DNA of 64,000 nucleotides, taken from positions 7,654 through 71,653 of the forward strand of contig DATMMD010000175.1 in assembly GCA_035569875.1 (NCBI GenBank), in the 5' to 3' direction. This stretch comes from Bryobacteraceae bacterium (GTDB taxonomy: Bacteria > Acidobacteriota > Terriglobia > Bryobacterales > Bryobacteraceae). The position numbers were made by a program, and so were the translations under genes. Numbering within the stretch: position 1 is the first letter of the stretch; every line of letters starts with the position of its first letter. The notes under the pieces were generated by a model. It had not been told where the DNA came from and ran no database searches. It worked only from the letters and a program-made list of their open reading frames with translations. Of the stretch, positions 1 to 64,000 are shown in pieces.

Positions 1-36
1 GCCGGCGGAGGGTGAACCGAGTGCGCGGGGGCGGTA

Positions 37-76
37 GTTGCAACCGTCCAGAATTAGTTGCAGGTTGCAAGTTGCA
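37..76 (+). repeat. Cluster of four GTTGCA hexamers (starts 37, 57, 65, 71), including the 10-mer AATTAGTTGC (52-61)
   Basis: Read directly from the sequence. The same 10-mer and GTTGC(A/C) motifs recur at 28681-28714 next to the tRNA-Met-derived fragment. Confidence 0.6.
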
Positions 77-408
77 AATTCTGTTTTTCGAGAAAGGACT
101 TTCAGCGTGGCGAAACTGGTTTTACATCTCGCGGTGGATCCAGAAAGCGGTGGGGAACTCACGACCATCGCAACGACGGTCGATCGAGGCGCCATCATGC
201 ACGCGGCCGGCGCCGCCATAAAAGAATCTCAGGACCAGATCATACGGCTCGACCGTGAGGATAGGCTCCTCGGCCAGCTTCAGCGCGGTGAGTGCACGCG
301 CCTGCAGCATGCATTGGAATTGGCACTTCCGGAGTTGCGCACGAGTTCGGCCGCTGCGAACTGACCCTTTATGTTGTTAACCGAATCGAAAGGATAAATC
401 GAACACAA

Positions 409-1320
409 ATGACCACCACCGCGAAAGACCCGGCCGGTCTTCTAGCCCTTGAAGTTCTACTCAGCGACCAGAGAGCCTCCGCACTTAGAGAACTGGCTTC
501 TTCACACATAACCGACGGCGAGGAAGCGTTGGAAAATCTTCTTTCGCAGCGCCCGCTTGCTGATCCGGAAGATATTGCGACCCGCGTGAATGGGCGCGTT
601 CGACAGTTGGATGAGACGATCGCCGCGTGCCGTCGTCGCCGTATGCAAGCGATCAAAAGTATGCACGATCAACTCGCAGCAGAATTGCGCACGGGGGCAA
701 CCCAGCTGTATCACGAGGCCGGACGTTTGCGGGCGGCCGTCATGGAAGCGCTCGATAAGCTGAGTGCTTTGGAAGAGGTCACATTTGACCTCTCCATCTG
801 TCGATTCCAGCGCGTGGGTCCCTGGACGACTGTGCCTGGAAAGTCGCTCGATCAATGTTTCATTGACGAAGCCGTGCCCGATTTTGGACCAGGTGGCATC
901 CGTGGAGGCTATGCCCAACCGCGACACTTCCGGCTCGTCTCAGAGGCTGAGGGCTTGGAGCGAAAGGCTCTCATCGAATCGGAGTTCGTCGTGGTAATGC
1001 ATGGCTCCGAAACATTTGAGTCAATCGATGAATTGCTCCGACAAGTAGCCGGTGATGAAAATCGCATCTGGCCGCCGATCGCTTCGATCAGGGACTGGCT
1101 CGATAACGCGCGTCAAGCTGCACGCGAAAAACTCGGGCCTAAAGCAGACACACGCCATACGCAGATCACTCTCATTTGGAAGGATGGAGATATCGATCGT
1201 GACGTGAGCCGTATCTCCTTACTGCGGCAGAGCGAGGTCTTCGGCATTCACAATCCGACACACGTATCGACGCTAACGGAAGTTGAGAGTGAAATTCATT
1301 CTGTAGGAAGCGGATCTTGA
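409..1320 (+). CDS. Hypothetical protein (phage-element cargo) with a coiled-coil-like N-terminal half
   Basis: Long ORF. I prefer the internal ATG at 409 (MTTTAKDPAG...) over the track start at 292. Its stop overlaps the start of the next ORF (TTGA at 1317-1320). No recognisable motif. Confidence 0.5.
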   Translation: MTTTAKDPAGLLALEVLLSDQRASALRELASSHITDGEEALENLLSQRPLADPEDIATRVNGRVRQLDETIAACRRRRMQAIKSMHDQLAAELRTGATQLYHEAGRLRAAVMEALDKLSALEEVTFDLSICRFQRVGPWTTVPGKSLDQCFIDEAVPDFGPGGIRGGYAQPRHFRLVSEAEGLERKALIESEFVVVMHGSETFESIDELLRQVAGDENRIWPPIASIRDWLDNARQAAREKLGPKADTRHTQITLIWKDGDIDRDVSRISLLRQSEVFGIHNPTHVSTLTEVESEIHSVGSGS

Positions 1321-1856
1321 GCCTACATGGCGAGCGATGGATTCAGCGCGAAGTGCTCGTGGCACTCGCCGGCCCAAGCGCTCAACGGAAAGCCCGTCAA
1401 ACTCTGGCACCGCTGAGCTGGGAGTTAGAGAAAGCCATGCACGAGGCTGGACACAGTGTGATTGCCCTAAAGCTCGATTTGTTTCCCTGGGAGGTTTCCA
1501 TCATTCCAGATCGCGAAATTAAGATCGGAAAAAATGGATACCACCAAGAGGGTCTTGCGCGATACGGTTATGTCCCTCGGGACGAGGTTCCAATAGAAAC
1601 GAAGACCGAAGATCTGAGTAAATCTAGACGCGTGCAGGAGTCTGATCGTCGAACCGCGGCGAGGTACTGCTTGGTTTTGGGGCAATCGTGCTCATGGCGG
1701 GATGGAATGCGGACCTATCGCAAACTTCGGGCAAACACGGATCAGCTGGTTAACAAGTACTGGATCCAGATTGTAGCGCTCGGAGGCGAACTTCGACGGC
1801 ACTGGATACTGGATGATTCCGATATTCGCGAAATCATCGCGCAGGCGGAAACTTAA
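1317..1856 (+). CDS. Stand-alone FtsH-like (peptidase M41-like) zinc metallopeptidase domain protein
   Basis: HEAGH zinc motif followed by ...VSIIPD..., which resembles the FtsH protease core HEAGHA...V.KV(S/T)IIPRG. There is no AAA+ module. TTG start overlaps the upstream stop. Confidence 0.5.
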   Translation: MSLHGERWIQREVLVALAGPSAQRKARQTLAPLSWELEKAMHEAGHSVIALKLDLFPWEVSIIPDREIKIGKNGYHQEGLARYGYVPRDEVPIETKTEDLSKSRRVQESDRRTAARYCLVLGQSCSWRDGMRTYRKLRANTDQLVNKYWIQIVALGGELRRHWILDDSDIREIIAQAET

Positions 1857-1959
1857 TTTGGTCGACCTTGGCCGCTGTGTGGGGGTTTTCCTGGTGTTCT
1901 CCTTCTCCTCCTGCAGCGGCCGTGGGGCAGGGACATCTTTTTGAAACAGGAATAGACTC

Positions 1960-4900
1960 ATGCCAGCTAATACCACACTCGGACTTCTGCTCGAAGCCAA
2001 AACAACCGGCCAGCAGGATCTCGACAAGTTAACCGACGCCCTCAATAAGTTTACCGGCGCGGCCGAGAATTCAGCCAAACGCACCGAGGACGCCAATAAG
2101 AAGGCGTCGGACAGCACGAAGCATTACGCGGATACGATCAAGTCGGCGCTGAGCGAACCCTTCGCGACTGCCAGTCAACAAGCCGAGAAGTTTGCGCTTT
2201 CTCTCGGAAAGATCGGAGGGATCACTGTAGGGGCCGTCGGAGGGATGGTAGCCCTCGGCCTCGGCGCTTTTGAGCTCACGAAGCATTACGCCGAAGCGGC
2301 CAAGCAGACCATTAACTTCTCCGAGCGTTTGGGCATCACGATTACCCAGGCTCAGAAGTTGGGTGCGCAGGCGAGACTATCCGGCGTCGACATCGGAGTC
2401 CTGGAATCGTCGACGCGCATTCTAGCGACGGCTCTTGAGGACTCGACGGGTTCGGGCGCAAAGGCCTATAAAGCTCTACTGCAATTGGGTGTTGCATCCC
2501 GGACATCGAGCGGGGAGTCACGCGAGCTCGGCCAGGTGATGATCGATGTCATCGAAAAGCTGTCCAAGCTCGACGACGTCACCAAGCGCACCGCACTGGG
2601 AGCCGCGATCTTAGGTCGATCGTCGAAAGAGATTCAGCCTTTAATTGAGGAATATCAAAAGACCAAAGAGGCCGTAGATGCATTAGGCGTTGGGATCAGC
2701 GCGAACGGAACTAGGAAACTTGCCGAGCTGCATGAGCAGTTGACCAAAACGGAAATAGCGTTCGACATCTTCAAAAAGAAGATCGCCGAAGGCATCACGC
2801 CCATTATTATTCCGGTCCTGTTGAACTTCAACAGCGGAGGTGTGGCAGGGGTTCTACGTGGTCTCGATGCCCTCACCCCCGCCGGCATTATTTCAAAACG
2901 ATTAGGTCTGGGACGCGGTAAGGGTGACGACTTCCCGTTTAAGAGCCAGACAACACCGATCACTCTGAGTGGGATCGATCTCGAGAAGAGCTTCGCCGAT
3001 CAGCAAGCAGACGTCGCCGCCGGCGCCGCATCAGTAGCGGGCTTTCAGAAACGCTTCCAGTCAGGCAGTCCAGAATTCATCACTTCACAACTTGAGCAGA
3101 ACAAAAGCAAGATCAAAGAACTGCAGGGAATTCTGCTCGATCCCAATGTGGGGAAAGCCGCCAAAGACGCGAAGGATACCGAACTCCGCGCCCTGGATCT
3201 GGAAAACCAGAAGTTGGAACAACGACTGAAGCTGATCCAGAACGCCAAAAAGGCGGAGGAAGAGCTTCTTCATCTCCGCCAAACCGTGGCCGCCAAGACA
3301 TCCGAGACCGGTGTATTGGCCAGATTCGGCGCCGATGTCAGTCTATTCCAACGTGGTGTATTGAGTCCGGAGAGTCTCACGCCGGCACGCAAGCAGTTCC
3401 TGCAGTTCGCTACGCAGCCAGGAGTAACGGAAGGGCAGCAACGCCAGGCCGCCGGCATTTTACAGCCCCAAATCGCCCAGGAAAACATCGAAGCCCTGAA
3501 ACGCTTCCAGGCCGTAGGCAAGAAAGCCCAGGAGGACGAACTAAAGAACCTTCCCGAATTTTATAAAGCGCTGTTCGGTATCCGAGATGAGAAGAATCTG
3601 AATCAGATATTGGAGGAACGCCAGAAAGCAAGGGAGGCCCAGTTCAAGTTCGACATCTCGGAAGACTCCCCCAAGAATCGTGCACGCGCGGCATCTCAGC
3701 CGATTTTCGAACAATCGCTCGCCTTGGATCAAACACTGAGTCAGGGTCGCGCCACCGCTGGAATTCGCCTGGCCGCAATTCGAGGCGGACCGGAGAATCA
3801 ACTCGCGATTATTGCCGCCACGCTCAAAGCCGGCAAGGACGCAGCAGACGAAAAGAATAGATGGGAAGTAGATCTGCTCACCGCGAAATACAAATATGAC
3901 GGAACGCTCGAAGATCGCCTGCAGGAGCAAAGGCTCAAACATGCGCTGGAACTCCAGGACATCGAGATTCAAGCTGTAGAAAAAGTGGCCGAATTACAGA
4001 AACAGCGCACCGATGAAAACAAACAATTCGCGGGTAGCCTATTCGACGCCATCACCGGAGGAACCACAAAACAGTTCCTTAGCGGAATCCTGCACAATAC
4101 GGGAAGAACGGCGTTTGAAAATGTCTTCAGCTCCACTTTAAACGGAGGACGATTTCAAATCCCCGGACAGGGCACGAGCGATAATCCGAATATCCTGGGC
4201 AAGCTTCTTAAGGGAACGCCTTTCGGAATCGACCCCTTGAAGAACGGGCCACTCGATGCGAATACATCGGCGACGAATGCTCTCACGGCCGCCATGGATA
4301 CTATCATTCAACTAATGGGCGGAACGGTACCCGCCGGCGCCAACGTCCCAGGAATTAGCTCCTCAGGAGTCTCCAGCGTTCCGTTAAGCTTCGGTGGATT
4401 CAATATTGCTGGTTTAACCTCGAGTGGCGGGGCGTTCGAACAAGGGATTGGGTCGCTGCTGAATATCGGGAAATCCGGTGCTTCCAATCCGACTTCTATC
4501 TTAGGCTCTGTACTGGGGCTTGCGAAGATCTTTAGCGGATCGGGGCTCTCGAATTCTACGCTGAATCCGGGCGGCATCGGAAATGTGTATCAGTCGGACC
4601 CGAACAATCCATATTCTTCAGCGGGGGTAGCGGCGCCCCAATCCGTCAGGGCCGGTTCGCGTGGAATTGCCGGCCCACTGTTCGATCCGAATAGTACAGA
4701 TGCCCAAAAGGCTGGCTCCGCTATTGCTTCCGTTGGGACGCTCTATGCCGGAGTTCAAGACGCTCTTCATAATTTCAAGCAAGGGGGAGCGCAAGGGGCC
4801 ATTGGAGGAATCGGATCGATCGCTGGCACGGCTTTGGCGTTTGATTTCGATCCGACGGGAATTTCGCAGGCGGTACTCGGGGGCGTAGCTTTGGGCTCGA

Positions 4901-5331
4901 AGATTATCACGTCCATCATCGGAGATCCCAAGGTCAATCGGCAGAATCTGATCAACAAGCGATTGTTCAATGACCAGTTTGCGGCCGCGACATCGGTCAA
5001 TGTCACCGAAAGCACCGGCGGGTCTTATGTGGCCAATGATCGATTCGGGAATATCCAGACTACGGACTTGTCTCCCTATCCAAGCGTCCAAGAGCCCTTT
5101 CTCGATCCCAGCAACAAAGTGAATGTTCCAGGGCGAACGACTCTTCCTTATGGAGGATCGGCAGCTCCGGTGACGATAATTTACGCCCCGACCGTCCCTG
5201 CGCTGGACGGACCCTCCGTTAAGCGAGTCCTAGATACGCACGCTCCGATTATGATGGACGCGATCGCGACGGCGCTCAACCGCGGTCACGGTCAAGGGGT
5301 TTTAAATGTGCTGTCGCAGCGGGGACGATGA
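1960..5331 (+). CDS. Phage tail tape-measure-like protein (1123 aa)
   Basis: Very long ORF. It has an alpha-helical, coiled-coil N-terminal and central region rich in A/K/E/Q, a TMP-core-like segment (GITITQAQKLGAQARLSGVDIGVLESSTRILATAL) and a Gly/Ser-rich C-terminus. Confidence 0.75.
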   Translation: MPANTTLGLLLEAKTTGQQDLDKLTDALNKFTGAAENSAKRTEDANKKASDSTKHYADTIKSALSEPFATASQQAEKFALSLGKIGGITVGAVGGMVALGLGAFELTKHYAEAAKQTINFSERLGITITQAQKLGAQARLSGVDIGVLESSTRILATALEDSTGSGAKAYKALLQLGVASRTSSGESRELGQVMIDVIEKLSKLDDVTKRTALGAAILGRSSKEIQPLIEEYQKTKEAVDALGVGISANGTRKLAELHEQLTKTEIAFDIFKKKIAEGITPIIIPVLLNFNSGGVAGVLRGLDALTPAGIISKRLGLGRGKGDDFPFKSQTTPITLSGIDLEKSFADQQADVAAGAASVAGFQKRFQSGSPEFITSQLEQNKSKIKELQGILLDPNVGKAAKDAKDTELRALDLENQKLEQRLKLIQNAKKAEEELLHLRQTVAAKTSETGVLARFGADVSLFQRGVLSPESLTPARKQFLQFATQPGVTEGQQRQAAGILQPQIAQENIEALKRFQAVGKKAQEDELKNLPEFYKALFGIRDEKNLNQILEERQKAREAQFKFDISEDSPKNRARAASQPIFEQSLALDQTLSQGRATAGIRLAAIRGGPENQLAIIAATLKAGKDAADEKNRWEVDLLTAKYKYDGTLEDRLQEQRLKHALELQDIEIQAVEKVAELQKQRTDENKQFAGSLFDAITGGTTKQFLSGILHNTGRTAFENVFSSTLNGGRFQIPGQGTSDNPNILGKLLKGTPFGIDPLKNGPLDANTSATNALTAAMDTIIQLMGGTVPAGANVPGISSSGVSSVPLSFGGFNIAGLTSSGGAFEQGIGSLLNIGKSGASNPTSILGSVLGLAKIFSGSGLSNSTLNPGGIGNVYQSDPNNPYSSAGVAAPQSVRAGSRGIAGPLFDPNSTDAQKAGSAIASVGTLYAGVQDALHNFKQGGAQGAIGGIGSIAGTALAFDFDPTGISQAVLGGVALGSKIITSIIGDPKVNRQNLINKRLFNDQFAAATSVNVTESTGGSYVANDRFGNIQTTDLSPYPSVQEPFLDPSNKVNVPGRTTLPYGGSAAPVTIIYAPTVPALDGPSVKRVLDTHAPIMMDAIATALNRGHGQGVLNVLSQRGR

Positions 5332-5648
5332 ACCAAGCCACGCCGTCCCGCGCTGTGATCTTAGTTTCCAATCGGAAACAATTTCCGGTTGGCAAATAGA
5401 TGCATCGACCCTCAAAGTCTGAGGGGTTGGTATCACCCAAGCCTCGCCGATCATTCCTAAGAGGCGCTAAAATGGTTGCGCCGGGGCGCGGGGGCGGGCC
5501 GATTAACCAACGGGAAGCACCAAAGTGCGCGATAAAATAGCTTTCATTTTGGCCTCGCAGATCCTTGAACTGATAGAGGAGTCTGGCGTCGATAAAGAAG
5601 ACGCTCGAGCAGCGCTAGCGGGCGCAGTCGCATTAGCGCCACGCTGTC

Positions 5649-5975
5649 TTACTTGTTTTGGGCCTGTGGTTGGCGAGCCTTTGGCAGCTCCTCAATTAAA
5701 ACGATTTCTTTCTGAATCGCCTGAATAACCGCATCGACTCCTTCCTTCGTCCCGATGCTAATTACTCCGCCATCTGGAAACTTGATCTGACACTCTACGT
5801 CTGAGATTCGGTGAATCTCCGCTGCCTGGAAGAGGTTCACCCACGATGTCGAGCCATCCTTCTGGCCGATAGGAAAAAAGAATCGACGTTCCTGGTGAAG
5901 CCTGATACCGGTCAATAGATTTCGGATTTCCACTAACACTTCAAAAGAGATGTCGCGCGTTGGCCCGTAGCTCAT
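5649..5975 (-). CDS. Hypothetical protein (108 aa)
   Basis: ORF translationally coupled to the upstream gene (ATGA overlap at 5972-5975). No known motif. Confidence 0.45.
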   Translation of the reverse strand: MSYGPTRDISFEVLVEIRNLLTGIRLHQERRFFFPIGQKDGSTSWVNLFQAAEIHRISDVECQIKFPDGGVISIGTKEGVDAVIQAIQKEIVLIEELPKARQPQAQNK

Positions 5976-6589
5976 GAGTTTGTCCCCTGATTGACCCTGG
6001 TGACTCTTGCTTGTGCGACGGGCTTGCTGATCACTTCATCCGGTACCGGTTCTTTGGCCGCCTCTTTAAGCGCTTCGATTTCCTCTGAGAACATCCCGCC
6101 GTGGTCGGCTAGCATCTGGCGGGTGATGATTTGGTTGCACTCGAACTCTTGCCGCTCGTTGTCCAAGCCCTTTATGACCTCCAGGGGAGTTCTGCGGTGT
6201 CCTTGCTCGAACAAGAGACATTCCACAGACAGGAACCCGTGGAGCCAGTTCCTAGAGCGCACGACCGCTAGATACTGGGCCAACGACTTATATTCCCTTT
6301 GCTCGATGGCGATCAGATCCTCGCCCTCGGCGAACAGGCAGCCTCCGATGCTGTCAGTCAATGTGCATTCGTTAAAAGCCTCGACGGCCCGGTCCATCAG
6401 TTTCTCAAGATCAAGCTCGTCGCCTTTTTGTTTTTCATCGCCATGAATGGCTATGCCCTCAAAGAAGCGAGTGAGCCAGGGCTTTTGTTGCGGGCTTCGC
6501 ATGAGGTTGAGAATGTGAAGAAGTACTTCGCCTTCTCCATCTGTGATAGCTTCGGCTTCGCGCGTGTGTGCAGTGCTTAAGATTCCCAT
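5972..6589 (-). CDS. Hypothetical protein (205 aa)
   Basis: First gene of a two-gene minus-strand unit. A divergent promoter region at 6590-6710 contains palindromes. No known motif. Confidence 0.5.
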   Translation of the reverse strand: MGILSTAHTREAEAITDGEGEVLLHILNLMRSPQQKPWLTRFFEGIAIHGDEKQKGDELDLEKLMDRAVEAFNECTLTDSIGGCLFAEGEDLIAIEQREYKSLAQYLAVVRSRNWLHGFLSVECLLFEQGHRRTPLEVIKGLDNERQEFECNQIITRQMLADHGGMFSEEIEALKEAAKEPVPDEVISKPVAQARVTRVNQGTNS

Positions 6590-6710
6590 TTGTTTTAGTT
6601 AGCTCCTTTTCGTGTGCCAGACAGGGTCTAGCATAACGCTAGATTCTCAAAGGAGTCAAGAACTTTCTCTTGTATTTCTTGCAAGACGGGGTTAGGCTAT
6701 TTAAATAACA

Positions 6711-6884
6711 GTGAAAACGCTACCAGAAGAGATCAAAGAGATGTTTCGCCGTGAGGGCGCCAAGGGTGGAAAGAAGGGCGGCAAATCTCGCATGGCCAGT
6801 CTGACACCTGAACAGCGGAAGGATCTCGCTAGGAAGGCGGCCGCGGCCCGGTGGAAGAAGGCGAAGAAAGTGGGCCGAACGTGA
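6711..6884 (+). CDS. Small lysine/arginine-rich protein (57 aa, GTG start); absent from the ORF track
   Basis: My own translation: VKTLPEEIKEMFRREGAKGGKKGGKSRMASLTPEQRKDLARKAAAARWKKAKKVGRT. The GGK...LTPEQRK..ARKAA.ARW pattern recurs in small bacterial and phage-associated proteins. Confidence 0.5.
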   Translation: MKTLPEEIKEMFRREGAKGGKKGGKSRMASLTPEQRKDLARKAAAARWKKAKKVGRT

Positions 6885-7070
6885 TCTTTACAAAATTTTA
6901 CAGAGCAACTTCCTGCACTCCCATGCAAGCTGGTGGACACAAAAAGTCCTCTCAAAGCGCACCAGCGTGCATGGAGATAGCACTTGGTGCCAGTGGCAGC
7001 CGGGTGGCAGCCGGCCAGGCTATTGCATGTAAAAGTACATTACCGCAGAATAGTCCACAAAGCACTGGCT

Positions 7071-7271
7071 ATGGCTCCTTCAACCGGCAGGCGGCGAGGT
7101 GGAAGCGCGCGGTTCACCGTTCCCGAACTTGCGAAGTATCTTCAGATCACGATCGACGCTGCGTACATCGGCCTCCGCCGGCATCAAATTCCAGCGCGCA
7201 GAGTAGGACGCCGCTGGATTATCTTCCGACGAGCAATCGAAGAATGGCAAAAATGCGGCACGGGATCATGA
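7071..7271 (+). CDS. Excisionase-family helix-turn-helix DNA-binding protein
   Basis: FTVPELAKYLQITIDAAYIGLRRHQIPARRVGRRWIIFRRAIEEWQ matches the excisionase/MerR-type HTH pattern. I prefer the internal ATG at 7071. The stop overlaps the next start (ATGA at 7268-7271). Confidence 0.6.
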   Translation: MAPSTGRRRGGSARFTVPELAKYLQITIDAAYIGLRRHQIPARRVGRRWIIFRRAIEEWQKCGTGS

Positions 7272-7465
7272 CAGTGAGACCGCGAAAAGAAAAGGCCGGC
7301 GAGCATGCTCAACCGGAAGCGAAAGCGATGGGTACCGCTCGAGCTTTTGGAAACGGGGATGCTGCGCTATCTAATCCAGTCCTGAAATCCTTAATCGATA
7401 ACGTCATCGTGCCTGCTCTGATCGAAGAGTGGAAACGATCTCGAGTTCCTACGATGGCAGCATGA
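7268..7465 (+). CDS. Hypothetical small protein (65 aa)
   Basis: This is the C-terminal part of track ORF 6851-7465. It has ATGA overlaps at both ends (7268-7271 and 7462-7465). No motif. Confidence 0.4.
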   Translation: MTVRPRKEKAGEHAQPEAKAMGTARAFGNGDAALSNPVLKSLIDNVIVPALIEEWKRSRVPTMAA

Positions 7466-7803
7466 CGGTGAAAGCAAAACAGAAACTGATTGAGCGAGAA
7501 CTCACGGAAGCCTATTGGCAAGTGTTGGCGGAGCGTTTGGAACTTGGTTCCTTCAGCGTCCAAGATTGCCTCGATGACTTTAAGAAGCTCTATCCTGCTC
7601 TGTTCGAGAAATACATCCACGCCCTAGCAGATGAGGGCATCAATCTGGGTTTTGAGAAACTGACTCGCGATCCGCGACTTTGGCTTTTTCAACAGCGCAA
7701 GAAGAATAACCCCCAGATGTCGGCGAAGACTTTCCTTAGCGACGCTGGGATAACCGGAACGAGTGACAAAGGCTTTAGCGAGTTCATGGATTCTCGCAAA
7801 TGA
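7462..7803 (+). CDS. Hypothetical protein (113 aa), possible recombination directionality or accessory factor
   Basis: ATGA overlaps with both neighbours place it in one coupled unit with the recombinase. No motif. Confidence 0.45.
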   Translation: MTVKAKQKLIERELTEAYWQVLAERLELGSFSVQDCLDDFKKLYPALFEKYIHALADEGINLGFEKLTRDPRLWLFQQRKKNNPQMSAKTFLSDAGITGTSDKGFSEFMDSRK

Positions 7804-9388
7804 TTCTGCGCTGCGCAATCTACGCTCGATACTCTTCAGACCTCCAAAGTCCAATGTCGATCGCGGACCAGGTGCGCATGTGCCGCGAATATGCGGCTCT
7901 ACAGGGTTGGTCGGTGTTGGAAGAATACATTTACAGCGACGCGGAGCTTTCCGGCGCCGGCGCTGATCGTCCAGGCCTCCAGCGACTTCTCAAATGCACC
8001 CATGAACAGCCCCGCAAGTTCGATGTGATTCTGATCGACGATACAAGCCGATTGTCACGCCGGCAGGCTGATCAGAGCAATATCGTCGATCATCTCCGCT
8101 TCGCAGGAATCCGGCTGATCTCAGTAAGCCAAGGAATCGACAGTGGAAGCGACCAGGGCGACGTCCTGCTTACCGTGCATGGGTTAGTCGACAGCCTATA
8201 CATCAAGGAACTCGCGAAGAAAACTCACCGCGGTTTGGAGGGGCGAGCACTGAGTGGCATGCATACTGGCGGCCGTTGTTTCGGATTCCGAAACGAATCG
8301 AGCCCGGATGGCGTACGTCTGGTCATCGACGATCAGGAGGCCTCCATCGTTCGGCGAATCTTCGAAACTTCTGCCTCCGGAATCTCGCTTAAGGGAATCG
8401 CCAGGATGCTCAACGCTGAACGCGTTCCACCACCACGCGCGAGAAAAGGCCGGGAACATCCTACCTGGTGTCCTACCGCCATACGCGCCATGCTGCGAAA
8501 CGAACTCTACCTGGGAAGGATTCTCTGGAATCGTTCGCAGTTCGTTAAACATCCTGGAACGAATAGACGTGTTAAAAGAGCACGCCCTAAGACCGAATGG
8601 CGAACCGCAGAGCGACCCGAGCTGCAGATCATAAGCGACGATCTTTGGCAGCGAGTACAGGAACGCCTGCGAATCGTGAAGGAGTTATTCGGCCGCGCCG
8701 GCGCCGGAATCAACAAAGCCAGCTCGAGCAATTATCTGCTCAGCGGGTTTCTCAAATGCGGTCTATGCAACGCAAACATGATCATCGTAGCGGGCAAGGG
8801 CAGAAAGACGCTCCGGAAATACTACGGTTGCCCGCAGCACTTTAACCGGGGAGCCTGCATCAATGCCCAGACTATCCGCCAAGACGTGATTGAGCGAAAC
8901 TTCTTCTCCCGACTTCAGCGTGAGGTCCTCACCGATGAAGTGCTTGACTACACGACCGGCGAGTTTGTTCGCCGGCTACAGGAGGTTGGGCCGGATGATG
9001 GGGACAGGATCGTCCGTGACCGCAAAAAGGAAATCGAGCGCGAGTTGCAACGTCTGACGGCCGCGATCGCTGAGGCCGGGCATTCCCGGTATCTGATAGA
9101 AGCCGTCAGCGAGCGTGAGCGCGAATTGGAACGGATCGAAGAGAATCTCCTGATCGCCCGCCGGCAGGACCTGGCGGTCTCACTCCATCACAAGGATATT
9201 CGCGGGTGGATTGCGAGCCGCCTATCAGATCTCTGCGAACTCTTGAAGGTGGACACCGTTCGGGCCCGGGCCGAATTGGCGAAACACACCCTCGGTATCC
9301 GTCTCATTCCGGAAATTGATTCGGCCGGCAAGCCTTCCTACTTTGCAGAAGGTGTCTGGGACCTTCTGGGGACAGGTTTACTTTGCGA

Positions 9389-9410
<22 letters not shown>
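7800..9410 (+). CDS. Large serine recombinase (integrase)
   Basis: Resolvase-type N-terminus (AIYARYSSDLQ with the catalytic Ser region). It continues with a recombinase domain, a Cys-rich zinc-ribbon segment (CGLCNANM...YYGCPQH) and a coiled-coil C-terminus. Total 536 aa. Confidence 0.9.
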
Positions 9411-9465
<55 letters not shown>

Positions 9466-9521
9466 TCGCTATGGTAGCGCAACTGCTTCTGCTCGTCAAA
9501 CTCTTTTCCAAGTGCCAGAAA

Positions 9522-9541
9522 AACTCCCTTTAACTCCCTTT
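9522..9541 (+). repeat. Perfect tandem 10-mer AACTCCCTTT x2 at the 3' end of the integrase pseudogene
   Basis: Read directly. It lies between the tRNA 5' end and the integrase stop codon and is a possible recombinase arm-type site. Confidence 0.5.
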
Positions 9542-10657
9542 AGCCCGCCCTGCATTGATCTACGGCGGATTCCTGCATCGCTACGATCATCTGTACCACG
9601 TTGCTGTTGGCCTCCCTTTTTCGCTCGCTGACAACTGTCCCGTAGAGGTTCGTCGTAGTAGTGATGGAGGCGTGACGCATAAGCTCCTTCTGAACCGCAA
9701 CCGATGCCCCCACATCATCCAGCCAACTTCGGTAGGAATGCCTAAAGGTGTGCCAACCAACTTTGCCTTGTATAGCCGCCGCCGCAGCCGCCCTGCGGAT
9801 ATAACGCTTCTGAATCTCCTCCTGGTGGTACGGCCTCCCCGTAACGGGATTTGCAAACAACCAGGCTTCCGCAGTCGGATAGCACCGCTCTCGGTAGAGC
9901 AGCAGCGCCTCCGCTAGAACGGGGTCGATCGGCACACACTCCTGACTGGCTTCGGTCTTCGCGGGGCCAATTCGACCGTGGACGATTCCTCGCTGTATGA
10001 GCAGCGTACCGAGCTCGAAGTCGAAGTCCGACCACTGTAGTCCCACGATCTCACTACATCGCAAGCCGAGGCATCCCGCGATCAGAAACATGGTCCTGTA
10101 GGGATCGGGAGAATACGAAACAAGCGCGCTGAATTCCCCAGGCTCCAAAATTCGCGGTCGCTTCAATCGCTTAGTCCCTCCTTTCACACGAACGTGGGAT
10201 ATCGGATTTCGGTCGAGCAGATCCCACCTCACTGCGCTTTCAAAGAGCACATGCATCAGACCTCGGATGTGCGCCTTCGTTTTGGGGGCCAGGGGGAGGC
10301 CGCTGAGCCACTGCTCTACCGCGACCGCTTTTACACTGGCGAGCGGTGTGTCAGCCCAACGCGGCTTGATGTGGACGTCGAGGTTAGACCGTACGCCGCC
10401 CTGGTTGAATAGCGCTCCGGCATTTCCTCCTCTTCATAGCGGCCGATCAGCGCACCAAACTTTAGATCAGCCGCAGAAACGGCACGGTCCTCGTTTATCT
10501 TCATCAACAGAGCCTGGACTTTTGCCGTTTTCCTCACGGCCGACTTGGTCGGGTATTCAGTGAGCGTCCCGACCGTGACGGCCCTACGCCTTCGTGGATG
10601 CCCCGGTTCGTAATACCGAAGCTCCCAACTTGAATCTCCTTTCTTCCGCGTCTTCAA
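9540..10657 (-). pseudogene. Tyrosine recombinase (phage integrase family), frameshifted
   Basis: The N-terminal ORF 10331-10657 (MKTRKKGDSSWELRYYEPG...) and the catalytic ORF 9540-10256 (...HTFRHSYRSWL...LMRHASITTTTNLYG) are in different frames. The reading ...YGL(N)LDVHIKPRWADTPLASVKAVAVEQW... is restored by a 1-nt shift near 10377-10393. Confidence 0.8.
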
Positions 10658-10910
10658 TAGAAGACTCCGAATTGGTATCGTACTCTCCTAAACATATTGG
10701 TGTCTTTTCATTAGAGGACACGAGTGGCGGCGTTGAGGATACCGCACTCCGCAACCACAAGCCTAGTTCCGTGGCCCTGAATCGCCACAGATCGTCAATT
10801 CTTGTTGCCGGTAGGTTTCCTTCCCGAGCAAGCTTTTGTAAGGTTTTGGGATGTATACCCAGCAAATGTGCGGCCTGTTCGGTCTTGAGTAGCGGTTCAA
10901 AATTTTCCAT
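10584..10910 (-). CDS. Excisionase/AlpA-like helix-turn-helix protein
   Basis: LLKTEQAAHLLGIHPKTLQKLAREGNLPATRIDDLWRFRATELGLWL matches the excisionase-type HTH. An SD-like GGTGA precedes the ATG at 10910. The 3' end overlaps the integrase start. Confidence 0.6.
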   Translation of the reverse strand: MENFEPLLKTEQAAHLLGIHPKTLQKLAREGNLPATRIDDLWRFRATELGLWLRSAVSSTPPLVSSNEKTPICLGEYDTNSESSIEDAEERRFKLGASVLRTGASTKA

Positions 10911-11337
10911 GGTCACCTATTTTGAAAAGCGATATTGCGTTCATTCGTGGTCCAACGACGACGATTGGCTGACTGCAATAGAAAAGCGTTGCCGGAGGAG
11001 TTTATTGAACGAGCCAATCCGGGAAAATGCGAGTGGGGGGCGCCGGGAGCTCTACCGCTCATTGAATTCGATCGGTGCGCCTTTGAACAGCACCGGCGAC
11101 GAGCAACTCCCGGCAGCGCCAAGATCTGATGTCGGCCGACGACGGTCCAGAAGCGTCTCGAATCCATGATTCTGTCCGGCGGGCTGGCTGACACGGAATA
11201 GGGATTATCGAAGAAACGATTCAATGAATAGGAGAAACCAGCCTTTAATCAGCATAGGTCGTGTCGAACTGCCGGTCCAATGTTTTGTTGATACGATTGA
11301 CCCGCCACCTACATCATCGGCGTTATTCCTCGCCAGC

Positions 11338-12018
11338 CTTGATGTTCCATCGCGCGGCGGCTTCATGACGGCGCCTGTGTGGATTCGGGGAATCCTGAGC
11401 GATGAGTATGGAGTCCCGATCACCAGCGCCATCTATCTGAGTGGCGGGGAGGAGGAGCCGGGCCGCGACGAGAAAATCGCGCTCTCGTTAGCGCCTGAGA
11501 TCCGTGTCGAAGCTATTCCGCGCACTAAAACTCTATCGCGAATGATTGAGTCGGGAGAAATTGACGCCCTATACACGGCTCGAGCCCCCTCGACGTTCCA
11601 CAGCGGAGATGGCAGCGTGCGAAGGTTGTTTCCCGACTATCTAACCGTGGAACAAAATTACTACAAGAAGACCGGTATCTTTCCCATCATGCACGTGATT
11701 GCTATTCGGCGAGCCGTCTATGAAAAGAATCCATGAGTCGCGCAGTCATTATACAAGGCATTCCTGATTGCTCAGAAAGAGGCTTATCAGGATTTACACG
11801 AAACGGCCGCGTTGAAGACTATGCTTCCGCGGGCGGTACATCACGTAGAAGAAGTGGAGCGGCTGATGGGAAGCGATTATTGGCCCTATGGGCTGGATTC
11901 AAATGTGCACGTTTTGAATACCTTTCTGCGGTATTCCTATGAGCAAGGACTCTCGAAGCGCCAATTGACTGCGAAAGATCTCTTCGCGAAAGAAACCCTG
12001 GAATCGTTCAAGATTTGA
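11338..12018 (+). pseudogene. 5'-truncated paralog of the 26526-27470 gene (4,5-dihydroxyphthalate-decarboxylase-like / periplasmic-binding-fold family) with an in-frame TGA at 11734-11736
   Basis: Track ORFs 11224-11736 and 11812-12018 are in the same frame. The read-through gives ...AVYEKNP*VAQSLYKAFLIAQKEAYQDLHETAALKTMLP.... Similarity to the intact paralog starts only around TAPVWIRGIL, which matches TTGLWARGVL about 115 aa into the paralog. Confidence 0.7.
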
Positions 12019-12118
12019 GCGTCGTTATGACGAGAACCAGGCCCCGTTACTCGTTTCGGATTTTTTTCCCTTAGTTGACAGTCTCTCAACGTCCTACCTA
12101 TTCTTGGTGATAGTGACA

Positions 12119-13303
12119 ATGCCACGGCTGAGCAATCCCGGCACGCTGCTGCTGAGCGGGATCCTTGCCGCTATGATGCTGCTCGTGCTGTATGCGCAAG
12201 AACACGGGCCCCAGCCGGCTGGTGGCGACATCATTCCCATCCGCCAGGTTTACGATCCGTTCCCGGTTTTCAACGGACTGGCGATCGATCCGGAGAACAA
12301 TCTGGTTGCGATGACGGACGTAAACCGTAAGAGCATTCTGAGCTACTCCCGCATCGCCGAATCCCGCCGCGGAGGAGTTACGGATCCTCAACGCCAAATC
12401 TTCGGGCCGCTCACGAACGTCGGCTTCGTCGCAGGCATCGTATTGGATCCTCAGCACAAGGAAATTCTCGCTGTCAATAACGACATCGAGGATACGCTCA
12501 TCGTACTTCCCTACGACGCACACGGCAACGAGTCGCCCAAGCGAATGCTCTCAGTTCCGCACCAAGCTTGGGGGCTGGCAGTGAGCCGTACGCACGATGA
12601 ACTGGCGATCACGATAGAGCTTCAGGAAGCGGTGGTCATTTATAAAAGAGAGGCGCATAACGTGGAAGCGCCGATGCGCGTGATTCGCGGTCCAAACGCG
12701 GGCCTCGCGGATCCACACGGCATTCTGTGGGATGACCAGCACAACGAAATCACGGTGGCGAATCATGGAAACTACCGGGGCTTGGTGAAAGACACCGGCG
12801 GCGGCTGCGTACCCAACGGCAACGCAGAACCCGAAGCCGGCGCCGTGCTGCCTCCTTCCATCACGACATATTCGGGCGACACCAAGGGAGACGCTAAGCC
12901 CCTTCGTACCATCCAGGGCGATAAAACCAAGTTGGATTTTCCGATGGGCCTCGGCGACGACCCTGCCAACAACGAGTTCGCTGTCGCCAACAACGGCGAC
13001 AACTCCGTGCTGATCTTTTCCCGGACTGCCGCGGGGAATGTAGCGCCTGCACGCGTGATCGCTGGCCCCGAAACAGGTATTAACCGCCCCATGGGCGTGG
13101 CGATCGATACCGTGAACAACGAGCTTTGGGTCTCGAACTTCATTGACCATTCCGCCCTGGTGTTCGACCGGAAAGCGAACGGCAATGCGGCTCCGAAGCG
13201 AATTATACGGACTGCTCCCGCAGGCACGCCGAGCCCCGGATTCGGGAATCCACAGGCAGTCGCGTACGATTCCAAGCGCGGGCAAATCCTGGTCCCCAAT
13301 TGA
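12119..13303 (+). CDS. YVTN/NHL-like beta-propeller repeat protein, N-terminal ORF with a signal anchor. It may continue through the TGA at 13301.
   Basis: Hydrophobic N-terminus (LLLSGILAAMMLLVLYA). Repeated blades of about 45 aa show ...G(N/D)..P.R.I.G......P.G...D....E..V.N. ATG at 12119 is preferred over TTG at 12104. Confidence 0.8.
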   Translation: MPRLSNPGTLLLSGILAAMMLLVLYAQEHGPQPAGGDIIPIRQVYDPFPVFNGLAIDPENNLVAMTDVNRKSILSYSRIAESRRGGVTDPQRQIFGPLTNVGFVAGIVLDPQHKEILAVNNDIEDTLIVLPYDAHGNESPKRMLSVPHQAWGLAVSRTHDELAITIELQEAVVIYKREAHNVEAPMRVIRGPNAGLADPHGILWDDQHNEITVANHGNYRGLVKDTGGGCVPNGNAEPEAGAVLPPSITTYSGDTKGDAKPLRTIQGDKTKLDFPMGLGDDPANNEFAVANNGDNSVLIFSRTAAGNVAPARVIAGPETGINRPMGVAIDTVNNELWVSNFIDHSALVFDRKANGNAAPKRIIRTAPAGTPSPGFGNPQAVAYDSKRGQILVPN

Positions 13304-14179
13304 GTGGCCCAGCCGCGTATTGCGGCCTTCGCCCGGGGGGCGAACGGGACTATGGCTCCAGAAAGAATCATTACCGGCGGCGCGACGAAGATGTCCCGGA
13401 CGGTGCACGGTATCGCTTACGATCCGGTTCAGGACGAGGTCTACGTAACCAACGCGCTGGCCGATGCGGTGCTGGTGTTCCGCGGTGGCGCGGAAGGCCC
13501 TGCGCCCCCCGTCAGGACGATTCAGGGACCTTGTACCGGTATGGAGAATCCGCACGCGATCAGCCTGGATCTGGCGCATCGCGAAATCCTGGTCGCGAGC
13601 TTGAGCGCGAGGTCCATCGCGATATTTCCGATGGAAGGAAACGGCAACGTGACGCCGAAGCGCTACATCAAGGGGCCTAAGACCGGCTTGGGCCACACCG
13701 TCGGTTTGGGGGTCGATCCGGGAACGAATGTCCTGGTCGTCGCGAACGCCGAAGACATCCTGTTCTTTGATCGCCTCGCGTCGGGCGACGTCGCGCCGAT
13801 CGGCCAGATCAAAGGCGAGCACACCGGAATTCGGGATGAACCTTGGGAGCTACAGATCTACAAAGGAAAGATCTTCCTGGCGGCGTCCAACCATTTGCAC
13901 CTCAACCTCTACTCCCAAGTCACGCTCAAGCCCGAATATAGCCACGGCGACGCCAAAATTCCCGACGACCCGTGGCTCAATCCCCAGTTGGGATTCATCG
14001 GCGTCTGGAATGTGCGCGATCGCGGTGACGTGCCGCCTCGCGTGAAGATCGGTGGTCCATTCAGCGAATTGGTGCATCCCACAGGTTTGGCGCTCAATCC
14101 CGTGGACGGTGAGATCTACGTGACCGATAGCATCCGCAACAGCTTGTTCTCGTTCCTGGTCCCCGCGCTCTTGAAGTAG
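13304..14179 (+). CDS. YVTN/NHL-like beta-propeller repeat protein, C-terminal ORF in frame with 12119-13303
   Basis: Same blade motif as the upstream ORF. The only start is the GTG directly after the TGA. There is no SD and no signal peptide. Confidence 0.75.
   Translation: MAQPRIAAFARGANGTMAPERIITGGATKMSRTVHGIAYDPVQDEVYVTNALADAVLVFRGGAEGPAPPVRTIQGPCTGMENPHAISLDLAHREILVASLSARSIAIFPMEGNGNVTPKRYIKGPKTGLGHTVGLGVDPGTNVLVVANAEDILFFDRLASGDVAPIGQIKGEHTGIRDEPWELQIYKGKIFLAASNHLHLNLYSQVTLKPEYSHGDAKIPDDPWLNPQLGFIGVWNVRDRGDVPPRVKIGGPFSELVHPTGLALNPVDGEIYVTDSIRNSLFSFLVPALLK
13312..13344 (+). promoter_or_regulatory. Two stem-loops immediately 3' of the in-frame TGA (candidate SECIS-like or recoding element)
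   Basis: GCCGC-guauu-GCGGC at 13312-13326 and UUCGCC-cgggg-GGCGAA at 13328-13344. Equivalent hairpins sit at the same offsets in the paralog. Confidence 0.35.
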
Positions 14180-14193
14180 ACCTTGCTGAGGCG

Positions 14194-14225
14194 CTATTTG
14201 ATACCGATCCTATTTGATACCGATC
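14194..14225 (+). repeat. Perfect 16-bp tandem duplication CTATTTGATACCGATC x2
   Basis: Read directly. The second copy (14210-14225) encodes the last residues (IGIK) and the stop of the minus-strand permease. Confidence 0.9.
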
Positions 14226-15652
14226 AGGGGCCAGTAGAGCGGCACAACCAAGAGCAGCAACAGCGAATCCACGAGGCTCATGATCAGGCCGAGCCGGAGA
14301 ACGTCCTTCGCGCGGAAATAATTGTATGCGTACCCGATTACCAGCACCCCGGACTGATACACGAAGATCTTTCCGCCTGAGGAGAATACCCACAGCATGC
14401 CCAGCTTCAGCGGGCTCAAGCCATGGGTGATCGCGACCTGCATCAGCAACGGCATCGAGGTGCCGAGCATGGAAATTTCGCTGGCCAGGAACAGGTGGTA
14501 GAGGAAGCCCGTCCAATACAGCGCAAACGTGGAAAGCAGCTGGTGAGGCAGCAAAGGCTCCAGCCACCCGAAGACAATGTTGGTGAGGACCGCCAAGCCG
14601 CGCGACGCGCTGAGAACCTTGCCCATGCTGACCGCAGCGGCGACAAAGAACAGCTGCAGGAAGTTCAGCTTCCGCATGTCTTGGATGGTCAGGATGCCAG
14701 CGAACGGCAGTACTCCTAACAAGCCGATACCGAGCCCGATCATCGAAGAAGGAATGTGGTGCAGGAAGTCGGTGGCCCAGAGCGCGATCGCCAACAACAT
14801 CAGGGCCATCGATTTCTTTTCCAGCGACGACCACGGACCCGCTTTGCGCAATTCATCCTGCAAGTGTTGTACACCACCAGGTAACGTAGCCACTTCCGGA
14901 GGATAGAGCCACAGCGTCAGCCTCCACGCCACCAGGATCGTGATGATGTCCGAAGGCAGGTACGCCACCAGCCACTGGCTCCATAGCACTTCGACGTGAC
15001 CCACGTTCTCGATGATGCCGCGTCCGGTGATCGCCGCCGCGCCGGCGATGATCGATTTATCGAACACTCCTGCCGTGTAGGTCAAGATGAGGAACATACC
15101 CCGACCGACATTGCTCCCGGGCCCCAACCCAAACGCCTGGATCAGTCCGGTAGCCACTGCGGCCATAACGGTCACGCGCGCCATTCCTGAAGGCACAAGA
15201 AAAGTTAACAAGAAATCCGAGAGGATTAAGGCGAGCAACAGGCGCGAGTAACTGGTACCAATGCGGATTGTGATCAGGTACGCCAGCCGCTTCGCCAGTC
15301 CCGACTTGCTGGCCATGGTGCCGAATAGAATCGCGCCCATCAGAAACCAGGGCGTATCGTCGGCGAATCCACTGAACGCAACGTCGAACTTGACCACACC
15401 GAGCGCCCAGAAGAGATAGCAGCCGATCAGGCCGGTGAGTCCGTGATCCATTACCTCCGTGGCCCACGCCAGGATCATAAACAGCGAGATGGCGATGGCG
15501 TGCTGCGCTTTCGGTTCCAGATGCAAAGGTAGAAACCAAAGCGCGATGGGTGCCGCTATCGACAGCACGGCCTTCCAAACGCTCGGCGAGGCGCTCCTGT
15601 CGAGGGCCGCAGCAGAGGAAGGCGGAGAGATCGTGCCTACGCTATCAGCCAT
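14210..15652 (-). CDS. Anion permease of the ArsB/NhaD superfamily (SLC13/DASS-like)
   Basis: Polytopic membrane protein, about 480 aa from the internal ATG (MADSVG...). The motif style is ...FMILAWATEVMDHGLTGLIG...TPWFLMGAILFG.... The longer track ORF would overlap the aldolase gene. Confidence 0.7.
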   Translation of the reverse strand: MADSVGTISPPSSAAALDRSASPSVWKAVLSIAAPIALWFLPLHLEPKAQHAIAISLFMILAWATEVMDHGLTGLIGCYLFWALGVVKFDVAFSGFADDTPWFLMGAILFGTMASKSGLAKRLAYLITIRIGTSYSRLLLALILSDFLLTFLVPSGMARVTVMAAVATGLIQAFGLGPGSNVGRGMFLILTYTAGVFDKSIIAGAAAITGRGIIENVGHVEVLWSQWLVAYLPSDIITILVAWRLTLWLYPPEVATLPGGVQHLQDELRKAGPWSSLEKKSMALMLLAIALWATDFLHHIPSSMIGLGIGLLGVLPFAGILTIQDMRKLNFLQLFFVAAAVSMGKVLSASRGLAVLTNIVFGWLEPLLPHQLLSTFALYWTGFLYHLFLASEISMLGTSMPLLMQVAITHGLSPLKLGMLWVFSSGGKIFVYQSGVLVIGYAYNYFRAKDVLRLGLIMSLVDSLLLLLVVPLYWPLIGIK

Positions 15653-16391
15653 TGCCGGTCCCCAAGAAGTAATCCTGCAGCATGCGCCAGCGCTCCTCGT
15701 GGATGCTACTGGACTCGACTCCCTTTCGCGCCGCCAGGATGCCCGTTTTGGTTCTGGCTGAAATAACTGGCAGCTTCGCGAGCGAGGCCGCGCGAAGCAT
15801 TGTTTCCGCAACTTTCTCGATCCTGTGAGCGATGACGCACACGTCTGCGATTCCCGGGCCGGCCACGATGCAGCCGTGGTTCTTCAGCAGTACTGCGCCG
15901 AAAACACCAAGCGAGGCCGCCACATCATCGCCCAACTGAGGTGTCGAGATGCTGACCGCGCCGTTGTCAAGCACCGGCAGCTGATCGGTTAACGCGGCGC
16001 AGTCCTGATCGAGCGGCTCGACCGCGATCCCGAGCGCGGCCATCAGAGTCGATGCCGCGGGGTGCGCGTGGAGTACGCAATGGACATCCGGACGAGCGGA
16101 GTAGATGCGCGCGTGAATGGGCCACTCGCGCACGCCGCTCGATTCACCGGGCCGGTCGACACGCACGCCGTTCAAATCGATTACGATCAGGTCTTCCGGC
16201 TCAAGCTTCCACCAGCTTACCGGCCGGGGTTTGATGAGAATGCAAGAATCCCGCAGATTCTCGCTCGGGAGTCTGGCGCTTAGATGCCCACCTAATCCGT
16301 CGCCGACCGCCTTGGCCGCGAACAAAACCTTGCACGCCTTAACCAATTCCTCGCGGAGTTCGGATTCGCCGCGCGCAGGCCCCCGAGTCAA
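15645..16391 (-). CDS. Class II aldolase/adducin-family protein
   Basis: KACKVLFAAKAV.. in the N-terminal region and a metal-binding VHCVLHAHP motif. Tightly packed in an operon. Confidence 0.8.
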   Translation of the reverse strand: MTRGPARGESELREELVKACKVLFAAKAVGDGLGGHLSARLPSENLRDSCILIKPRPVSWWKLEPEDLIVIDLNGVRVDRPGESSGVREWPIHARIYSARPDVHCVLHAHPAASTLMAALGIAVEPLDQDCAALTDQLPVLDNGAVSISTPQLGDDVAASLGVFGAVLLKNHGCIVAGPGIADVCVIAHRIEKVAETMLRAASLAKLPVISARTKTGILAARKGVESSSIHEERWRMLQDYFLGTGNG

Positions 16392-16393
16392 GG

Positions 16394-17680
16394 TCAGACA
16401 TCCGCCTTCATGAGCTCGCGAGCGCCTTCATCGAATTCGATTTCTCGGTTCAACACCAGAGAGCACGAACGAACCCAGTAGGCATCGCCACGATGCGCCG
16501 CTTCGGGCTCACGCCCCTGCTGCAACGCGCGGATCTCCTGCAGCAGCAGGCGGCGCGCGGCGATGATCGCGGTGTCGCTAGTTCCCAGGCGCTCCCGTGT
16601 GCGGTCGACAGTCGCACCCATGCTCTCCTGCAAGGCCTGGTCCTGAGCGGCAAATCCGTGAATTCCGGTCATGCTGATATTGCGTTGGACCTCGCGGTTG
16701 ATTCCGTAGTTGTTGTCCTTATTGCGAAGCGGCCGGAAGGTGATGGGATCGACCTTGGAGTGAACGAAAGTTTCGTTGGCGATCGCGTCGCGATCTTCCT
16801 CGGAGAGCGGGCCCTCGGGATTCCAGCTTATTGTCCAGACCCAGCAAGTTTCGTCGTCCCGTGGAACCCAGCAGTGGCCATGAATAGAGTTGCCCTTTTG
16901 ATACGGAATCATCGTGTGGCTGGGTAGCAGGAACTGGGTCATGCGCCAGTAGTAGGTGTCCTCTTCGGCATTGCGCCGCACGGCGATGATCAAGCCATAT
17001 TCGGTTTTCTTCACCGTGAATCGCGGGGCCTTGTCCAGCAGATGATATTTGGCCCGCAGATTCGAACTGTCCCGCACCTTCGCCACGTAGGAATCCGTCA
17101 CGCGGAACGCATCCACGGAGGCGTGAAGGAAATTGGAATGGCTGGAATCAATGCCGCCCTCAATGGCTTGCAGGTAATTGGTTTCCTGAAATCGCTTGGA
17201 GATGTGGCGGTTCGAGTCCGGCACGCGAGCCCACTCCAGCTTGGGTAGCTCGGGGGCCTGATCCGGCGGACCGAGGTAAGCCCAAATCAGCCCGCCATAC
17301 TCGCGCGTGGGGTAGGCCGTGATCCGGATTTTGTTCTCGAAACCGTACTCCGGGGGCTCATTCGGCATGTCCACGCAGGCGCCGTCGACAGCATACTTCC
17401 AGCCATGGTAAACGCAGCGCAGACCGCACTCTTCATTTCGTCCCCAGAACAGGCTGGCGCGGCGGTGGGGGCAGAACTCATCGATCAGCCCGACACGCCC
17501 GTGCGTATCGCGGAAGGCAATCAGATCTTCGCCCATCAAGCGAACCCGGACAGGGGCACAATCCGGCGTGGGCACCTCGGAGGCGAGCAGGGCCGGCACC
17601 CAATAACGGCGGAAGTATTCTCCGGCAGGCGTGCCAGGATCCGTCCGGGTCAGAAGGTCATTCTCTTCTCTCGACAGCAT
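16394..17680 (-). CDS. Rieske [2Fe-2S] aromatic-ring-hydroxylating oxygenase, alpha subunit (phthalate-family-like)
   Basis: Rieske motif CPHRRASL...LRCVYHGW, with a large catalytic domain following. Confidence 0.85.
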   Translation of the reverse strand: MLSREENDLLTRTDPGTPAGEYFRRYWVPALLASEVPTPDCAPVRVRLMGEDLIAFRDTHGRVGLIDEFCPHRRASLFWGRNEECGLRCVYHGWKYAVDGACVDMPNEPPEYGFENKIRITAYPTREYGGLIWAYLGPPDQAPELPKLEWARVPDSNRHISKRFQETNYLQAIEGGIDSSHSNFLHASVDAFRVTDSYVAKVRDSSNLRAKYHLLDKAPRFTVKKTEYGLIIAVRRNAEEDTYYWRMTQFLLPSHTMIPYQKGNSIHGHCWVPRDDETCWVWTISWNPEGPLSEEDRDAIANETFVHSKVDPITFRPLRNKDNNYGINREVQRNISMTGIHGFAAQDQALQESMGATVDRTRERLGTSDTAIIAARRLLLQEIRALQQGREPEAAHRGDAYWVRSCSLVLNREIEFDEGARELMKADV

Positions 17681-17690
17681 AAGTTCCAGG

Positions 17691-17978
17691 TTACAAAAAG
17701 CTTCGGAGTTTCTCGGCTGCTTCCACAGGACGGCGGTCCGCTACCAGATCATGCGCCATATGGGCTATTCCATGGAGCCGGGCGATCCCTTCGCGCTGCT
17801 TCGAATCAGGCTCATATTTCAAAACGAACCCAGTAATGGACCAGATCGCGTCAAGCTCCGCCTCGCGGTAAACCAGATGTTCAAAATCCACGGAAACTTC
17901 GAGATGCGCGATGATGTTCCGAAGAGTTTCCGGCGAAAAATCCGTCACTGTCACGATGTGTCCTGGGTTCAACTGCAT
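17691..17978 (-). CDS. Hypothetical protein (95 aa)
   Basis: ORF packed between the propeller gene and the Rieske oxygenase gene with 7-10 nt spacers. No motif. Confidence 0.5.
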   Translation of the reverse strand: MQLNPGHIVTVTDFSPETLRNIIAHLEVSVDFEHLVYREAELDAIWSITGFVLKYEPDSKQREGIARLHGIAHMAHDLVADRRPVEAAEKLRSFL

Positions 17979-17985
17979 GGTCCCG

Positions 17986-18810
17986 TTAGAAAACCTCGGG
18001 GAAGTGGAAGGTAAGAACCGCGTTCAGCCGCTTGTCGGACACGATCATATTCTTGTTCTTCACATCTAGCGCGATGCCACGAGGCATTCGCAGGATTCCG
18101 TGCGGTCCGCCAATGGTCCACTTGGGGGGCACGTCTCCATTGTCGTTGATACTCCAGACGCCAACATAGGCTTCGTCCGACGACAGCTCAGCGAAGGGAC
18201 CCGGGCCACGGACGCTCACCATGATCTCACCCTTCGACGGATGTACCGCGAATGGGCCGCCAAAGGCATACAAATGACTCTTCGGTCCACCGATCACTGC
18301 TTTGGGCTTCACGTCACCAGAATCGGTGCGGTTGAAAATGAGCAGGCGGACCTGTCCATGCCCGGCGCTTCCGCCGACTATCAGCAAATTATTCACTGGA
18401 TCCACCGCAACGGGCGCGTCGCCATTGAGCATGGTGTCAGGACCCCGGATCTCGCGGATCGGCGCAACATCGCCACTGCCGTCGCGGGGGAACACGAGTA
18501 CCGCGCCATAGCGGGTCGGCACGAAGATCTCGTTGTGGACGGGATCGACATCCAAATGTTCCGGCGCGTCCAGTTGTGTGTGAGGTCCGATAATTACCCG
18601 TGCGGGGGCTTCCTCGCCGTTAGCCGAGCCACGGTATGTGAGGATCGCCTGGCCAAACTGCTGGGGCACCGTAAATTCATCGTGGATGGGGTCATAGGCA
18701 ATGCCGTGCATCGTGCGTCCCAGCAGGCTGCCTTGTCCCTCCACTTTTCTGACTGGCTTTGCTCCGTCCTTCGCCAACCTGGCGAAGACCGCGATCTGCG
18801 GATGGGCCAC
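17986..18810 (-). CDS. YVTN/NHL-like beta-propeller repeat protein, C-terminal ORF in frame with 18811-20166
   Basis: Paralog of 13304-14179. It starts at the GTG directly after the TGA (plus-strand tca at 18811-18813). No SD and no signal peptide. Confidence 0.75.
   Translation of the reverse strand: MAHPQIAVFARLAKDGAKPVRKVEGQGSLLGRTMHGIAYDPIHDEFTVPQQFGQAILTYRGSANGEEAPARVIIGPHTQLDAPEHLDVDPVHNEIFVPTRYGAVLVFPRDGSGDVAPIREIRGPDTMLNGDAPVAVDPVNNLLIVGGSAGHGQVRLLIFNRTDSGDVKPKAVIGGPKSHLYAFGGPFAVHPSKGEIMVSVRGPGPFAELSSDEAYVGVWSINDNGDVPPKWTIGGPHGILRMPRGIALDVKNKNMIVSDKRLNAVLTFHFPEVF
18769..18801 (-). promoter_or_regulatory. Two stem-loops immediately 3' of the in-frame TGA of the second paralog (candidate SECIS-like or recoding element)
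   Basis: On the minus-strand RNA: CCGC-agauc-GCGG (18801-18789) and CUUCGCC-agguu-GGCGAAG (18787-18769). Confidence 0.35.
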
Positions 18811-20166
18811 TCAATTCGGAACCAGAATCTGCTCGCGCTTGGTGTCATAGGCGATCGGATGCGGATTCCCCAATCCCGGCACAGGCTGATTCGGTGGTGC
18901 ACTGCGGACCACACGCAGCGGCGCCACGTCGCCATTAGCATCCGGATTGTAGACGGCTGAGGTGTGATTACCGAAGTTCGCCACCCACAATTCGTTGTTC
19001 TTCTTGTCGAGGAAGATGCCGGTCGGATTACTGACCATGCTCGCTGTTCCTTTGATCACCCGCAACGGAGCAGCATCGCCGGACGCGTTGGCGTCGAACA
19101 CCAGAACCGAGTTCCCGCCGTCGTTCCCGATGAAAAGTTCATTGCGTTCTTCGTCCAGCGACACGCCGGTTGGCCAGTTCATCTGCGTTTGCGGGCCCTG
19201 GATCGTCCGCAAAGGCCGCACGTCGCCTTTCGCGTCCTTCGCATAGACGGTGATGGACGGTGGCCCGATCTTTCCCGAGCCCGGTACGGCATCGTCACGA
19301 TTCAACGGGAACCCTGGTGAACCTTCGCGCTTGCGGTTCCCGGATTGATTCTGGCGCACGCTGTGCGAAGAGCCGTGATTGGTTACAAACAGGAGCCCAC
19401 GCTTGGTGTCGAGCACCATTCCGTGAGGATCGGCGAGTCCCGTATGGTCGCCCTGCACTACTCGCAAAGGAGCTTCCGTTCCCTTGGCCGACTTGTTGTA
19501 AACCACAATCGCGTTGTCGTGTTGAACAGTTAGAAACAACTCCTGTTTTTCTTCGTCCACCGTGATACCGAAGGTGCCGTGCGGGGTGTGGAGCTCGCGG
19601 TCAGGCTTTACGTCTCCGATGGCCTTTCGCGAAAAGATCACCAGTGTGTCGATGGTGTCGTTGTTGACCGCATAAATGTCACCGTTCGCAGGATCGATAT
19701 ACAGCCCGCATTGAAATTCGATTTTCGTATTCAAGCCGCCGATGAGGCGTTTCGGTTCACTGGATTTGTTTGGCGAGGTCTTGACGCCGCGATCATAAAC
19801 CCAGATGTTGAACAAATTCTCGTCGGTCATCACGACTTCATCGTGATTAGAGTCCACCGCTACAGCGCTGTAGGCTGCGTAGGGATCTCGGATCGTGCGC
19901 TCGGGCTTACGCTGGCTCGCGTCCTCGGGAGTCCACGCTCCGCCGGCAGTTCGCGCCTGCATGAGGAGGTTGCGCAACGGCAATTCGCCGGCCATTAAGA
20001 ACAGCCCAGCGGACGCTTCCGGGCGAGCGCAGGCTTCGTCCTCATCCGATGGCAGCGCATCGTACGAAACGAGCCGCGAAGTGGGCCGCGAGTCTCCCGT
20101 AAAGCCCAGCCAGATCATCAGCGACAATCCGATAGGGAGTGAAACGCGGAGAGACTTGCTAATCAC
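18811..20166 (-). CDS. YVTN/NHL-like beta-propeller repeat protein, N-terminal ORF with a signal anchor. It may continue through the TGA.
   Basis: Paralog of 12119-13303. The N-terminal hydrophobic segment is LPIGLSLMIWLGF. It has the same blade motif and ends ...AYDTKREQILVPN. Confidence 0.8.
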   Translation of the reverse strand: MISKSLRVSLPIGLSLMIWLGFTGDSRPTSRLVSYDALPSDEDEACARPEASAGLFLMAGELPLRNLLMQARTAGGAWTPEDASQRKPERTIRDPYAAYSAVAVDSNHDEVVMTDENLFNIWVYDRGVKTSPNKSSEPKRLIGGLNTKIEFQCGLYIDPANGDIYAVNNDTIDTLVIFSRKAIGDVKPDRELHTPHGTFGITVDEEKQELFLTVQHDNAIVVYNKSAKGTEAPLRVVQGDHTGLADPHGMVLDTKRGLLFVTNHGSSHSVRQNQSGNRKREGSPGFPLNRDDAVPGSGKIGPPSITVYAKDAKGDVRPLRTIQGPQTQMNWPTGVSLDEERNELFIGNDGGNSVLVFDANASGDAAPLRVIKGTASMVSNPTGIFLDKKNNELWVANFGNHTSAVYNPDANGDVAPLRVVRSAPPNQPVPGLGNPHPIAYDTKREQILVPN

Positions 20167-20246
20167 GGCTTTCTCCTGTATATCACACCGGCCACCAGGT
20201 TACTGCCCTCGTTCGACGCCGAACGCGACTGAGGTAGAATCCTTTC

Positions 20247-20714
20247 ATGACCCGGCTCTTCCTAGCCTTTGTTTCGCCAGCGTTAATATGTGTGTTTCTT
20301 TTCGCCCAGCAAAAGCAGTCTCCCCAAGCAACCATCGCGGCTCTCGACAAAATGACCGCTGCAGGCAAGAGTCAAAAGGAACTTGCCCAGTATGTCTTTG
20401 ACAACCACGGTTGCGGCGGCTGTCATAAAGCGGGAGAAGGGGGCAAACTCGGCTTCACGGAGAAAGGCAAACAGCTTAGCAATGGATTCGAAGGATGCAT
20501 CCGAAGCTTGACGGCGATGAATGTGATTGCTCAAGTGCCCGCGAATCAGCGTTCCGCCGATCAGAAAATCGAGGCCCAGCGTTTCCAAGAGTTCGGCTGT
20601 ACGGTATGCCACCAGATCGTGCCTGGCAAGATGGGTTTGACGGCCTTAGGGGCCAAACTCACGCGTATGCACTTGGGCTGCGTGGATGTGGAAAAGACGC
20701 TGGCTTCCAAGTAG
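20247..20714 (+). CDS. Diheme c-type cytochrome with a signal peptide
   Basis: Two CXXCH motifs (CGGCH and CTVCH) and an N-terminal signal sequence. It is divergent from the propeller operon. Confidence 0.8.
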   Translation: MTRLFLAFVSPALICVFLFAQQKQSPQATIAALDKMTAAGKSQKELAQYVFDNHGCGGCHKAGEGGKLGFTEKGKQLSNGFEGCIRSLTAMNVIAQVPANQRSADQKIEAQRFQEFGCTVCHQIVPGKMGLTALGAKLTRMHLGCVDVEKTLASK

Positions 20715-20747
20715 CTCCGCCAAACCGGCCGCCAGAAAGGACTTTCC

Positions 20748-21923
20748 ATGCCCAACTTGATTGACGAGTTCCAGCAAGGACTTGTATCGCGCAGGAGGCT
20801 GCTGGAGCTGCTCACCGGAGCTGCAGGGACTGTAACGCTTGCATCGCCTCGCTTGCACGGGCAATCGAAGCCCGCGAAAGCGCCGGCCGGAGTCGTTGAA
20901 CCGCCCAAATTCAGTCCCGCGAATATCGGCGGCGGTGGCCGCATCGAGCGCGATTTCTATCGCGAGTGGCTCAAGAAAAGCCAGGTGCCGATGATCGAGG
21001 GTTACTCGCTGCTGGATGCGGCAAAGCAGGAGGTGCAGCCTTGGCCGGAGATCGGGGGAAAGGGCTTGTACCTGAATTTTTCCGGGAACGTCCACATGGA
21101 CGGTGTTATCGAGGAAATTCCAGCGGGCAAGGCGCTCGAGCCAAAGCGGCATTTTTACGAACAGATCGTGTACGTGCTGGCCGGGCGCGGGTATACCACG
21201 GTAGGCGGCGGCAACAAGCCCAACAAGGTTTCCTGGGGAGAAGGCAGCCTGTTCACCGTTCCAGTAAACGCGCTGCATCGCCATTTCAATAGCGATCCGG
21301 CGCATCCAGCGCGGCTGCTGTTCATCACCACCTTCCCATTTATGATTCAGGTATTCGGCAGCATGGGACTGATCAATGACTCTAACTTCAGTTTCACCGA
21401 TCGTTATGATGGATCGCCGGATTATTTTACTTCCACCGCTCGCATACGCAAGCGATGGGACAAAACCAACTTCGTAAAAGACGTTCGCTCCGCAGAAGTC
21501 GTGCTGTGGGAGGAACGCGGCGACGGCAACGCCAGCATGTTCTTCGATATGGGCGGCAACACCGTCCTCGAGCCGCACGTCTCCGAATTTGAAGTGGGCA
21601 CCTACAAACTGGGCCATCGCCATCCCTACGAGGCGATCATCCTGACGCTGAACGGCAGGGGCTATTCGCTGGCAGAGAAAGATAAGCTCAAAGATTCAGA
21701 GGCGGTCAAGATCGATTGGCAAGCCGGGTCCGTCGTATCCCCACCGTTCTTCTGGTTCCACCAGCACTTCAATACGGGGAAAACCAAGGCGCGATACCTG
21801 GCGATTACCGAAGGCGATTTTCCGTTGCGCCTCGGCATTCCGTTGTCAGTCGAACAGATTGAGGCGGACAAAGAGGACCCGAACATTAAGAAACGCTTCG
21901 ACCGGGAAGCGCATCCGGCCTGA
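20748..21923 (+). CDS. Bicupin-fold protein with a twin-arginine signal
   Basis: Tat-like SRRRLLELL N-terminus. Two cupin-like halves with His-rich metal motif regions (…ALHRHFN… and …WFHQHFN…). Confidence 0.65.
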   Translation: MPNLIDEFQQGLVSRRRLLELLTGAAGTVTLASPRLHGQSKPAKAPAGVVEPPKFSPANIGGGGRIERDFYREWLKKSQVPMIEGYSLLDAAKQEVQPWPEIGGKGLYLNFSGNVHMDGVIEEIPAGKALEPKRHFYEQIVYVLAGRGYTTVGGGNKPNKVSWGEGSLFTVPVNALHRHFNSDPAHPARLLFITTFPFMIQVFGSMGLINDSNFSFTDRYDGSPDYFTSTARIRKRWDKTNFVKDVRSAEVVLWEERGDGNASMFFDMGGNTVLEPHVSEFEVGTYKLGHRHPYEAIILTLNGRGYSLAEKDKLKDSEAVKIDWQAGSVVSPPFFWFHQHFNTGKTKARYLAITEGDFPLRLGIPLSVEQIEADKEDPNIKKRFDREAHPA

Positions 21924-21935
21924 GCGGGAAGACGC

Positions 21936-24900
21936 TTACCAGAGCAGCTTCAATCCGAATTGAATCTCGCGTTGCGTCGTTGCCGTGTATGTGATCGTCC
22001 CCGCGGTTGGCGACAAAGCACCGGAGGAAAACATGGCGACCACCGGCATCCCAAAATTCGTGTGATTCAACACGTTGAAGAATTCAGCTCGAAGCTCAAC
22101 CTTGATTCTCTCCGTGATGGTCGTGGTCTTGATCAATGACGTGTCAAACTCCACTAGCCCTGGCCCGCTCAGAATGTCCCGGCCGGCGTTGCCGTAAGTT
22201 CCTGCAGGCGGCAAAACAAATGCGGCGGGATTAAACCACTGCGTGCGGTTTCCGGTAACGATCGGACCAGTGAAGTTGGGATTAAAGGAAACGCGATCCG
22301 GGTTTCTAGCATCGCCGTTATTCGACTGGTTGGAACCCACCAGAGGAGTAAAAGGAAAACCGCTTTGCCCTGTGATGATGCCATTCCAGCTCAACCCGCC
22401 AATCAACTTCTCAGTTATCCGGCCGCCATTATTTCCAAAAGGCCGGCCGTGACCAAAGGGCAAAGCATAGCTGAAATTGCCACTCACCTGCTGCGCCGGA
22501 TTAAAGTTCGAGGGACCCCAATCCGCGCGCGGATTTTGAGGAATCATCACCGTCGTAGTCCCAGCGATCCCCTCATTGGCAAGGAAAGAAGAGGAGTGAA
22601 TGTCCAGGCTTTTCGACCAAGTGTAATTGCCCCGGAACTGCAAGCCTTTGCTGAAACGCTGAATGAGGCTGACTTGCAGCGCGTTGTAACTGCTACTGGC
22701 ATTGGCTAGTGTGTATCGAGTATTCGCCAGCGCGTTGTTCGCCCTTACCACGGTACTGGGAAACGGATGACCGATCGTCCCGTTTGCCGTCGCGGTCGGA
22801 GTTACAGTGTTGACGTCTACCGTGTCAGGCAGGTAGTATCCATGTTCCCCTACATAGCCGACGCTGAAAAGCATGTTGGCTGTAATTCCCTGTTCGAGTT
22901 TTAGGGTCCATTCCTCGACCGTCGGCGTTTGCAGGTCGGGCTGCACGCCCGCCGGGGATACCTTTGCACCCGGAAGATTTGCCGTTATCTGAATCGGGAA
23001 AGTAGCAGGGGATGTCTTTGTCCCGATGGAGGGATTAATGTTCAGATTGTTTCCGATCGGGCTGCCATCACAGCACGACCCCATGTAATCAAGCTGGTTA
23101 TAGTAAGTTCCAAACGCTGCATGGATCGCCGTTTTCGAAAGGGGCGCCCATGCCAGCCCGACGCGCGGACCAAAAAGCCACTTCGCGTTATTCACGGTGT
23201 AGGGAGAAGTTCCAAGCATGGGCTGAGTCTGCAAACATTGGGCCGTGCCAGGGGAGCAACCCGCAGTCCCAAAAATGTAATTGGAGGCTTCGCCATTTGG
23301 TGAGTTCCAGCCGTTGTTAAACTCATGCCGCAGTCCCAGGCTAAGAGTGAGATTGGAGCGCAGCTGAATGGCATCCTGCACATACCACGCGCCTGCCAAC
23401 TGGCGCCAACCAATCTCGGCTGGATTCAGTACTGCCACAATCTGGCTGGCTTGGCCTTGCAAAAATGCCGCCACCCCGGAAAAGGTGGCCACACCGTACC
23501 GTTGATTGGCAGCGTCATCGTTGGCCTGAATCCGTTGGAGCCATACTCCCGCGGTGATGGTGTGCTTGCCCTTCGTGATCTGGACATCATCGGTGAAGGT
23601 AAATAGATTCCTGGCGACTTTCTCAAATTGCTGGGACCCGTTGCTGCCCGCGATGGACCATGCGCCCACGCTGTTAAAGCTCGCCGAGCCGACCGAAATG
23701 TCTCCCGCCGGTTGCCCGGGAACAAACGATGTGTCCGCGGGTGTCACCGGCGGCGAGGCCACCAGATCCCAGTGAGCGCGCGAAAAACCGAAGCGGGCGT
23801 TATTTAGAATCGAAGGAGAAAATAGGTGCGTTTCCTGTACACTCGCAATCTGCGCGCGTAGAATGCTCGATGTTTGCGTCAGCGGATTGGCTCCGGGCAA
23901 GAGATTCCGGCCGTCGTCGATCGTGTAAATTCCGGAGAGCATATCTCTGGGGGAAAAATTATGATCGAGCCGAACGTTCCCGAAATCTTCCCGAACGCTC
24001 TGGACGGGATTACTAAACGCCTCCGCGACTCCGCCGCCCAGGTCGGGCCCATTGGGAGTCGGCCACAGAGCGAAATACGGCGCGATCCCCGGCGCCACCG
24101 GAATCGGTTTGCCATTCGACCCCAGTAACGTTCCGCTCCGCGCACTGGCGTCCGGCACAAATGTCACATCGGACAAGCTAAGGCTCTGCCGGAAGCCTTC
24201 ATAATTACCGAAAAGAAAGGTCTTGTCTTTCTTAAGCGGTCCTCCCAAGGCCGCGCCAAATTGATTGCGTTTGAACGGTGGATTTGTGGATTGGGCAAAG
24301 AAGTTACGCGCGTCCAAAACATCGTTCCTCAAGAATTCGAACAGATCTCCGTGGAACTGATTCGTGCCGGACATAGTCACAACGCTGATTTGTCCCCCCG
24401 GCCGTTTTCCGTATTCAGCACCATACGCATCCTCCAGTACGTTAAACTCGCGTACCGCATCGACCCCTAACAATAGACCACTGACGCCGCCAGGCATGAC
24501 GTCGGCAGTAGAGACGCCGGTGTACTCAATGCCATTCATCAAGAAGAGATTGAAGTCTTCGCGATTTCCGGAAACGGAAAAGTTGAAGCCTTGTCCCTTT
24601 CCCGTGCTCGTGGTCGATTGATTCGAGGTCATATTCGTTGTGCTGGGATTCAGAGTGATGAGCGTGTCCCAACTGCGGCCATTCAGAGGAAGGTCCTTTA
24701 CCTGTTGTTCGTTGACTACCCCGGCGACGGATGCCGTCGTTGTATTCACCAGCGGGACCTCCTCGGTGACAGTCACTACTTGTCGAACGGCGCCGACGTC
24801 CATACGCATGTTCACGACCGCCTGTTGCCCGACCACGAGCGTTATCCCCGTTCTAACAACCGAAGTGAACCCTGGCTTCTCTGCTCTGACTTCGTACTGC

Positions 24901-25157
24901 CCCACGGGCAGCGAGAGTGCGGCGTATTGGCCAGAGCTGTCAGTGACGATATTACGAGTCTGCCCGGTCTCCGGGCTCGCAACCGTAACTGTCACGTTGG
25001 GGACGGATGCGCCGGTGGAATCCTGGACAGTGCCAGTGATCGAGGCGGTCGGTTGCTGGCCGCGAAGATGGCTCGTGCCCAAAGCCAGAAACAATACCAT
25101 CAGGGTTGCGTCCACAAAGCGGACTCTCCGAATTTCAACCCTTCGCAAATCGTTCAT
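21936..25157 (-). CDS. TonB-dependent receptor with an N-terminal carboxypeptidase-regulatory-like domain
   Basis: ITGTVQDSTGASVPNVTVTV...GQYEVRAEKPGF is a CarboxypepD_reg-type domain. A long beta-barrel follows, ending in ...FGLKLLW. Confidence 0.85.
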   Translation of the reverse strand: MNDLRRVEIRRVRFVDATLMVLFLALGTSHLRGQQPTASITGTVQDSTGASVPNVTVTVASPETGQTRNIVTDSSGQYAALSLPVGQYEVRAEKPGFTSVVRTGITLVVGQQAVVNMRMDVGAVRQVVTVTEEVPLVNTTTASVAGVVNEQQVKDLPLNGRSWDTLITLNPSTTNMTSNQSTTSTGKGQGFNFSVSGNREDFNLFLMNGIEYTGVSTADVMPGGVSGLLLGVDAVREFNVLEDAYGAEYGKRPGGQISVVTMSGTNQFHGDLFEFLRNDVLDARNFFAQSTNPPFKRNQFGAALGGPLKKDKTFLFGNYEGFRQSLSLSDVTFVPDASARSGTLLGSNGKPIPVAPGIAPYFALWPTPNGPDLGGGVAEAFSNPVQSVREDFGNVRLDHNFSPRDMLSGIYTIDDGRNLLPGANPLTQTSSILRAQIASVQETHLFSPSILNNARFGFSRAHWDLVASPPVTPADTSFVPGQPAGDISVGSASFNSVGAWSIAGSNGSQQFEKVARNLFTFTDDVQITKGKHTITAGVWLQRIQANDDAANQRYGVATFSGVAAFLQGQASQIVAVLNPAEIGWRQLAGAWYVQDAIQLRSNLTLSLGLRHEFNNGWNSPNGEASNYIFGTAGCSPGTAQCLQTQPMLGTSPYTVNNAKWLFGPRVGLAWAPLSKTAIHAAFGTYYNQLDYMGSCCDGSPIGNNLNINPSIGTKTSPATFPIQITANLPGAKVSPAGVQPDLQTPTVEEWTLKLEQGITANMLFSVGYVGEHGYYLPDTVDVNTVTPTATANGTIGHPFPSTVVRANNALANTRYTLANASSSYNALQVSLIQRFSKGLQFRGNYTWSKSLDIHSSSFLANEGIAGTTTVMIPQNPRADWGPSNFNPAQQVSGNFSYALPFGHGRPFGNNGGRITEKLIGGLSWNGIITGQSGFPFTPLVGSNQSNNGDARNPDRVSFNPNFTGPIVTGNRTQWFNPAAFVLPPAGTYGNAGRDILSGPGLVEFDTSLIKTTTITERIKVELRAEFFNVLNHTNFGMPVVAMFSSGALSPTAGTITYTATTQREIQFGLKLLW

Positions 25158-25380
25158 AAGCCCTTCCCTCCAGGAACGTCCATTTCGCGAATATCTGTTG
25201 TGCCCAAGGCCCTAGTGCAAGCATACGGCGTAAAGCGGAGACTGGGCAAACCCGTTTCAGCGGGTCGAATTCTATACGTTCACAATAGACGGCTTGATCT
25301 TACTATCACAGCGCATCAGGTCGCAATAACAACCCTGTGCTACTCTGGCCACGGAAGCGCATCGCGTAGAGGAGGAAGCA

Positions 25381-26487
25381 GTGGAAAGTGTGCTGGCGGC
25401 CGTGAGAGTCGCCCCGAACAAGACTGAGATCCGTGAATTTCCCATGCCGGATATCCCGCACGACTGCGCCTTATTGAAGATGGAAGTCGCTGGGATCTGC
25501 GGAACAGATGTGAGGCTTTACCGGGAACCACCTTCGAGCGCTCCTGTGATCATGGGCCACGAGAACATCGGATACATCGCCAGGACCGGCAAGGAATTCA
25601 CCGAACGCCAAGGATTCAAGGAGGGGGACCTGGTATTTCTGGAGCACTACGTCGCATGCGGTCAATGCGATTGGTGTCATCAGGGCCAATACCGTCACTG
25701 CGAAAACACCGACTGGCGTTACAACCCGAACGCCATCCGCTATGGCTATACGCCGGCCGATGTGGCCCCCCATCTGTGGGGCGGCTTTGCCCAATACGTG
25801 TACCTGCCGCGGAACGCCGTCGTTCACCGTGTGCCGAAAGGCGTTACGCCGGAATTGGCAGGATTGGCTACCCCAATGTCCAACGGCATCGAATGGTCGC
25901 TGTTCGATGGAGGCGTAGGCTTTTTCTCCAGCGTACTAATTCAAGGCCCGGGCCAGCAGGGGCTTTCCCAGACGGTGGTCTGTAAGCAGGCAGGTGCCTC
26001 TCTTATCATCGTTACCGGCACGTCCCGCGACAGTGCGCGGATGGAGGTTGCCAAAGCCCTGGGCGCCGACTACGTGATCGATATTGAGAAGGAAGATGCC
26101 CTGGCACGCATCAAAGAGATCACTGCAGGCAAGGGCGTGGACGTTGTGCTCGACTGCAGCTCCGGCGCCGGGACCTTCCCGATACTGCTCGCCGTGGAAG
26201 CGCTCAAACGCAGGGGCGGAACGATGGTGGTCCAGGGAGAAATGGCGGAATTTCCGAATTTTCCGATCGGCCGGATCACGGCCAAAGCCATTACCATCAA
26301 GAGCGCGCGCGGGCACAGCTTCCAGGCGTGCGAGCTTGCTCTGCAGTTGCTCGCCTCGAAGCGCTTCCCGCTGGAGAAGGTTACGACGCACAGGTTTGGA
26401 CTTAACGATGTGGATCTTGCTATCAGGTCGGTCGGCGGCCAGGGAGTGCCGGGCGTGATCCACGCTTCACTTATGCCATGGGAGTAA
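25381..26487 (+). CDS. Zinc-dependent alcohol dehydrogenase (MDR family)
   Basis: GICGTDV catalytic zinc motif and a structural zinc Cys cluster (CGQCDWCHQGQYRHC). GAGGAGGA RBS lies before the GTG at 25381. Confidence 0.85.
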   Translation: MESVLAAVRVAPNKTEIREFPMPDIPHDCALLKMEVAGICGTDVRLYREPPSSAPVIMGHENIGYIARTGKEFTERQGFKEGDLVFLEHYVACGQCDWCHQGQYRHCENTDWRYNPNAIRYGYTPADVAPHLWGGFAQYVYLPRNAVVHRVPKGVTPELAGLATPMSNGIEWSLFDGGVGFFSSVLIQGPGQQGLSQTVVCKQAGASLIIVTGTSRDSARMEVAKALGADYVIDIEKEDALARIKEITAGKGVDVVLDCSSGAGTFPILLAVEALKRRGGTMVVQGEMAEFPNFPIGRITAKAITIKSARGHSFQACELALQLLASKRFPLEKVTTHRFGLNDVDLAIRSVGGQGVPGVIHASLMPWE

Positions 26488-26525
26488 CACCGGCGAAGAG
26501 CGAATGAGCGCAACGAAGGGTCACG

Positions 26526-27470
26526 ATGCCTGAGCTCAAGCTGAGAATCGTCACTCGCACGCAGGGAAACAACAAAGCCCTCAAGGACGGGAAAGTGAAG
26601 CCGCGGACCTGCGAGTTCGAGTTCGTCGAGGTGGATCCACTCATCAACGCGTTCCGCCGCATGGTGCGCGGGCTCGAGTTCGATGTCTCCGAGATGGCCC
26701 TGAGCACATACATCACTGCGCGTGCTCATGGGAAGCGTTTCATGGGCCTACCAATCTTCCTGGTACGGGCGTTCCATCATGGCGCCATCGTGTACAACAC
26801 GAGGTCCGGCATCAAAAGCCCCAAGGATTTGGAAGGCAGAAAAGTCGGCGTCAACCGCGGCTACACCGTGACCACTGGCTTGTGGGCTCGCGGCGTGCTG
26901 CAGCACCAGTACGGGGTCGACCTGGATAAGATCACCTGGGTGCTTTCAGGCGACGAGCACGTTACTGAGTACCGCCCGCCTTCAAACGTAATACCGATCG
27001 AAAAGGGGAAAAAGATTTCGGACCTCGTCGCGTCCGGAGAGTTGCCTGCGGCGATCGGCCTCGAAATCGAGTCACCGGACGTGAAGCCGCTTATTGCCAA
27101 CGCCGCGGCAGCGGGCTACGAGGCCCTGCGCAGCCGGGGCCATTACCCCATCAATCATCTGATAGTCGTCAAGGATGAACTTCTCGACGCGCACGAGGAT
27201 CTGGCATCCGACATTTTCAACGTGTTCACAGAGGCTAAGCGCGATTACATCCTGCGCCTCCAGAGCGGTCAGATCCAAAACCCGACCCGCGTTGACGATC
27301 TGCACCGGCAGGTCATGGAGATCACCGGCCGCGATCCTCTGCCCTATGGCATCGCACCCAACCGGCAGGCGCTCGAGGAAATAATCCAGTACGCCGTTGA
27401 GCAGCGGATCATCGGCCATCCCGTTACGGTTGAGGAGTTGTTTCCGTCCAACACTCATGGGCTGCTGTGA
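26526..27470 (+). CDS. 4,5-dihydroxyphthalate-decarboxylase-like / periplasmic-binding-fold family protein
   Basis: Family-typical N-terminus (LKLRIVTRTQGNNKALKDGKVKP..CEFEFVEVDPLINAFRRMVRGLEFDVSEMALSTY). Intact paralog of the 11338-12018 pseudogene. Confidence 0.6.
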   Translation: MPELKLRIVTRTQGNNKALKDGKVKPRTCEFEFVEVDPLINAFRRMVRGLEFDVSEMALSTYITARAHGKRFMGLPIFLVRAFHHGAIVYNTRSGIKSPKDLEGRKVGVNRGYTVTTGLWARGVLQHQYGVDLDKITWVLSGDEHVTEYRPPSNVIPIEKGKKISDLVASGELPAAIGLEIESPDVKPLIANAAAAGYEALRSRGHYPINHLIVVKDELLDAHEDLASDIFNVFTEAKRDYILRLQSGQIQNPTRVDDLHRQVMEITGRDPLPYGIAPNRQALEEIIQYAVEQRIIGHPVTVEELFPSNTHGLL

Positions 27471-27491
27471 TACGCTCATCGAGGAGCATCG

Positions 27492-28337
27492 ATGCAGTCC
27501 AGGGAAGCGACAGTTACTATTCCCGTCCTTCAGCAGATGAAGCCGGCCAGGCAAAAGATCGTCGGAGTGGTGGCCTGGGATTTTCAGATCGCGCAGATTG
27601 TTGACCGCGCCGGCGTGGACATCGTTTCGGTGGGAGATACGGTAGGAACCAATTTGTGGGGCCACCCGAGTCCGCTGGCTGTCACGATGGAAGAGATGAT
27701 CGTCGTCTGCAAGGCGGTTCGCCGTGGAGTCAAACGAGCTATCGTGAGCTGCGACATTCCTTTCGGTCCGCTCCAGGAGGGCATCGACAACGCGTTGCGG
27801 GCGGCTGTGCGGCTGGTGAAGGAGGCGGGCGCGGACATGATCAAATTGGACGGCGCGGCGGATTTTCCGGAGGCGGTGAGCGTAATTGCCCGCGCGGGTA
27901 TACCGGTCTTCGCGCAGTTTGGGATCACGCCCCAAACTGCTCTACAATACGGCATCTCATACGGCGATATATCGAAGCCAGACGCGCAGGTGCCCGCGGT
28001 CATGACGGCAAAATTCGTGGAGGAGGCCAAGCGACTGGAAGGCGCGGGCGCATCGCTTCTCGACTTTACGCTGTCCGGCCCGGTGGCAGGCCCCGCGGTC
28101 GTTGACGCCGTTTCGATTCCTGTAATCGGTGGGCTCGGCGGTGGCCCATGGCTTGACGGACGGATGCGAATGGTGCACGCCGCGATCGGTTATGCGGCGA
28201 GCGCGATCGATTCGAAGACCGAGACCTACGCCAATGTCGCCCGGATCACGCTGGACGCCATCGCGTCGTATGCCGTGGATGTCCGCGCCGGGCGCCAGAT
28301 CAAAGGTGGCATTGTCGTCACACCGGCGATCCCTTGA
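27492..28337 (+). CDS. 3-methyl-2-oxobutanoate hydroxymethyltransferase (PanB) family protein
   Basis: VGDTVGTNLWGHPSPLAVTMEEMIVVCKAVRRG...CDIPFG...GADMIKLDG...GIPVFAQFGITPQ matches the PanB pattern. Confidence 0.75.
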   Translation: MQSREATVTIPVLQQMKPARQKIVGVVAWDFQIAQIVDRAGVDIVSVGDTVGTNLWGHPSPLAVTMEEMIVVCKAVRRGVKRAIVSCDIPFGPLQEGIDNALRAAVRLVKEAGADMIKLDGAADFPEAVSVIARAGIPVFAQFGITPQTALQYGISYGDISKPDAQVPAVMTAKFVEEAKRLEGAGASLLDFTLSGPVAGPAVVDAVSIPVIGGLGGGPWLDGRMRMVHAAIGYAASAIDSKTETYANVARITLDAIASYAVDVRAGRQIKGGIVVTPAIP

Positions 28338-28364
28338 ATTGATCAGATCGCAAGTGCCTCCGCG

Positions 28365-28652
28365 AAAATCGACGGCATCACGACACGTTACGAGGTGGTT
28401 GGCTCGGGCCCGCCCGTGCTGATGTTCGCTCCCGGCGGCTTCGACGCGAGATTGGAGCAGTGGACCACCCTTGGCGTATACGCCCGCACCAGGCTGCTGG
28501 GCCACTTGTCCGGAAGGTACACCTGCATCATCTTCGACCGCCGCGAGTGCGGTGAGTCGGGCGGCCGCATCGAGCGTGTGACATGGCCTCATTTCGCGGC
28601 ACAGGGCAAGGGGCTGCTGGATCATCTGAGCATCGAGCGGGCGCACCTCGTA
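28365..28652 (+). pseudogene. Alpha/beta-hydrolase gene fragment with no proper start, truncated before the nucleophile elbow
   Basis: KIDGITTRYEVVGSGPPVLMFAPGGFDA...LLDHLSIERAHLV then diverges into LPTIT-stop. No ATG or GTG precedes the first beta-strand. It ends 45 nt before the tRNA-derived fragment. Confidence 0.65.
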
Positions 28653-28680
28653 CTACCGACGATTACTTAGGCTTACTTGA

Positions 28681-28714
28681 GTTGCCACTCGTGCCTGTGG
28701 TTGCAATTAGTTGC
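28681..28714 (+). repeat. GTTGC(A/C) motifs (starts 28681, 28700, 28710) including AATTAGTTGC (28705-28714)
   Basis: Read directly. The same 10-mer occurs at 52-61. Confidence 0.6.
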
Positions 28715-28767
28715 CAGCACTCGGTGCGTTATGAGCCCAACGAACTACCAGACTGCTCCACCACGCA
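28698..28767 (-). other. tRNA-Met-derived fragment: the 5' half (28728-28767, 38/40 identical to 9426-9465) is fused to non-tRNA sequence ending in GCAACCA
   Basis: Reverse complement is TGCGTGGTGGAGCAGTCTGGTAGTTCGTTGGGCTCATAAC followed by GCACCGAGTGCTGGCAACTAATTGCAACCA. It has no T-arm and its acceptor pairing is broken. Confidence 0.75.
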
Positions 28768-28787
28768 CAATCACTCTAACGCAGGGT

Positions 28788-29366
28788 TCATGGCTCGTCA
28801 AACTCCAGCTTTAGATTTTCGCTCTCGACGGCGGCGACCGCTGGATAAGTCACATCGGAACCATGCAATTGGGCGAATGGCGTCAGTGTATGAGGCCTGG
28901 ATTGCTTGGCGCTCAATATCTCACTCACCGGAATTCCTCTTGCCATCAAGGCGTCGGCAATCAGCGACCGGTGGCAGCGCCACGGAACCGCTTCAGCGCA
29001 CATGATGGCGGTCGAGCCTTGACCGGCGAACTCGATCAGCTTTTCCAGGTTTTCGCGGAACTCGGGCGTCTGCATGTAGTCCGCGAAACCCCGAAACGAG
29101 GCGTTCCGCCAGCCCGTGTTGCTGGAATCGCGCTTGGCATGACGAAGCCCACCCAGGCCGGGCATGTGCCGATAGATAATTCCCGCCGGCGGCAGGGTGG
29201 CCGATAGGTTCTCCTTATTGAACTGGGGAACGCGCCGTGAACGCGGCATCGTTCTCACGTCTACCAGCTGCCGGATGCCATGCGCTTCGAGGATGCCAAT
29301 GAAATCGCCGATCGGATGAGTCGAATGCCCGACCGTGGCGATCGAGAGTCGCAAATCCGACGCCAC
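28788..29366 (-). CDS. DUF488 family protein
   Basis: TVGHSTHPIGDFIGILEAHGIRQLVDVRTMPRSRRVPQFNKENL...AIMCAEAVPWRCHRSLIAD matches the DUF488 pattern. Confidence 0.8.
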   Translation of the reverse strand: MASDLRLSIATVGHSTHPIGDFIGILEAHGIRQLVDVRTMPRSRRVPQFNKENLSATLPPAGIIYRHMPGLGGLRHAKRDSSNTGWRNASFRGFADYMQTPEFRENLEKLIEFAGQGSTAIMCAEAVPWRCHRSLIADALMARGIPVSEILSAKQSRPHTLTPFAQLHGSDVTYPAVAAVESENLKLEFDEP

Positions 29367-29367
29367 G

Positions 29368-31083
29368 CTACTTCAACAATTGAGGCAGCACCGGCAGCGG
29401 TACCGCGCTCTCTTTCAGCGCCGCATCATGGAATTCAGACAATTGAAACGCCGCGCCTTTACGCTTCTTGTAATCCTCGTGCACATCCAGCCAGCCGCGC
29501 CATCCGATGAAATACATGGGCAACTGGCACGACGACAACTGCGCCCGCTGAATCTTAGCCGTGGCTTCCTCTTTCTCCTGGAAAGTGTCGTTGATCATCA
29601 GGTCGAGCGCCTGCTGCTCGGTCATCCCCATGGTCTGCAGCCGGATATCGAGAATCGCATTGGCGATCGATCGCAGCAATTGCTTCATCAGAGTCAACCG
29701 CAGCTCGACGCTGTTGTTCAGATAGCCTTCATCCGACATCAGCTGCTGCGCATAGACGGCCCAGCCTTCGACGTAAGGTCCGTTGCCATAGATGTTACGC
29801 AGCACGCGCCGCGTCTTCGGTTCGAGGTTGTTGGCGATCTCCAACTGCACATAATGCCCCGGCATGGCTTCATGGATTGTAATCTCCTGCAGCCCGTAAT
29901 AGTTGTACTCCCGTAGCTTCGATTCGATTCGATCCTTCGGCCAATTGGCAGGAATCGGCGTGACCCAATAAAACGCGCCTAGTTGTGGTTCCAGCGCGGG
30001 AGCCGCATTGAAACCCGCCACGGCGTATATTCCGCGCATGAACTCCGGCGTCGGGATTACCTGCAGATTGCTCCGCGCAGGCAAGGTGACCAAGTGTTTT
30101 TCGCGGACGAACTTGGTTGCTTCTTCCAGAGTTTTCCGCGCCTGGTCCATGAACGTTTCCGGGGTAGCGTGCTGCTGCGCGATTTTGTCCAGCGCCTGCT
30201 GAACCGTGCGCGGCGCCGCCAGCTTGACCATCTGCTCCCGCATATCCTTCAGAGCAGCTTCGGCCTCCGACAAAACCTGGTCCGGGGTCTTTCCCGAAGC
30301 CAGAGTGTAACGGAACTTGGGATCGTACTTGTCTTTTCCCAACCGCCAATCGCTGGTCCGGCGAGACAGGTCGTCTTTCAGATACTTGCTGAAACCGCGC
30401 AACGCATCCAAAGCCGATACAGCCGCGCGGTCGAAATCGGTCTTCGAAGCCGCCGGAACGCGTTCCCGAAGGGTTTTATCGATCAGATCGATATTGCCGT
30501 CGTTCTCCTCCTGGGCCACGCGGTTCCACACTTCCGGAGAATCGCGCAGATTCGCCTTGGCCTGCTGCATCAATTCCGGAATCTTGAACAACCTTTGGAT
30601 GATATGGCGGTAGCGCGTTTCTAGCGGAGCGTATTCAAGCACGAATGGATTGAACAACGCGTTGCCCACTAGTTCCACATACACAGTGGGGTTGTGGCGA
30701 AAGCTTTGGATTCGATTCAGATCTAGCAGCGCCAGCTCAACCTGGTTCTGCACGATCTGATAGTCTGCGCGTTCCTCCGGCGCGAGTGTTTCCGGCTTGA
30801 TCAACGCCAGCCGTTCACGGAAGCCCGAATAAAATTGCCGCTGATCCTGGATCCCGCCAGGACTGTAATCGTCCAGCTTTTCATCCAGCCGGATGCCTTG
30901 ATATTCGTGATAGCCCGCCGCAGTCGAAGAGACCGGTGACAAAGCCAGGGACCCGTATACGAAATCCTCGCTTAGTTTCGAAAAGTCCTGCCGCTCGCCT
31001 GGCATTTTGCAACCTGGCATGAATACCGCAAGCACGAGGCCAAATAGGCACAGCATCGCGTTGCGCGGTCTATGCGGTCGCAT
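29368..31083 (-). CDS. DUF885 family lipoprotein (metallopeptidase-like HExxH)
   Basis: Lipobox LAVFMPGC. The ITIHEAMPGHYVQ motif is typical of DUF885. Confidence 0.8.
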   Translation of the reverse strand: MRPHRPRNAMLCLFGLVLAVFMPGCKMPGERQDFSKLSEDFVYGSLALSPVSSTAAGYHEYQGIRLDEKLDDYSPGGIQDQRQFYSGFRERLALIKPETLAPEERADYQIVQNQVELALLDLNRIQSFRHNPTVYVELVGNALFNPFVLEYAPLETRYRHIIQRLFKIPELMQQAKANLRDSPEVWNRVAQEENDGNIDLIDKTLRERVPAASKTDFDRAAVSALDALRGFSKYLKDDLSRRTSDWRLGKDKYDPKFRYTLASGKTPDQVLSEAEAALKDMREQMVKLAAPRTVQQALDKIAQQHATPETFMDQARKTLEEATKFVREKHLVTLPARSNLQVIPTPEFMRGIYAVAGFNAAPALEPQLGAFYWVTPIPANWPKDRIESKLREYNYYGLQEITIHEAMPGHYVQLEIANNLEPKTRRVLRNIYGNGPYVEGWAVYAQQLMSDEGYLNNSVELRLTLMKQLLRSIANAILDIRLQTMGMTEQQALDLMINDTFQEKEEATAKIQRAQLSSCQLPMYFIGWRGWLDVHEDYKKRKGAAFQLSEFHDAALKESAVPLPVLPQLLK

Positions 31084-31996
31084 GGATCTTCTCCAGATCG
31101 GCCGCTTCGCCGAACTTCGAGCCTTGAAGCTCGGAGTTAATGTTACGAAGCAATCCGGTCAGTACTCCTCCCGCGCCCACTTCAATGAAACGAGTCGCAC
31201 CTTCGCCGGCCAGCTTTCGGACCCCTTCCGCCCAACGCACCGGGTTCGGCACCTGTTGGTATAGACCTTCTCGTGCCTCCGCACCCGTCCGGATCAGCCG
31301 GGCCTGCCAGTTATTGACCAACGGAACGGCTAGATCGCGGAAACTGGTCGAATTCAAGTCGGCGGCTAACCTCGCCTGTGCGGGCTTCATCAAAGAACAA
31401 TGAAACGGTGCACTTACTGGCAGCAGCAGGGCGCGTTTGGCTCCCGCTGCCTTGGCCAACTCGATGGCTCTCGCGACCGCCCCGGCATGTCCCGCGATGA
31501 CAATCTGATCGGGAGAATTCAGGTTGGCCGCACTCACTACCTCGCCTTGGGACGCCTCGGCTAGGATGGAATCGAGTTTTCCTTCCGGCAATTTCAGAAG
31601 CGCCGCCATGGCGCCGACTCCTGGCGGGACCGCCTCCTGCATGTACCGGCCGCGCCTGCGAACCAATCGCAGCGCGTCGGCAAAATCGAGTCCACCCGCC
31701 GCCACTAATGCCGAATATTCGCCTAAGCTATGCCCGGCTACGTAGTCGGGTGTCATTCCCTGATCGGCGAGAACGCGGAAAGCGGCAATAGAAACCGTGA
31801 CAAGCGCCGGCTGCAAGTTCTCCGTTAGCTGGAGTACTTCCGCTGGTCCCTCGAGACAAAGTTTGGTGAGCGAAAACTCCAGCACGCGGTCCGCTTCGTC
31901 GAAGATTTGACGCGCCGTAGAGAAGCCTTCGATTAGACTCTTGCCCATCCCTACGTATTGCGAGCCCTGACCGGGAAAGATAAATGCAATTGCCAT
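31070..31996 (-). CDS. fabD: Malonyl-CoA:ACP transacylase
   Basis: FIFPGQGSQYVGMG and GHSLGEYSALVAAG active-site motifs. Length 308 aa. Confidence 0.92.
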   Translation of the reverse strand: MAIAFIFPGQGSQYVGMGKSLIEGFSTARQIFDEADRVLEFSLTKLCLEGPAEVLQLTENLQPALVTVSIAAFRVLADQGMTPDYVAGHSLGEYSALVAAGGLDFADALRLVRRRGRYMQEAVPPGVGAMAALLKLPEGKLDSILAEASQGEVVSAANLNSPDQIVIAGHAGAVARAIELAKAAGAKRALLLPVSAPFHCSLMKPAQARLAADLNSTSFRDLAVPLVNNWQARLIRTGAEAREGLYQQVPNPVRWAEGVRKLAGEGATRFIEVGAGGVLTGLLRNINSELQGSKFGEAADLEKIHATA

Positions 31997-32123
31997 AAGA
32001 CGATCGAACAGTTTCAGTGTAGCTACTTCTTATGATGTGCAATCTATCACTCCACCACTTTACAAATTTTTTGCAATCCTTTGGCACTCCAGTTGCGTCT
32101 GATTTACTGACGAAGGAGGAGAT

Positions 32124-32324
32124 ATGAACACACCAGCGCAGCCTCGAGCGGCGATGCAGTTCGAATCAAAGGGTTTTGTCTACTGCCCTATTTGTACCCA
32201 CACCGTGGAAGGAACAGTAGTGAGCAATGGGAAAACGGCCAAGGTGAAACCTGGACAAAAGTGTTCCAGGTGCTCGGCCTCGCTCGATCCCGGCTACATC
32301 ATGAGACTCGACCGGGCAGCGTAA
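32124..32324 (+). CDS. Small zinc-ribbon-like protein (66 aa)
   Basis: CPIC...CSRC pairs. A strong AGGAGGAG RBS lies before the ATG. Confidence 0.45.
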   Translation: MNTPAQPRAAMQFESKGFVYCPICTHTVEGTVVSNGKTAKVKPGQKCSRCSASLDPGYIMRLDRAA

Positions 32325-32358
32325 CATTCCTGTTCCGTGTTAACTTAGTCTCAGTAGT

Positions 32359-32580
32359 ATGAAACGGAAACCTCTGCCGATTCCGGAGCCGGTGATCGAC
32401 CAAAAGCTTCTCGAAGAAGCCAAACGGGCGATTCAGGCCGATCAGATCAAGGGATTGGGCAAGTGTTCCGTTTGCGGCGGGGCATGTGCCCCGAATTCGT
32501 CGGAAGCTTTGTGCTGGGTCTGCCGTCGCTTGAAGATCAGCGCTTGGCGCGATTCCGATCAGCAAACCGTTCAGGAGTAG
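32359..32580 (+). CDS. Small Cys-rich protein (73 aa)
   Basis: CSVCGG...CWVC pairs. No clear RBS. The 3' end overlaps the convergent gene. Confidence 0.35.
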   Translation: MKRKPLPIPEPVIDQKLLEEAKRAIQADQIKGLGKCSVCGGACAPNSSEALCWVCRRLKISAWRDSDQQTVQE

Positions 32581-33451
32581 CCAGCGCTCGCTCGTAAAGA
32601 AACGCTCCCGCGGCTACATCTTCCACTCCCAATCCAAGTGATTTAAAAATGGTTATTTGTTTGGCGTCGTAGTGTTGCTGGACATCTTTGAGTTCTACGA
32701 CGTTGGACCAGTGATCCGCCAGCAGCAGATCGCCCGATTCGATTTTGGCTTGCTCGATAGAATCGGCCGCAATCAAATCGGCGCGCCGGATGAGGTCGGC
32801 CGGCAACTCGCGGCGATTGGCGACGTTTGATCCCATCGCATTTATCATCGTACCGGGTTCAATCCAAAGGCTTTCCAGCACTGGATCCTTGGAGTTTGTA
32901 GCCGTCACAACAATGTGGGCGCCGCGGACTGCTTCCTCGGCAGAATCTACAGCGATCGCGGAAGAATTTGCCGCAAACTTACGGCGTTTCTCTTCACTGC
33001 GGCTCCACACCCGTACCGTCTTGATCGCCCGCACGGCTCGCATCGCGTCCAACTGAGTTCGCGCCTGGAACCCCGAGCCAATGATCCCCAAAGTTTCGGC
33101 GCGCGGGTTCGACATCAGATCGGTGGCGTAGCCGCTGGCCGCACCTGTACGAATTTGTCCCAAGTGATTAGCTTCCATTAACGCTAGCGGCTGGGCCGTC
33201 TTCGAATCGTACAGAATGAAGTAGAAGTGCGCGCCATAGCGCGGATTGCTGGAGTAGAACTTGGTTCCAAAGTAACTGCCATAAGCGCCAGCCATGCTAT
33301 GCAACACCGATCCGGTTTCGAGGATCAATCGCCGGCGCGGCTGGTTTTGAGCGCGACCTTGCGCCAGTGCCTCGAATGTTCGGCGCATGACATCGACCGC
33401 CTCGCGCATCGGCAGCAGTTCTTGAACATCAGCCTCAGAAAGATAGAGCAT
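32537..33451 (-). CDS. Ornithine cyclodeaminase / mu-crystallin family protein
   Basis: Family-typical N-terminus, a ...IRTGAASG... segment and a Rossmann motif IIGSGFQA. Confidence 0.8.
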   Translation of the reverse strand: MLYLSEADVQELLPMREAVDVMRRTFEALAQGRAQNQPRRRLILETGSVLHSMAGAYGSYFGTKFYSSNPRYGAHFYFILYDSKTAQPLALMEANHLGQIRTGAASGYATDLMSNPRAETLGIIGSGFQARTQLDAMRAVRAIKTVRVWSRSEEKRRKFAANSSAIAVDSAEEAVRGAHIVVTATNSKDPVLESLWIEPGTMINAMGSNVANRRELPADLIRRADLIAADSIEQAKIESGDLLLADHWSNVVELKDVQQHYDAKQITIFKSLGLGVEDVAAGAFLYERALATPERFADRNRAKR

Positions 33452-33475
33452 CCAGACTGATTGTACGGCGATAAT

Positions 33476-34999
33476 CTAATCCCGCTCAAATACCACCACG
33501 TCTGCATCCCCGAATGGACCCAGCCGTCTCTCGCGCCAGCCTGATAGCTCCCTTCTGGCGGCGAACCATTCGCGCCAAAACCAGACGTTGTGATCCCCGC
33601 CATAAATCACGAAACGATGAGACCTGGCAAGCGTGTCTCGCGATAACTGCGCGGCGTATCTCTCGGCTTCGAGCGACGCTTCAAATGGAAACGGATAAAT
33701 CTTTCCCCGGATCGGGTACACAGATAAATGGGCGTACAGAAACCCCGGAAGGGAGTAATCTGGCTGCCAGACCGGTGGCCGCGCCTCCACGAACGGGCTT
33801 GGACAGATGACTGGCTCTTCGGGTCCCAGGCCGAGATCCTGGATTCTGCCAGCCGCCGCTTTCCAACCGGATTTTTCGTGCATCGGCCAAAAACGCCCCC
33901 ACTGGCCAAGGAACAAAAGTATTCCAGCCCCCAATACCACTGACACGCGCTTCCATTGGACCGGCGGCAAGAACGGAGCGGCGATCGCCGTGGCCATAAG
34001 CGCCGCGCCGGGTAACGCAATGAACATGTAGCGTGGCACAAAAACGGAATTGGCGGTAATCCAGGAAAAACCAAAGAGGCAAAGCGGTTGCAATAACCAC
34101 CAGCACACGATCAACAACAGCGAGCTCCCCGAACAGACCGGCTCGGGATTTTGAGGCCATTGGAACCAGCGAGCCGCCAGGACAGCCAATGTACAGGAGC
34201 CTGCGATTAGCCCCAACTTGATCGCGGAAGTCAGATCCTCGAGCGAGGGAGCCGGACCTATGACATGGGCGCCGGCCTGACGGTTCAGGGCCACCGCAAC
34301 GATCGCCACCGGGAGCAGCGAAGCGCCCAGCAAACCATATATCAACACGGCGTGTCCGGTCCGAACCTTGGTCTCTCCCCGTACCATCCGAGCGATCGTA
34401 TATGCGACATAAACGCCATAGAACGGCCAGTAGACCAAATGGACGCGCCACAACAAGGAAGCCGCCGCAACAAACAACAGCCCGTCCACGACATGCCCGG
34501 AATCCAGCCAGCGAATCAACAGCAGTAGACTCCCCGCCGCGATGCATGTTCCCAGCGCATAAGGCCGGGCGTCCGCGGCCTGGTAGTTGATTCCGCGCAG
34601 CGAAAGGCACGCGAACACTGCGAACCAGCCGGCCTCTGGATTGATAAATCGCGCGGCGAGACGAAAGACAAAGAACAGAGCCGCCGCCATCGCCAGAACC
34701 GAAGGAATGCGGTAGGACACTTCAGAATTGCCGAAGAACCTCGTCAGCATGCCCGGCAGAACGTAATAAATCGACTGGGCCACCTGAGGCGCAACTTGCA
34801 AAGATGCATCCTTGGGGCCGTTATGCACTACAAAAACGGTGGCCATCTCGTCGATCCAAAAGCTGGACGGCAGTGGCATGAGCCACAGTCGTACGACGAT
34901 CAGGGCCAGGATAGTCGGCAGCAGCAGATTCAGTAGACGCGCATGGGCGGGACCCGCGCTCATCACGTCGAGACCGGTGGGCTTTACCACTGTCTGCAA
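33476..34999 (-). CDS. Polytopic membrane protein, ArnT/PMT (GT39/GT83)-like glycosyltransferase
   Basis: More than 10 predicted TM segments followed by a soluble C-terminal domain. The family assignment is by architecture only. Confidence 0.5.
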   Translation of the reverse strand: MQTVVKPTGLDVMSAGPAHARLLNLLLPTILALIVVRLWLMPLPSSFWIDEMATVFVVHNGPKDASLQVAPQVAQSIYYVLPGMLTRFFGNSEVSYRIPSVLAMAAALFFVFRLAARFINPEAGWFAVFACLSLRGINYQAADARPYALGTCIAAGSLLLLIRWLDSGHVVDGLLFVAAASLLWRVHLVYWPFYGVYVAYTIARMVRGETKVRTGHAVLIYGLLGASLLPVAIVAVALNRQAGAHVIGPAPSLEDLTSAIKLGLIAGSCTLAVLAARWFQWPQNPEPVCSGSSLLLIVCWWLLQPLCLFGFSWITANSVFVPRYMFIALPGAALMATAIAAPFLPPVQWKRVSVVLGAGILLFLGQWGRFWPMHEKSGWKAAAGRIQDLGLGPEEPVICPSPFVEARPPVWQPDYSLPGFLYAHLSVYPIRGKIYPFPFEASLEAERYAAQLSRDTLARSHRFVIYGGDHNVWFWREWFAARRELSGWRERRLGPFGDADVVVFERD

Positions 35000-35083
35000 G
35001 GAATATCTCTCCTACATTCCTATTAGTACAACACGCTTCCCGGTTGATCGCTCCAGATTTCTTACGTACGCGAACAGCTGGCG

Positions 35084-36967
35084 CTATTGAATCAGCAGAG
35101 TCACCTGGTTCGATGGCTGACCATCCACGGTGAGTTGCAGCACCCAAGTCCTCGCATCCATTGAAGTAAGCGATGAAGCGAGCGACCTCGGCAATTGGAC
35201 ATTCACCTGATCCACACCTTGATAAGTGCCCTGCGGACCAAGATAGGTTATGGGGGCGTTCACTGCCCCGCCCACCGTGGCAGACGCGCTACCAGCGTTC
35301 CGGATTCCCGTTCCATAGAGCACCAGATATACCGTGTCCGTTTCCGAGCCAAGATCGATCGGCAGCGCAGTGATATTGCCGTCCTGGCCGGTTTGATATA
35401 TCGATTCGAAATTTTGATCGCCATTTTCGCTAACGCGCACGACATTTGCGGCAACCAGATTGTCGGAGTTTACAACGAATATCCCGGGCGCTCGCTCTAC
35501 GATGTCGATCTGCCCGCTGGCCGTTACCTTGCCATTCGCGCTAATACTGACAGTGGCTGGTCCTGGAGCCGTATCAGCAGGGATTACGTAGTTCACCTGT
35601 CCCGGCGAGACATAGTAAAGCTGCGCCGGCCGGACTGCGCCCGCCGAGTCGGTCACGGATACTGTCGCTCCGCCGAGCGATATTGGCAGTGTTCCCGTGG
35701 CCTGCAGGGATTTCGCCGCCAGGTTTTGACCGAAAGCGCTCACGATGCTTCCTGGCGCCAGGGGTCCTAAACCATAGCCCGCAGCCGATACGTTCGCCAG
35801 AGCCGGCAGAGGCCACACTGCCCGCGGCAATATCACGCCGTTCCCGGCGATTTGCATGCCGTCGGTCGTCTCGAAATAGTTAGTGCCGGCAAAACCCATC
35901 ACACCGGTACCGGTGAAATCGGCAAGCGCCAAGGCGCCGCTGTTACCTGAGCCCCGAAACGACCGTCCGTTTACGAAGGTTCCGTCCCCTTGCCCCGCAA
36001 AGAACACCAGACTCGAAAGTCCCTCGACCAAATCAACACGCCCGTCGCTATTCAAGTCCATCGCCACCAGCGCGCCGAACCCGGTTGTCTCCAGGCCTGG
36101 CGAAGCCCGAAATGTCCCATCGCCCCTACCCAGTAGAATCGTCACGGTTCCCTCGGCGGGATTACTTCGTGACTGTCCGGAAACCGCCAGATCGAGCCGG
36201 CCGTCGCCGTTGAAATCACCCGCCGCGATCCCTGGCGCGAAGTTCCACGGCTCTCCGTTCGATGTAACGGCTTTGAAATTCGCCGTGCCATCATTCAAAA
36301 GCACGGTCAATCCCCCGCCCTCTGCAGCCGCCACATCAGGCTTTCCGTCGTGGTTGAAATCGCCGATGGTAAGCACCGCCCAAGGGGTGAATCCCAAAGT
36401 GTACGAGTTGCCCATGCCGAACGTGCCATCTCCGTTTCCCGGCAGGATCGCGAGATACGCCCCAACTGGTATCAGGAAACCGCCGATCAAGCAAGTGACA
36501 GCCAGGTCAGGAGTACCGTCGCCATTAAGATCCGCCAGCTGGGCATCCGTAACCTGTGCGCAGCCGGAAACCGGCAGCGGGGGCTGAAAGGTGCCGTCGC
36601 CATTGCCGAGCAACACCACTGGTCCGGAAAAAACTGCGCCTTGGGTCGACGGAAGGGCCCGGGCGCAAGTCACCACCAGATCGATTTTGTGATCACCGTT
36701 CAAGTCCGCGGCCAAGACCGATTGTGGCGCCAGCGCGCCCAGGCTAAGAGGCGCTGCCGCGGTGAATCCGCCCATTCCATCGTTGAGAAGAATCGTTAAC
36801 GAATTGGAGCCGAGATTCGCGATAACCAGGTCGGGCCGGCCATCGCCGTTTAGATCCGCCGCCGCGAGTCCGCCAGGATTTATTCCCGTTGGATATGTCA
36901 CATAGGCGAATTGAGCCTGCAAAACCGCAGCCAGTCCAAGAAGCCAGCCCCACCGCAAACCCCGCAT
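35084..36967 (-). CDS. Secreted FG-GAP/VCBS repeat protein with a Solibacter-type C-terminal domain
   Basis: Signal peptide MRGLRWGWLLGLAAVLQA. Multiple DLNGDG.PDL.. repeats. The C-terminal region (...APGSIVSAFGQNLA...PAQLYYVSPGQVNYVIP...GVDQVNVQLP) resembles the 'Solibacter uncharacterized C-terminal domain', which I recall as TIGR03437. Confidence 0.7.
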   Translation of the reverse strand: MRGLRWGWLLGLAAVLQAQFAYVTYPTGINPGGLAAADLNGDGRPDLVIANLGSNSLTILLNDGMGGFTAAAPLSLGALAPQSVLAADLNGDHKIDLVVTCARALPSTQGAVFSGPVVLLGNGDGTFQPPLPVSGCAQVTDAQLADLNGDGTPDLAVTCLIGGFLIPVGAYLAILPGNGDGTFGMGNSYTLGFTPWAVLTIGDFNHDGKPDVAAAEGGGLTVLLNDGTANFKAVTSNGEPWNFAPGIAAGDFNGDGRLDLAVSGQSRSNPAEGTVTILLGRGDGTFRASPGLETTGFGALVAMDLNSDGRVDLVEGLSSLVFFAGQGDGTFVNGRSFRGSGNSGALALADFTGTGVMGFAGTNYFETTDGMQIAGNGVILPRAVWPLPALANVSAAGYGLGPLAPGSIVSAFGQNLAAKSLQATGTLPISLGGATVSVTDSAGAVRPAQLYYVSPGQVNYVIPADTAPGPATVSISANGKVTASGQIDIVERAPGIFVVNSDNLVAANVVRVSENGDQNFESIYQTGQDGNITALPIDLGSETDTVYLVLYGTGIRNAGSASATVGGAVNAPITYLGPQGTYQGVDQVNVQLPRSLASSLTSMDARTWVLQLTVDGQPSNQVTLLIQ

Positions 36968-37130
36968 TTCTGACCCGATTCTACCTAAACGCAGCGGCCT
37001 GTTGATCACCTAAAGGAAGCGATGTAAACTCCTGTAGTTACCAAAAGGGAACCCTCCATACTCCAGAAGCCGCACAGAAACAGTCTCGCGACAACGGCGG
37101 ACCTGCGGCGAAACGTGCTCTACTCTTTCT

Positions 37131-38468
37131 ATGCGCCCGGCGGCACGCCTCGAAATTCATCAGTTCATCGACCAACTGCCGCTCAGCCGCTACCAGCTTC
37201 TCATCGCGAGTCTTTGCGCCATGGTGCTGTTCATGGACGGATTCGATGCCCAGTCGATGGGCTTCGTCGCCCCTGCTCTAACCGACCAATTGCATTTAGC
37301 ACGCGCCTCGCTTGGCCCGGTCTTTTCCAGCGGGCTGGTCGGTATCATGATCGGCGCCCTGGTCTTCGGCCCTCTGGCAGACCGCTTCGGACGAAAGCCG
37401 ATCCTCGTGTTCTGCACGCTATTGTTCGGAATCTGCTCTCTGCTCACAGCCACCGCCGTCTCCCTTCCCTCGTTGCTCGTCTATCGCTTGGTTACCGGCT
37501 TCGGCCTGGGCGGCGCGATGCCCAACGCCGTGGCCCTGACATCCGAATTCATGCCGAAGCGGCTTCGTGCCACCGCGGTCACGCTCATGTTCGTAGGCTT
37601 CTCCATCGGCGCCGCGGTAGGCGGTTTCGTGGCCGCCGGCCTTATAGCCCGCTTTGGATGGCAGTCCGTTTTTGTCACCGGTGGGATTTTGCCTTGCGCG
37701 ATCGCCGTGCTTTTGATCGCTCTGTTGCCCGAGTCGATTCGGTTCCTCCTGATGAAGGGTGGCCAGGATCGGAAAATAGCTCATAGCCTCGCCCGAATCG
37801 CTCCCGGCATCTCGCCTGACGTCGCGCATTCGCTCGGCATCGAAGAACGACCCGCTCGCGAGTTTGTCGTCAAACAGCTCTTCACTGCCGGCCGTACGCC
37901 CATGACCCTTTTGATCTGGGTCATCTTTTTCATGAGCCTTCTGGATTTGTATTTCCTCACCGCCTGGCTTCCCACCGTCATCCACGATGCCGGAATCGTT
38001 GTTGAAAAGGCCATCGTCCTTACCGCTCTGTTCCAGGTCGGCGGCGCGGTAGGATCGCTCATCATGGGCCGCCTTTTGGATCGCTTCCTGTCTTTTCGCG
38101 TTCTGGCCTACGCTTATTTATCCGCCGGCATCTTCGTCTTCTTCATCGGTGCCGCCGGAAAATCGATCGCGTTGTTGGCTGTCACGATCTTCGCTGCCGG
38201 ATGCGGGGTGATCGGTGGACAAAGCAGCGCCAACGCGCTCACCGCCGAGTTTTATCCCACGCCCATGCGGTCCACCGGGGTGGGCTGGGCGCTCGGCATC
38301 GGCCGCGTCGGCTCCATCATCGGTCCCCTGCTTGGTGGTGTTTTGCTGTCTTTTGAGCACCAGACCCGGCGCGTATTCTGGGCCGCCGCGATCCCCGTTC
38401 TGATCGCTTCCGCCGCCGGATTCCTGGCCAGCCGGACACAATCGGCAACGGCGCGGGAATCGCAATGA
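37131..38468 (+). CDS. MFS transporter, aromatic acid:H+ symporter (AAHS)-like
   Basis: N-terminus ...IDQLPLSRYQLLIASLCAMVLFMDGFDAQSMGFVAP is typical of PcaK-like transporters. GPLADRFGRKP motif. 12 TM segments. Confidence 0.8.
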   Translation: MRPAARLEIHQFIDQLPLSRYQLLIASLCAMVLFMDGFDAQSMGFVAPALTDQLHLARASLGPVFSSGLVGIMIGALVFGPLADRFGRKPILVFCTLLFGICSLLTATAVSLPSLLVYRLVTGFGLGGAMPNAVALTSEFMPKRLRATAVTLMFVGFSIGAAVGGFVAAGLIARFGWQSVFVTGGILPCAIAVLLIALLPESIRFLLMKGGQDRKIAHSLARIAPGISPDVAHSLGIEERPAREFVVKQLFTAGRTPMTLLIWVIFFMSLLDLYFLTAWLPTVIHDAGIVVEKAIVLTALFQVGGAVGSLIMGRLLDRFLSFRVLAYAYLSAGIFVFFIGAAGKSIALLAVTIFAAGCGVIGGQSSANALTAEFYPTPMRSTGVGWALGIGRVGSIIGPLLGGVLLSFEHQTRRVFWAAAIPVLIASAAGFLASRTQSATARESQ

Positions 38469-38491
38469 TGACGATATAATGGCCCCTGCAC

Positions 38492-39520
38492 ATGAAAATC
38501 GATCTCTTCAATCATTTTTTCCCGAAGCGCTTTACCGACCTGTACGTTAAGACCGGAGTGGTCGGCCTGGATATCGGCAAACGCGTATCCAACATACCTA
38601 CGCTTACCGATCTCGACGCGCGCTTCCGCGTGATGGACGAATTCGGCGATTACCGGCAGGTCCTTTCCATGCCCGCGCCTCCCCTCGAAGTTATCGCTGC
38701 GCCAGATAAGTCGCCAGAGCTTGCCCGTGTCGCCAATGACGGCCTGGCCGAATTAGTGGCCAAATATCCCGATCGATTCATCGCCTTCGCCGCCTCCCTG
38801 CCCATGAACAATCCCGATGCGGCCGTCCAGGAAATGGAACGTGCCTCCACTCAGCTCGGAGCGCCGGGAGCCATGTTCTTTACCAACGTTGCCGGCAAGC
38901 CGCTCGACCTTCCGGAATTTTCGCCCATCTTCGAAGAAGCCGAGCGCCGCAATCTCACCCTGTGGATCCATCCCGCCCGTGGCGCCAATTTTCCCGACTA
39001 CCTCAGCGAAGAGAAATCGAAATACGAAATCTGGTGGACTTTCGGCTGGCCCTACGAAACCAGCGCCATGATGTCCCGCATCGTTTTCTCGGGAATGTTC
39101 GATCGTCTGCCCAAGCTCAAAATCGTTACTCACCATATGGGCGGCATGATTCCTTACTTTGATGGTCGCGTCGGCTACGGTTGGGATCAGCTTGGCACGC
39201 GCACCTCGGACGTTGATTACAAGGCCCTGCTGCATTCCATGAAGAAGCGGCCTATCGATTATTTCCGCATGTTCTACGCCGATACTGCCCTGTTCGGCGG
39301 ATTGTCGGCCACCAAGTGCGGCCTCGATTTCTTCGGCGTCGATCATTGCGTGTTCGCCTCCGACTTGCCCTTCGAGCCTTCGGCCGGCCTCTACATTCGC
39401 GAAACCATCCGCTGCATCGAGGCGCTCGACATCACTGCCGACGACAAAGATAGGATCTACCGTCGAAACGCCCTCCGTCTCTTGAACATGGAGAGCAAGA
39501 CCCAAAAGAGCGCGCCATGA
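38492..39520 (+). CDS. Amidohydrolase-2 family protein (ACMSD/resorcylate-decarboxylase-like)
   Basis: MKIDLFNHFFP N-terminus (metal-binding HxF/H region) and a ...LKIVTHHMGG... motif. ATGA-coupled to the next gene. Confidence 0.75.
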   Translation: MKIDLFNHFFPKRFTDLYVKTGVVGLDIGKRVSNIPTLTDLDARFRVMDEFGDYRQVLSMPAPPLEVIAAPDKSPELARVANDGLAELVAKYPDRFIAFAASLPMNNPDAAVQEMERASTQLGAPGAMFFTNVAGKPLDLPEFSPIFEEAERRNLTLWIHPARGANFPDYLSEEKSKYEIWWTFGWPYETSAMMSRIVFSGMFDRLPKLKIVTHHMGGMIPYFDGRVGYGWDQLGTRTSDVDYKALLHSMKKRPIDYFRMFYADTALFGGLSATKCGLDFFGVDHCVFASDLPFEPSAGLYIRETIRCIEALDITADDKDRIYRRNALRLLNMESKTQKSAP

Positions 39521-41049
39521 AAACCAGTTTGCTAACCATCCTGCTCTCGGCGATTACACCGGCCGTCGCCGCAACCTGCGACAGCCTCAGCTCCCTCACG
39601 TTGCCCGATACGACCATCACACTGGCCCAACCTCTCGGCCCCGGCGAATTCAATCCACCCAGCGGCCGCGCCGGTGGACCGTCCAACGCGAGCTTGTTCA
39701 AAAATCTCCCCGCCTTCTGCCGGGTCGCCGCGACGTTGAAACCCACCAGCGATTCCGACATCAAGATTGAAGTCTGGCTGCCGGCCTCGGGCTGGAACGG
39801 AAAATTCCAGGCTGTCGGCAATGGTGGCTGGGCCGGAGTGATCAGCTATTCAGCGCTGGCCGAGGCACTCGAGCGCGGCTACGCCACCTCCTCCACCGAT
39901 ACCGGCCATGTCGGCCCAACCGGCAGCTTCGCGCTCGGGCATCCTGAAAAGCTGACCGATTTCGCATATCGCGCGGTCCACCAGATGACCCTCCAGGCCA
40001 AGGCTATCATCGCCGCGTTGTATGGCGACCAGCCCAAGCTGTCATATTGGAACGGCTGCTCCACCGGGGGCCGGCAAGGGCTCAAGGAAGCCCAGCGCTT
40101 CCCTGACGATTACGACGCCATCATCGCTGGCGCGCCCGCCAACCCTCGCACGCGTCTTGCTTTCGCCACGCTCTGGATCGCCCAGGCTGCGCACAAAGAC
40201 GAAGCCAGCTACATTCCGCCCGCCAAGTATCCCGCGATCCATCAGGCCGTGTTGAATGCTTGCGACGCGTTGGATGGCCTCAAAGATGGGCTGATCACTG
40301 ATCCGGCCCGCTGCCATTTTGACCCGCAAGTGCTCTCTTGCAAAGATGCTGACGGTCTCACCTGTCTGACTGCGCCACAAATCGAAACTGTAAAGAAAAT
40401 CCTCTCACCGGCGAAGAACCCCCAAACTGGCGAGGAGATCTTTCCGACGCTCGAGCCCGGCTCCGAGCTGGGTTGGGCAGCGCTGGCAGGTCCACAACCC
40501 TTCCAGGCCACTGTGGATCACTTTAGGTACGTTGTGTTCAAAGATCCGAACTGGGATTGGAAAACTCTGAACTTCACGAGCGACGTCGCGCTCGCCGACA
40601 AGATCGATAACGAGACGATCAATGCCACTGATTCTAACCTGAAGCCATTCCTTGCTCATCAAGGAAAACTGCTGCTGTACCACGGCTTCAGCGATCAGAA
40701 TGTTCCGCCTCAGGCAACCATCAATTACTACAAGCGTGTCGTCGACACTCTCAGTGGCGCAGGTCTCCAGCCTGCGGATTCCATCCGCCTCTTCATGGTC
40801 CCCGGCATGGGACACTGCGGGGGCGGCGAAGGCCCCAATACTTTCGACATGGTGAGCGCGCTCGAGCAATGGAAGGAACAGGGCCACGCTCCCGTCCGTA
40901 TTGTCGCGTCTCACCGCACCTCTGGAAAAGTTGATCGTACCCGGCCTCTGTGCCCCTACCCGCAGATCGCGAAATACAAAGGCGCCGGCAGTATCGATGA
41001 CGAGGCGAACTTCGTATGCGAGATGCCGTCGCCGGCCGCGACAAAATGA
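39517..41049 (+). CDS. Tannase/feruloyl esterase family protein, secreted
   Basis: Signal peptide. ...IEVWLPASGWNGKFQAVGNGGWAG... and nucleophile region YWNGCSTGGRQG are typical of the tannase/feruloyl esterase family. Confidence 0.85.
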   Translation: MKTSLLTILLSAITPAVAATCDSLSSLTLPDTTITLAQPLGPGEFNPPSGRAGGPSNASLFKNLPAFCRVAATLKPTSDSDIKIEVWLPASGWNGKFQAVGNGGWAGVISYSALAEALERGYATSSTDTGHVGPTGSFALGHPEKLTDFAYRAVHQMTLQAKAIIAALYGDQPKLSYWNGCSTGGRQGLKEAQRFPDDYDAIIAGAPANPRTRLAFATLWIAQAAHKDEASYIPPAKYPAIHQAVLNACDALDGLKDGLITDPARCHFDPQVLSCKDADGLTCLTAPQIETVKKILSPAKNPQTGEEIFPTLEPGSELGWAALAGPQPFQATVDHFRYVVFKDPNWDWKTLNFTSDVALADKIDNETINATDSNLKPFLAHQGKLLLYHGFSDQNVPPQATINYYKRVVDTLSGAGLQPADSIRLFMVPGMGHCGGGEGPNTFDMVSALEQWKEQGHAPVRIVASHRTSGKVDRTRPLCPYPQIAKYKGAGSIDDEANFVCEMPSPAATK

Positions 41050-42143
41050 CTAACAAGCTACATGCTGAACAGGTCGGCAGTCTCCTTCGCCCGCCAGAGC
41101 TGCTCGAGGCCCGTGCTGTCCACGCCGAGGGCCGGCTCCCGATCGATCAACTTCGTGCAGTTGAAGATCGAGCCATTCTCGCGGCACTGGAAAAACAGCG
41201 TCAGATTGGTATCGAGATCTTCACCGACGGCGAAATGCGCCGCGGCTCCTGGCTCACCGATATGGCCGATGCCGTGGACGGTTTCGTGTCGCAAAAGATA
41301 ATGCTGGAGTGGAAAGGGCCCGGGGGCGGACCCGAGGGCAGCACCGCTCAAGCCGTCGGCGCGAAGCTTCGCAAGCTTCGCAAACTGACCGCCCACGAAC
41401 TGCCGTTTTTGAAGAAGAATGCAGCCGGTCCGTTCAAGGTCACCATCCCCGCCCCTTCAAATTTCTTGGTGGCAAGCTTCAAGCCTGGGCTATCCGATTC
41501 CTTTTATCCAACGCACGCCGAGCTGCTGCATGACCTCGTGGAAGTCGTACGCGATGAGGTCCGCTGGCTGGTCTCCCAAGGAGTTCACTACATCCAGCTT
41601 GACGCACCTTATTATTCCCACTTTCTCGATCCGCGGCAGCGTGAGAAACTCCGCGCGTCCGGCGTCGATCCGGATAAGGAGTTCGAGCATGCCGTCGCGG
41701 GCGATAATGCTGCGCTCAAAGATGTTCCGCGTAATCACGTTACGCTCGGGCTGCACGTTTGCCGAGGTAACAGCCGCAGCCGCTGGTACACCGAAGGAGA
41801 TTACGACGCCATCGCCGAGAAGCTGTTCGGCATGCTCGAGGTGGATGTGTTCCTGCTCGAATACGATAGCGATCGGGCCGGCACTTTTGAGGCGCTCCGC
41901 CGGGTGTCGCGAGGGAAAACGGTAGTGCTGGGACTGATCACCACCAAGGAACCGAAACTGGAATCGCAGGACGATCTCCTACGCCGCATTGACGACGCTT
42001 CCCGGTACGTGCCGCTGGAGAACTTGGCCATCAGCCCGCAATGCGGCTTCGCATCGGTAGCCGCTGGCAACTTGCTGTCGATCGACGATCAGTGGCGCAA
42101 GCTGGAGCTGGTCGTCGGCACCGCCCGCAGAGTCTGGGGCTAG
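41046..42143 (+). CDS. Cobalamin-independent methionine synthase (MetE C-terminal domain)-like protein
   Basis: HAEQVGSLLRPPELLEA..., ...IFTDGEMRR.SW... and ...ISPQCGFAS... match the MetE-like family II pattern. The ATG at 41046 overlaps the tannase stop (ATGA). Confidence 0.7.
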   Translation: MTNKLHAEQVGSLLRPPELLEARAVHAEGRLPIDQLRAVEDRAILAALEKQRQIGIEIFTDGEMRRGSWLTDMADAVDGFVSQKIMLEWKGPGGGPEGSTAQAVGAKLRKLRKLTAHELPFLKKNAAGPFKVTIPAPSNFLVASFKPGLSDSFYPTHAELLHDLVEVVRDEVRWLVSQGVHYIQLDAPYYSHFLDPRQREKLRASGVDPDKEFEHAVAGDNAALKDVPRNHVTLGLHVCRGNSRSRWYTEGDYDAIAEKLFGMLEVDVFLLEYDSDRAGTFEALRRVSRGKTVVLGLITTKEPKLESQDDLLRRIDDASRYVPLENLAISPQCGFASVAAGNLLSIDDQWRKLELVVGTARRVWG

Positions 42144-42144
42144 C

Positions 42145-45100
42145 TTAAAACCGGACGCGCAAAACGATCGTTCCGTTGCGCGGCTGCGCGTACGGGGTCG
42201 TGGGAGAAACCGCCAGGTTGATGTAACCGAAGCCACCGCTATTCAGCCCGGTTAGTGGCCCAACCTTGTTCGTAGATTGCGGGTTCGAGAAACCGGTCGC
42301 GGTGGGATTGTTCAGATAGGTGCGGTTGAAGATGTTGGCGAAGTCAACGCGCATCTCGAGACTGAATCTTTCCTTGAGGCGCCACACGCGGCCCAAGCCC
42401 ATGTTCTCGATGGGATGGCGCGCGTAGCGATAGTCGTCGTAGAAAGGGGCCGCGGTACCGAACTGACCCTGAGGTGGATTAACCCAGGCAGCCGGATTCA
42501 GGATAAAAGTTTTCGAGGGGTCGAAGCAGTGGCAGTTGATGTTCTGGGTGTAGAGCGGGACACCGGGAACCCGGTCCGCCAACGTGGGTTGGAACAGCTC
42601 GTTGGCAAGACTCGTGGTAGCCGGGGGGCTGGGAATCGGTAAGCCGCTGGCATAATCGAAAAAGGCGTTGATTTCCCAATCGCGAAGCGCATAAGAGACA
42701 GCCTTGTTGCCGGGCAATTTCGGCACCGTATACGTGCCTGCGAAATTGAACATGAAGGGTTGATCGAAGCTGGAAAAGCTCTTCGCCAGCATAGGATTTC
42801 CGACCACACCGACGTAGTTTGCGCCGGCCACCGTGGTGCTCGTATTCGGATCGATGCCTTCTTCCAGCGATTTCTGCCAACTGAAAGAGCTGCTGAAGAC
42901 GAAGCCATGGCTGAATCGCTTGGTCCCTTTCATCTGCAGGGAGTCGTACCAGGTTCTGCCGCGCGGATCGCCAATCCCGGGGATATTGCCGAACTGCGGG
43001 AATGGTCGCAGCGACTGCGCGACAGTGTTGGTGAGCGCGAAGCCGGGATACGGCGCCTTGTTGAAACCGCGGGCGGACGCAGTGGTGGAGTTCAGAGTGG
43101 AGAGCAGCAGGGCTTGGTCGTTGGGATTGGTGATGTCCAGTCCAAACGCGGTGAGTCTTTGCGGTGTAATCGCATTGATGTCGGAAAGAGAGGGCGACGT
43201 CCACCATGCGCCGCGATTCCCGACGTACGCGGCTTCGACGATTAAGTCGCGGCTGATCTCGCGTTGGATACCGATACTCCATTGCGTCTGCCTGGCCGGC
43301 CGGCCGGCATTGGGATCCAGAAATCCAATGCCTCCGGGAAGAGCTTGGCCGCCCGCCGGACTGGTGGGGAAAAGACCGGGTTTAAATACTGGCCAAGCGG
43401 GCTCGTCCTGAGGCGGTATGCCGCCGGAGAGCGTCATGGCAGGTTGGCCGGCGCCCGGGGAACTAAACGTCGAAGTCGCGGCGACACCAGCCGACGAGTA
43501 GCCAAGCTGGGTCGTGCCGGTTTGATTGTAGATGATGCCAAAGCCGGCGCGGAATACAGTTTTTGGAGTGATCTGATAGGCGACCCCAACTCTGGGACCG
43601 AGGGCAAAAGGATAATTCTTGGCGAAGCTGCAATTGCAAGTGGACTCGAAGATGATCGCGCCCGGGTAGCCTCCGACCGTCGGGTTAGGCGTGTTGGGGG
43701 AGAAATTGGCGCCGCGGCCATGCTCCTCTTTGAAGTAGGTGCCGTAATCCCATCGCAATCCGTAATCCACCGTCAAGTTGCGGGTCACCTTCCACGAGTC
43801 CTGAACGAATACGCCCCACTGCTGTTTTGAATTCCGATATTCGGCCGGCGCGGCTATGGAGAAGTTATCCACTTGGCCAAGCAAGAAACTGGCGTAGGCG
43901 AAACCCGGCGTGCCGCCGGCGAATGTCCGGCCGACCAGATAGGGCTCATTGGTTTCGTTGGCGCTGAATCCGTACGATCCGTTGGTGTTGGTGTAGGGAA
44001 TAGTCGGAACCGCCAGGAAGTAGACTTCAGCTCCCGCCTTGTAAGTGTGACTACCTTTGACCCAAGTGCCGGACATGTTGCCGGAGGGCTTTTCGTAGTA
44101 TTGGTGGCCTTGTCCTGCAATAGGTCCCATGTTGTACATACCGCCTGCGGCTGTGCAGGCAACAGTATTAGCGTTACCCGGCGCTGGTGGACACAAACCG
44201 CTAAACACCGGCACATTGCGATTGACGGTGGCGCCCACCAGACCGAACGTCTGGGCCGCGTTGAAATTCAGAATCGGAGCGTCGTCGAAGAAATTGTTCT
44301 GCTGGTAGCCGGCTCCGAAATGAAGCAGGAAGGTCGGTGAGACGGTGTAGTCGTAATTCAGGCGCTCGACATGCGAGTGGATAAATGTTCCACGATCGGC
44401 CGTGATCTGATTCGGCAGGCCCTCGGATTGACCGTAAATCGGAGAGAAGGGCGAGTCGGTGTGTGTAAAAGACCAATAGAACGACAAGTGTTGCCGCTCC
44501 GTGATCTGTTGGTCGATTTTCGTTGCCGGAATGGTCGTGTGACGGACGCTGGGGTAGGTGGGAATCAAGTTGTTAGTGAGCGACGCTAGAGCAGGGTTCG
44601 GAATGAAGCTCTGGATCTTGAGCGCCACCGGATCCATCCTCGACATCGGAATCGCGTTGTTGGGGAAAGGATTCGAGACGCGACTTCCACTGGCAGGATC
44701 AGTGTATTGGGTGTTCGGATCAAAAATCTCGTTCGCTAGAACGGACCGCCCCAGGACATCCGTTGTCAAGACAGTGTTGTTTGCGGCCGCGATGGCGCCG
44801 CTGAAATCGCCATTGCGATAGGCCGTGCTCGGCACAGTGATGGGAATATTGTTGATGTCCTGCGTTTCACGGAATTGCTCGAAATTGAAAAAGAAGAAGG
44901 TTTTGTCGCGGCCGTTATAGATCTTGGGAATAACTACTGGACCGCCTACGGTGAAGCCGTAATCGTGCCGTCTTGCAACCGGGCGAACCAGCTCTCCGGG
45001 CTGTGTGTTGGTGAAGGGAGGGCCGGTGAAAGGCGTACCAGCGTTCAGCACCTCGTTCACGATGTAGTCGTAACCGCTGCCGTGGATCTGGTTGGTGCCG

Positions 45101-45831
45101 GACCGCATGGTCACGTTGAAGAAACCGCCGCCCACCCCACCATACTCGGCGGCGAAATTGCTGGTCTGGACTGAGACTTCCTGGAGGGCATCCACGCCTT
45201 GCTGCACCTGAGCCGGGGCATAAGGAAAGCCCTGATTGGTAGTGTCCTGGCCTTCGACGTGATAGGTTTGGGTATTGCTGGGGGCGCCGTTGATCTTCAC
45301 TTGCGCGTTTGGAACGTAATAAGTTCCTGGAACGACGTTAAGAACATTGTTGGGATTGCGAATTCCGGAGCTTCCTGAGGCGGCGGCGCCAATGCCCATC
45401 AGAGGCAGTTGGGTCAAAGTTTCACTGTTGATATTGGTGCTCACGTCGCCAGTCTCGGTCTTCAGCATCGAAGCCTCGGCCGAGACCGTAACCGCTTCGG
45501 TGGACGTGCCCACTTCCAGAGTGATATCTACGCGCAAGGTTTGCGCAACCTGGACGGTGAGGTTTTGCCGAATGTACCGCTTAAATCCCGGAACGCTTAC
45601 GGAGACTTCGTACATCCCGAACGGCAATTCAGCGAAGGTGTAGTTGCCCGTGGCCGTGGTCGCAGCCTGATAGAGGGTGCCATTCTCCACGTTCCTGGCT
45701 TCCACCGGTGCGCCCGCGATCACCGCGCCCTGCTGGTCAACGAGAGTGCCGGTAATGGAGCCGCGATCGCCCTGGGCAAATGCCGTCAAGGCAAACAGGA
45801 AGAAACAGACTGCTCCGAACAGTGAGCGCAT
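42145..45831 (-). CDS. TonB-dependent receptor with a carboxypeptidase-regulatory-like N-terminal domain
   Basis: Signal peptide. ITGTLVDQQGAVIAGAPVEARN...GMYEVSVSVPGF. A giant beta-barrel ends ...IVLRVRF. GGAGGAG RBS lies before the ATG at 45831. Confidence 0.85.
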   Translation of the reverse strand: MRSLFGAVCFFLFALTAFAQGDRGSITGTLVDQQGAVIAGAPVEARNVENGTLYQAATTATGNYTFAELPFGMYEVSVSVPGFKRYIRQNLTVQVAQTLRVDITLEVGTSTEAVTVSAEASMLKTETGDVSTNINSETLTQLPLMGIGAAASGSSGIRNPNNVLNVVPGTYYVPNAQVKINGAPSNTQTYHVEGQDTTNQGFPYAPAQVQQGVDALQEVSVQTSNFAAEYGGVGGGFFNVTMRSGTNQIHGSGYDYIVNEVLNAGTPFTGPPFTNTQPGELVRPVARRHDYGFTVGGPVVIPKIYNGRDKTFFFFNFEQFRETQDINNIPITVPSTAYRNGDFSGAIAAANNTVLTTDVLGRSVLANEIFDPNTQYTDPASGSRVSNPFPNNAIPMSRMDPVALKIQSFIPNPALASLTNNLIPTYPSVRHTTIPATKIDQQITERQHLSFYWSFTHTDSPFSPIYGQSEGLPNQITADRGTFIHSHVERLNYDYTVSPTFLLHFGAGYQQNNFFDDAPILNFNAAQTFGLVGATVNRNVPVFSGLCPPAPGNANTVACTAAGGMYNMGPIAGQGHQYYEKPSGNMSGTWVKGSHTYKAGAEVYFLAVPTIPYTNTNGSYGFSANETNEPYLVGRTFAGGTPGFAYASFLLGQVDNFSIAAPAEYRNSKQQWGVFVQDSWKVTRNLTVDYGLRWDYGTYFKEEHGRGANFSPNTPNPTVGGYPGAIIFESTCNCSFAKNYPFALGPRVGVAYQITPKTVFRAGFGIIYNQTGTTQLGYSSAGVAATSTFSSPGAGQPAMTLSGGIPPQDEPAWPVFKPGLFPTSPAGGQALPGGIGFLDPNAGRPARQTQWSIGIQREISRDLIVEAAYVGNRGAWWTSPSLSDINAITPQRLTAFGLDITNPNDQALLLSTLNSTTASARGFNKAPYPGFALTNTVAQSLRPFPQFGNIPGIGDPRGRTWYDSLQMKGTKRFSHGFVFSSSFSWQKSLEEGIDPNTSTTVAGANYVGVVGNPMLAKSFSSFDQPFMFNFAGTYTVPKLPGNKAVSYALRDWEINAFFDYASGLPIPSPPATTSLANELFQPTLADRVPGVPLYTQNINCHCFDPSKTFILNPAAWVNPPQGQFGTAAPFYDDYRYARHPIENMGLGRVWRLKERFSLEMRVDFANIFNRTYLNNPTATGFSNPQSTNKVGPLTGLNSGGFGYINLAVSPTTPYAQPRNGTIVLRVRF

Positions 45832-46006
45832 ACAATTCTCCTCCAACACTGAGGTGGGAAAACCCCTTTTCCGCTAAGCAACACGTCATCAGCGGGCGTC
45901 TATTTGACCCTGCTTTTGGTTGAGAATATGCGATCTGGATCTGAAAGTCAAGCCAAATTTGACATATCAGGTCGAGCGGTCGAAAAAGAATTGCGGCCGG
46001 TCCGGT

Positions 46007-46831
46007 TTATAGCGGCGAGTCGGGTCGCGCGATGGTGCGCCACATGTGAGCGACCGGACTGTTGTCATTGCCAAGGCCTTCCTTGGGCTGCTTGAAATGG
46101 CGTCCGATGATGTCGACGAACGGATCGACAGTCACCACCGCGTTGGGGTCGAAGGCGTACAAATCGTTTACGGTTACCAGCCGTGGCTCCATATACCACT
46201 TGTGGTTGCGGACCATTTTGTAAGTGGCTTCGATGTGGGGCGGAGGTGTGTAGTCTTTTCCAAAGAGTCGATAATAGAGGTCCGGATACTCATAGCCGGC
46301 CGCGGAATCAGGATAGAAGCGCAGGGCCTGATGATAGCGGATCGCGAAGGTGGCTTTCGGCGAAATGTAGGGCTCGAAGAGCTGTGCGCCCCACCAGCCA
46401 TGGTCGGGTTTGATCAGAGATTGCACCACGTCATGAAGCAAGCAGGCCAGGATGATCTCCTCTGTCATGCCAGTTTTCATGGCGCGGGTGGCGCTCTGAA
46501 GAACGTGGTTAGCTGGGGCAAACCGGTACTGGAAGAAATCGAGTAGCGTTGGATTGGCTGGCAGAGGCTGCAGCTTCTTGACGTTTCGGCCTCCGTTAGC
46601 GAAAAGAGTACCGACACCTCTGCGGTACGTGCGCGTGTCAATCTCGGCGTCCAGCTCGGCTACCGTTGGAAACTTCTTGTCGGGGCTGGTGGCGCTGGCC
46701 GCCGCTGGCCCGTTGTCCAATTGCTCGGACATGTATTCTTCCAGTGCGTCGGCTTTCGCTTCCGAATCCATGGCACTGATGGCGGCAGCGCCGCCGAGAC
46801 TAGCAAAGAACGCGCGTCTATCGATCTCCAT
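46007..46831 (-). CDS. Tat-exported HD-domain-like metal-dependent protein
   Basis: MEIDRRAFFASLGGAAA twin-arginine signal. ...ILACLLHDV... HD-like motif. AGGAG RBS lies before the ATG at 46831. The family is uncertain. Confidence 0.45.
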   Translation of the reverse strand: MEIDRRAFFASLGGAAAISAMDSEAKADALEEYMSEQLDNGPAAASATSPDKKFPTVAELDAEIDTRTYRRGVGTLFANGGRNVKKLQPLPANPTLLDFFQYRFAPANHVLQSATRAMKTGMTEEIILACLLHDVVQSLIKPDHGWWGAQLFEPYISPKATFAIRYHQALRFYPDSAAGYEYPDLYYRLFGKDYTPPPHIEATYKMVRNHKWYMEPRLVTVNDLYAFDPNAVVTVDPFVDIIGRHFKQPKEGLGNDNSPVAHMWRTIARPDSPL

Positions 46832-46974
46832 AGATCTCCTTTCGGCCGGATCTCGTCGTGGTTCCGGATTAGCTGCAAGTATACAGGAAGATTCGCTGGA
46901 CTGCATCCGGGTGAATGGAAGGTAGTGCCCAAGTGTAAGGGCGCTAGACAAGCGGTCAGCCGTTAAGCGAGCCG

Positions 46975-48966
46975 TTAGAAATCCAGTTTCTCGATCAACG
47001 CGTTGAGACTCGATTCTTGCGTCGTCCGCTGTTTTTTCAGGTCGCTTTGATGGTCGCGCGTGCTGGCCAACTGGCTCTCTTGCGTCGCTAATTGGCGCGC
47101 GTACTTCTGCACCTGATCCTGCTGGCCGCTCACCTGATTCAGGCTCATCATGTTCTGGCGAATACGATTCTGATCCTGGGTCAGACTGTTGATGTCGCCA
47201 TCCAACTGCCGGATCTGGTTGTCGAGGTCGGCGATCTGTCGTTTTAAATCTACGATCTGCTGAAGCTGCCGGCGGCCTGTATCGGAAATTGCTTTGTTTT
47301 GGACGTACGCGACCAACACGTCAGGCGTCAGGTTGGACACGGCTGTAGTGCTGTCGTAGACGCGTTCTTCGGTAACTGGAAATTTCTCGGTGGAATCGGA
47401 TCCAAGCTTCACCTCGAAGCGATAGGCGTTGGCCGTCGTCTCCGACGGCTTCTGATTGAGCAGCTTGTATTCAGGCCGCTCGACATGTTCGATAATGAGG
47501 ATCTTCGGCTTCTGATCCACGTTGCGCATGGTGTAAGTCTTGGTCTCCTGCATGGCCGAGCGCGCGGTCAACATTCCACGATTTACATGAATCTCGCGAA
47601 CCACATTCCGGCTGGTGTCGAATTGAGTGGTCACGCGCGTGCCCAGGTCCACGGCGTAACTGATCAGCCTTTTGTCGCCGGTCTTCAGAGTAGTCATCAG
47701 GGCTTCCCCGGCATAGCTATTAGCATCGAATACGGTGATGGGGCCGCCGTCCAGCGTTTTGCCGGTGGAATTGGTAAGCTCGGCGGCGTTCATCGGATGC
47801 TCGCCGTAATTTTCCGAATAAATCAGCAGCTTGCGCGATCCGATTTTCTGCTGCAGGAAGGGCAGCATTGCGGATTCGTCCTTCTTCACCGTGATCGGCG
47901 TGGAGAAGCGGTACTCGAAAAGCTCGCCCAGATCCGCCGAGGCGACATTCACAGACACGTCACTTTTGAGTTCTGTCCTCTCAGTGAGACCTGTAGAGGA
48001 CTGTGCCATGAACCTCGGCGTGGCCGCCTTCGGTGCTTCCCTGGCTGGCGGAGGAGGGGCTCCGGCAATGTTTGCGCCGACACTGCCGAGCGCGCCCTGG
48101 TACACCACCGGCTCAGCCGCCCGGTCTTCCGGCAGCTCCACCGTCTGCCTCGGCACGAACTTGGGCTCGTATAACTTGCTGATGAAGGACACCGGCCGGC
48201 CCGAGACTACTGACAAGAGCACGTTAGTCCAGTCTTCGCCAGAGGTGTTGTCGATGATGGCCCAGCCCTCGAGCGTCGGCTCGGTCTTGTCGTTGAAAAC
48301 CAGACGGTAGCTGGACTTCCAGACCGGCGTCGGGATCATGTAACTGGCCTGGATCTGCCGCTCTTTGGCGTCGGAAGAATCGATATAGATGCTGCGCTTG
48401 TCCAGCGATCGCGATTGATTGACGATGGTCAGGTAGTCCTTCAACTGCGCTTGGAGCTTTGGGTCGGCGAAGCGAATGGAACCGGCCGCGGCTAGATCGA
48501 GCGTTCGGAGGTCGCCGGAATCGATTAGCAGCACGGCTTGCTCTCGCTCGGAATGCTTGTCGTCAGCCGCAACCAAACGCCCGCCAACGATGACGCCGGT
48601 CACCGTCTCCGCGCCGTATTTTACTTCTACTCGGGCGCCTTTCATCTGATCCAAAAACAAGCTCAGCGCCGTGTGGTCGCCTATTTTGAATGGGAACTCC
48701 GCAAGTTTTTGGCCCAGCGGCTCGCTAGAATCGTAACGGAGGCCTGCGATTTTTCCGCCATTGCGATCTTCGAGGGTGAGCGACTTTAGGACGTCGTTCA
48801 TGTCCGAAGCCTTGAAATTCAGGCTCGCGGAATCGCCAGCGCGGAGCATGCCGCCGCGCTCGAAATAGCCGACTCCACTCTTATAAAGAATCACTTCGCG
48901 GATAGGAATATCGGCGGCCAGCGCGGTCACCATACAAACAGCTGTCAGCGGGAAGAGTCGTTTCAT
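46975..48966 (-). CDS. Secreted DUF4139-like protein with a C-terminal coiled coil
   Basis: Signal peptide. N-terminal ...EVILYKSGVGYFERGG... is typical of DUF4139/DUF4140-type proteins. The Q-rich coiled-coil tail is read by eye. Confidence 0.5.
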   Translation of the reverse strand: MKRLFPLTAVCMVTALAADIPIREVILYKSGVGYFERGGMLRAGDSASLNFKASDMNDVLKSLTLEDRNGGKIAGLRYDSSEPLGQKLAEFPFKIGDHTALSLFLDQMKGARVEVKYGAETVTGVIVGGRLVAADDKHSEREQAVLLIDSGDLRTLDLAAAGSIRFADPKLQAQLKDYLTIVNQSRSLDKRSIYIDSSDAKERQIQASYMIPTPVWKSSYRLVFNDKTEPTLEGWAIIDNTSGEDWTNVLLSVVSGRPVSFISKLYEPKFVPRQTVELPEDRAAEPVVYQGALGSVGANIAGAPPPPAREAPKAATPRFMAQSSTGLTERTELKSDVSVNVASADLGELFEYRFSTPITVKKDESAMLPFLQQKIGSRKLLIYSENYGEHPMNAAELTNSTGKTLDGGPITVFDANSYAGEALMTTLKTGDKRLISYAVDLGTRVTTQFDTSRNVVREIHVNRGMLTARSAMQETKTYTMRNVDQKPKILIIEHVERPEYKLLNQKPSETTANAYRFEVKLGSDSTEKFPVTEERVYDSTTAVSNLTPDVLVAYVQNKAISDTGRRQLQQIVDLKRQIADLDNQIRQLDGDINSLTQDQNRIRQNMMSLNQVSGQQDQVQKYARQLATQESQLASTRDHQSDLKKQRTTQESSLNALIEKLDF

Positions 48967-49038
48967 TGGTTCCTCACCTGGGCAATGCCGTGTAAGCCAT
49001 TGTTCCTTTCAGGATTTGCGACAGCCCCGCGCTGCGCT

Positions 49039-49452
49039 TCACTCGCCCATTACCTTAATAATGACGCGTTTGGCGCGCTGGCCGTCGAATTCCGCATAAT
49101 AAACCTGCTGCCAGGGCCCAAAATCCAGCTTTCCGGCAGTTACCGGGACGATCACTTGATGGTGGACCAGCAGGCTTTTAAGGTGGGAGTCGCCATTGGT
49201 CTCTCCGGTGCGGTGATGGCGGTAGTCGTCGCGGTACGGCGCCAGCCTTTCGAGCCATTCGTCGATGTCGCCCAGCAGGCCATCCTCGGCATCGTTCACC
49301 CATACGCCCGCCGTTATGTGCATCGCGGAGACTAGGATCATGCCTTCCTGAATGCCGCTTTTCTTGAGGGCCGCGTTCACTTCTGCAGTAATGTTTATGT
49401 ACTGCCGATGATGTTTAGTGTTGAAGATCAGGTGTTCGGTATGAAAGCGCAT
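49039..49452 (-). CDS. YjbQ/UPF0047 family protein (secondary thiamine-phosphate synthase-like)
   Basis: ...[38 protein letters not shown]...GDSHLKSLL...[13 protein letters not shown] matches the YjbQ family. Confidence 0.85.
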
Positions 49453-49523
49453 ACCTGCCGATCATAGCGGAGCCGACTTGTAGCAGAATGGTACTTGTTG
49501 TATCGCCTACAGGAGTATCGGAG

Positions 49524-50915
49524 TTGAGATCAAAAATCATCGGAATGGGGCTGTGGATAGCTGCCTTCGCATGGGCACAAAATCCACCGCAAGCACAGGA
49601 TCAGAAGAGTCCGGACCAGAAGGACCAACAGGCTCAGACCCAAGCGGAGCAGGACCAGACTTACGCGGGACCTTCGATTCTCAGCCGGGACAAGAGTCTG
49701 ATTGGAGAGCGGGGGGGCAAGCTGATTGACTTCCGCTTTTACGGGGACATAACTGGCGTGTATGACTCCGGCCTTACGCCCTTGGTTGTCGATCCGCAAG
49801 GGAATGTACCCAGTTTCGGAGCTTACGGCGTCGAGGCCGGATTTGGCGTGGTTGGCTCAAAAAGCTGGGTGCACGACAAACTCAGCGTCGACTATCGCGG
49901 AACCTATCGGTACTATACGAACCACACCTTCTTTAACGGCACGGACCAGTTCCTGAATCTGGCATACAGTCATTTGCTATCGCGGCACGTCACTTTAGAT
50001 CTCAAGGAAACGGCCGGCTCTACCTCGCTGGCGAACGGCGCGTTCAACTACACGCCGCTTACGAACACCGATCTTTTCGCCGTGCCGGTCAACGAGTTGT
50101 TTGACATCCGCACGAATTTCTTGCAGTCTCGCGTTGACCTGGTCTGGCAGAAAACGGCCCGTTTGTCATTTGGTTTCGGCGGCGAAGGTTTTGTCGTTCG
50201 ACGGAGTTCGGTGGCACTGGCCGGCTTGAATGGATATAATGCGCGCGCGAACGCAGCTTACCGCGTAACCCGGCGGCAGACCATATCGGGGAGCTACGAA
50301 TATACTTATTTCGATTTCCAACGGCAATTCGGAAACGCGAAGTTGCAGAGCGGAACGCTCGGTTACGCCTTCGGGGTGAGCCGCAAATGGGATTTCAGCA
50401 TGCAGGCTGGCGGCATCCGGGTGGAGAGCTACGGACTGAACCAGGTGGCCATTGACCCCGCAATTGCCGTTATCGTCGGACAGTCGGTCGCTATCGTCAC
50501 ATACTTCCGCGTGCTGTATGTTCCGATGATCGAAGGGCGGCTGATTCGGCGGTTTGATCGCTCTTCGTTCAGTGCCGATTACTCGATGGGCGTCACACCC
50601 GGCGACGGAGTCTACTTGACATCCCGACAGAATGTCGGGAGCGTATCTTACTCTTACACAGGCTATCGCCGCCTGGCCGCTAACGTGAGCGCCAGTTACG
50701 GAACTATGACCGCCGTAGGTCAAACACTCGGACAGCTCACTAATTTTCAGGCCGGCGCGGGCGGCACCTACAAGTTGGGACACGCCCTGCACTTGGAAAT
50801 GCGGTATGACTATCGTCACTACACTACGCAAAACTCTTTTTATCTGAAGAACTCCAGCCGGGTTACGCTCGGGCTGGCGTTTAGTCCGGGCGCAACGCCG
50901 CTCGCCATTTTTTAA
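49524..50915 (+). CDS. Outer-membrane beta-barrel protein (hypothetical)
   Basis: The TTG start at 49524 is preceded by AGGAG (49511-49515). Signal peptide RSKIIGMGLWIAAFAWA. Alternating beta-strand pattern with a C-terminal Phe (...PLAIF). Confidence 0.55.
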   Translation: MRSKIIGMGLWIAAFAWAQNPPQAQDQKSPDQKDQQAQTQAEQDQTYAGPSILSRDKSLIGERGGKLIDFRFYGDITGVYDSGLTPLVVDPQGNVPSFGAYGVEAGFGVVGSKSWVHDKLSVDYRGTYRYYTNHTFFNGTDQFLNLAYSHLLSRHVTLDLKETAGSTSLANGAFNYTPLTNTDLFAVPVNELFDIRTNFLQSRVDLVWQKTARLSFGFGGEGFVVRRSSVALAGLNGYNARANAAYRVTRRQTISGSYEYTYFDFQRQFGNAKLQSGTLGYAFGVSRKWDFSMQAGGIRVESYGLNQVAIDPAIAVIVGQSVAIVTYFRVLYVPMIEGRLIRRFDRSSFSADYSMGVTPGDGVYLTSRQNVGSVSYSYTGYRRLAANVSASYGTMTAVGQTLGQLTNFQAGAGGTYKLGHALHLEMRYDYRHYTTQNSFYLKNSSRVTLGLAFSPGATPLAIF

Positions 50916-50917
50916 GC

Positions 50918-51307
50918 GTGCCCGGCGCTAGGATTTTACTCGTTGAAGACGAACCCGCTCTAATCCAACTGCTCGAGAAATACTTGAGACGGTTGGGTTA
51001 CGAAGTGGAGGCATATTCTGTGTCCAAGGACGCTCTGAATAGCTTTGAGCGCGCGCCTCAGAGCTACGACCTGGTGATCGCGGATCTTGGAATGCCCGAT
51101 ATTCCTGGTGACACGCTGCTGACACGCATGCTCGAAATCCGGCCGGAGCTGCGCATTCTCATCTGCAGCGGATCGCCGTTCTTTCTGGCCAGCCTGCCGA
51201 AAGCTCTGGAGAAACAGGTGGCGTTTCTGCAGAAGCCGTTCGTCCCAAAGATGCTGGCGGAAGCGGTGGCTCAGTTATTGAGCGATGACAAGCCGGCAGG
51301 TCAATAA
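50918..51307 (+). CDS. Single-domain response regulator (CheY-like receiver)
   Basis: ILLVEDEP...DLVIADLGMPDIPG...KPF receiver motifs. Confidence 0.8.
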   Translation: MPGARILLVEDEPALIQLLEKYLRRLGYEVEAYSVSKDALNSFERAPQSYDLVIADLGMPDIPGDTLLTRMLEIRPELRILICSGSPFFLASLPKALEKQVAFLQKPFVPKMLAEAVAQLLSDDKPAGQ

Positions 51308-51319
51308 TGGCTTGGGCCC

Positions 51320-51919
51320 TCATGGGTTGGCCGCGGACAGAGCCTGGTGCAGCTTATCCGAGAAATTGTCTCCAGATTCAGACCACAGCCGCCGTGTCTC
51401 GACCGGCAGCGCATCATCCAAATCGTGAACCAGCTTGAGCAAGCTCTGAATATTGGACTGGATCATGCGCAGGCTGTTGGGAAGCTCCGGCTGCGGCAGA
51501 AAATGCGCGTCTATTCCAAATTCGACGGCCAGATGTTCGCCGTCTTCCCGTTCAAACTCCGGAGCGAAACAACACAGCGCCACGCGCGAGGGCGCCAGTT
51601 CCCATTGCTTGTCGAACTGCCAGAGATCCCACCAGGTTTCGAGGCGGTAGCAGGAGTCGGAGTTCTGAAAATCCTTGGCGGCCGCCAAGACATCTTCGAT
51701 GGCAACAGGTGAAGGAAAGGGGATCTCCAGCACCGGAGGCTCGGTGTAATTCACCGCTAGGACTTTGAAAGTAGAAGGATGCCGCGCCAGGCGGGAAAAT
51801 GGAAAAAGCTTCAAAAGCTTTTCGTAGTGGCGCAGCATGGTCAGCCCGGTGTGATTCCGGAGCAAGTATGAAAGATAAAGTTGATCGGCCATTTCAATAT
51901 GCGAGGCTTCTGTTACCAT
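51320..51919 (-). CDS. Hypothetical protein (199 aa)
   Basis: Clean ORF with ordinary composition. No motif recognised. Confidence 0.5.
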   Translation of the reverse strand: MVTEASHIEMADQLYLSYLLRNHTGLTMLRHYEKLLKLFPFSRLARHPSTFKVLAVNYTEPPVLEIPFPSPVAIEDVLAAAKDFQNSDSCYRLETWWDLWQFDKQWELAPSRVALCCFAPEFEREDGEHLAVEFGIDAHFLPQPELPNSLRMIQSNIQSLLKLVHDLDDALPVETRRLWSESGDNFSDKLHQALSAANP

Positions 51920-51933
51920 CGTACTGACTTCGC

Positions 51934-53091
51934 TTGCTTAAATCTCCGCTGGTTCCCATCTTCCTGATTGTATCCGTCGATGTTCTGGGTCTCACCATCA
52001 TTCTGCCCCTATTGCCGTTTTACGCCGAGAAATTCGGCGCGTCCCCAGCCGTGGCCGGCCTGCTGATCTCGACCTACGCGTTCTGCCAGTTGATCGCAGG
52101 GCCAATCCTGGGCAGAATGTCGGATCGCATGGGCCGCCGGCCCCTATTGCTAGTGAGCCAGTTGGGAACATTCATCGGATTCCTGATCCTGGCTTATGCA
52201 AACGCGCTGTGGATTATTTTCCTCTCGCGCGTGATCGACGGACTGACGGCCGGCAATCTGTCGCTGGCGCAAGCGTATATCTCCGACGTAACCAAGCCGG
52301 AGGAGCGCGCAAAATCGTTCGCACTGATCGGGATCGCGTTCGGAATGGGGTTCCTAATTGGCCCCGGCATCTCCGGTTATCTATCGCAATACAGCTACCA
52401 GTACCCGATCTTCGCGGCAGCGGCACTTTCAGCCACCAGCATCCTCGCGACCTACTTCCTATTGCCTTCTTCGACGCCACAAGCCGCGGATGCTTCGACC
52501 GCGCGTAAGTTCACCGTGCTGGACTGGGGCAATTACGTCCGATACTTTCGCCAACCGGACCTCGCGCCGCGGCTGTGGCAGTTTCTGGCTTTCACCCTGG
52601 CATTTTCGATGTTCATGTCGGGCTTTCCTTTGTTTGCCGAGAGACGTTTTGAGTGGCGTGGACATCCGTTCGGACCGAAAGAAGTCGGCTACGTTTACGC
52701 GTACCTGGGCGTTCTGGGCGTCATCCTGCAAGGCGGCCTGATTGGCCGGCTAGTCAAAACATTCGGGGAGCTTAGACTGGTGCGCGCCGGTTTCTTTTGC
52801 GGCTTAGTGGGTCTGACGGCGCTCGGCTTTACTCATGCTATTCCGCTGCTGCTGGTGGCGACGGCTGTGTCATCCTCCGGCACAGGAGTGGTTCGTCCAG
52901 TGCTGACCAGCCTGATCACGCAAAAGGCCGGCCGCTCCGAACAAGGAGTGGTACTCGGGTTAACGCAGTCGCTAAACTCGATTGCGGCGATCATTGCCCC
53001 GGCGGCCGGCGGTTTCCTGATCGATCATTCTCTGTTAGCAGGCTGGGCGCTGTTAGCCGCCGGAATCTGCGGTGTCGCGCTGCTTCTTTAG
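51934..53091 (+). CDS. MFS transporter (TetA/drug-efflux-like)
   Basis: GRMSDRMGRRPLLL motif and 12 TM segments. TTG start. Confidence 0.75.
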   Translation: MLKSPLVPIFLIVSVDVLGLTIILPLLPFYAEKFGASPAVAGLLISTYAFCQLIAGPILGRMSDRMGRRPLLLVSQLGTFIGFLILAYANALWIIFLSRVIDGLTAGNLSLAQAYISDVTKPEERAKSFALIGIAFGMGFLIGPGISGYLSQYSYQYPIFAAAALSATSILATYFLLPSSTPQAADASTARKFTVLDWGNYVRYFRQPDLAPRLWQFLAFTLAFSMFMSGFPLFAERRFEWRGHPFGPKEVGYVYAYLGVLGVILQGGLIGRLVKTFGELRLVRAGFFCGLVGLTALGFTHAIPLLLVATAVSSSGTGVVRPVLTSLITQKAGRSEQGVVLGLTQSLNSIAAIIAPAAGGFLIDHSLLAGWALLAAGICGVALLL

Positions 53092-53123
53092 GATGCTTGC
53101 TAACGCGCGCGCCTCGGCTCAGT

Positions 53124-54296
53124 TTACACTTTGTCCGGCAGGGCAGCGACGCCCGGCAGCTCGATCCCCGCCAGAAATTCCAGCGACGCTCCACCGCCGG
53201 TGGAAATGTGCGAAATCTTGTCCGCTACTCCGGCCGACTTGACGGCCTTCTCGGAATCGCCGCCGCCGACTACAGAGACAGCGCCCGACGCCGCCACGGC
53301 TTGGGCGAGCGCGACCGTACCGCGGTCGAACGGCGGTTTTTCGAACACGCCCATCGGGCCGTTCCAGATAATCGTTTTGGCTCTGGAGATGGCTGCCGCA
53401 TAAGCCTCAATGGTCGCCGGCCCGATGTCGACGCCGATCATGCCGACGGGAATTTCAGTTGCGACCCGGTGCTCAGCGCCCGCCTTTAGCTCGGTCGCGA
53501 CGACATGATCTTTCGGCAGTAACAGCTTCGCTCCGGCTCGAGCAAGCAGATCTCGCGCTAAGCTCACCTTATCTTCTTCGACCAACGATTTGCCGACCGG
53601 CTGTGTTTGCGCCTTCATAAAGGTGTAGGCCATCGCGCCCCCAATCAGAATCTGATCGACGAATTTCATCAGGTTCTCGATCACTTCGATTTTGTCGGAG
53701 ACTTTTGCGCCACCCAGGATTGCGATACAGGGCCGCGCTGGATTCTTGGTCGCCTTATTCAGATACTCCAACTCTTTGTCCATTAGCAAACCCGAGGCCG
53801 CCTGCTTAACGTACTGGATCATGCCGACGGTGGAGGCATGCGCGCGATGGGCTGAGCCGAATGCGTCGTTCACGTAAACATCGCACAAGGCGGCCAGTTG
53901 TTTGGAGAATCCCGGATCGTTCTGCTCTTCCTCGGCATGGAATCGCAGGTTCTCGAGCAACAAGACTTCGCCCGGTTTAGGGCGCATCTTTTCGACTTCT
54001 GGGCCCACGCAATCGGGCGCCATCCGCACGGGCTGGCCCAGCAATTCCGACAATCGCGCGGCGGCGGGCTTGAGGCTCATTTCGGGATTGGGCTGGCCCT
54101 TCGGGCGGCCCAGATGGCTCGCCAGAATCACGCCAGCGCCGTGCTCCAGCGCATAGCGGATGGTTGGCAGCGAGGCGCGAATGCGTTTGTCGCTGGTAAT
54201 CTCCCGTCCGCCGGGGGCCAGAGGAACATTGAAATCGACCCGAATAAAAACAGTCTTGTTCTTCAGATCCAGATCGCGAATGGAGACTTTGGGCAT
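53124..54296 (-). CDS. pgk: Phosphoglycerate kinase
   Basis: [12 protein letters not shown]-terminal motif and ...[12 protein letters not shown]... C-terminal motif. Length 390 aa. Confidence 0.95.
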
Positions 54297-54297
54297 T

Positions 54298-55626
54298 TTA
54301 GAAATCCGATGCTAGCACGTCATAGAAGACGTGAATGCCCTTCAAAAATTCGGCCACGGAGATACGTTCCTGATCGCTGTGCATGGTGGCTGCCGTGGCA
54401 GCGTCGAGAATCATGGGAGTCAAACCGTAAGCGATAACACCTCGCGCTTGCAGATAGGCAGAATCAGTTCCGAAGGGAACCAGCATAGGGGTGACGATTG
54501 CGCCGGGATTGCGTTTCAAAATCGCAGAGCGAATGGCGTCGAACAGCGGCGTGCCGCTGCGGCTCATGCCGACGTCGGGAGCGACGGTAATGATCTCCAC
54601 CGTCACACGTGGATCGTTAATGCGGGCTTTCATGTCAGAGATGAACTCGTCCGCGTTGGTACCCGGCAGCAGCCGGCAATCGAGTGTCGCCTCACTGGTG
54701 GACGGTATTACGTTGGGCCTGGGCGGCGATCCGACGCCAGCCGTTAGCGACGTAAGCGAAACAGTGTTGCGCTGGATGGCAGAATTGAATTTGTTTTCGA
54801 CCAGAGGCCCGATGGCCCGGCGCATTTCATCGACCACGGCGTTCTGTTTGCCGCCTGCGGGCAACACCATTGCTTTCCGGATGGCCTCCAACAAAATCAG
54901 ATTGGCATTGTCGGGGATGGGTTGCGAGCCATGGCCCGCGGTACCTTTGGCCCGCAGACGGAGCCACGCTATGACTTTGTCCCCCACTGAAACGCCGAAC
55001 ACCAGTTTGTTCGCCGCGAGAGCATCACGAGATCCCATGCCGCCTTCGTCGAGCACATACTCGGCGTCGATTTCGTCGTAGTGATTTTCGATCATCCAGC
55101 GGATTCCGCGCTCGCCGCCGCTTTCCTCGTCGGCGGTGCAGATCATGATGATGTCGCGCGCCGGCGTGACTCCGGCGTTATGCAGAGCGACGAGCGCCGT
55201 CAATTGCTGGACGCCGATGCCTTTCATGTCTAGCGTCCCGCGGCCCCAGATGAAGCCATCGCGAATGATTCCGCCAAAAGGATCTACGTTCCAGGCCTTC
55301 TCGTCGACTGGCACGACATCCATGTGATTCAGGAGCAGCAGGGGTTTCTTGGACGAATCGCGACCCTTCAGACGTACGACGAGATTGGTCTGGCCGCCAG
55401 GCCCGCTGTGGAAAAGTTTCGGCGCCAAGCCGTTGCGTTCCAGCTCAGCCTTGACGAACTGAGCGGCAGCGGCCGTATCGGCGGGCGGATTGATGGACCG
55501 AATGCGCACGTACTGCTGGAAGTACTCAAGCGCGTGTTTTTCTATGCGCGGCCAATCCGGTTCGGCGGCATACAAGGCGAATGCCATCACACTGCCCGTA
55601 ACCCACAATCTACAGCCTGATCTCAT
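54298..55626 (-). CDS. M20 family metallopeptidase with a signal peptide
   Basis: [11 protein letters not shown]..., ...GRGTLDMKG... and ...ADEESGG... motifs. The ATG at 55626 overlaps the upstream stop (ATGA). Confidence 0.8.
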
Positions 55627-56600
55627 GATTTTTCCTCTTGAACATTGGATAGCGTACAACGGATACCGGCAGTCTGATAGGCTTCGAGAAGAGCACCGGC
55701 AGCGGGGCCAAACACGGGCGGCGAGACTTGATTGCCGTCTTCCATTTCGGTCAACATCTGAAATCTCTCGAGCAGAATGCGGCTACGGAATACACCGCCG
55801 GCATAGCTCACGCGCGCGTCCTCTCCCGGCTGGAACAGTTGGACACGCACGGCGGCAACGAGGATCGCCAATTGCTGAGCGCCTTCGTTGAGAATATTCC
55901 GTGCAGTGGCGTCGCCGTTTTCCGCGGCTTCATCTATTAGCTTTGCAAGCGCAGCGATGCGCGGCCTGGGGAACTCCGGCGTGTAGAACTGGTGCAGCAA
56001 CTGGTTGATACCGATAGCACCGGTCGCCTGCAGCAGCACGGACCGCAATGAAGTGGCAGGTCCCCAGCCTTCTTCTGAGCGGAGCGCGGCGCGCAAGGCT
56101 TGGCGCGTGATATAAAACGCGCTGCCTTCGTCGCCAAACATGTATCCCCAACCTCCGGCTCGCGCTATTTTTCCGCTTGAATTGCGGCCGAAGGCCATGG
56201 ATCCGGTTCCCGCGATCGCGATCAGCCCGGATTGGCCCGCGGTGGCGCCTGACAGCGCGATCAGGGCATCGTGGGTCACGGTCATTCGATCGCTTCGGAT
56301 CATGTGGGCCAGGAGTGTTTCCTTGTCGGCCGGGCCGCCGCTGAATCCGAGGCATGCTGAAGTAAACCTGACGCTCGATGAATCGAGGCCAGCGTCAGTA
56401 CTAGCCGTCCGCAAGCAGGCCTGTATTACACTCATAAATTTCGCTTGGCCCTCGGCCGAAGAGACATGATTGCAAGGTCCGGCCCGGCCTACGCCGAGGA
56501 CTCGGCCAAGCTCGTTTCCGATGACAGCCGTGGTGCTGGATTGTCCACCGTCTAAGCCAAGAAAATATGCGCGAGAATATCGGTCCATGCGGCTACTCAA
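55623..56600 (-). CDS. BadF/BadG/BcrA/BcrD-type ATPase (N-acetylglucosamine-kinase-like)
   Basis: YFLGLDGGQSST phosphate-1 motif and ...IAGTGSMAFG... motif. Confidence 0.75.
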   Translation of the reverse strand: MSSRMDRYSRAYFLGLDGGQSSTTAVIGNELGRVLGVGRAGPCNHVSSAEGQAKFMSVIQACLRTASTDAGLDSSSVRFTSACLGFSGGPADKETLLAHMIRSDRMTVTHDALIALSGATAGQSGLIAIAGTGSMAFGRNSSGKIARAGGWGYMFGDEGSAFYITRQALRAALRSEEGWGPATSLRSVLLQATGAIGINQLLHQFYTPEFPRPRIAALAKLIDEAAENGDATARNILNEGAQQLAILVAAVRVQLFQPGEDARVSYAGGVFRSRILLERFQMLTEMEDGNQVSPPVFGPAAGALLEAYQTAGIRCTLSNVQEEKS

Positions 56601-58809
56601 TGAAATATAACCGAGCTACGCCATGCTGAGCCACGGACTTCATGCCCCAAAGCTTGGAGTAAGAGCGGAAATCATTAGCGCCAATGGTGTCGTCGATGAT
56701 CAACAAATAACGAACTCCGCGCGCCTTCAATTCAGCCGTCGCGGCCTGACGCAAGCTCATGCGGTGTGGCCGGATGGACTCAACGGGAGCGGCGGCTATG
56801 GTGGTCCATTTTCCATCGTTGGCCAAACCATCCAACCTAATTTTCGTCGCGGAGGAATCGCCGGACGATTCCACGATCACGGAATCGAGCGTTTGGCCGC
56901 GGGGGAAGTCGATCTCCAGGTACATGCCGGGTTCGGGCGGCTGCCAGCTTCTCCAGCGCGTGACCGGGCTGTTATCGAAAGCCAGCTGGACATCCCAAGG
57001 ATTGGGGTGGGCAGTGAGCCGCCACTCGGGTTCACGCGGTAGCTCGCGTCCGCCGGCAAAGACGCGCAATTCCGCGACCGACCACTGGGCCTCGGGCACG
57101 CTCGCGGTCTGGACGACGCGGACTCTCCGCAACTCGCGCGGCGGAAACTGAAACGTCAGGATTCGCGTGGGCTGGAAGTCCCGGAACATTGGCGTCCAGA
57201 GAATATCCTGCAACAGTTCGTTGAACGCGCCCTCATAGCCCACTAATATCTGGCGGGAGGTGTACGCGGTGCCCGGTTGGGAAAAGGTTAATACTTTGGC
57301 ATTGGCGGGGACGGAGCTTTGAATCATTCGAGCCATGTCATACCCGAGATTGCCGTTTAGATAATCCTCTTCCGGTTGAATCCGGAGCGCCGCCTTGGGA
57401 GAGACCTTCGCCAATCGCCAAGTGCCCGGCGCGCAGTACAATCGAACGACATTTGGCCAGCAGGTTATGGCCTGAGCGGCTACCAGAACGAGCAGCAGCC
57501 ACTCGAGGCCGGATAGCGCCAACGCCAGCGAGAGTGAAATAAACGGAATCGCCGGGATCAGGAAGCGCGTTCCGACGTTGGTCAGATATGGCGCGCCGAA
57601 AATCAATCCCGCCAGCAGCAATTGGCGCCCTTCGCGGAAACGCAACGCCAGAAGCGCGAGCGGTGAGAGCAGGAACAGCGGTCCGATCAGGCCAGTAGTG
57701 AGGTCGCCTCGCACCGTCACCTGCCAGGGAATCTGCCAGTAACTGGTCAGTGCGTACACCCGCATGTACTTGCGATAGGTATCTTCGAACGAAATGTGGA
57801 CGTAAGGGTTCGGGAAGATGCGATTCGCAAAGGGCGAAAAAGGATTCGCGACCTCGATCCAGCTCTTCACCATCCACGGCAGGATGAAGGCCAAGGCAAG
57901 CATGGAGACTACCAGGATCGGACGCACAATTGGCTTGCGCGCGCGCCAGGATTTCCAGGCGATGAAGCAGAGCGCGTATGGCACGGCGATGAATGCGGTG
58001 TACTTGACGGCGTAGCTGAAGCCGGCGAGAATCCCGATCGGCACCAGCAGCTGGGGATTTCGGTCCTGGTCCCAAATTTGCAGCAAATAAAAGAGAGCGA
58101 ACAGGACCGCGGTTATGCCGACGTCGATGTAGGCAATGGTCCCATCGAGTCCGACTACCGGACTGGCATAAGTGAAGATCGCCGCGGCTACGCCAACCCC
58201 AGGCCGTCCAATTCTTCGAGCGTAGCTGAAGATCAGAAATATGAGAACAATGAAAAACGCGAAATGGACCAACGCGGCCGCGGAATGACGGCCATACTCA
58301 AATGCCCAAAGGAACAACATCTCGATGCCTTCCGACAAGCTGGCATAAATGTCGGTGGTAATGCGGGGGAATCCATGAGTTCGCTGGTATTTGGCGACGA
58401 CCCCCAGGTGATAGGACATTCCATCTGGGCTGGATTCCGGCTCCAGGGCGTTAATGAAGTAGAGCACGGTGAACGCGCCAAAGACGACCAGGAATACCCA
58501 GCGCCAACGCTGAGGCAGTGGTGGAAACGGGCCGCCCCGCGGATGATGAGCGCCCGAACGCAGCGCATAGAAGATGATCGCAAGCCCCAGAACAAGAAAC
58601 AGAGGTTTCCAGGCAAGTTGAGCCGCGCACAACACGAAAACTATCGCGCTGAGTAGAGCCGCGCCAATGACAAACGCGAAGAGGCGTTCTTCCCAACGAT
58701 AAAAACTAAGCGAAAGTTTGCGAACCAGAAGCGTGCCGAGCGCCCCAGCGGTGGCAACGGTGAACAACCAGCCGAACAGGATGGCCAGGACCGTCAACGC
58801 CGCGTGCAT
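56593..58809 (-). CDS. Polytopic membrane protein (GT39/ArnT-like) fused to a C-terminal F5/8 type C (discoidin)-like domain
   Basis: More than 10 TM segments. The C-terminal ...WSVAELRVFAGGRELP...NSPVTRWRSWQPPEPGMYLEIDF resembles a discoidin domain. Confidence 0.55.
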   Translation of the reverse strand: MHAALTVLAILFGWLFTVATAGALGTLLVRKLSLSFYRWEERLFAFVIGAALLSAIVFVLCAAQLAWKPLFLVLGLAIIFYALRSGAHHPRGGPFPPLPQRWRWVFLVVFGAFTVLYFINALEPESSPDGMSYHLGVVAKYQRTHGFPRITTDIYASLSEGIEMLFLWAFEYGRHSAAALVHFAFFIVLIFLIFSYARRIGRPGVGVAAAIFTYASPVVGLDGTIAYIDVGITAVLFALFYLLQIWDQDRNPQLLVPIGILAGFSYAVKYTAFIAVPYALCFIAWKSWRARKPIVRPILVVSMLALAFILPWMVKSWIEVANPFSPFANRIFPNPYVHISFEDTYRKYMRVYALTSYWQIPWQVTVRGDLTTGLIGPLFLLSPLALLALRFREGRQLLLAGLIFGAPYLTNVGTRFLIPAIPFISLSLALALSGLEWLLLVLVAAQAITCWPNVVRLYCAPGTWRLAKVSPKAALRIQPEEDYLNGNLGYDMARMIQSSVPANAKVLTFSQPGTAYTSRQILVGYEGAFNELLQDILWTPMFRDFQPTRILTFQFPPRELRRVRVVQTASVPEAQWSVAELRVFAGGRELPREPEWRLTAHPNPWDVQLAFDNSPVTRWRSWQPPEPGMYLEIDFPRGQTLDSVIVESSGDSSATKIRLDGLANDGKWTTIAAAPVESIRPHRMSLRQAATAELKARGVRYLLIIDDTIGANDFRSYSKLWGMKSVAQHGVARLYFIE

Positions 58810-59357
58810 TACCGGAGAAACCCGACGCGCGTCAAAATGATACCGAACTTCACGCCATCCTGCGGCGCGACGTAGAGCTTGTCGACATCGATAGAAATCG
58901 TCGATTCTGTATCCGCGGACAGCCAGCCCGGAGGCACCGCTTTTTCGAAATGTTTATACCCCGGTGTCGCGTACTTCACTTTGTCGAGCAGGTGTCCGTT
59001 GACAAGAAACGATAGCTCGATCGGCCCGGTCTGTTTGAATCCGTCGTCCCAGATGGCGAAGTCGGAACTAAGCTTGATGTTGTCGCTCGAATCCACCAAC
59101 ATTTTGACGGTGGGCTGCTTGGAGGTCCAGCGCCAGGGGCTGCCAAAAGGCTCGTAGATGTCTTTGACGATATGTTGCGCGGCATCGGGATCGTTCATTT
59201 CCACCATCATCGCGTAGGGATCAGGCGTGAGCGCCTGTGCTGGCCGCTGCTGGGGCGGTGGATAGGTCTCAGGAAGCCGATCGCAGGAGCACAGGAGCAG
59301 GGAGAGGATGGCGACGGCAATTCGGGTCAAGACAACTATTATGACAGTCCAGGTCAC
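58809..59357 (-). CDS. Hypothetical lipoprotein
   Basis: Lipobox LLLCSC after a hydrophobic segment. Its stop is adjacent to the downstream gene's start. Confidence 0.5.
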   Translation of the reverse strand: MTWTVIIVVLTRIAVAILSLLLCSCDRLPETYPPPQQRPAQALTPDPYAMMVEMNDPDAAQHIVKDIYEPFGSPWRWTSKQPTVKMLVDSSDNIKLSSDFAIWDDGFKQTGPIELSFLVNGHLLDKVKYATPGYKHFEKAVPPGWLSADTESTISIDVDKLYVAPQDGVKFGIILTRVGFLR

Positions 59358-59400
59358 GGCCGGTGAACAATTTGCATCTTGCTGAGGACAATCGGGATGC

Positions 59401-60791
59401 TTACGCGCATTGGGTCATTATGACGCCAGAACGAGCGGCTAGCGTCATACGGATCTGACGATGCTTGGTGGTTCGAAATGTGTCGAGCGTAACGCCGAGC
59501 GTGGATAAGGGAGCCTGGTGAAGGCGGCGCGTGAGGCGCTCCGGGGAGTTGGGAAGATTGACTATGTGCGCGGCTTGGAGAGCGGCGAGGAGTTCGGTGG
59601 GCGAACCTTCCCAGTAATGTTTGCCGTGCGCGAAAGCGGCCACTTCTCGGGCCAGGGTGTCGGGGCAGAGCGCAATGCGCATTTGCGATTCGGCGATGCC
59701 GAGCGCAGGCGCGGCGGCGATGGACCATTGCAACGCGTCCGCGAATCGCGTGGGGAATTCGGGGTTGGTGTCTCTGACGTTGCCAAGGGCGAGGCTGACA
59801 GCGTTGCAAGCGGTGGCGAGGAGCGCCGGGCGAGCGGATTCGAACTCGATGAGGATTTCGCTCTCGGTTCGACGCTGAGGAGCAGCGATGTGCGGCAGTT
59901 CGATGGTGATGGCGTGGTTGGCGACAGCGGCGTCGTTGCCAACCGAGGCGCAATCATCGGAAGCGTCAGGATTATGGGGCGCTGAAGCGGGATGGAGACT
60001 GAATCGGCAGCCTGGGCGCATCGATCGAATTCGAAAGACGCGCCGGAAGAAAGGCGGCGGAGGGCGGCTAGTACTGCAGGAGGGAGATCGCCTGAGTCGT
60101 CGAAGGCGAGGACGTAATTGTTCCAAGCCAGGCGCATCACATCCCGCTCGGTGCGCGGACGCGGGCAAAAGGCGGAAGTGGCGGGATCGATGAGGCTGCG
60201 CAACATGCGAGCGAGCACGGTTTTTCCGCTAGCGGCTGGGCCCTTTACCAAAAGGATGGGATAAGGGCCGATGGGGCGGAGAGAAGAAACGAGCCAGGCG
60301 AGGGCGGCCGGTGGAAAGTGCAACGTGGAGGGCAGTGAGGTGGCTGGCTCGGTGGGAGGTGGCAGCGGCTGTTGGGAGCGGGAGCGGCGAAAGGCGCGGC
60401 GAGCTGTGGAGATTACCTGCCATCCCGCGGCGGTGATCTCGATCGCATCGCCCTCCGAGTTGCAAAGATCGATGAGAATGGCGGCAGGATCGAAGGGCTG
60501 GCCGCGGTGCGAGAGGCGCAACGCGATGGACTGGCGCGAAAGTTCGCTGCGCCGGGCCTTGGCTTCGAACAATAGCAGGGCGGTGCGGAGTTGCAAAAGT
60601 GAAGGTATGAGTTCGTGCTCGCGATGGAAGGTATCGGCCAGCCAGTCGCGGAAGAGGACGGAGTGGACCGGCAGGAGATCGTGGGCGATGGGAGTGAGTG
60701 GAACAAGGGCACAGGGGAGGCCTTCGGGGGAACAGCAGGGCGTGGCGTAACGGAGGGCATGGTTAAGTAGGCGCTCGGCGCGGGTAGTCAT
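59401..60791 (-). pseudogene. Mobile-element-type P-loop ATPase, frameshifted
   Basis: The sensible reading MTTRAERLL...LVKGPAASGKTVLARML...SIPLQRPIILT (frame of ORF 59562-60941) continues as ASDDCASVGNDAAVANHAITIELPH... in the frame of ORF 59401-60168. The shift lies near 59964. After the shift the first frame becomes P/S/R-rich nonsense. Confidence 0.6.
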
Positions 60792-60929
60792 TGCGAGGTG
60801 AGTGTAACAGGGGTGGTGGGAGTTGGAGCGGAGTTGGATGGGTAGTTTATTGAATTGGAAGGGGATGGGCAGGGTGGGAGTGCTGTGAACGGGCGGCGAA
60901 GGGGCGTTGACACAAGTGTGGACGCACGT

Positions 60930-60978
60930 ATCACCGCTCACTGCTCACCGCTCACTGCTCACTGCTCACTGCTCACTG
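60930..60978 (+). repeat. Heptanucleotide tandem repeat, 7 copies of CTCAC(T/C)G
   Basis: ATCACCG CTCACTG CTCACCG CTCACTG CTCACTG CTCACTG CTCACTG, read directly. It lies in the divergent intergenic region between the ATPase pseudogene and the vapB-like remnant. Confidence 0.9.
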
Positions 60979-61002
60979 CGCCAGGTATGCCATGCTGGAA
61001 AT

Positions 61003-61237
61003 ATGCGCGTCACGATTGACCTGCCAAATGCTCTCTTCCGGAGGGCAAAGGCGGTTGCGGCCTGCGCGGTTCCAGCATCAGAGACCTGATCGTTCGGGCA
61101 GTCGAGCGTGAGGTCGCGAAAAATTCTGGCGTGCTGGAAAGGCAAGCGGTGCAGCCCGTGAGAGTTCCTTTGATTCACTTGAAGCGGGGACGCAAGCTAG
61201 ATTTGACTGGATTCGATTTTGATGACCTGCTTGCTTG
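61003..61237 (+). pseudogene. Type II antitoxin (ribbon-helix-helix, VapB-like), frameshifted
   Basis: MRVTIDLPNALFRRAKAVAA is followed, after a 1-nt frame change near 61060, by LRGSSIRDLIVRAVEREVAKNSG.... This is the typical antitoxin pattern MR.T.DLPD.L...AK..AA.RG.S...L...A. Confidence 0.55.
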
Positions 61238-61405
61238 AGGCTCGGGTGTCACAGATGGGCTTTTTTGCGGCTGCTCACTAATGCGCGGGTGATGGGGGGC
61301 GATGTGTCTGCGTTCGCCTCAGCAGCGGAATTCACGCTGGTCACGTTCGACGCCGGGTATGCGCGGCAGAAGGGGATTCGGTTGCGATTGTTGAGCGAGA
61401 AATAG
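61238..61405 (+). pseudogene. C-terminal remnant of a PIN-domain (VapC-like) toxin
   Basis: ...GDVSAFASAAEFTLVTFDAGYARQKGIRLRLLSEK matches a PIN C-terminus (..LAA.A...GATLVTFD.GF..F.GLR...L). The N-terminal part, about 90 aa, is missing. Confidence 0.4.
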
Positions 61406-61448
61406 GCGTTCAGCACGAGTGTGAACGCGGCACGCAGGAGTGCGTGCG

Positions 61449-62519
61449 CTACGGGTAATAGGCCTTGCTGAAATTGTTGCGGGCGTTCGTCACAGTGAAA
61501 GAACCGTCCGATTGCGCGGACAGTTTGATCCAATAAGCTGTGCCGTTGTGGATGGGCGCGGATGGCGCAGAAGAAGGAGCGATGGGCAGCGTGGGCGGCT
61601 GGTCGTCAATCGTATTAGCGATGAACATTCCGGGCACGGTATATTCCTGCCCGCTCAGAAGCGAGAAGTGAAGCTGCCAAAGATCCTCAAGACCCGGCGA
61701 TGAATGCACCGTCTGCATGACTTCGGGTTCGCCGCCTTTGCGAGTGCCGTTATTCATGATGGCGACGCGTGGATGAAGGGCGTGCACCAACACCGGGGAA
61801 TTCGAGCTGGCCTGTCCGTGGTGTAATCCCAAGAGCACGTCGACTGTGCCGATGCGGTTATTGGGGCACATCAACTCGAACTCCTTGTTTTTGGTTATGT
61901 CGCCCAAATGAATGGTGCGAAACTTTCCATATTTCACGTAGATCCCGACGGATTGCGGGTCTTCGGCATTGTTCTCGCCGGGCTTGAAATTCGCGCAATA
62001 GGGGTTGGCTGCTCCAGCGCCAGGCAAGGGCGTCTTTAATGTCTCGCCAGCGGAAGTCACGACGCGAACATCGAGACCGGTCATGGCGATCTTGTCGCCG
62101 GCTTTAACGACAGTATGCTTTGCATTGGCGTAGAGCGGTGGGTAAGTTTTCTGGAGAAACGTGTCAGCAAGCTCGCCGGGCTGAGTATTTGGGCCGTGAT
62201 CGATAAACTCGCGAATGGGAATCCAGGGAGCCAGCTCGGCCAAGCCGCCGAAATGATCGCCATGCCAATGCGTGATGATGAGGTGATCGATCTGGTGGAG
62301 TCCGGCGTCTTGGATGGCTTCCATAATGCGACCGGCGTCGCGCGGGGCGGCGGCGCCCGCATTGCCGGTATCGATGAGCAGCGATTCATGAGAGGGAGAC
62401 ACAAACAAAGTGGCGTTGCCGCCTTCGACATCGATGACGTAGACGTTCAGGGTTCCGCGCGGTTGGGCTGTTGCGAGAGCGAAAGTGAAAAGCCAGGGGA
62501 TTAACACGGCTGCGCGCAT
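61449..62519 (-). CDS. Secreted MBL-fold metallo-hydrolase
   Basis: Signal peptide MRAAVLIPWLFTFALATA and an ...IDHLIITHWHGDHFGG motif. Confidence 0.75.
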   Translation of the reverse strand: MRAAVLIPWLFTFALATAQPRGTLNVYVIDVEGGNATLFVSPSHESLLIDTGNAGAAAPRDAGRIMEAIQDAGLHQIDHLIITHWHGDHFGGLAELAPWIPIREFIDHGPNTQPGELADTFLQKTYPPLYANAKHTVVKAGDKIAMTGLDVRVVTSAGETLKTPLPGAGAANPYCANFKPGENNAEDPQSVGIYVKYGKFRTIHLGDITKNKEFELMCPNNRIGTVDVLLGLHHGQASSNSPVLVHALHPRVAIMNNGTRKGGEPEVMQTVHSSPGLEDLWQLHFSLLSGQEYTVPGMFIANTIDDQPPTLPIAPSSAPSAPIHNGTAYWIKLSAQSDGSFTVTNARNNFSKAYYP

Positions 62520-62539
62520 GTCAATGGAGTTTATCGCAA

Positions 62540-63229
62540 TTACGAAGCACACAGGTCAGAGACCGGTGCCACAGGGGCCACAAGAGAAAGGCGGGCCCAG
62601 GGACGATGGACGCTTACGCGGGCTTGGTCGAGGCCGGCTCGCATCGCAAGAGACAGCAGTTCATCCTTTTTAAAAGCCGCGCGGACCGAGACTGGGCCAT
62701 CATAGAGCGAGATGTGGTGCCAGCCGAAGAGCCACTTGGTAGCGGGAATGAAGTAATAGGCAAGCGGACCACGCTCCAGGTCGATCGCGAGTACCGCCCG
62801 GCGGGCCACTGTTCGGAAGTTGCGAAACAACCCTACCACCTGCTCGTCGGTGAAGTGATGCAGGAAAAGCGAGCTGAAGACGAAGTCAAAACTGCGCGGG
62901 ACGAAGGGCAGCAAAAACGCGTCGCCGGCCAACTTGGGGTGCGCGGCTTTTTCCAGATGCAGGCATTTGTTATCCAGCGATGTGATGGTGGCCCGTGGGT
63001 AACGGCGCCGCAGTACTGCACCCATGTCGCCCGAAGCTGCGCCAATGTCCAGCATGGAGAAGCGATCGTCCGGGGAACGGACAAAATCGGCCATGATACG
63101 GCGCAGAATGGCGTGGCCTCCGAGATAGCGGTTGATGCGCACCAGGTCGCCGAGATTGTCGCGAGCCACTTCCGGACTGGCATGGTCCAACAGTTCCGGT
63201 ACAATGACGCGCCCGTGACCGATTGCCAT
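62540..63229 (-). CDS. Class I SAM-dependent methyltransferase
   Basis: MLDIGAASGDMG motif I and ...FDFVFSSLFLHHF... motif. Confidence 0.75.
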   Translation of the reverse strand: MAIGHGRVIVPELLDHASPEVARDNLGDLVRINRYLGGHAILRRIMADFVRSPDDRFSMLDIGAASGDMGAVLRRRYPRATITSLDNKCLHLEKAAHPKLAGDAFLLPFVPRSFDFVFSSLFLHHFTDEQVVGLFRNFRTVARRAVLAIDLERGPLAYYFIPATKWLFGWHHISLYDGPVSVRAAFKKDELLSLAMRAGLDQARVSVHRPWARLSLVAPVAPVSDLCAS

Positions 63230-63255
63230 CTCCTCATGATAAGATGCGGCTGATT

Positions 63256-64000
63256 ATGAAAGACACCATGCAGTTATCGAGGCGACGATATCTGGCGCTC
63301 ATGAGCGCAGCAACTGCGCTGACAGAAGCAGCAGCGCCGGCCGCGACCGGTGATGAGGATCGGGAGCAGAGGATGAAATGGTGGCACGACGCGCGTTTCG
63401 GAATGTTCATCCATTGGGGACTCTACAGCGTCGCCGGGCGGCATGAATGGGTGATGGAAAACGAAGCCATCCCGGTGGCGGAGTATGAACAACTGGCGAA
63501 GCGTTTCACACCCCAGCCGAATGCCGCGCGAGCCTGGGCGAAATTGGCGCGGCAGGCCGGCCAGAAGTACATGGTGATGACCACCAAGCATCACGAAGGC
63601 TTCTGCCTGTTTGACACCAAGCTGACTAACTACTCGGCGCCAAAACAGGCGTGCGGGCGGGACCTGGTGAAGGAGTACGTGGAAGCTGCGCGGGCTGAAG
63701 GACTGCGGGTCGGGTTTTATTATTCGCTGATGGATTGGCATCATCCCGACGGCGCACGGTGCGCGGGAGACGAAGCCGCGCGGCGGCGCTTTGTCGATTA
63801 CATTCACGGTCAAGTGCGCGAGCTATGCACGAACTACGGCAAGCTGGACATTCTTTGGTACGACGTGAATTGGCCGCTGAAGCCCGAGGGATGGGAGGCG
63901 GCGCAGATGAACGCCATGGTGCGGAAGCTGCAGCCCGGGATCATTATCAACAACCGCACCGGATTGGCCGAAGATTTCGCTACGCCCGAGCAGCGCATCG
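63256..64000 (+). CDS. Alpha-L-fucosidase (GH29), 3'-partial at the window edge; absent from the ORF track
   Basis: My own translation: MKDTMQLSRRRYLALMSAATAL (Tat signal) ...WWHDARFGMFIHWGLYSV...YMVMTTKHHEGFCLFDT...GFYYSLMDWHHPD. These are GH29 signatures. Confidence 0.85.
   Translation, partial: MKDTMQLSRRRYLALMSAATALTEAAAPAATGDEDREQRMKWWHDARFGMFIHWGLYSVAGRHEWVMENEAIPVAEYEQLAKRFTPQPNAARAWAKLARQAGQKYMVMTTKHHEGFCLFDTKLTNYSAPKQACGRDLVKEYVEAARAEGLRVGFYYSLMDWHHPDGARCAGDEAARRRFVDYIHGQVRELCTNYGKLDILWYDVNWPLKPEGWEAAQMNAMVRKLQPGIIINNRTGLAEDFATPEQRI

Follow-up and report, generated by a model that had tools for sequence, protein, structure and literature searches.

A Conserved In-Frame UGA in an Acidobacterial NHL-Type Propeller Gene Is a Strong Candidate for a Selenocysteine Codon

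The 64-kb stretch of DNA that was analyzed here (the window) contains two open reading frames for a β-propeller protein that are separated by a single TGA triplet at positions 13301–13303 of the forward strand. The question raised by this locus is whether that triplet ends one gene or is decoded as an amino acid within a longer one. The upstream frame (12119–13303) opens with ATG, and the 394 codons that precede the TGA (12119–13300) encode a signal peptide or anchor (residues ~9–29) and then ~6.5 NHL-type blades, with the sequence ending in ...AYDSKRGQILVPN. The downstream frame (13304–14179) supplies the remaining blades in 291 codons and closes with a TAG stop at 14177–14179. Translation confirmed that the two frames are in register with the TGA as the sole separator, and that the fused product, designated propA, is 686 amino acids long with one internal stop, at residue 395. 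The conservation of this UGA and the cysteine found opposite it in homologs make it a candidate selenocysteine codon, and on comparative grounds we consider it highly probable that 12119–14179 is one gene encoding a 686-residue selenoprotein.

Of 74 orthologous loci from GTDB species genomes, which share 47–85% amino acid identity, 73 have the TGA at the identical column. When the three paralogous subfamilies are taken together, the selenocysteine column holds TGA at 121 sites, a Cys codon at 5, and TAA or TAG at none; the true gene ends in the family are a mixture of TAG, TAA, and TGA. Fused homologs with cysteine at the TGA, the check proposed with the original prediction, were found in every case: of the full-length homologs, 10 of 10 close ones and 9 of 9 distant representatives are single polypeptides that have cysteine aligned to the TGA. 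The codon at this column is TGC or TGT in loci L057 and L077–L082. The surrounding motif is ILVPN-C/U-V..P, and the Sec/Cys column is 100% conserved among 108 unique family members. More than 100 database proteins of ~395 residues terminate exactly at the position of the propA TGA. The 150 top clusters at 50% identity include ~24 truncated representatives versus 11 that are full-length, and by this measure the selenocysteine forms are commoner than the cysteine forms.

The mRNA immediately 3′ of the UGA can fold into two abutting hairpins, whose positions were confirmed. Hairpin 1 (GCCGC-GUAUU-GCGGC) occupies 13312–13326, and hairpin 2 occupies 13327–13345, within which the stem 13328–13333/13339–13344 closes the apical loop CGGGG at 13334–13338 (UUCGCC-CGGGG-GGCGAA, 13328–13344). 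The original prediction had offered the two as equal candidates for a SECIS element. Only hairpin 2 stands as such, since it is universally conserved and fits the bacterial model, and hairpin 1 is not universal. The bSECIS consensus of Zhang and Gladyshev, summarized in PMC13188914, specifies an apical loop of 3–9 nt with G in its two leading positions, a stem of 4–16 bp, a distance of 16–37 nt from the UGA, and a minimum free energy of −7.5 kcal/mol or lower. Hairpin 2 falls within these limits for loop, stem, spacing, and energy: the stem is 6–8 bp, the folding energy is −10.5 kcal/mol, and the loop lies 30 nt past the UGA, close to the far end of the allowed range. The loop follows the pattern A/C-G-G/U-N-N and reads AGGNU in 96 of 110 sites.

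The assignment of hairpin 2 (13327–13345) as a putative bacterial SECIS core is supported by pairing, by covariation, and by its link to the selenocysteine forms. All 6 bp of the stem are formed in 90 of 90 sequences of alignment A2 and at 109 of 110 unique TGA sites overall, and hairpin 2 is the sole helix retained by RNAalifold. The pair at columns 42/54, both of which are synonymous third positions, is UA in 60 sequences, CG in 27, and UG in 3. The covariation score in alignment A2 was reached by 0 of 500 shuffles, and a stem with a G[G/U] loop was retained at 109 of 110 TGA sites versus 1 of 7 Cys sites (Fisher p = 1.6e-8), two figures that overstate independence because the compared sequences are related to one another. 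Hairpin 2 is thus lost in most Cys-codon homologs; it is still intact in L077. The conserved peptide F-A-R-x-A-N dictates part of the hairpin 2 sequence, and when the same peptide is encoded with randomly chosen synonymous codons, the full stem arises in only 14% of cases. Folding of the single sequence 13301–13365 was not better than that of its shuffles (z = −0.70), and the case for RNA structure therefore rests on the comparative data. No Rfam SECIS family was matched at either the gathering or a permissive threshold, with chance matches at E > 1 only.

Hairpin 1 was rejected as the SECIS core. Its loop starts 14 nt past the UGA and often has no G in its two leading positions (CAU), 84.6% of its cells are paired in alignment A2, whereas the six core pairs of hairpin 2 reach 100%, and it is dropped by RNAalifold. 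Hairpin 1 nevertheless forms at least 4 bp at 105 of 110 selenocysteine sites, it is re-formed from different sequences in subfamilies B and C, and its mean folding energy is −8.7 kcal/mol in A-type selenocysteine sites versus −2.8 kcal/mol in A-type cysteine sites. It retains a link to the selenocysteine forms and is probably a stem accessory to the SECIS core.

The genes selA, selB, and selD and a tRNA-Sec were not found within the 64-kb window. They are present in L002, a locus with a 78%-identical ortholog, where selA and selD lie on one side and selB and tRNA-Sec on the other side of two TGA-containing propeller genes on the same contig. The SelA and SelD of L002 are 54% and 50% identical, respectively, to those of E. 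coli, the selB product contains three SelB-associated Pfam domains above the cut-off (GTP_EFTU, Beta-barrel_SelB, and SelB-wing_3), and the tRNA-Sec scores 72.1 bits with the Rfam model. A tblastn search with E. coli SelA, SelB, and SelD over 1.39 Mb of compared DNA gave matches in L002 only. The Acidobacteria are known users of selenocysteine (PMC1794560, Table 2; PMC12013277, Table 2).

The absence of sel genes from the window of the source genome is compatible with a different kind of decoding, in which a near-cognate tRNA inserts a standard amino acid (e.g., Trp, Cys, or Arg) at the UGA and the hairpins serve as a stimulator rather than a SECIS element. Downstream RNA structures can stimulate the read-through of stop codons. 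We regard this reading as improbable: the non-TGA homologs all have cysteine at this column, which is the classical Sec/Cys signature, hairpin 2 obeys the bSECIS rules for both loop and spacing, and the complete set of selA, selD, selB, and tRNA-Sec flanks the orthologous genes in L002.

It is also conceivable that the TGA is a real stop and that the downstream half is re-initiated by translational coupling at the next GTG, with the two halves assembling as subunits. Split β-propellers that assemble from fragments exist, gene callers annotate two frames here, and the codon directly after the TGA is GTG in the window and at 75 of 116 sites. At the other 41 sites that codon is GTC or GTA, neither of which is a start codon, and the nearest in-frame start lies 2–33 codons inside conserved sequence; two genes with separate ribosome binding sites are therefore excluded as a general mechanism. 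The original prediction had noted that no Shine–Dalgarno-like run precedes the TGA, which holds in the window, and such a sequence is not conserved among the homologs, where just 11 of 116 sites have a 4-mer of this type in the upstream 20 nt. A signal peptide is lacking in the downstream half of what seems to be an exported protein, TAA and TAG are never used at the 121 sites, and the full-length homologs are all fused with cysteine at the TGA column. Re-initiation would also leave the selenocysteine-specific hairpins unexplained, and we judge it to be very unlikely.

The downstream half is open in the propA frame for 235–356 codons in 70 of 70 loci tested, and its amino acid identity to the window is 60.9%, compared with 60.8% for the N-terminal part. 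The differences by codon position in the downstream half are 0.32/0.23/0.56, which is a coding substitution pattern and matches that of the upstream half, and both halves of propA are under purifying selection. A lone in-frame stop in one window could be an error, but a pseudogene, a sequencing or assembly mistake, or genome-wide reassignment of TGA is effectively refuted, given the identical TGA in assemblies that are independent of one another and span many studies and orders, the selection on both halves, and the ordinary termination at TGA of the aldolase, Rieske oxygenase, and cupin genes in the window, from which it follows, as originally argued, that there is no global reassignment.

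Selenocysteine insertion at the UGA of 13301 is thus strongly supported by the conserved TGA, the cysteine homologs, the coding downstream half, the RNA covariation, and the sel genes that adjoin an ortholog, with hairpin 2 showing the published bacterial features and a compensatory change at synonymous sites. We infer that selenocysteine is actually inserted in the source organism. The recoding mechanism is the canonical bacterial one. The ribosome would arrive at UGA 13301–13303, the mRNA immediately downstream would be folded into the two abutting hairpins, and hairpin 2 would serve as the bacterial SECIS. SelB-GTP carrying Sec-tRNA(Sec) would bind this element and place selenocysteine at residue 395, and translation would then run on to the TAG at 14177–14179.

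The blade repeat was confirmed to continue across the TGA, and AlphaFold2 gives a single continuous all-β model of the fused protein (pLDDT 85, pTM 0.82). The recurring motif G-D/N-x-x-P-x-R gives a count of ~12 blades. Assignment to the NHL repeat β-propellers (PF01436) is supported by Pfam scores of 30.1 and 29.7 bits, above the gathering cut-off of 20, together with the predicted propeller fold. The best matches of a profile search against the PDB were NHL domains (E = 2e-8, weak repeats), and Foldseek against the PDB returned generic tandem WD40/YWTD propellers only, at a TM of ~0.3 and with no functional lead; neither search found a close solved structure. The SGL model (PF08450, SMP-30/gluconolactonase/LRE) scored 24.3 bits, under its cut-off of 26.3, and Arylesterase (PF01731) scored 31.4 bits against a cut-off of 21.3 over just 31 residues of the C-terminal blade. 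Residue 395 directly follows the VPN strand of blade 7, within the segment (L-V-P-N-U-V-x-x-P) that is the best conserved in the family. His148, His200, His216, His344, and His430 are each at least 97% conserved. There is no conserved partner cysteine for residue 395, and the site is therefore not a CxxU thiol–disulfide motif. The protein is probably exported, as judged from the N-terminal signal peptide or anchor.

The propA protein resembles the six-bladed NHL propellers (PF01436; TRIM2/3/71, Brat, and the bacterial JGI "YncE") in its repeat signature and predicted all-β propeller fold. It differs from them in being a tandem of ~12 blades with a signal peptide and in having one blade with an invariant Sec/Cys, plus the conserved histidines. 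Most of the known NHL domains are binding modules that lack a catalytic cysteine, unlike the reading proposed for propA.

A paralogous split propeller gene, propB, is encoded on the reverse strand at 17986–20166 and consists of 451 codons, a TGA, and 274 codons. Its candidate selenocysteine codon (18811–18813) stands in the context ILVPN-TGA-VAHPQIAVFARLA and is followed by a SECIS-like hairpin, CUUCGCC-AGGUU-GGCGAAG (18769–18787, loop AGGUU, −10.7 kcal/mol), placed as far from this UGA as the propA hairpin is from its own. The same arrangement is found in L001, L002, L075, and L076, and the cysteine form is found in L077; the propeller family has two to three paralogs per locus. This second TGA site in the window was absent from the original prediction. 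Another in-frame TGA, at 27468, was considered as a recoding site and rejected; an NMT1-like gene and PanB simply lie side by side there, the latter with an ATG of its own.

Divergent from propB on the forward strand is a gene (20247–20714) for a 155-residue exported protein with two CXXCH motifs, a diheme cytochrome c for which Pfam gives a weak PSCyt3 match alone. Two such motifs are present in 30 of 33 members of this cytochrome family. Downstream of propB (14210–17978, reverse strand), and given as context only, are genes labeled through Pfam matches of the near-identical contig L075 as a Rieske/LigXa_C oxygenase (16394–17680), a class II aldolase (15645–16391), and a Na_sulph_symp/CitMHS transporter (14210–15652), together with a 95-residue open reading frame. 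In a neighborhood clustering, in which some clusters are antisense frames or single-linkage merges, 31 loci had a cytochrome homolog close to a propeller gene, often at a distance of no more than 140 nt; the Rieske gene was seen again in 18 loci and the aldolase in 15. A cluster of "57 loci" was not relied on because it mixes a TonB-dependent-type receptor with a transporter. The diheme cytochrome gene adjoins propeller genes of both the selenocysteine and the cysteine types, and this adjacency suggests the cytochrome as a candidate electron-transfer partner of the propeller protein.

The gene neighborhood and the residue conservation are consistent with the propA protein being a redox enzyme of the periplasm with the neighboring diheme cytochrome c as its partner. 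A catalytic selenocysteine, possibly with the conserved histidines at 148, 200, 216, 344, and 430, would exchange electrons with the cytochrome. Among the periplasmic propeller redox enzymes with c-type cytochrome partners are cytochrome cd1 nitrite reductase, quinohemoprotein alcohol dehydrogenase, and hydrazine synthase. The propA system may be similar to these in the pairing of a propeller module with a c-type cytochrome, here through gene adjacency in the 31 loci. No sequence relationship or specific structural relationship to them was found, and no site for PQQ, d1-haem, or another cofactor is evident in propA. A more speculative proposal, to which we give distinctly less than even weight, is that this is a new class of selenoenzyme, in which selenocysteine sits at a histidine-rich hub of a tandem propeller in the periplasm and which has a diheme cytochrome c dedicated to it and a two-hairpin SECIS. 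Such an enzyme might act as a metal–selenolate or selenenic acid redox catalyst, possibly on imported plant- or aromatic-derived substrates. If this were true, its chemistry would have no parallel in the known thioredoxin-fold, molybdopterin, or NiFeSe selenoproteins, its decoding would proceed through an unusual two-hairpin SECIS, and selenium would be an important micronutrient for the dominant soil Acidobacteriota.

As in canonical bacterial selenoprotein genes such as E. coli fdhF (FdhA), propA has an in-frame UGA with an intragenic stem–loop at once 3′ of it, a loop that opens N-G-G/U at 16–37 nt from the UGA, Sec/Cys homolog pairs, and sel genes in a related genome. It departs from them in the second, selenocysteine-linked hairpin between the UGA and the SECIS core, in a selenocysteine outside any UxxC/CxxU or molybdopterin context, and in a family where selenocysteine forms outnumber cysteine forms. 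The fold is unrelated to that of any listed selenoprotein. The 2026 catalog of 119 prokaryotic selenoprotein families has no propeller, NHL, YncE, or lactonase entry (PMC13188914, Table 1), and NCBIfam gave no match for the N-terminal half and insignificant matches only for the C-terminal half. The propeller family thus matches no catalogued selenoprotein family in these two sources, and literature searches returned no account of a propeller selenoprotein family. If the assignment is true, this is the first β-propeller selenoprotein.

Soil Acidobacteria are the source of this large propeller family, whose members gene callers divide in two. NCBI annotation and gene callers yield fragments of 395 and ~275 residues of a "hypothetical/YncE-like" protein, a division that affects more than 100 clusters at 90% identity, and a family model with a selenocysteine exception would mend the annotation across soil metagenomes. 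The family would tie the availability of selenium in soil to a putative periplasmic redox pathway. It is probably exported, has no CxxU motif, has two to three paralogs per locus, is mostly in the selenocysteine form, and in one genome (L002) lies within the sel gene cluster; taken together, these features suggest that it could be a main reason that many Acidobacteriota retain the selenocysteine machinery.

The propA gene was found to occupy a 687-codon frame that extends from ATG 12119 to TAG 14177-14179, and its sole interruption is the TGA at 13301-13303. The original prediction was that this in-frame TGA joins the two halves of one protein and is read as selenocysteine (Sec). The sequence was checked and is as described, and the Sec reading is supported by the conserved TGA, the Cys found in homologs, the SECIS element, and the coding character of the downstream half. 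It is very probable that TGA 13301 is a genuine Sec codon. The propA N-terminus (MPRLSNPGTLLLSGILAAMMLLVLYAQE) resembles a signal peptide or anchor and the downstream half is devoid of one, in agreement with what had been claimed for both. A global reassignment of TGA, already discounted in the original prediction, can be dismissed because three other genes in the window, those for the aldolase, the Rieske oxygenase, and the cupin, terminate with TGA, and thus the standard code is used.

Homologs were identified using the fused 686-aa propA protein, with X placed at the TGA, as the query. More than 100 clusters of approximately 395 aa (68-99% identity) align with only the N-terminal 54-57% of the query, being gene calls cut off at the same point as the propA TGA. 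Full-length homologs of 699-778 aa are 46-59% identical to fused propA. The original prediction had asked whether homologs carry Cys aligned to the TGA, and Cys was found exactly at this column in 10 of 10, within the motif ILVPN-C-VSQPRIA. An exhaustive profile search over 1.84 billion cluster representatives returned 2345 proteins at E <= 1e-30. About 24 of the best 150 representatives terminate at the profile position just before the Sec column (the database proteins P0125 and P0129, for example, end in ILVPN), some C-terminal fragments start right after it (P0186 begins VSVPRIAAFAR), and Cys occupies the column in 9 of 9 further full-length representatives inspected.

The 74 related loci taken from GTDB species genomes are nearly all from Acidobacteriota (Bryobacterales, Solibacteraceae, Blastocatellia, Vicinamibacterales, Terriglobales, Acidoferrum, and Thermoanaerobaculia). 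TGA is present at the identical column in 73 of the 74 orthologs, and TGC in the remaining one. A wider motif scan of both strands identified TGA at 121 sites, TGC at 4, TGT at 1, and TAA or TAG at none. These sites represent three paralogous subfamilies, in which the residues after Sec are V[AST]QPR, VAHPQ, or VSVPR. The true terminal stops of the same genes are variable (TAG, TAA, or TGA). TGA-type genes were also observed in bins labelled Baltobacteraceae, Planctomycetaceae, Rugosimonospora, Verrucomicrobiia, and Methylomirabilota (loci L024, L027, L031, L038, L043, L051, and L055). These bins come from soil MAG catalogues, and their genes are very close to the acidobacterial ones, which could reflect mis-binning or horizontal transfer. 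One locus, L057, has one paralog with TGA and another with TGC (sites L057:4202 and L057:8057), and thus the Sec and Cys forms are able to coexist. In another, L077, both paralogs are of the Cys form (L077:1367 and L077:7487); that one of them retains its SECIS-like hairpin intact suggests that the switch from Sec to Cys was recent.

If the TGA were an ordinary stop, the downstream half would have to be a second gene with its own initiation. The original prediction argued against two genes on the grounds that no SD-like run precedes the TGA and that a restart is possible only at the GTG that follows it, and this argument is borne out across 116 unique sites. The codon right after the TGA is GTG at 75 sites, GTC at 24, and GTA at 17; GTC and GTA are not start codons. 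An SD-like 4-mer is present upstream of the TGA at only 11 of the 116 sites. Independent initiation is therefore ruled out as a general mechanism by the 41 sites with GTC or GTA and by the scarcity of SD-like 4-mers. When 70 loci were compared with the window, the amino acid identity was determined to be 60.8% upstream and 60.9% downstream of the TGA, and the differences at codon positions 1, 2, and 3 were 0.30, 0.22, and 0.59 upstream and 0.32, 0.23, and 0.56 downstream. Since the two halves match in identity and codon-position pattern, the downstream half is translated and under purifying selection.

Two hairpins had been proposed as SECIS candidates, and their coordinates are correct: GCCGC-GUAUU-GCGGC at 13312-13326 (hairpin 1) and UUCGCC-CGGGG-GGCGAA at 13328-13344 (hairpin 2). 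In the model for bacterial SECIS elements, a stem of 4-16 bp carries a loop of 3-9 nt, typically N1-G-[G/U]-N-N2, that has G in its first two positions; the distance to the UGA is 16-37 nt, and the MFE is -7.5 kcal/mol or lower (PMC13188914). Hairpin 2 agrees with this model on every point, with a loop that starts 30 nt past the UGA and a ΔG of -10.5 kcal/mol for the isolated hairpin. As the SECIS core, hairpin 1 was rejected, since its loop is too near the UGA and the leading G is often absent.

When 90 unique TGA sites were aligned without gaps, one universally conserved helix emerged, at columns 40-45/51-56 (13328-13333/13339-13344 in the window), in which all six pairs are formed in 90 of 90 sequences. 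Pair 42/54 joins the synonymous third base of a Phe codon (TTY) to that of an Ala codon (GCR); 60 sequences have U-A here, 27 have C-G, and 3 have U-G. Pair 45/51, likewise two third positions, is C-G in 89 and U-A in 1. The covariation score of the helix was matched by 0 of 500 shuffles, slid registers reduced pairing to 28-55%, and RNAalifold retained this helix alone. The apical loop follows A/C-G-G/U-N-U/G/C/A (AGGNU in 96 of 110 sites; CGGGG in the window). Because the peptide F-A-R-x-A-N fixes part of the hairpin 2 sequence, the Cys-codon homologs were chosen as a control. The full stem with a G[G/U] loop was found at 109 of 110 unique TGA sites versus 1 of 7 Cys sites (Fisher p = 1.6e-8, uncorrected for the relatedness of the sequences). 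The Cys form in locus L081 has the same FARLAN peptide, written TTC GCG CGC CTG GCC AAC, which breaks the stem, and random synonymous encodings of the window peptide yielded the full stem in just 14%.

The pairing of hairpin 1 (84.6% of cells) is below that of hairpin 2, yet 105 of 110 Sec sites have a stem of 4 bp or more here. Its mean ΔG is -8.7 kcal/mol at A-type Sec sites versus -2.8 kcal/mol at A-type Cys sites. Subfamilies B and C form counterparts from other sequences (CCGCA-GAU-UGCGG and CCAG-GAUA-CUGG, respectively), and the subfamily B Cys form encodes the same residues with no stem at this position. From these comparisons hairpin 1 is tied to the Sec forms and, together with hairpin 2, makes the element after the UGA look like two abutting hairpins.

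No sel genes were found in the 64-kb window, where the sole tRNA is tRNA-Met. Acidobacteria are recorded as Sec users (PMC1794560 Table 2; PMC12013277 Table 2). A full sel set surrounds the propeller genes on L002, a 1.57-Mb contig of a Terriglobia MAG with a propA ortholog that is 78% identical. Within 13 kb (L002:7356-20099) are selA (8765-7404, minus strand; 54% identical to E. coli SelA), selD (about 8854-9900, plus; 50% identical, Cys form), propA (9998-12061, plus; TGA at 11183), which begins 97 nt past selD, propB (14665-12092, minus; TGA at 12919), a diheme cytochrome gene (14387-14902, plus; two CXXCH motifs), selB (18015-19970, plus; Pfam GTP_EFTU, Beta-barrel_SelB, and SelB-wing_3), and tRNA-Sec (20004-20099, plus; ARAGORN; Rfam RF01852, 72.1 bits). 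This region looks like a selenium-utilisation island centred on the propeller family.

Pfam identified NHL repeats above the cut-off in propA; a match to SGL (SMP-30/gluconolactonase) is below its own cut-off, and one to arylesterase is confined to 31 residues in the final blade. AlphaFold2 produced a confident all-beta model (pLDDT 85, pTM 0.82) with a helix at residues 9-29 and a disordered insert at 221-241. From the recurring G-D/N-x-x-P-x-R motif, we infer about 12 blades, as two six-bladed propellers. Foldseek returned generic tandem propellers only, and a PDB sequence search weak NHL domains only. Among 108 unique family members, the Sec/Cys column is 100% conserved and no other Cys column exceeds 44%; positions conserved to at least 97% include L391-V-P-N-U-V396...P399...F404-A-R406 and His148, 200, 216, 344, and 430. 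Sec comes directly after VxN, the strand-B motif of blade 7. In propellers generally, this position opens the B-C loop, on the face where active sites usually sit.

The proposed recoding of propA follows the canonical bacterial mechanism. The family is absent from a 2026 compilation of 119 prokaryotic selenoprotein families and subfamilies (PMC13188914 Table 1), no NCBIfam model matches the propA protein, and full-text literature searches found no paper in which bacterial selenoproteins are connected with NHL or beta-propeller proteins; we therefore regard it as a new selenoprotein family. Public records list its members as hypothetical proteins in truncated form. The family is unusual in its propeller fold, likely export, lack of a CxxU motif, predominant Sec form, several paralogs per locus, and two-hairpin element after the UGA.

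The window also contains a paralog that the original prediction did not mention, propB, on the minus strand. It consists of 20166-18814 (451 codons), TGA 18813-18811, and 18810-17986 (274 codons). Its context, ILVPN-TGA-VAHPQIAVFARLA, has the same ILVPN-TGA-V..P motif as propA, and the same kind of SECIS-like hairpin, CUUCGCC-AGGUU-GGCGAAG, is located at 18787-18769 (ΔG -10.7 kcal/mol). Downstream on the same strand (14210-17978) are a 95-aa ORF and genes for a Rieske/LigXa_C oxygenase, a class II aldolase, and a Na_sulph_symp/CitMHS transporter, with Pfam labels taken from the near-identical contig L075. Upstream of propB are genes for an exported 155-aa diheme cytochrome c that carries two CXXCH motifs (20247-20714, plus), a cupin with a Tat-like leader, RRRLLELL (20748-21923, plus), and a TonB-dependent-type outer-membrane barrel (CarboxypepD_reg and OMP_b-brl_4; about 21939-25211, minus). 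When the ORFs of all compared loci were clustered, the diheme protein proved to be encoded close to a propeller gene in 31 loci, often at most 140 nt away; it adjoins Sec-type and Cys-type genes alike, and the pair of CXXCH motifs is present in 30 of its 33 members. Other recurrent genes are the Rieske gene (18 loci), the aldolase gene (15), the cupin gene (13), and a UbiD gene (13). This gene context points to a putative periplasmic redox enzyme that has a cytochrome c as its partner, whose substrates are possibly imported aromatic or plant-derived compounds.

Elsewhere in the window, a TGA at 27468-27470 also separates two long in-frame open segments. It was rejected as a recoding site; it is the plain stop of an NMT1-like gene (26526-27470), and the PanB-like gene behind it has a separate ATG start at 27492. 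At about 8150-10500, tRNA-Met (9389-9465) is flanked by two phage-integrase genes and an HTH_17 gene (mapped from L075), and just upstream of propA an NMT1-like binding-protein gene is apparently split in two frames (11224-11736 and 11812-12018). This region could be a relic on the border of an integrated element.

What the first reader, a model, noticed from the sequence alone, without database searches (positions are those of the whole stretch)
12119..21923. Convergent propeller paralogs bracket a Rieske oxygenase / aldolase / anion-permease operon next to a diheme cytochrome c and a Tat-bicupin
One tightly packed minus-strand operon has spacers of 0-10 nt or overlapping genes. In order it encodes:
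- propeller B (20166 to 17986);
- a 95-aa unknown protein;
- a Rieske oxygenase alpha subunit;
- a class II aldolase;
- a DASS-like permease.

The operon converges on propeller A (12119-14179). It is divergent from a secreted diheme cytochrome c (20247-20714) and a Tat-exported bicupin (20748-21923).

No reductase or ferredoxin partner for the Rieske oxygenase is visible in the window.

The mix of exported double-propeller proteins with a possible Sec/Cys redox centre, an exported cytochrome c and cytoplasmic ring-oxidation and cleavage-type enzymes does not match any pathway I recognise. It could be an undescribed periplasmic-oxidation plus uptake plus catabolism module.
Basis: inference. Interest (0 to 1): 0.65.

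Follow-up and report, generated by a model that had tools for sequence, protein, structure and literature searches.

The report
Secreted selenocysteine propellers in aromatic-acid locus
The two "propeller" genes are each one long gene whose internal TGA codes for selenocysteine; they belong to a large, apparently undescribed family of secreted selenoproteins in soil Acidobacteria that sits beside a small cytochrome c, membrane transporters and enzymes that break down aromatic acids.

Summary

The main result concerns the two propellers. Each is one about 690-730-aa, 12-blade NHL-type protein with an in-frame TGA in the motif ILVPN-U-VA.
- In 71 related loci this codon is TGA 124 times and TGC once.
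- All 19 full-length database homologs I inspected carry Cys there.
- A hairpin 26-46 nt downstream shows compensatory changes at synonymous sites. It is degraded in the Cys forms.
- In one relative, selA, selD, selB and tRNA-Sec bracket the propeller pair.
- Soil metatranscriptome contigs cross both UGAs.

Gene linkage is real but modular. Among 68 contigs:
- the same DASS permease subfamily is within 10 kb in 30;
- a TonB-type barrel is in 27;
- the dihaem cytochrome c is in 24;
- the 95-aa/Rieske/aldolase triad is in 14-15, in three gene orders.
Other lineages carry UbiD, gentisate-type cupins or aldolases instead.

The Rieske protein is isophthalate-dioxygenase-like and keeps both carboxylate-binding residues.

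Best model: a periplasmic Sec-propeller plus cytochrome c step feeds an anionic aromatic product to cytoplasmic catabolism. The chemistry is unknown. I found no description of this selenoprotein family.

The parts
12119..14179 (+). Propeller A: one 686-codon gene for a secreted 12-blade NHL-type tandem beta-propeller selenoprotein (U395)
   Evidence: Translation. NHL Pfam hits in both halves. AF2 model with pLDDT 86 and 12 four-stranded blades. Full-length Cys homologs. Hydrophobic N-terminus.
13301..13303 (+). UGA read as selenocysteine in propeller A
   Evidence: Same column is TGA 124 times and TGC once in the window plus the related loci. It is Cys in all 19 full-length database homologs inspected. 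An RNA contig from a soil metatranscriptome spans it.
13313..13346 (+). SECIS-like element of propeller A: hairpin 1 (13313-13325) and hairpin 2 (13326-13346, loop CGGGG)
   Evidence: 94% of cells are paired against 36-53% when partners are slid. Compensatory pairs 30-42, 27-45 and 16-22.
14210..15652 (-). DASS (divalent anion:Na+ symporter family) permease, last gene of the operon
   Evidence: Pfam Na_sulph_symp, 170 bits. Start inferred from the translation. Orthologs at 47-84% identity sit beside the propellers in 30 of 68 contigs.
15645..16391 (-). Class II aldolase/adducin-fold enzyme, possibly a decarboxylase
   Evidence: Pfam Aldolase_II, 130 bits. Best NCBIfam matches, all below cut-off, include 3,4-dihydroxyphthalate decarboxylase. 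Co-occurs with the Rieske gene in 14 contigs.
16394..17680 (-). Phthalate-family Rieske oxygenase alpha subunit, isophthalate-dioxygenase-like
   Evidence: Pfam Rieske + LigXa_C. PDB 9INA (isophthalate dioxygenase), E 6.5e-109. Residues R234, H257 and I246 of that enzyme are conserved.
17691..17978 (-). 95-aa protein of unknown fold that accompanies the Rieske gene
   Evidence: No Pfam, NCBIfam or PDB match. Present in all 15 contigs that have the Rieske gene and adjacent to it in most.
17986..20166 (-). Propeller B: 726-codon paralog (38% identical to A), selenoprotein, first gene of the operon
   Evidence: The B-type motif VAHPQI is also found in L001, L004, L009 and L074.
18811..18813 (-). 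UGA read as selenocysteine in propeller B
   Evidence: An RNA contig covering 18517-18857 spans it.
18768..18801 (-). SECIS-like element of propeller B (hairpin 2 loop AGGUU)
   Evidence: z = -2.9; 4 of 4 and 8 of 8 pairs.
20247..20714 (+). Secreted dihaem c-type cytochrome, divergent from propeller B
   Evidence: Two CXXCH motifs, two further conserved Cys and a conserved Met. Homologs lie next to the propellers in 24 of 68 contigs and next to the Cys forms in L076 and L078.
20748..21923 (+). Tat-exported bicupin, weakly gentisate/5-aminosalicylate-dioxygenase-like
   Evidence: Cupin_2. SRRRLLELL motif. PDB 3BU7, E 7.5e-5. Present in only 5 of 68 contigs at 50% identity or more.
21936..25157 (-). 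TonB-type outer-membrane barrel (CarboxypepD_reg + OMP_b-brl_4)
   Evidence: Homologs in 27 of 68 contigs, some at 60-64% identity.
26526..27470 (+). Cytoplasmic NMT1/THI5-fold protein that sources name 4,5-dihydroxyphthalate decarboxylase
   Evidence: The same family lies beside the propeller/Rieske loci in 10 other loci.
11224..12018 (+). Degraded paralog of the 26526-27470 gene, with an in-frame TGA at 11734; probably a pseudogene

Best explanation
Both propeller genes encode full-length, exported, 12-blade NHL-type tandem beta-propeller selenoproteins. The internal UGA is decoded as selenocysteine with the help of a conserved hairpin 26-46 nt downstream.

They belong to a large Sec/Cys family of Acidobacteriota. 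Its genes are wired to a small exported dihaem cytochrome c, a particular DASS anion permease and TonB-type outer-membrane barrels. Downstream of these sit cytoplasmic enzyme sets for carboxylated or hydroxylated aromatics that differ from lineage to lineage.

Working model for this window:
1. An aromatic compound that is, or becomes, anionic crosses the outer membrane through the barrel.
2. The Sec-propellers A and B act on it in the periplasm. The single Sec sits in a top-face loop near invariant His and Arg residues, and electrons are exchanged with the cytochrome c. The Tat-exported bicupin possibly also takes part.
3. The anionic product enters through the DASS permease.
4. It is hydroxylated by the isophthalate-dioxygenase-like Rieske oxygenase, which comes with its 95-aa companion and needs a reductase encoded elsewhere.
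5. It is then processed by the class-II-aldolase-fold enzyme and the 4,5-dihydroxyphthalate-decarboxylase-like enzyme.

Shown here: the selenoprotein nature of the propellers, the export signals, the gene linkage and the phthalate-family identity of the Rieske protein.
Inferred: that the propellers are enzymes, that the step is redox, the direction of electron flow and the substrate.

My confidence by part: Sec decoding about 0.95; functional coupling of propeller, cytochrome c and permease about 0.65; aromatic carboxylates as the substrate class about 0.5; the whole model as stated about 0.5.
For: Selenocysteine:
- The TGA sits in the same motif in A and B.
- The column is TGA 124 times and TGC once.
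- It is Cys in all 11 + 8 full-length homologs, down to about 35% identity.
- It is the only universally conserved Cys/Sec column, and the propellers have no CXXCH.
- The hairpin covaries at synonymous positions: 30-42 is UA 86 / CG 23, 27-45 is GC 78 / AU 11, 16-22 is CG 81 / AU 11. 94% of cells are paired against 36-53% when slid.
- The hairpin is degraded in four Cys-form genes.
- selA, selD, selB and tRNA-Sec bracket the propeller pair in L001.
- TGA is a normal stop for about 20 other genes in the window.
- RNA contigs cross both UGAs.

Export: 101 of 104 copies have a hydrophobic N-terminal stretch. The cytochrome has a signal-like N-terminus. The bicupin has a Tat motif.

Linkage: counts, gene orders. 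Cytochrome c homologs also lie directly upstream of the Cys forms in L076 and L078, and a DASS ortholog at 51% identity is in L078.

Aromatic theme:
- Rieske against isophthalate dioxygenase 9INA, E 6.5e-109, with R234, H257 and I246 conserved.
- Neighbours include a 4,5-dihydroxyphthalate decarboxylase-like gene, a UbiD/VdcC-like gene, a gentisate-dioxygenase-like gene, and HpaI-type and Amidohydro_2 genes.
- Protocatechuate 3,4-dioxygenase and beta-ketoadipate genes lie beside the Cys form in L075.

Active-site candidates: H148, H200, H216, H344, N394, U395, R387, R427, T428 and H430 are invariant in 104 copies. They lie in loops between strands of blades 3-8 of a confident model.
Against: - No characterised or solved relative exists. 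PDB sequence and fold searches return only generic NHL or tandem propellers, so enzyme activity and redox chemistry are inferred.
- In L001 the propellers and the cytochrome occur without any Rieske, aldolase or DASS genes. The triad is present in only about 22% of contigs and the bicupin in 7%.
- 13 contigs, many of them short, show none of the partners.
- No background rate for these gene families in Acidobacteriota genomes was computed.
- Sec machinery genes are not in the window itself.
- The RNA evidence comes from low-depth metatranscriptome contigs, which can contain DNA, and it says nothing about co-regulation.
Confidence: 0.5

Rival explanations
1. Neighbours but not partners. The propellers plus the cytochrome c form a self-contained selenoprotein unit with some other periplasmic role. 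The Rieske/aldolase/DASS operon is an independent aromatic-acid catabolic cassette that happens to have landed between them in this lineage.
For: - L001/L005 have propeller A and B directly convergent, with the cytochrome c and the sel genes but no cassette.
- The triad is present in only 14-15 of 68 contigs.
- The propellers occur with unrelated enzyme sets such as ABC/FtsX and Abhydrolase_10 in Vicinamibacteria.
- An integrase/recombinase region lies 2 kb upstream in the window.
Against: - The triad recurs with the propellers in three different gene orders and in several orders of Acidobacteriota. It is often on the same strand with short gaps, for example u95-Rieske-AldII-PROP_C-PROP_A-DASS in nine loci.
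- One DASS subfamily follows the propellers whichever cytoplasmic enzymes are present.
- In the window, propeller B is the first gene of the operon and lies 7 nt from the next gene.
Confidence: 0.25
2. The propellers are not enzymes. They are periplasmic binding or scaffold proteins, as many NHL and YncE-like propellers are. They would hand substrates from the TonB-type barrel to the permease, with the Sec/Cys acting as a redox sensor or a metal- or metalloid-binding residue.
For: - The closest sequence matches in the PDB are ligand-binding NHL domains such as TRIM2/3/71 and Brat.
- TonB-type barrels lie beside the propellers in 27 of 68 contigs.
- No cofactor motif was recognised.
Against: - By general knowledge of selenoproteins, Sec is almost always catalytic.
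- The Sec/Cys residue and a set of His, Arg and Asn residues in loops are invariant across 104 copies and in remote Cys forms.
- A dedicated cytochrome c partner points to electron transfer.
Confidence: 0.12
3. The propellers are periplasmic protective enzymes. For example, a Sec-based peroxidase or a reductase for reactive quinones or peroxides, drawing electrons from the cytochrome c. They would accompany aromatic catabolism only because polyphenol turnover generates such species.
For: - Sec chemistry is typical of peroxidases and reductases (general knowledge).
- A dihaem cytochrome c partner is present.
- The association with many different aromatic-catabolic gene sets, rather than one pathway, fits a general role.
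Against: - There is no resolving Cys and no thioredoxin-like motif.
- The tight linkage to a specific permease subfamily and to TonB barrels points to substrate flow rather than defence.
Confidence: 0.08
4. The TGAs are true stops. Each propeller is then two separate genes or a pseudogene.
For: Gene callers split them: 109 of the 120 best database hits end at this codon. Many cluster representatives likewise end at profile position 427.
Against: - 124 of 125 copies keep TGA in frame inside an invariant motif.
- Cys is found in every uninterrupted homolog.
- The hairpin covaries.
- The sel genes are adjacent in L001.
- The AF2 model folds as one continuous 12-blade protein, with the codon inside blade 7.
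Confidence: 0.02

Closest known systems
Bacterial selenoproteins decoded through an in-frame SECIS hairpin (model: E. coli formate dehydrogenase H, fdhF)
   Same: - In-frame UGA at a residue that is Cys in homologs.
- Stem-loop shortly downstream in the coding region, with conserved G residues in the apical loop.
- Dependence on selA, selB, selC and selD, which bracket the genes in L001.
   Different: - The fold is a beta-propeller.
- No Mo/W-pterin, Ni-Fe or thioredoxin-like motif is present.
- Export appears to use a Sec-type signal rather than Tat.
- The hairpin is preceded by a second small hairpin.
- I did not find the family in three recent selenoproteome papers and a 2022 preprint.
Catalytic six-bladed NHL/SGL propellers: peptidyl-alpha-hydroxyglycine alpha-amidating lyase, SMP30/gluconolactonase, paraoxonase/arylesterase
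   Same: - NHL-type four-stranded blades.
- Conserved His, Asp and Asn residues in loops on one face, where those enzymes bind Zn or Ca (the comparison is from general knowledge).
- Weak Pfam and PDB matches.
   Different: - Tandem 12-blade architecture.
- A single invariant Sec/Cys.
- A dedicated cytochrome c partner.
- Scores to SGL, Arylesterase and Lactonase are at or below the Pfam cut-offs.
- Metal ligands were not mapped.
YncE (seven-bladed propeller), the name JGI gives these proteins
   Same: Periplasmic beta-propeller.
   Different: The NCBIfam YncE model scores 31 bits against a cut-off of 400. The blade number and the architecture both differ. The name is not supported.
Periplasmic propeller dehydrogenases that reduce a c-type cytochrome (PQQ quinoproteins, soluble glucose/aldose dehydrogenase type)
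   Same: A working analogy: an exported propeller enzyme encoded beside a small cytochrome c, feeding oxidised products to uptake systems.
   Different: No PQQ-family Pfam match. The presence of Sec. No evidence for any organic cofactor.
Phthalate/isophthalate dioxygenase systems of Comamonas testosteroni (PDO, IPDO) and the lignin-biphenyl (DDVA/5-carboxyvanillate) pathway of Sphingobium SYK-6
   Same: - The Rieske alpha subunit has a full-length alignment to IPDO (E 6.5e-109), with its two carboxylate-binding residues conserved.
- A LigXa_C domain is present.
- Neighbours are of the Amidohydro_2, HpcH and decarboxylase types.
- TonB-dependent uptake of aromatic acids is known for SYK-6 (general knowledge).
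   Different: - No reductase or dihydrodiol dehydrogenase lies in the operon.
- A 95-aa companion protein is present.
- Uptake is by a DASS permease rather than an MFS or TTT transporter.
- There are periplasmic selenoproteins and a cytochrome c, which those systems lack.

Membership tests
Bacterial selenoprotein (UGA-Sec) | In-frame UGA at a position conserved among homologs | tested here: met
   TGA in 124 of 125 copies, inside the motif LVPN-U-V.
Bacterial selenoprotein (UGA-Sec) | Homologs with Cys at the same position | tested here: met
   11 of 11 and 8 of 8 more remote full-length homologs. One TGC copy in L050.
Bacterial selenoprotein (UGA-Sec) | SECIS stem-loop downstream of the UGA, with G in the apical loop | tested here: met
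   Hairpin at +26 to +46 with loop A-G-G-N-U. G35 is invariant. Three pairs covary. 94% of cells are paired. The hairpin is degraded in the Cys forms. Rfam holds no matching family.
Bacterial selenoprotein (UGA-Sec) | selA, selB, selC and selD in the genome | tested here: inconclusive
   Not in the 64-kb window. All four flank the orthologous genes in L001/L005.
Bacterial selenoprotein (UGA-Sec) | Selenium found in the protein | not testable with these tools
   Needs 75Se labelling or mass spectrometry.
NHL-repeat beta-propeller (Pfam PF01436) | Score above the Pfam gathering cut-off, and a four-stranded blade fold | tested here: met
   30.1, 29.7 and 41.6 bits against a cut-off of 20. AF2 model with 12 blades, pLDDT 86.
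YncE | NCBIfam equivalog cut-off (400 bits) | tested here: not met
   31 bits.
SMP30/gluconolactonase (SGL) hydrolases | Pfam cut-off and the metal-binding Glu/Asn/Asp set | tested here: inconclusive
   24.3 bits for A (below the 26.3 cut-off) and 27.7 bits for B. Ligand residues were not mapped.
Phthalate-family Rieske oxygenase (alpha-only) | Rieske CxH...CxxH motif, His ligands of the mononuclear iron, and full-length similarity to PDO/IPDO | tested here: met
   CPH...CVYH and DSSHSNFLH are aligned with IPDO. E 6.5e-109 to 9INA and 1.7e-90 to 7FJL.
Phthalate-family Rieske oxygenase (alpha-only) | Carboxylate-binding residues of isophthalate dioxygenase (R234, H257) | tested here: met
   Both are conserved. 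T175 is Ser, V178 is Ser and F249 is Gln, so the substrate probably differs from plain isophthalate.
Phthalate-family Rieske oxygenase (alpha-only) | Cognate reductase | tested here: not met
   None in the window. It may be encoded elsewhere.
DASS transporters | Pfam Na_sulph_symp / NCBIfam TIGR00785 | tested here: met
   170 bits against a Pfam cut-off of 27. The NCBIfam subfamily model gives 163 bits, below its cut-off of 198.6.
c-type cytochrome (dihaem) | Two CXXCH motifs and an export signal | tested here: met
   CGGCH and CTVCH are conserved in 20 homologs. No Pfam cytochrome family passes its cut-off.
Tat substrate | Twin-arginine motif followed by a hydrophobic stretch | tested here: met
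   SRRRLLELLTGAAGTVTLA in the bicupin, judged by eye.

The most novel reading that the evidence does not exclude
The family would be a new class of periplasmic selenoenzyme. The single selenocysteine, together with the invariant His residues in loops of blades 4-8, would form a new kind of redox or metal centre in a tandem beta-propeller. This centre would exchange electrons with a dedicated dihaem cytochrome c. It would perform a so far unknown bond-making or bond-breaking step on plant- or humus-derived aromatic acids. That would make soil carbon turnover by Acidobacteria partly selenium-dependent.
Probability: 0.3. Interest if true: 0.9.

Novelty: new variant of a known kind. Interest (0 to 1): 0.72.

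Why it matters
Acidobacteriota are among the most abundant soil bacteria, and most of their catabolic capacity is inferred from annotation.

- **Mis-annotation.** A gene family with thousands of members is systematically split into two 'hypothetical' or 'YncE' ORFs, because its selenocysteine codon is read as a stop. Correcting this changes the predicted proteomes of many soil genomes.
- **Biology.** It adds a secreted, non-thioredoxin-fold selenoprotein family and links selenium use to loci for aromatic-acid degradation.
- **Testability.** The conserved pairing with a small cytochrome c and one permease subfamily gives a concrete hypothesis. Cys forms exist that can be expressed in ordinary hosts.
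- **Search tool.** The SECIS consensus found here can be used to find and re-annotate the family.

Tried and rejected
- **PDB sequence search with a family profile.** It found only generic NHL repeats (TRIM2/3/71, Brat, designed 'Pizza' proteins).
- **NCBIfam.** No model fits the propellers, the 95-aa protein or the cytochrome.
- **Rfam.** No SECIS family matched.
- **PDB searches with the 95-aa protein and the cytochrome c.** Nothing useful came back.
- **Measuring the surroundings of U395 in the model.** This was not possible, because coordinates are not exposed.
- **A copper link.** A SCO1/SenC-like and an HMA-like gene lie next to one Cys form (L075), but neither has a homolog in any other locus. 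I kept this only as a hint.
- **A third selenoprotein candidate.** It has an in-frame TGA at 11734 in the context 'NP*VAQ'. I rejected it because homologs have variable, non-Cys residues there and no hairpin follows.
- **A scan of the window for other UGA-split ORFs.** It gave no further credible case.
- **Genetic-code reassignment of TGA.** I rejected this because about 20 other window genes end in TGA.
- **Literature searches for NHL or propeller selenoproteins.** No description was found. The library covers only open-access papers and preprints.

Full report
**1. What is in the sequence**

On the minus strand, in order:
- Propeller B (20166-17986).
- A 95-aa ORF (17978-17691).
- A Rieske/LigXa_C protein (17680-16394).
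- A class II aldolase-fold protein (16391-15645).
- A DASS permease, with a probable ATG start at 15652 and a stop at 14210.

The gaps are 7, 10 and 2 nt, followed by an 8-nt overlap. Propeller A (12119-14179, + strand) converges on the permease with 30 nt between the stop codons. An 80-nt divergent region separates propeller B from a 155-aa protein with two CXXCH motifs (20247-20714). A bicupin follows (20748-21923) whose N-terminus carries SRRRLLELL, a twin-arginine motif.

Pfam assigns the following:
- NHL repeats to both halves of A and to the first half of B.
- Na_sulph_symp, 170 bits.
- Aldolase_II, 130 bits.
- Rieske + LigXa_C, 60 and 159 bits.
- Cupin_2.

The 95-aa protein matches nothing in Pfam, NCBIfam or the PDB. 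I scanned about 50 window ORFs against Pfam and found no flavin/NAD reductase or ferredoxin.

**2. The propellers are selenoproteins**

Each propeller reading frame is interrupted by one TGA, at 13301-13303 in A and at 18813-18811 in B. Both lie in the same peptide context: GNPxxxAYDxKRxQILVPN-*-VA(Q/H)P(R/Q)IAxFAR.

- **Database homologs.** A search with A (U written as C) found 2224 relatives among the 8000 candidates scored. Of the best 120, 109 are about 380-430 aa long and stop exactly at this codon. The other 11 are 699-778 aa long, and all 11 have Cys at the TGA column.
- **Remote homologs.** Eight more remote uninterrupted homologs, taken from the library of one representative per 50%-identity cluster, also have Cys there.
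- **Related genomes.** A scan of one genome per species returned 71 loci, almost all from Acidobacteriota MAGs: Bryobacterales, Terriglobia, Blastocatellia, Vicinamibacteria and Thermoanaerobaculia. In these loci plus the window the motif occurs 125 times, 124 with TGA and once with TGC.
- **Genetic code.** TGA ends about 20 other genes in the window, so the code is standard.

Downstream of the UGA, 112 distinct sequences share two hairpins, at columns 13-25 and 26-46 counting the U of UGA as column 1.
- The second hairpin has the loop A-G-G-N-U, with G35 invariant.
- 94.4% of cells are paired, against 36-53% when the partners are slid.
- Pair 30-42 switches between U-A (86 sequences) and C-G (23). 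Both columns are synonymous third positions, of a Phe and an Ala codon.
- Pairs 27-45 (GC 78 / AU 11) and 16-22 (CG 81 / AU 11) also switch.
- Four Cys-form genes encode nearly the same peptide but have lost pairs and the loop GG.

From memory, this geometry fits the published bacterial SECIS model: an apical loop 16-37 nt from the UGA, with a G near the start of the loop.

In locus L001 (a 1.57-Mb contig of a Terriglobia MAG; propeller A 78% and B 81% identical) the gene order is selA, selD, propeller A, propeller B, cytochrome c, another propeller, a transglutaminase-like gene, selB, tRNA-Sec.

Soil metatranscriptome contigs run through both UGAs without change (13170-13557 and 18517-18857).

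Together these results leave little room for the split-gene or pseudogene reading.

**3. Architecture**

AlphaFold2, run on a 13-sequence alignment, gives a confident model (pLDDT 86, pTM 0.86) with 12 four-stranded blades. The N-terminal 34 residues have low confidence and include a hydrophobic helix. 101 of 104 full-length copies have such a hydrophobic stretch before the first blade, which fits export or anchoring.

- U395 lies in the loop directly after the strand ILVPN of blade 7.
- Across 104 copies the Sec/Cys column is the only universally conserved Cys column, and no copy has a CXXCH motif.
- Invariant polar residues that are not part of the repeating blade motif are H148, H200, H216, H344, R387, N394, R427, T428 and H430.
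- H200, H344 and H430 persist in the remote Cys forms that I checked by eye.
- All of these lie in the equivalent inter-strand loops of blades 3-8. In propellers such loops lie on one face, so a site built around Sec, several His and two Arg is plausible.
- Sequence and fold searches of the PDB find only generic NHL domains and generic tandem propellers. There is no characterised relative.
- The 'YncE' name given by JGI fails the NCBIfam cut-off by a wide margin (31 bits against 400).

**4. Gene neighbourhood**

I compared the window proteins with all loci by tblastn and clustered all ORFs of the loci without using any prior labels. Counted per contig (68 contigs), the following lie within 10 kb of a propeller:
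- The same DASS subfamily (45-84% identity) in 30.
- A TonB-type barrel in 27.
- The dihaem cytochrome c in 24.
- The Rieske gene and the 95-aa gene in 15 each, always in the same contigs.
- The aldolase-fold gene in 14.
- The bicupin in 5.

Many contigs are short, so these counts are lower bounds. Two or three propeller paralogs occur together in about half of the loci: type A with type B, C or D, which are told apart by the residues after U.

Four arrangements recur:
- (I) u95-Rieske-AldII-PROP_C-PROP_A-DASS on one strand. It is followed by Amidohydro_2, an HpcH/HpaI aldolase and the NMT1-fold gene, often with a third propeller plus the cytochrome c upstream. Nine loci.
- (II) GntR / PROP_C-barrel-PROP_A-UbiD-DASS(-bicupin). 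About ten loci.
- (III) GntR-c17-OCD-gentisate-type bicupin-DHDPS-type aldolase-PROP_A-(WD40)-cytochrome c-methyltransferase. Six loci.
- (IV) Abhydrolase_10-PROP_D / barrel / PROP_A-FtsX-ABC, in Vicinamibacteria.

The window type (PROP_A > < DASS-AldII-Rieske-u95-PROP_B < > cytochrome c-bicupin) is shared with L004 and, in rearranged form, with L009 and L010.

The Cys forms show the same company:
- Barrel-cytochrome c-propeller-bicupin-aldehyde dehydrogenase-Amidohydro_2 (L076).
- Cupins-cytochrome c-propeller-GMC oxidoreductase-barrel, with the DASS ortholog upstream (L078).
- A LigXa-type Rieske gene, a Rieske ferredoxin, HpcH, protocatechuate 3,4-dioxygenase and beta-ketoadipate genes (L075).

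The cytochrome family keeps both CXXCH motifs, two further Cys and a Met.

**5. What the cytoplasmic genes say**

- **Rieske protein.** It aligns over its full length with isophthalate dioxygenase of Comamonas testosteroni (9INA, E 6.5e-109) and with phthalate dioxygenase (7FJL, E 1.7e-90). Using the residue roles reported for that enzyme (PMC12445078) and the printed alignment: the two residues that bind the meta-carboxylates, R234 and H257, are conserved, as are G172 and I246. T175 is Ser, V178 is Ser (as in phthalate dioxygenase) and F249 is Gln. A di- or polycarboxylated, probably further substituted, benzene ring is therefore a reasonable substrate class.
- **Aldolase-fold protein.** Its best NCBIfam matches, all below cut-off, include 3,4-dihydroxyphthalate decarboxylase.
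- **Gene at 26526-27470.** It belongs to a family that JGI and NCBI name 4,5-dihydroxyphthalate decarboxylase. A degraded copy lies just upstream of propeller A.
- **Elsewhere.** The UbiD genes are VdcC/phenylphosphate-carboxylase-like, the second bicupin family is gentisate/5-aminosalicylate-dioxygenase-like, and the DHDPS-type gene is HpaI-like.

A divalent-anion permease fits such substrates.

**6. Model and rivals**

The best-supported reading has five steps:
1. Uptake through the barrel.
2. A periplasmic step carried out by the Sec-propellers, with the cytochrome c as electron partner.
3. Import of an anionic product by the DASS permease.
4. Ring hydroxylation by the Rieske oxygenase.
5. 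Decarboxylation in the cytoplasm.

Only the parts and their linkage are shown. The catalytic nature of the propellers, the redox step, its direction and the substrate are all inferred.

The main rival is that the propeller-cytochrome unit is independent of the Rieske cassette. The cassette-free L001 and the variety of partner genes support this rival. It is weakened by the recurrence of the triad in three gene orders and by the constant DASS subfamily. Binding-protein and protective-enzyme readings cannot be excluded.

**7. Novelty**

None of the following mentions a propeller, NHL or YncE-like selenoprotein:
- Full-text searches.
- Two recent reviews of prokaryotic selenoproteomes and a 2025 prediction paper.
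- The 2006 survey.
- A 2022 preprint on new families.

NCBIfam has no model. Within the limits of an open-access library, the family appears undescribed. Recoding by a SECIS and catabolic gene islands are both known kinds of thing. The selenoprotein family and its pairing with a cytochrome c and a permease are new variants.

Noticed in passing
window 11224-12018 (+): Truncated paralog of the 4,5-dihydroxyphthalate-decarboxylase-like gene, with an in-frame TGA at 11734 in the context 'EKNP*VAQSL'. This superficially resembles the propeller Sec motif. Homologs have variable non-Cys residues at that column and no hairpin follows, so it is probably a pseudogene.
   Followed up: yes
window 292-10256: Serine recombinase (7800-9410), tRNA-Met (9389-9465, -) and a tyrosine-integrase fragment (9540-10256, -). 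They are preceded by six ORFs with no Pfam match, one of 1123 aa. This looks like an integrated element ending about 2 kb upstream of the cluster.
   Followed up: partly
window 37131-45849: A second aromatic/tannin-type locus: MFS transporter, Amidohydro_2, tannase/feruloyl esterase, a Meth_synt_2-like protein and another TonB-type barrel.
   Followed up: no
L001 7359-20102 (same as L005): The complete selenocysteine machinery (selA, selD, selB, tRNA-Sec) brackets the propeller A / propeller B / cytochrome c genes, forming a compact 'selenoprotein plus machinery' island.
   Followed up: yes
L075 7986-9272: A SCO1/SenC-like protein and a protein with an HMA-like GITCPTC motif lie beside a Cys-form propeller. 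This is a hint of copper delivery, but it occurs in this one locus only.
   Followed up: partly
window 13328-13345 and the equivalent in 112 sequences (alignment A2, columns 28-45): The invariant peptide F404-A405-R406-x-A408 is encoded by the arms of SECIS hairpin 2. Part of the protein conservation next to Sec may therefore be imposed by the RNA. The Cys forms keep the peptide but relax the pairing.
   Followed up: partly
full-length propeller copies from loci L001-L074 (alignment of 104): 67 of 104 copies have a Cys in the N-terminal hydrophobic region, which may be a lipoprotein signal in some lineages. B-type copies have an extra segment of about 90 residues before the first blade.
   Followed up: no
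window 25381-28337; L004 and L027: A Zn-dependent alcohol dehydrogenase and ketopantoate hydroxymethyltransferase (PanB) lie next to the propeller cluster in the window and again in two related loci.
   Followed up: no

Follow-up and report, generated by a model that had tools for sequence, protein, structure and literature searches.

The locus raises the question of whether an in-frame TGA, found in the same peptide context in two inverted paralogous genes, separates two ORFs or is translated as an amino acid. The window, i.e. the whole stretch of DNA that was analysed, is 64 kb long. Judged from sequence comparison, the TGA very probably encodes selenocysteine (Sec) and is served by an RNA insertion signal of its own. 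We are highly confident that each of the inverted paralogs is one gene, which would encode an exported tandem β-propeller selenoprotein of ~690-730 residues; the protein family is large and belongs to soil Acidobacteriota.

Paralog 2 (17986..20166, minus strand) can be read as one selenoprotein gene with 726 codons, and its frame is broken only by the TGA. As noted in the preliminary description, ORF 17986-18810 continues the frame of ORF 18811-20166 on the minus strand, with TGA as the sole separator (plus-strand tca at 18811-18813). The gene starts with GTG at 20166, with AGGAGA located 8 nt 5' of the GTG, and terminates with TAA at 17988-17986. The putative Sec codon UGA (18811..18813, minus strand) is residue 452, in the context VPN-U-VAHPQIA. 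Paralog 1 (12104..14179, plus strand), the second gene of the family, consists of the ORFs 12104-13303 and 13304-14179; ATG 12119 is its likely start, and the N-terminal segment with the conserved Cys is missing. Its putative Sec codon UGA (13301..13303, plus strand) lies in the context VPN-U-VAQPRIA, so that the second copy carries the TGA in the same peptide context, as had been claimed. The 14-mer AATTGAGTGGCCCA, described earlier as shared around both stops, occurs exactly twice in the window, both times at the TGA sites (mean of 0.01 matches in shuffled sequence). The paralogs had been called moderately similar, and the proteins share 38% sequence identity overall. GenBank splits paralog 2 into HXA67037.1 and HXA67036.1. 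No other credible gene with an in-frame TGA was found in the 64-kb window.

The preliminary description had proposed checking whether a stop, Cys or Sec is conserved at this column. Public genomes and metagenomes yielded 155 related genes; the column codon was TGA in 130 of them and TGC or TGT in 25, and none had TAA, TAG or any other codon. The genome loci contributed 69 TGA and 9 TGC; the metagenome loci, counted together with two Cys orthologs, contributed 61 TGA, 15 TGC and one TGT. Among the best 120 homologs, about 90 proteins terminate exactly at ...LVPN. The full-length homologs have Cys at the column in all but one case (P0006, which has a gap across the junction). The 71%-identical orthologs are fused and carry Cys by a one-base change from TGA to TGC or TGT. 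A column with only TGA or a Cys codon is the classic signature of Sec/Cys exchange. The arrangement named earlier as refuting, with two ordinary genes and a variable junction, was sought in the orthologs and none was found.

The bSECIS consensus of the Zhang and Gladyshev model requires a loop of the pattern N1-G-[G|U]-N-N2 closed by an N1-N2 pair, a spacing of 16-37 nt between UGA and loop, and an MFE below -7.5 kcal/mol (PMC13188914 Fig. 2A). Two hairpins, CCGC-agauc-GCGG at 18801-18789 and CUUCGCC-agguu-GGCGAAG at 18787-18769, had been described downstream of the UGA of paralog 2. Both are present; the second (hairpin 2) is one pair longer than described, with 8 bp at 18788-18768. The offsets from the UGA are identical in both copies by ungapped alignment, as had been stated. 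A downstream SECIS had also been suggested from the pair of hairpins, and this holds for hairpin 2, which fits the published consensus, but not for hairpin 1. In paralog 2 the putative SECIS core (18768..18788, minus strand) has an 8-bp stem (18788-18781 with 18775-18768) and the loop A-GGU-U (18780-18776). It begins 22 nt past the UGA with a UGA-to-loop spacing of 30 nt, and its MFE is -12.5 kcal/mol (z = -3.6); thus all four published bSECIS constraints (5-nt loop pattern, 8-bp stem, 30-nt spacing and MFE) agree with hairpin 2. The core of paralog 1 (13326..13346, plus strand) has the stem CCUUCGCC / GGCGAACG with one C-C mismatch, the loop C-GGG-G (13334-13338) and an MFE of -13.3 kcal/mol. 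Covariance model R1 scored the cores of paralogs 2 and 1 at 81.5 and 60.2 bits, respectively.

The hairpin is conserved across 118 unique Sec genes, and the family loop consensus is A-GGY-U on an 8-bp stem. All 8 stem pairs form in 88 of the 118 unique Sec genes, whereas they form in only one of 21 Cys genes; the mean hairpin MFE is -10.7 kcal/mol in the Sec genes and -4.3 kcal/mol in the Cys genes. When the 60-nt region was folded singly, its stability was no better than that of shuffled sequences (z = -0.95 and -0.55), and therefore the evidence for structure is comparative rather than thermodynamic. Similar to the bSECIS of the E. coli fdhF type, the family hairpin lies within the coding sequence directly 3' of the UGA and has a small G-G/U apical loop; however, its sequence is unrelated to that of fdhF. 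The family also differs from the bSECIS in that another short hairpin, likewise under synonymous constraint, stands between the UGA and the core. An Rfam scan of the window at gathering thresholds and a permissive scan of 18700-18850 revealed no known cis-element, with chance matches only (E > 4).

This second element, hairpin 1, is located at 18789..18801 (minus strand) in paralog 2 and, as CCGC-guauu-GCGG, at the same offset in paralog 1 (13313..13325, plus strand). Synonymous constraint was observed in the Sec genes: the codons are CCG in 99%, ATT in 82% (background 30%) and GCG in 98% (background 38%). Hairpin 1 was rejected as the SelB-binding core, because it showed no covariation, is largely present in the Cys genes, and has a loop only 13 nt from the UGA that reads AGAUU. 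It is regarded as a putative accessory or lower element.

The preliminary description had cautioned that selection on RNA structure could not be separated from selection on the protein, and had set as a test that the stems be maintained independently of the amino acids. The stems are maintained in this way: the codons of the stem and loop are fixed in the Sec genes far beyond the codon-usage background and relaxed in Cys genes encoding the same peptide. The loop Arg codon is AGG in 106 of 115 Sec genes (92%), compared with 6% background usage in the same genes and one of 16 Cys genes. Codon +10 is GCC in 98% of the Sec genes (background 40%), and codon +13 is GCG in 100% (background 38%). At codon +12 the residue may be L, M, V, S, T, A or G, yet 116 of 118 Sec genes have G as the third base; in the Cys genes this base is mixed. 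The codon constraint in the Sec genes sets in at +1 and fades beyond about +16. Among the 15 codons upstream of the UGA, CCC at -2 alone is strongly over-used (62%, compared with 31% background), and the other upstream biases are far weaker than the downstream ones.

The stem pair 27-45, which joins two wobble positions, occurs as G-C in 20 sequences, A-U in 17, U-A in 8 and C-G in 5. The earlier statement that there are no compensatory substitutions is therefore corrected, as this pair shows all four Watson-Crick types. Its permutation p-value was < 1e-5, and the observed covariation score was not reached in any of 500 shuffles; because the sequences are related, both the binomial and the permutation p-values suggest more independence than there is. 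Strong covariation was found in one stem pair only; the six inner pairs hardly vary and are thus uninformative either way. Wobble-wobble covariation together with synonymous fixation removes the earlier caveat and shows that selection acts on the RNA structure apart from the protein it encodes.

Pfam analysis of about 40 ORFs in the 64-kb window revealed no SelA, SelB or SelD, and no tRNA-Sec was found there, as ARAGORN gave tRNA-Met only; a window of 64 kb is too small for the absence of sel genes to be informative. At the locus of the 81%-identical orthologs (L002), selC-selB stands on one side of the two paralogs and selD-selA on the other, and the tRNA-Sec was matched by Rfam RF01852 with 72 bits. 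At a Planctomycetota locus (L032), selA-selB is located immediately 3' of a family member. Judging from these relatives, we infer that the source genome also carries the sel genes.

Both the gene callers and GenBank give two ORFs, and GTG directly follows the TGA in 85% of the Sec-type genes. Because GUG comes directly after UGA, termination-reinitiation at UGAGUG is formally possible; there would then be two genes, the N-terminal propeller would end at the UGA, and the role of the hairpins would be in coupling or in mRNA stability. This reading is extremely unlikely, since the stop is TGA in all 130 genes and never TAA or TAG, and fused full-length homologs, among them the 71%-identical orthologs that differ by one base, have Cys at this position. 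Moreover, the junction falls within one propeller blade, the hairpin matches the bSECIS consensus, and orthologs are linked to sel genes. Downstream structures can also promote readthrough that is independent of Sec, in which a near-cognate tRNA (Trp, Cys or Arg) would decode the UGA to give a full-length protein without selenium, and the lack of visible Sec machinery in the window agrees with such a process. Programmed readthrough of this kind is nevertheless very unlikely: the homologs carry only Cys at the column, as is typical of Sec/Cys exchange; the first loop positions (G-G/U) and the 30-nt spacing agree with the SelB-type consensus; and the selC-selB and selD-selA genes in L002 and selA-selB in L032 flank family members.

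Such an interruption could also come from a nonsense mutation, from a pseudogene, from an error in assembly or from reassignment of TGA throughout the genome, and the MAG-derived sequence may contain errors. The probability of these explanations is negligible. The preliminary description had considered a recent nonsense mutation or sequencing error unlikely from the two copies in the window; the same TGA stands in both paralogs and in 128 further genes from independent assemblies, and it recurs with its context and hairpin in 130 genes of genomes and metagenomes, which strengthens that view. In addition, both halves retain coding-type conservation. Reassignment was rejected, as TGA is the ordinary stop in 11 of 29 Pfam-supported genes of the window, and thus the genetic code is standard.

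The steps of bacterial Sec insertion are an established mechanism, and we infer Sec incorporation and SelB binding for this family by applying them to it. The ribosome would arrive at the UGA (18813-18811), where the hairpin located 22-43 nt 3' of it (8-bp stem, A-GGY-U loop) would present GG or GU. SelB-GTP with Sec-tRNA(Sec) would bind the hairpin and, competing with release factor 2, deliver selenocysteine, after which translation would proceed through the second propeller.

NHL repeats (Pfam PF01436) were detected in both halves of the protein (E = 9.5e-11 and 5.7e-7); the scores of 41.6, 30.0 and 29.7 bits exceed the cut-off of 20, and both the match and the fold support membership. PF08450 (SMP-30/gluconolactonase/LRE) gave a partial match over 89 residues (27.7 bits, cut-off 26.3), and the other lactonase and arylesterase matches in Pfam were weak. 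The structure was modelled with AF2 on the Cys ortholog P0001, which is 71% identical to the window protein. The model has 12 four-stranded blades (pLDDT 85.8, pTM 0.82), and the predicted architecture is a tandem six-bladed (6+6) NHL-type propeller with an N-terminal signal or anchor. The Sec site is predicted in a turn between two strands of blade 7; since the UGA would lie inside this blade, neither half alone would be a complete domain. The family shares NHL repeats and the blade motif V-A-N/D-x-x-N-x-x-I-x-V-F with the six-bladed NHL propellers (SMP-30/gluconolactonase/LRE, arylesterase and YncE-type); however, it differs from them in the predicted tandem 6+6 arrangement with Sec or Cys in the blade-7 turn. 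Searches of the PDB, by structure with Foldseek and by sequence profile, revealed only generic propellers (such as LRP YWTD, TRIM NHL and WD40 tandems) and gave no lead to a function.

The 2026 catalogue of prokaryotic selenoproteins lists 119 families and subfamilies, and includes no NHL, β-propeller or lactonase-like family and no VPN-U-VAHP motif (PMC13188914 Table 1). Terms for NHL or propeller selenoproteins were also absent from the main texts of deep-Sep and BSepDB, and literature searches for such a selenoprotein found nothing. NCBIfam has no specific model for either half, with sub-threshold generic matches only. The family thus appears to be uncatalogued, and the recoding mechanism is canonical. 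Like the catalogued selenoprotein families, it has one Sec per protein and Cys homologs, and its Sec form is often missed or split in annotation. Some catalogued families are likewise extracytoplasmic and not of the thioredoxin type (the FCYXU-type TonB-dependent receptor, UshA-like proteins and the multihaem cytochrome ExtKL). The fold predicted here is a tandem propeller and not thioredoxin-like. The family would add a non-thioredoxin, extracytoplasmic fold to the selenoproteome.

Elsewhere, dozens of annotated fragments of 430-490 residues end with ...LVPN. The N-terminal half was matched by 783 clusters (50% identity) at E <= 1e-30, many of which are generic NHL-repeat proteins. There are at least 5 TGA-type paralogs in individual genomes, and 2 in the 64-kb window. 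The family genes are split into two hypothetical proteins, so the selenium use of the abundant soil phylum Acidobacteriota is under-counted. Covariance model R1 and the VPN-U-VAHP motif can be used directly for genome re-annotation. The family also offers a well-defined SECIS, as well as natural replacements of Sec by Cys in which the element has decayed to different degrees; a relic hairpin is retained in two Cys-type loci (L076 and L077).

The only conserved redox-capable residues are the Sec and one invariant Cys (Cys46) in the disordered N-terminal tail, and the family protein contains no UxxC or CxxU redox motif. Several His, Asp and Asn residues are invariant as well (H248, H401, H487, D246 and N168-D170). 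Our best guess, made with low confidence, is that the protein might work as a periplasmic oxidoreductase, with Sec as the catalytic nucleophile or as a metal ligand. The methanethiol oxidase SELENBP1/MtoX is a Cu-dependent β-propeller whose gene lies near those for SCO1/SenC and a haem protein; to our knowledge, SELENBP1 is not a Sec-containing protein. The family resembles SELENBP1/MtoX as an exported propeller, and some family loci encode SCO1/SenC, an HMA-like CPTC protein and a dihaem cytochrome c. The likeness is one of context; there is no sequence relationship, and Pfam SBP56 was not matched. A more speculative proposal, which we consider rather doubtful, is that this might be the first β-propeller selenoenzyme. 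In such a periplasmic oxidoreductase the Sec, possibly together with the N-terminal Cys, would form a catalytic or metal (perhaps copper) centre, and the enzyme would act on TonB-imported substrates and pass electrons to a dedicated dihaem cytochrome c. The proposal extends to the idea that the family could be the main reason why soil Acidobacteriota keep the Sec machinery, because the Sec paralogs are so numerous within single genomes and are occasionally inserted inside the sel cluster.

The neighbouring genes include a divergent gene for an exported dihaem c-type cytochrome of 155 aa with the motifs CGGCH and CTVCH (20247..20714, plus strand). This candidate partner in electron transfer is encoded beside family members in 10 loci. 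Four ORFs with short gaps lie directly 3' of paralog 2 (14210..17978, minus strand), and probably form an operon. They encode a 95-aa ORF product (17691-17978), a Rieske/LigXa-like oxygenase (16394-17680), a class II aldolase (15645-16391) and a DASS Na/sulfate-type symporter (14210-15811), all on the minus strand. This four-gene set is present in two other loci (L001 and L003), and is missing between the paralogs in L002. A TonB-dependent-receptor-like outer-membrane protein with CarboxypepD_reg and an OMP β-barrel is encoded at 21936..25157 (minus strand); such a protein is the commonest neighbour of the family (39 loci), often directly upstream on the same strand. In one subfamily, the genes for SCO1/SenC and the HMA-like protein adjoin the family genes.

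The minus-strand paralog (paralog 2, 17986-20166) was translated as a single 726-codon frame, and its sole internal stop is the TGA at 18813-18811, which lies between GNPHPIAYDTKREQILVPN and VAHPQIAVFARLAKDG. The plus-strand paralog 1 (12104-14179) carries a TGA at 13301-13303 in the matching context of GNPQAVAYDSKRGQILVPN and VAQPRIAAFARGANG. The 14-mer AATTGAGTGGCCCA is exclusive to these two TGA sites in the window (shuffles average 0.01 matches), and two hairpins are present at equal offsets in both genes. The preliminary description was thus accurate about the TGA-only interruption, the second paralog, the 14 identical nucleotides and the hairpin offsets. A six-frame scan of the whole window revealed no further credible in-frame TGA. 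Since 11 of the 29 Pfam-supported window genes end in TGA as their ordinary stop, the genetic code is standard. The in-frame TGA is very probably a selenocysteine (Sec) codon read via a SECIS element.

A protein query with Cys in place of the stop retrieved 2338 homologs. Among the best 120, about 90 have 404-492 residues and terminate exactly at LVPN, and about 28 full-length proteins (724-771 aa) have VPN-C-VAHP at the junction; this Cys is nearly invariant in the alignment of full-length homologs. An exhaustive profile-free search found 783 clusters (50% identity) matching the N-terminal half at E <= 1e-30, including many generic NHL-repeat proteins and many others terminating exactly at the Sec position. 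Homologous loci were collected with a pattern that accepted any residue at the Sec/Cys column. The column codon was TGA in 69, TGC in 9 and TGT in 0 for the 75 loci from GTDB species genomes plus the window, and TGA in 61, TGC in 15 and TGT in 1 for 80 metagenome loci plus two Cys orthologs. No other codon, including TAA and TAG, occurred in the GTDB-genome and metagenome loci, so that the column, whose state in orthologs had been named as a check, holds TGA or Cys codons only. Most hosts belong to the Acidobacteriota (Bryobacterales, Terriglobia, Vicinamibacterales, Solibacteraceae, Sulfopaludibacter), alongside a few MAGs labelled Binatia, Verrucomicrobiia, Planctomycetota or Deltaproteobacteria. 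Several TGA-type paralogs occur within single genomes, with five loci each in OZ240237.1 and CBDCTS01, and three in tandem at locus L020. Two Cys orthologs 71% identical to paralog 2, L076 (TGC) and L077 (TGT), retain the SECIS hairpin at 9375-9440 of each locus; in L077 the loop codon AGG has already gone to CGA. From their sequences, both appear to have converted from Sec to Cys recently and to carry the element as a decaying relic.

In the ungapped alignment of 69 Sec-type sequences (column 1 being the T of TGA), columns 26-33 pair with 39-46 around the loop AGGYU at 34-38, and this helix (hairpin 2) was recovered by RNAalifold. It satisfies all four constraints of the published bacterial SECIS model (PMC13188914 Fig. 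2A): an apical loop of 3-9 nt with N1-G-[G|U]-N-N2 (here A-G-G-Y-U), an upper stem of 4-16 bp (8 bp), a UGA-to-loop spacing of 16-37 nt (30 nt), and an MFE <= -7.5 kcal/mol (-12.5, z = -3.6, and -13.3 in the two paralogs). Among 118 unique Sec genes, 8/8 stem pairs are formed in 88, 7/8 in 24 and 6/8 in 6. The mean hairpin MFE is -10.7 kcal/mol in these genes versus -4.3 in 21 unique Cys genes, and just one of the latter, a relic, has the complete stem. A covariance model built from genome loci was tested on sequences outside its training set; metagenome Sec loci scored 60-88 bits and Cys loci 25-57 bits. In the window it matched 18748-18813 (81.5 bits) and 13301-13366 (60.2 bits), and nothing else.

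Codon fixation in the Sec genes was scored against the background of the same genes, with codons numbered from the UGA. The loop Arg codon is AGG in 92% of Sec genes (6% background; 1/16 Cys genes). Codon +9 is TTC in 99% (background 69%), codon +10 GCC in 98% (40%) and codon +13 GCG in 100% (38%), and codon +12 ends in G in 116 of 118 genes, although its residue varies (L, M, V, S, T, A or G). The same peptide FARSADGNA is encoded by TTCGCC-AGGTC-GGCGGAC in the Sec locus L097 and by TTCGCG-CGCAG-CGCCGAC in the Cys locus L080. Selection on the RNA structure can therefore be told apart from selection on the protein, which the preliminary description had considered inseparable with these two copies alone: hairpin 2 codons are fixed in Sec genes and relaxed in Cys genes. 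The constraint sets in at codon +1 and fades past about +16. Among 15 upstream codons examined, only CCC at -2 stands out (62% vs 31% background), and other biases are far weaker. This excess at the -2 Pro codon (18819-18817 in the window and the equivalent column of the other Sec-type loci) has p = 2e-11, and the codon directly after the UGA is GTG in 85% of Sec genes versus 40% background. Both may reflect a local context effect on UGA decoding, separate from the hairpins.

The compensatory substitutions that had not been seen by eye are in fact present. Pair 27-45, which joins the wobble bases of codons +8 and +14, occurs as G-C 20, A-U 17, U-A 8 and C-G 5 times (permutation p < 1e-5), and the observed covariation score was reached by 0/500 shuffles, although these p-values overstate independence because the sequences are related by kinship. 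Pairing drops to 36-64% when the helix is slid to other registers. Where codon +14 encodes Asp, GAC accompanies a G wobble at codon +8 and GAT an A wobble, a pattern beyond what protein selection can produce. Of the two hairpins first described, hairpin 2 is the one that fits the SECIS model. Hairpin 1 (columns 13-16 paired with 22-25) does not fit the model of PMC13188914 and shows no covariation, and was rejected as the SelB-binding core. Its codons are far more fixed in Sec than in Cys genes: ATT reaches 82% of Sec genes (30% background), and GCG 98% (38% background; roughly half in Cys genes). Hairpin 1 probably belongs to the SECIS element as an accessory part.

Sec machinery, whose presence was taken as a further check, is missing from the window itself: its sole tRNA is tRNA-Met, and no SelA, SelB or SelD was found among about 40 ORFs tested. 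Genes of this machinery do occur at two homologous loci. The Terriglobia MAG locus L002 (CAWJHX010000002.1, 1-14166), with an ortholog 81% identical and the two paralogs adjacent and convergent, has the order tRNA-Sec (166-257; ARAGORN; Rfam RF01852, 72 bits, E = 8e-15), selB (294-2246), a transglutaminase-like gene, a Vgb-lyase-like propeller, paralog 2, paralog 1, selD (10364-11656; Cys type, GGGCGCK) and selA (11436-12902). Both selenoprotein genes of L002 therefore lie within the sel cluster. In the Planctomycetota MAG locus L032, selA and selB directly follow the family member.

Pfam matches include NHL repeats in both halves and weak lactonase, SGL and arylesterase matches; no specific NCBIfam model was found for the family, and Foldseek and PDB profile searches gave generic propellers only. 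The AlphaFold2 model of the 71%-identical Cys ortholog P0001 (pLDDT 85.8, pTM 0.82) has 12 four-stranded blades and shows a predicted tandem 6+6 propeller. The Cys equivalent to Sec is placed in blade 7, in the turn that joins strands 453-458 and 464-469. Aligned with other blades, the Sec position follows a V-A-N/D motif, in the loop that links the second strand to the third; this loop would presumably face the ligand-binding side. Predicted disorder spans residues 26-86, which include an invariant Cys (C46 in paralog 2), present in 117 of 120 homologs; C46, C153 and U452 are the only Cys/Sec residues of mature paralog 2. By eye and from helix 16-35 of the model, the N-terminus resembles a signal peptide or membrane anchor. 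In the tail (residues ~35-90 of paralog 2; window ~20060-19900, minus strand), the Cys lies in an acidic motif (D/E)x(E/A)C, followed by conserved LPLRxxLxQxR and DASQRKPER. The tail is common to Sec and Cys forms, and is lacking in paralog 1.

GenBank splits paralog 2 into two hypothetical proteins, and the gene might be read as two split genes coupled by reinitiation. However, in the predicted structure the UGA falls inside blade 7 and divides it, which is evidence against separate products, and this reading is most improbable. Readthrough independent of Sec is very unlikely, and a sequence error or pseudogene is hardly conceivable. The Sec/SECIS interpretation, as originally put forward, is supported by the Sec/Cys column, the RNA-level constraint, the covariation, the model fit and the sel-linked orthologs. 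The proposed mechanism is canonical bacterial Sec recoding. The family is not in the May 2026 catalogue of 119 prokaryotic selenoprotein families (PMC13188914), and the main texts of deep-Sep, BSepDB and two earlier surveys do not mention it, a prior unpublished annotation being possible; it is a new family of a known kind of system. It is notable because the fold is unusual, the location extracytoplasmic, the number of paralogs expanded in a dominant soil phylum and the annotation systematically wrong.

Downstream of paralog 2, at gaps of ~10 nt or less, lie a 95-aa ORF, a Rieske/LigXa-like oxygenase and a class II aldolase. The ORF called for the DASS symporter overlaps that of the aldolase, so the symporter probably begins further in. 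Paralog 1 points towards this block, and the four genes (14210-17978) separate the convergent paralogs in the window and at locus L003. They are missing from L002, where the paralogs are ~30 nt apart (8169-8200). A dihaem cytochrome c ORF (20247-20714, plus strand; 155 aa, signal peptide, CxxCH motifs CGGCH and CTVCH) is divergent from paralog 2, 81 nt apart; its homolog at L075 has a sub-threshold Pfam FixO match. Across about 150 loci, the neighbours include a TonB-dependent-receptor-like OMP (39 loci, often 0-140 nt upstream on the same strand), an HMA-like CPTC protein (16) and SCO1/SenC (13), both in Vicinamibacterales-type loci, the DASS symporter (12), dihaem cytochrome c (10, including the window) and a UbiD-like decarboxylase (10). 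We infer from these neighbours a periplasmic redox role, possibly metal-dependent.

In the Vicinamibacterales-type loci, SCO1/SenC and a 160-180-aa lipoprotein-like HMA-like protein with an IDG(I/L)TCPTC motif precede the family gene (L045, L049, L059, L079, L082-L085, L090-L092, L136), with Sec and Cys forms alike, an arrangement suggestive of copper being delivered to the propeller protein. Elsewhere in the window are genes for tannase, amidohydrolases, MFS transporters and a second TonB-type OMP, suggesting that plant-derived aromatic compounds are taken up and catabolised. At 37131-42143 and 42145-45849, a cluster of an MFS transporter, an amidohydrolase_2, a tannase/feruloyl esterase and a MetE-like (Meth_synt_2) protein adjoins that OMP, a content consistent with the import and breakdown of plant phenolics. 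The paralog locus is closely preceded by a large serine recombinase (7800-9410), whose 3' end is overlapped by the tRNA-Met (9389-9465, minus strand), and a phage-type integrase fragment (9540-10256). The 7 kb ahead of the recombinase (292-7465) contain long ORFs without a Pfam match, including one of 1123 aa, and this upstream region possibly marks the boundary of a mobile element.
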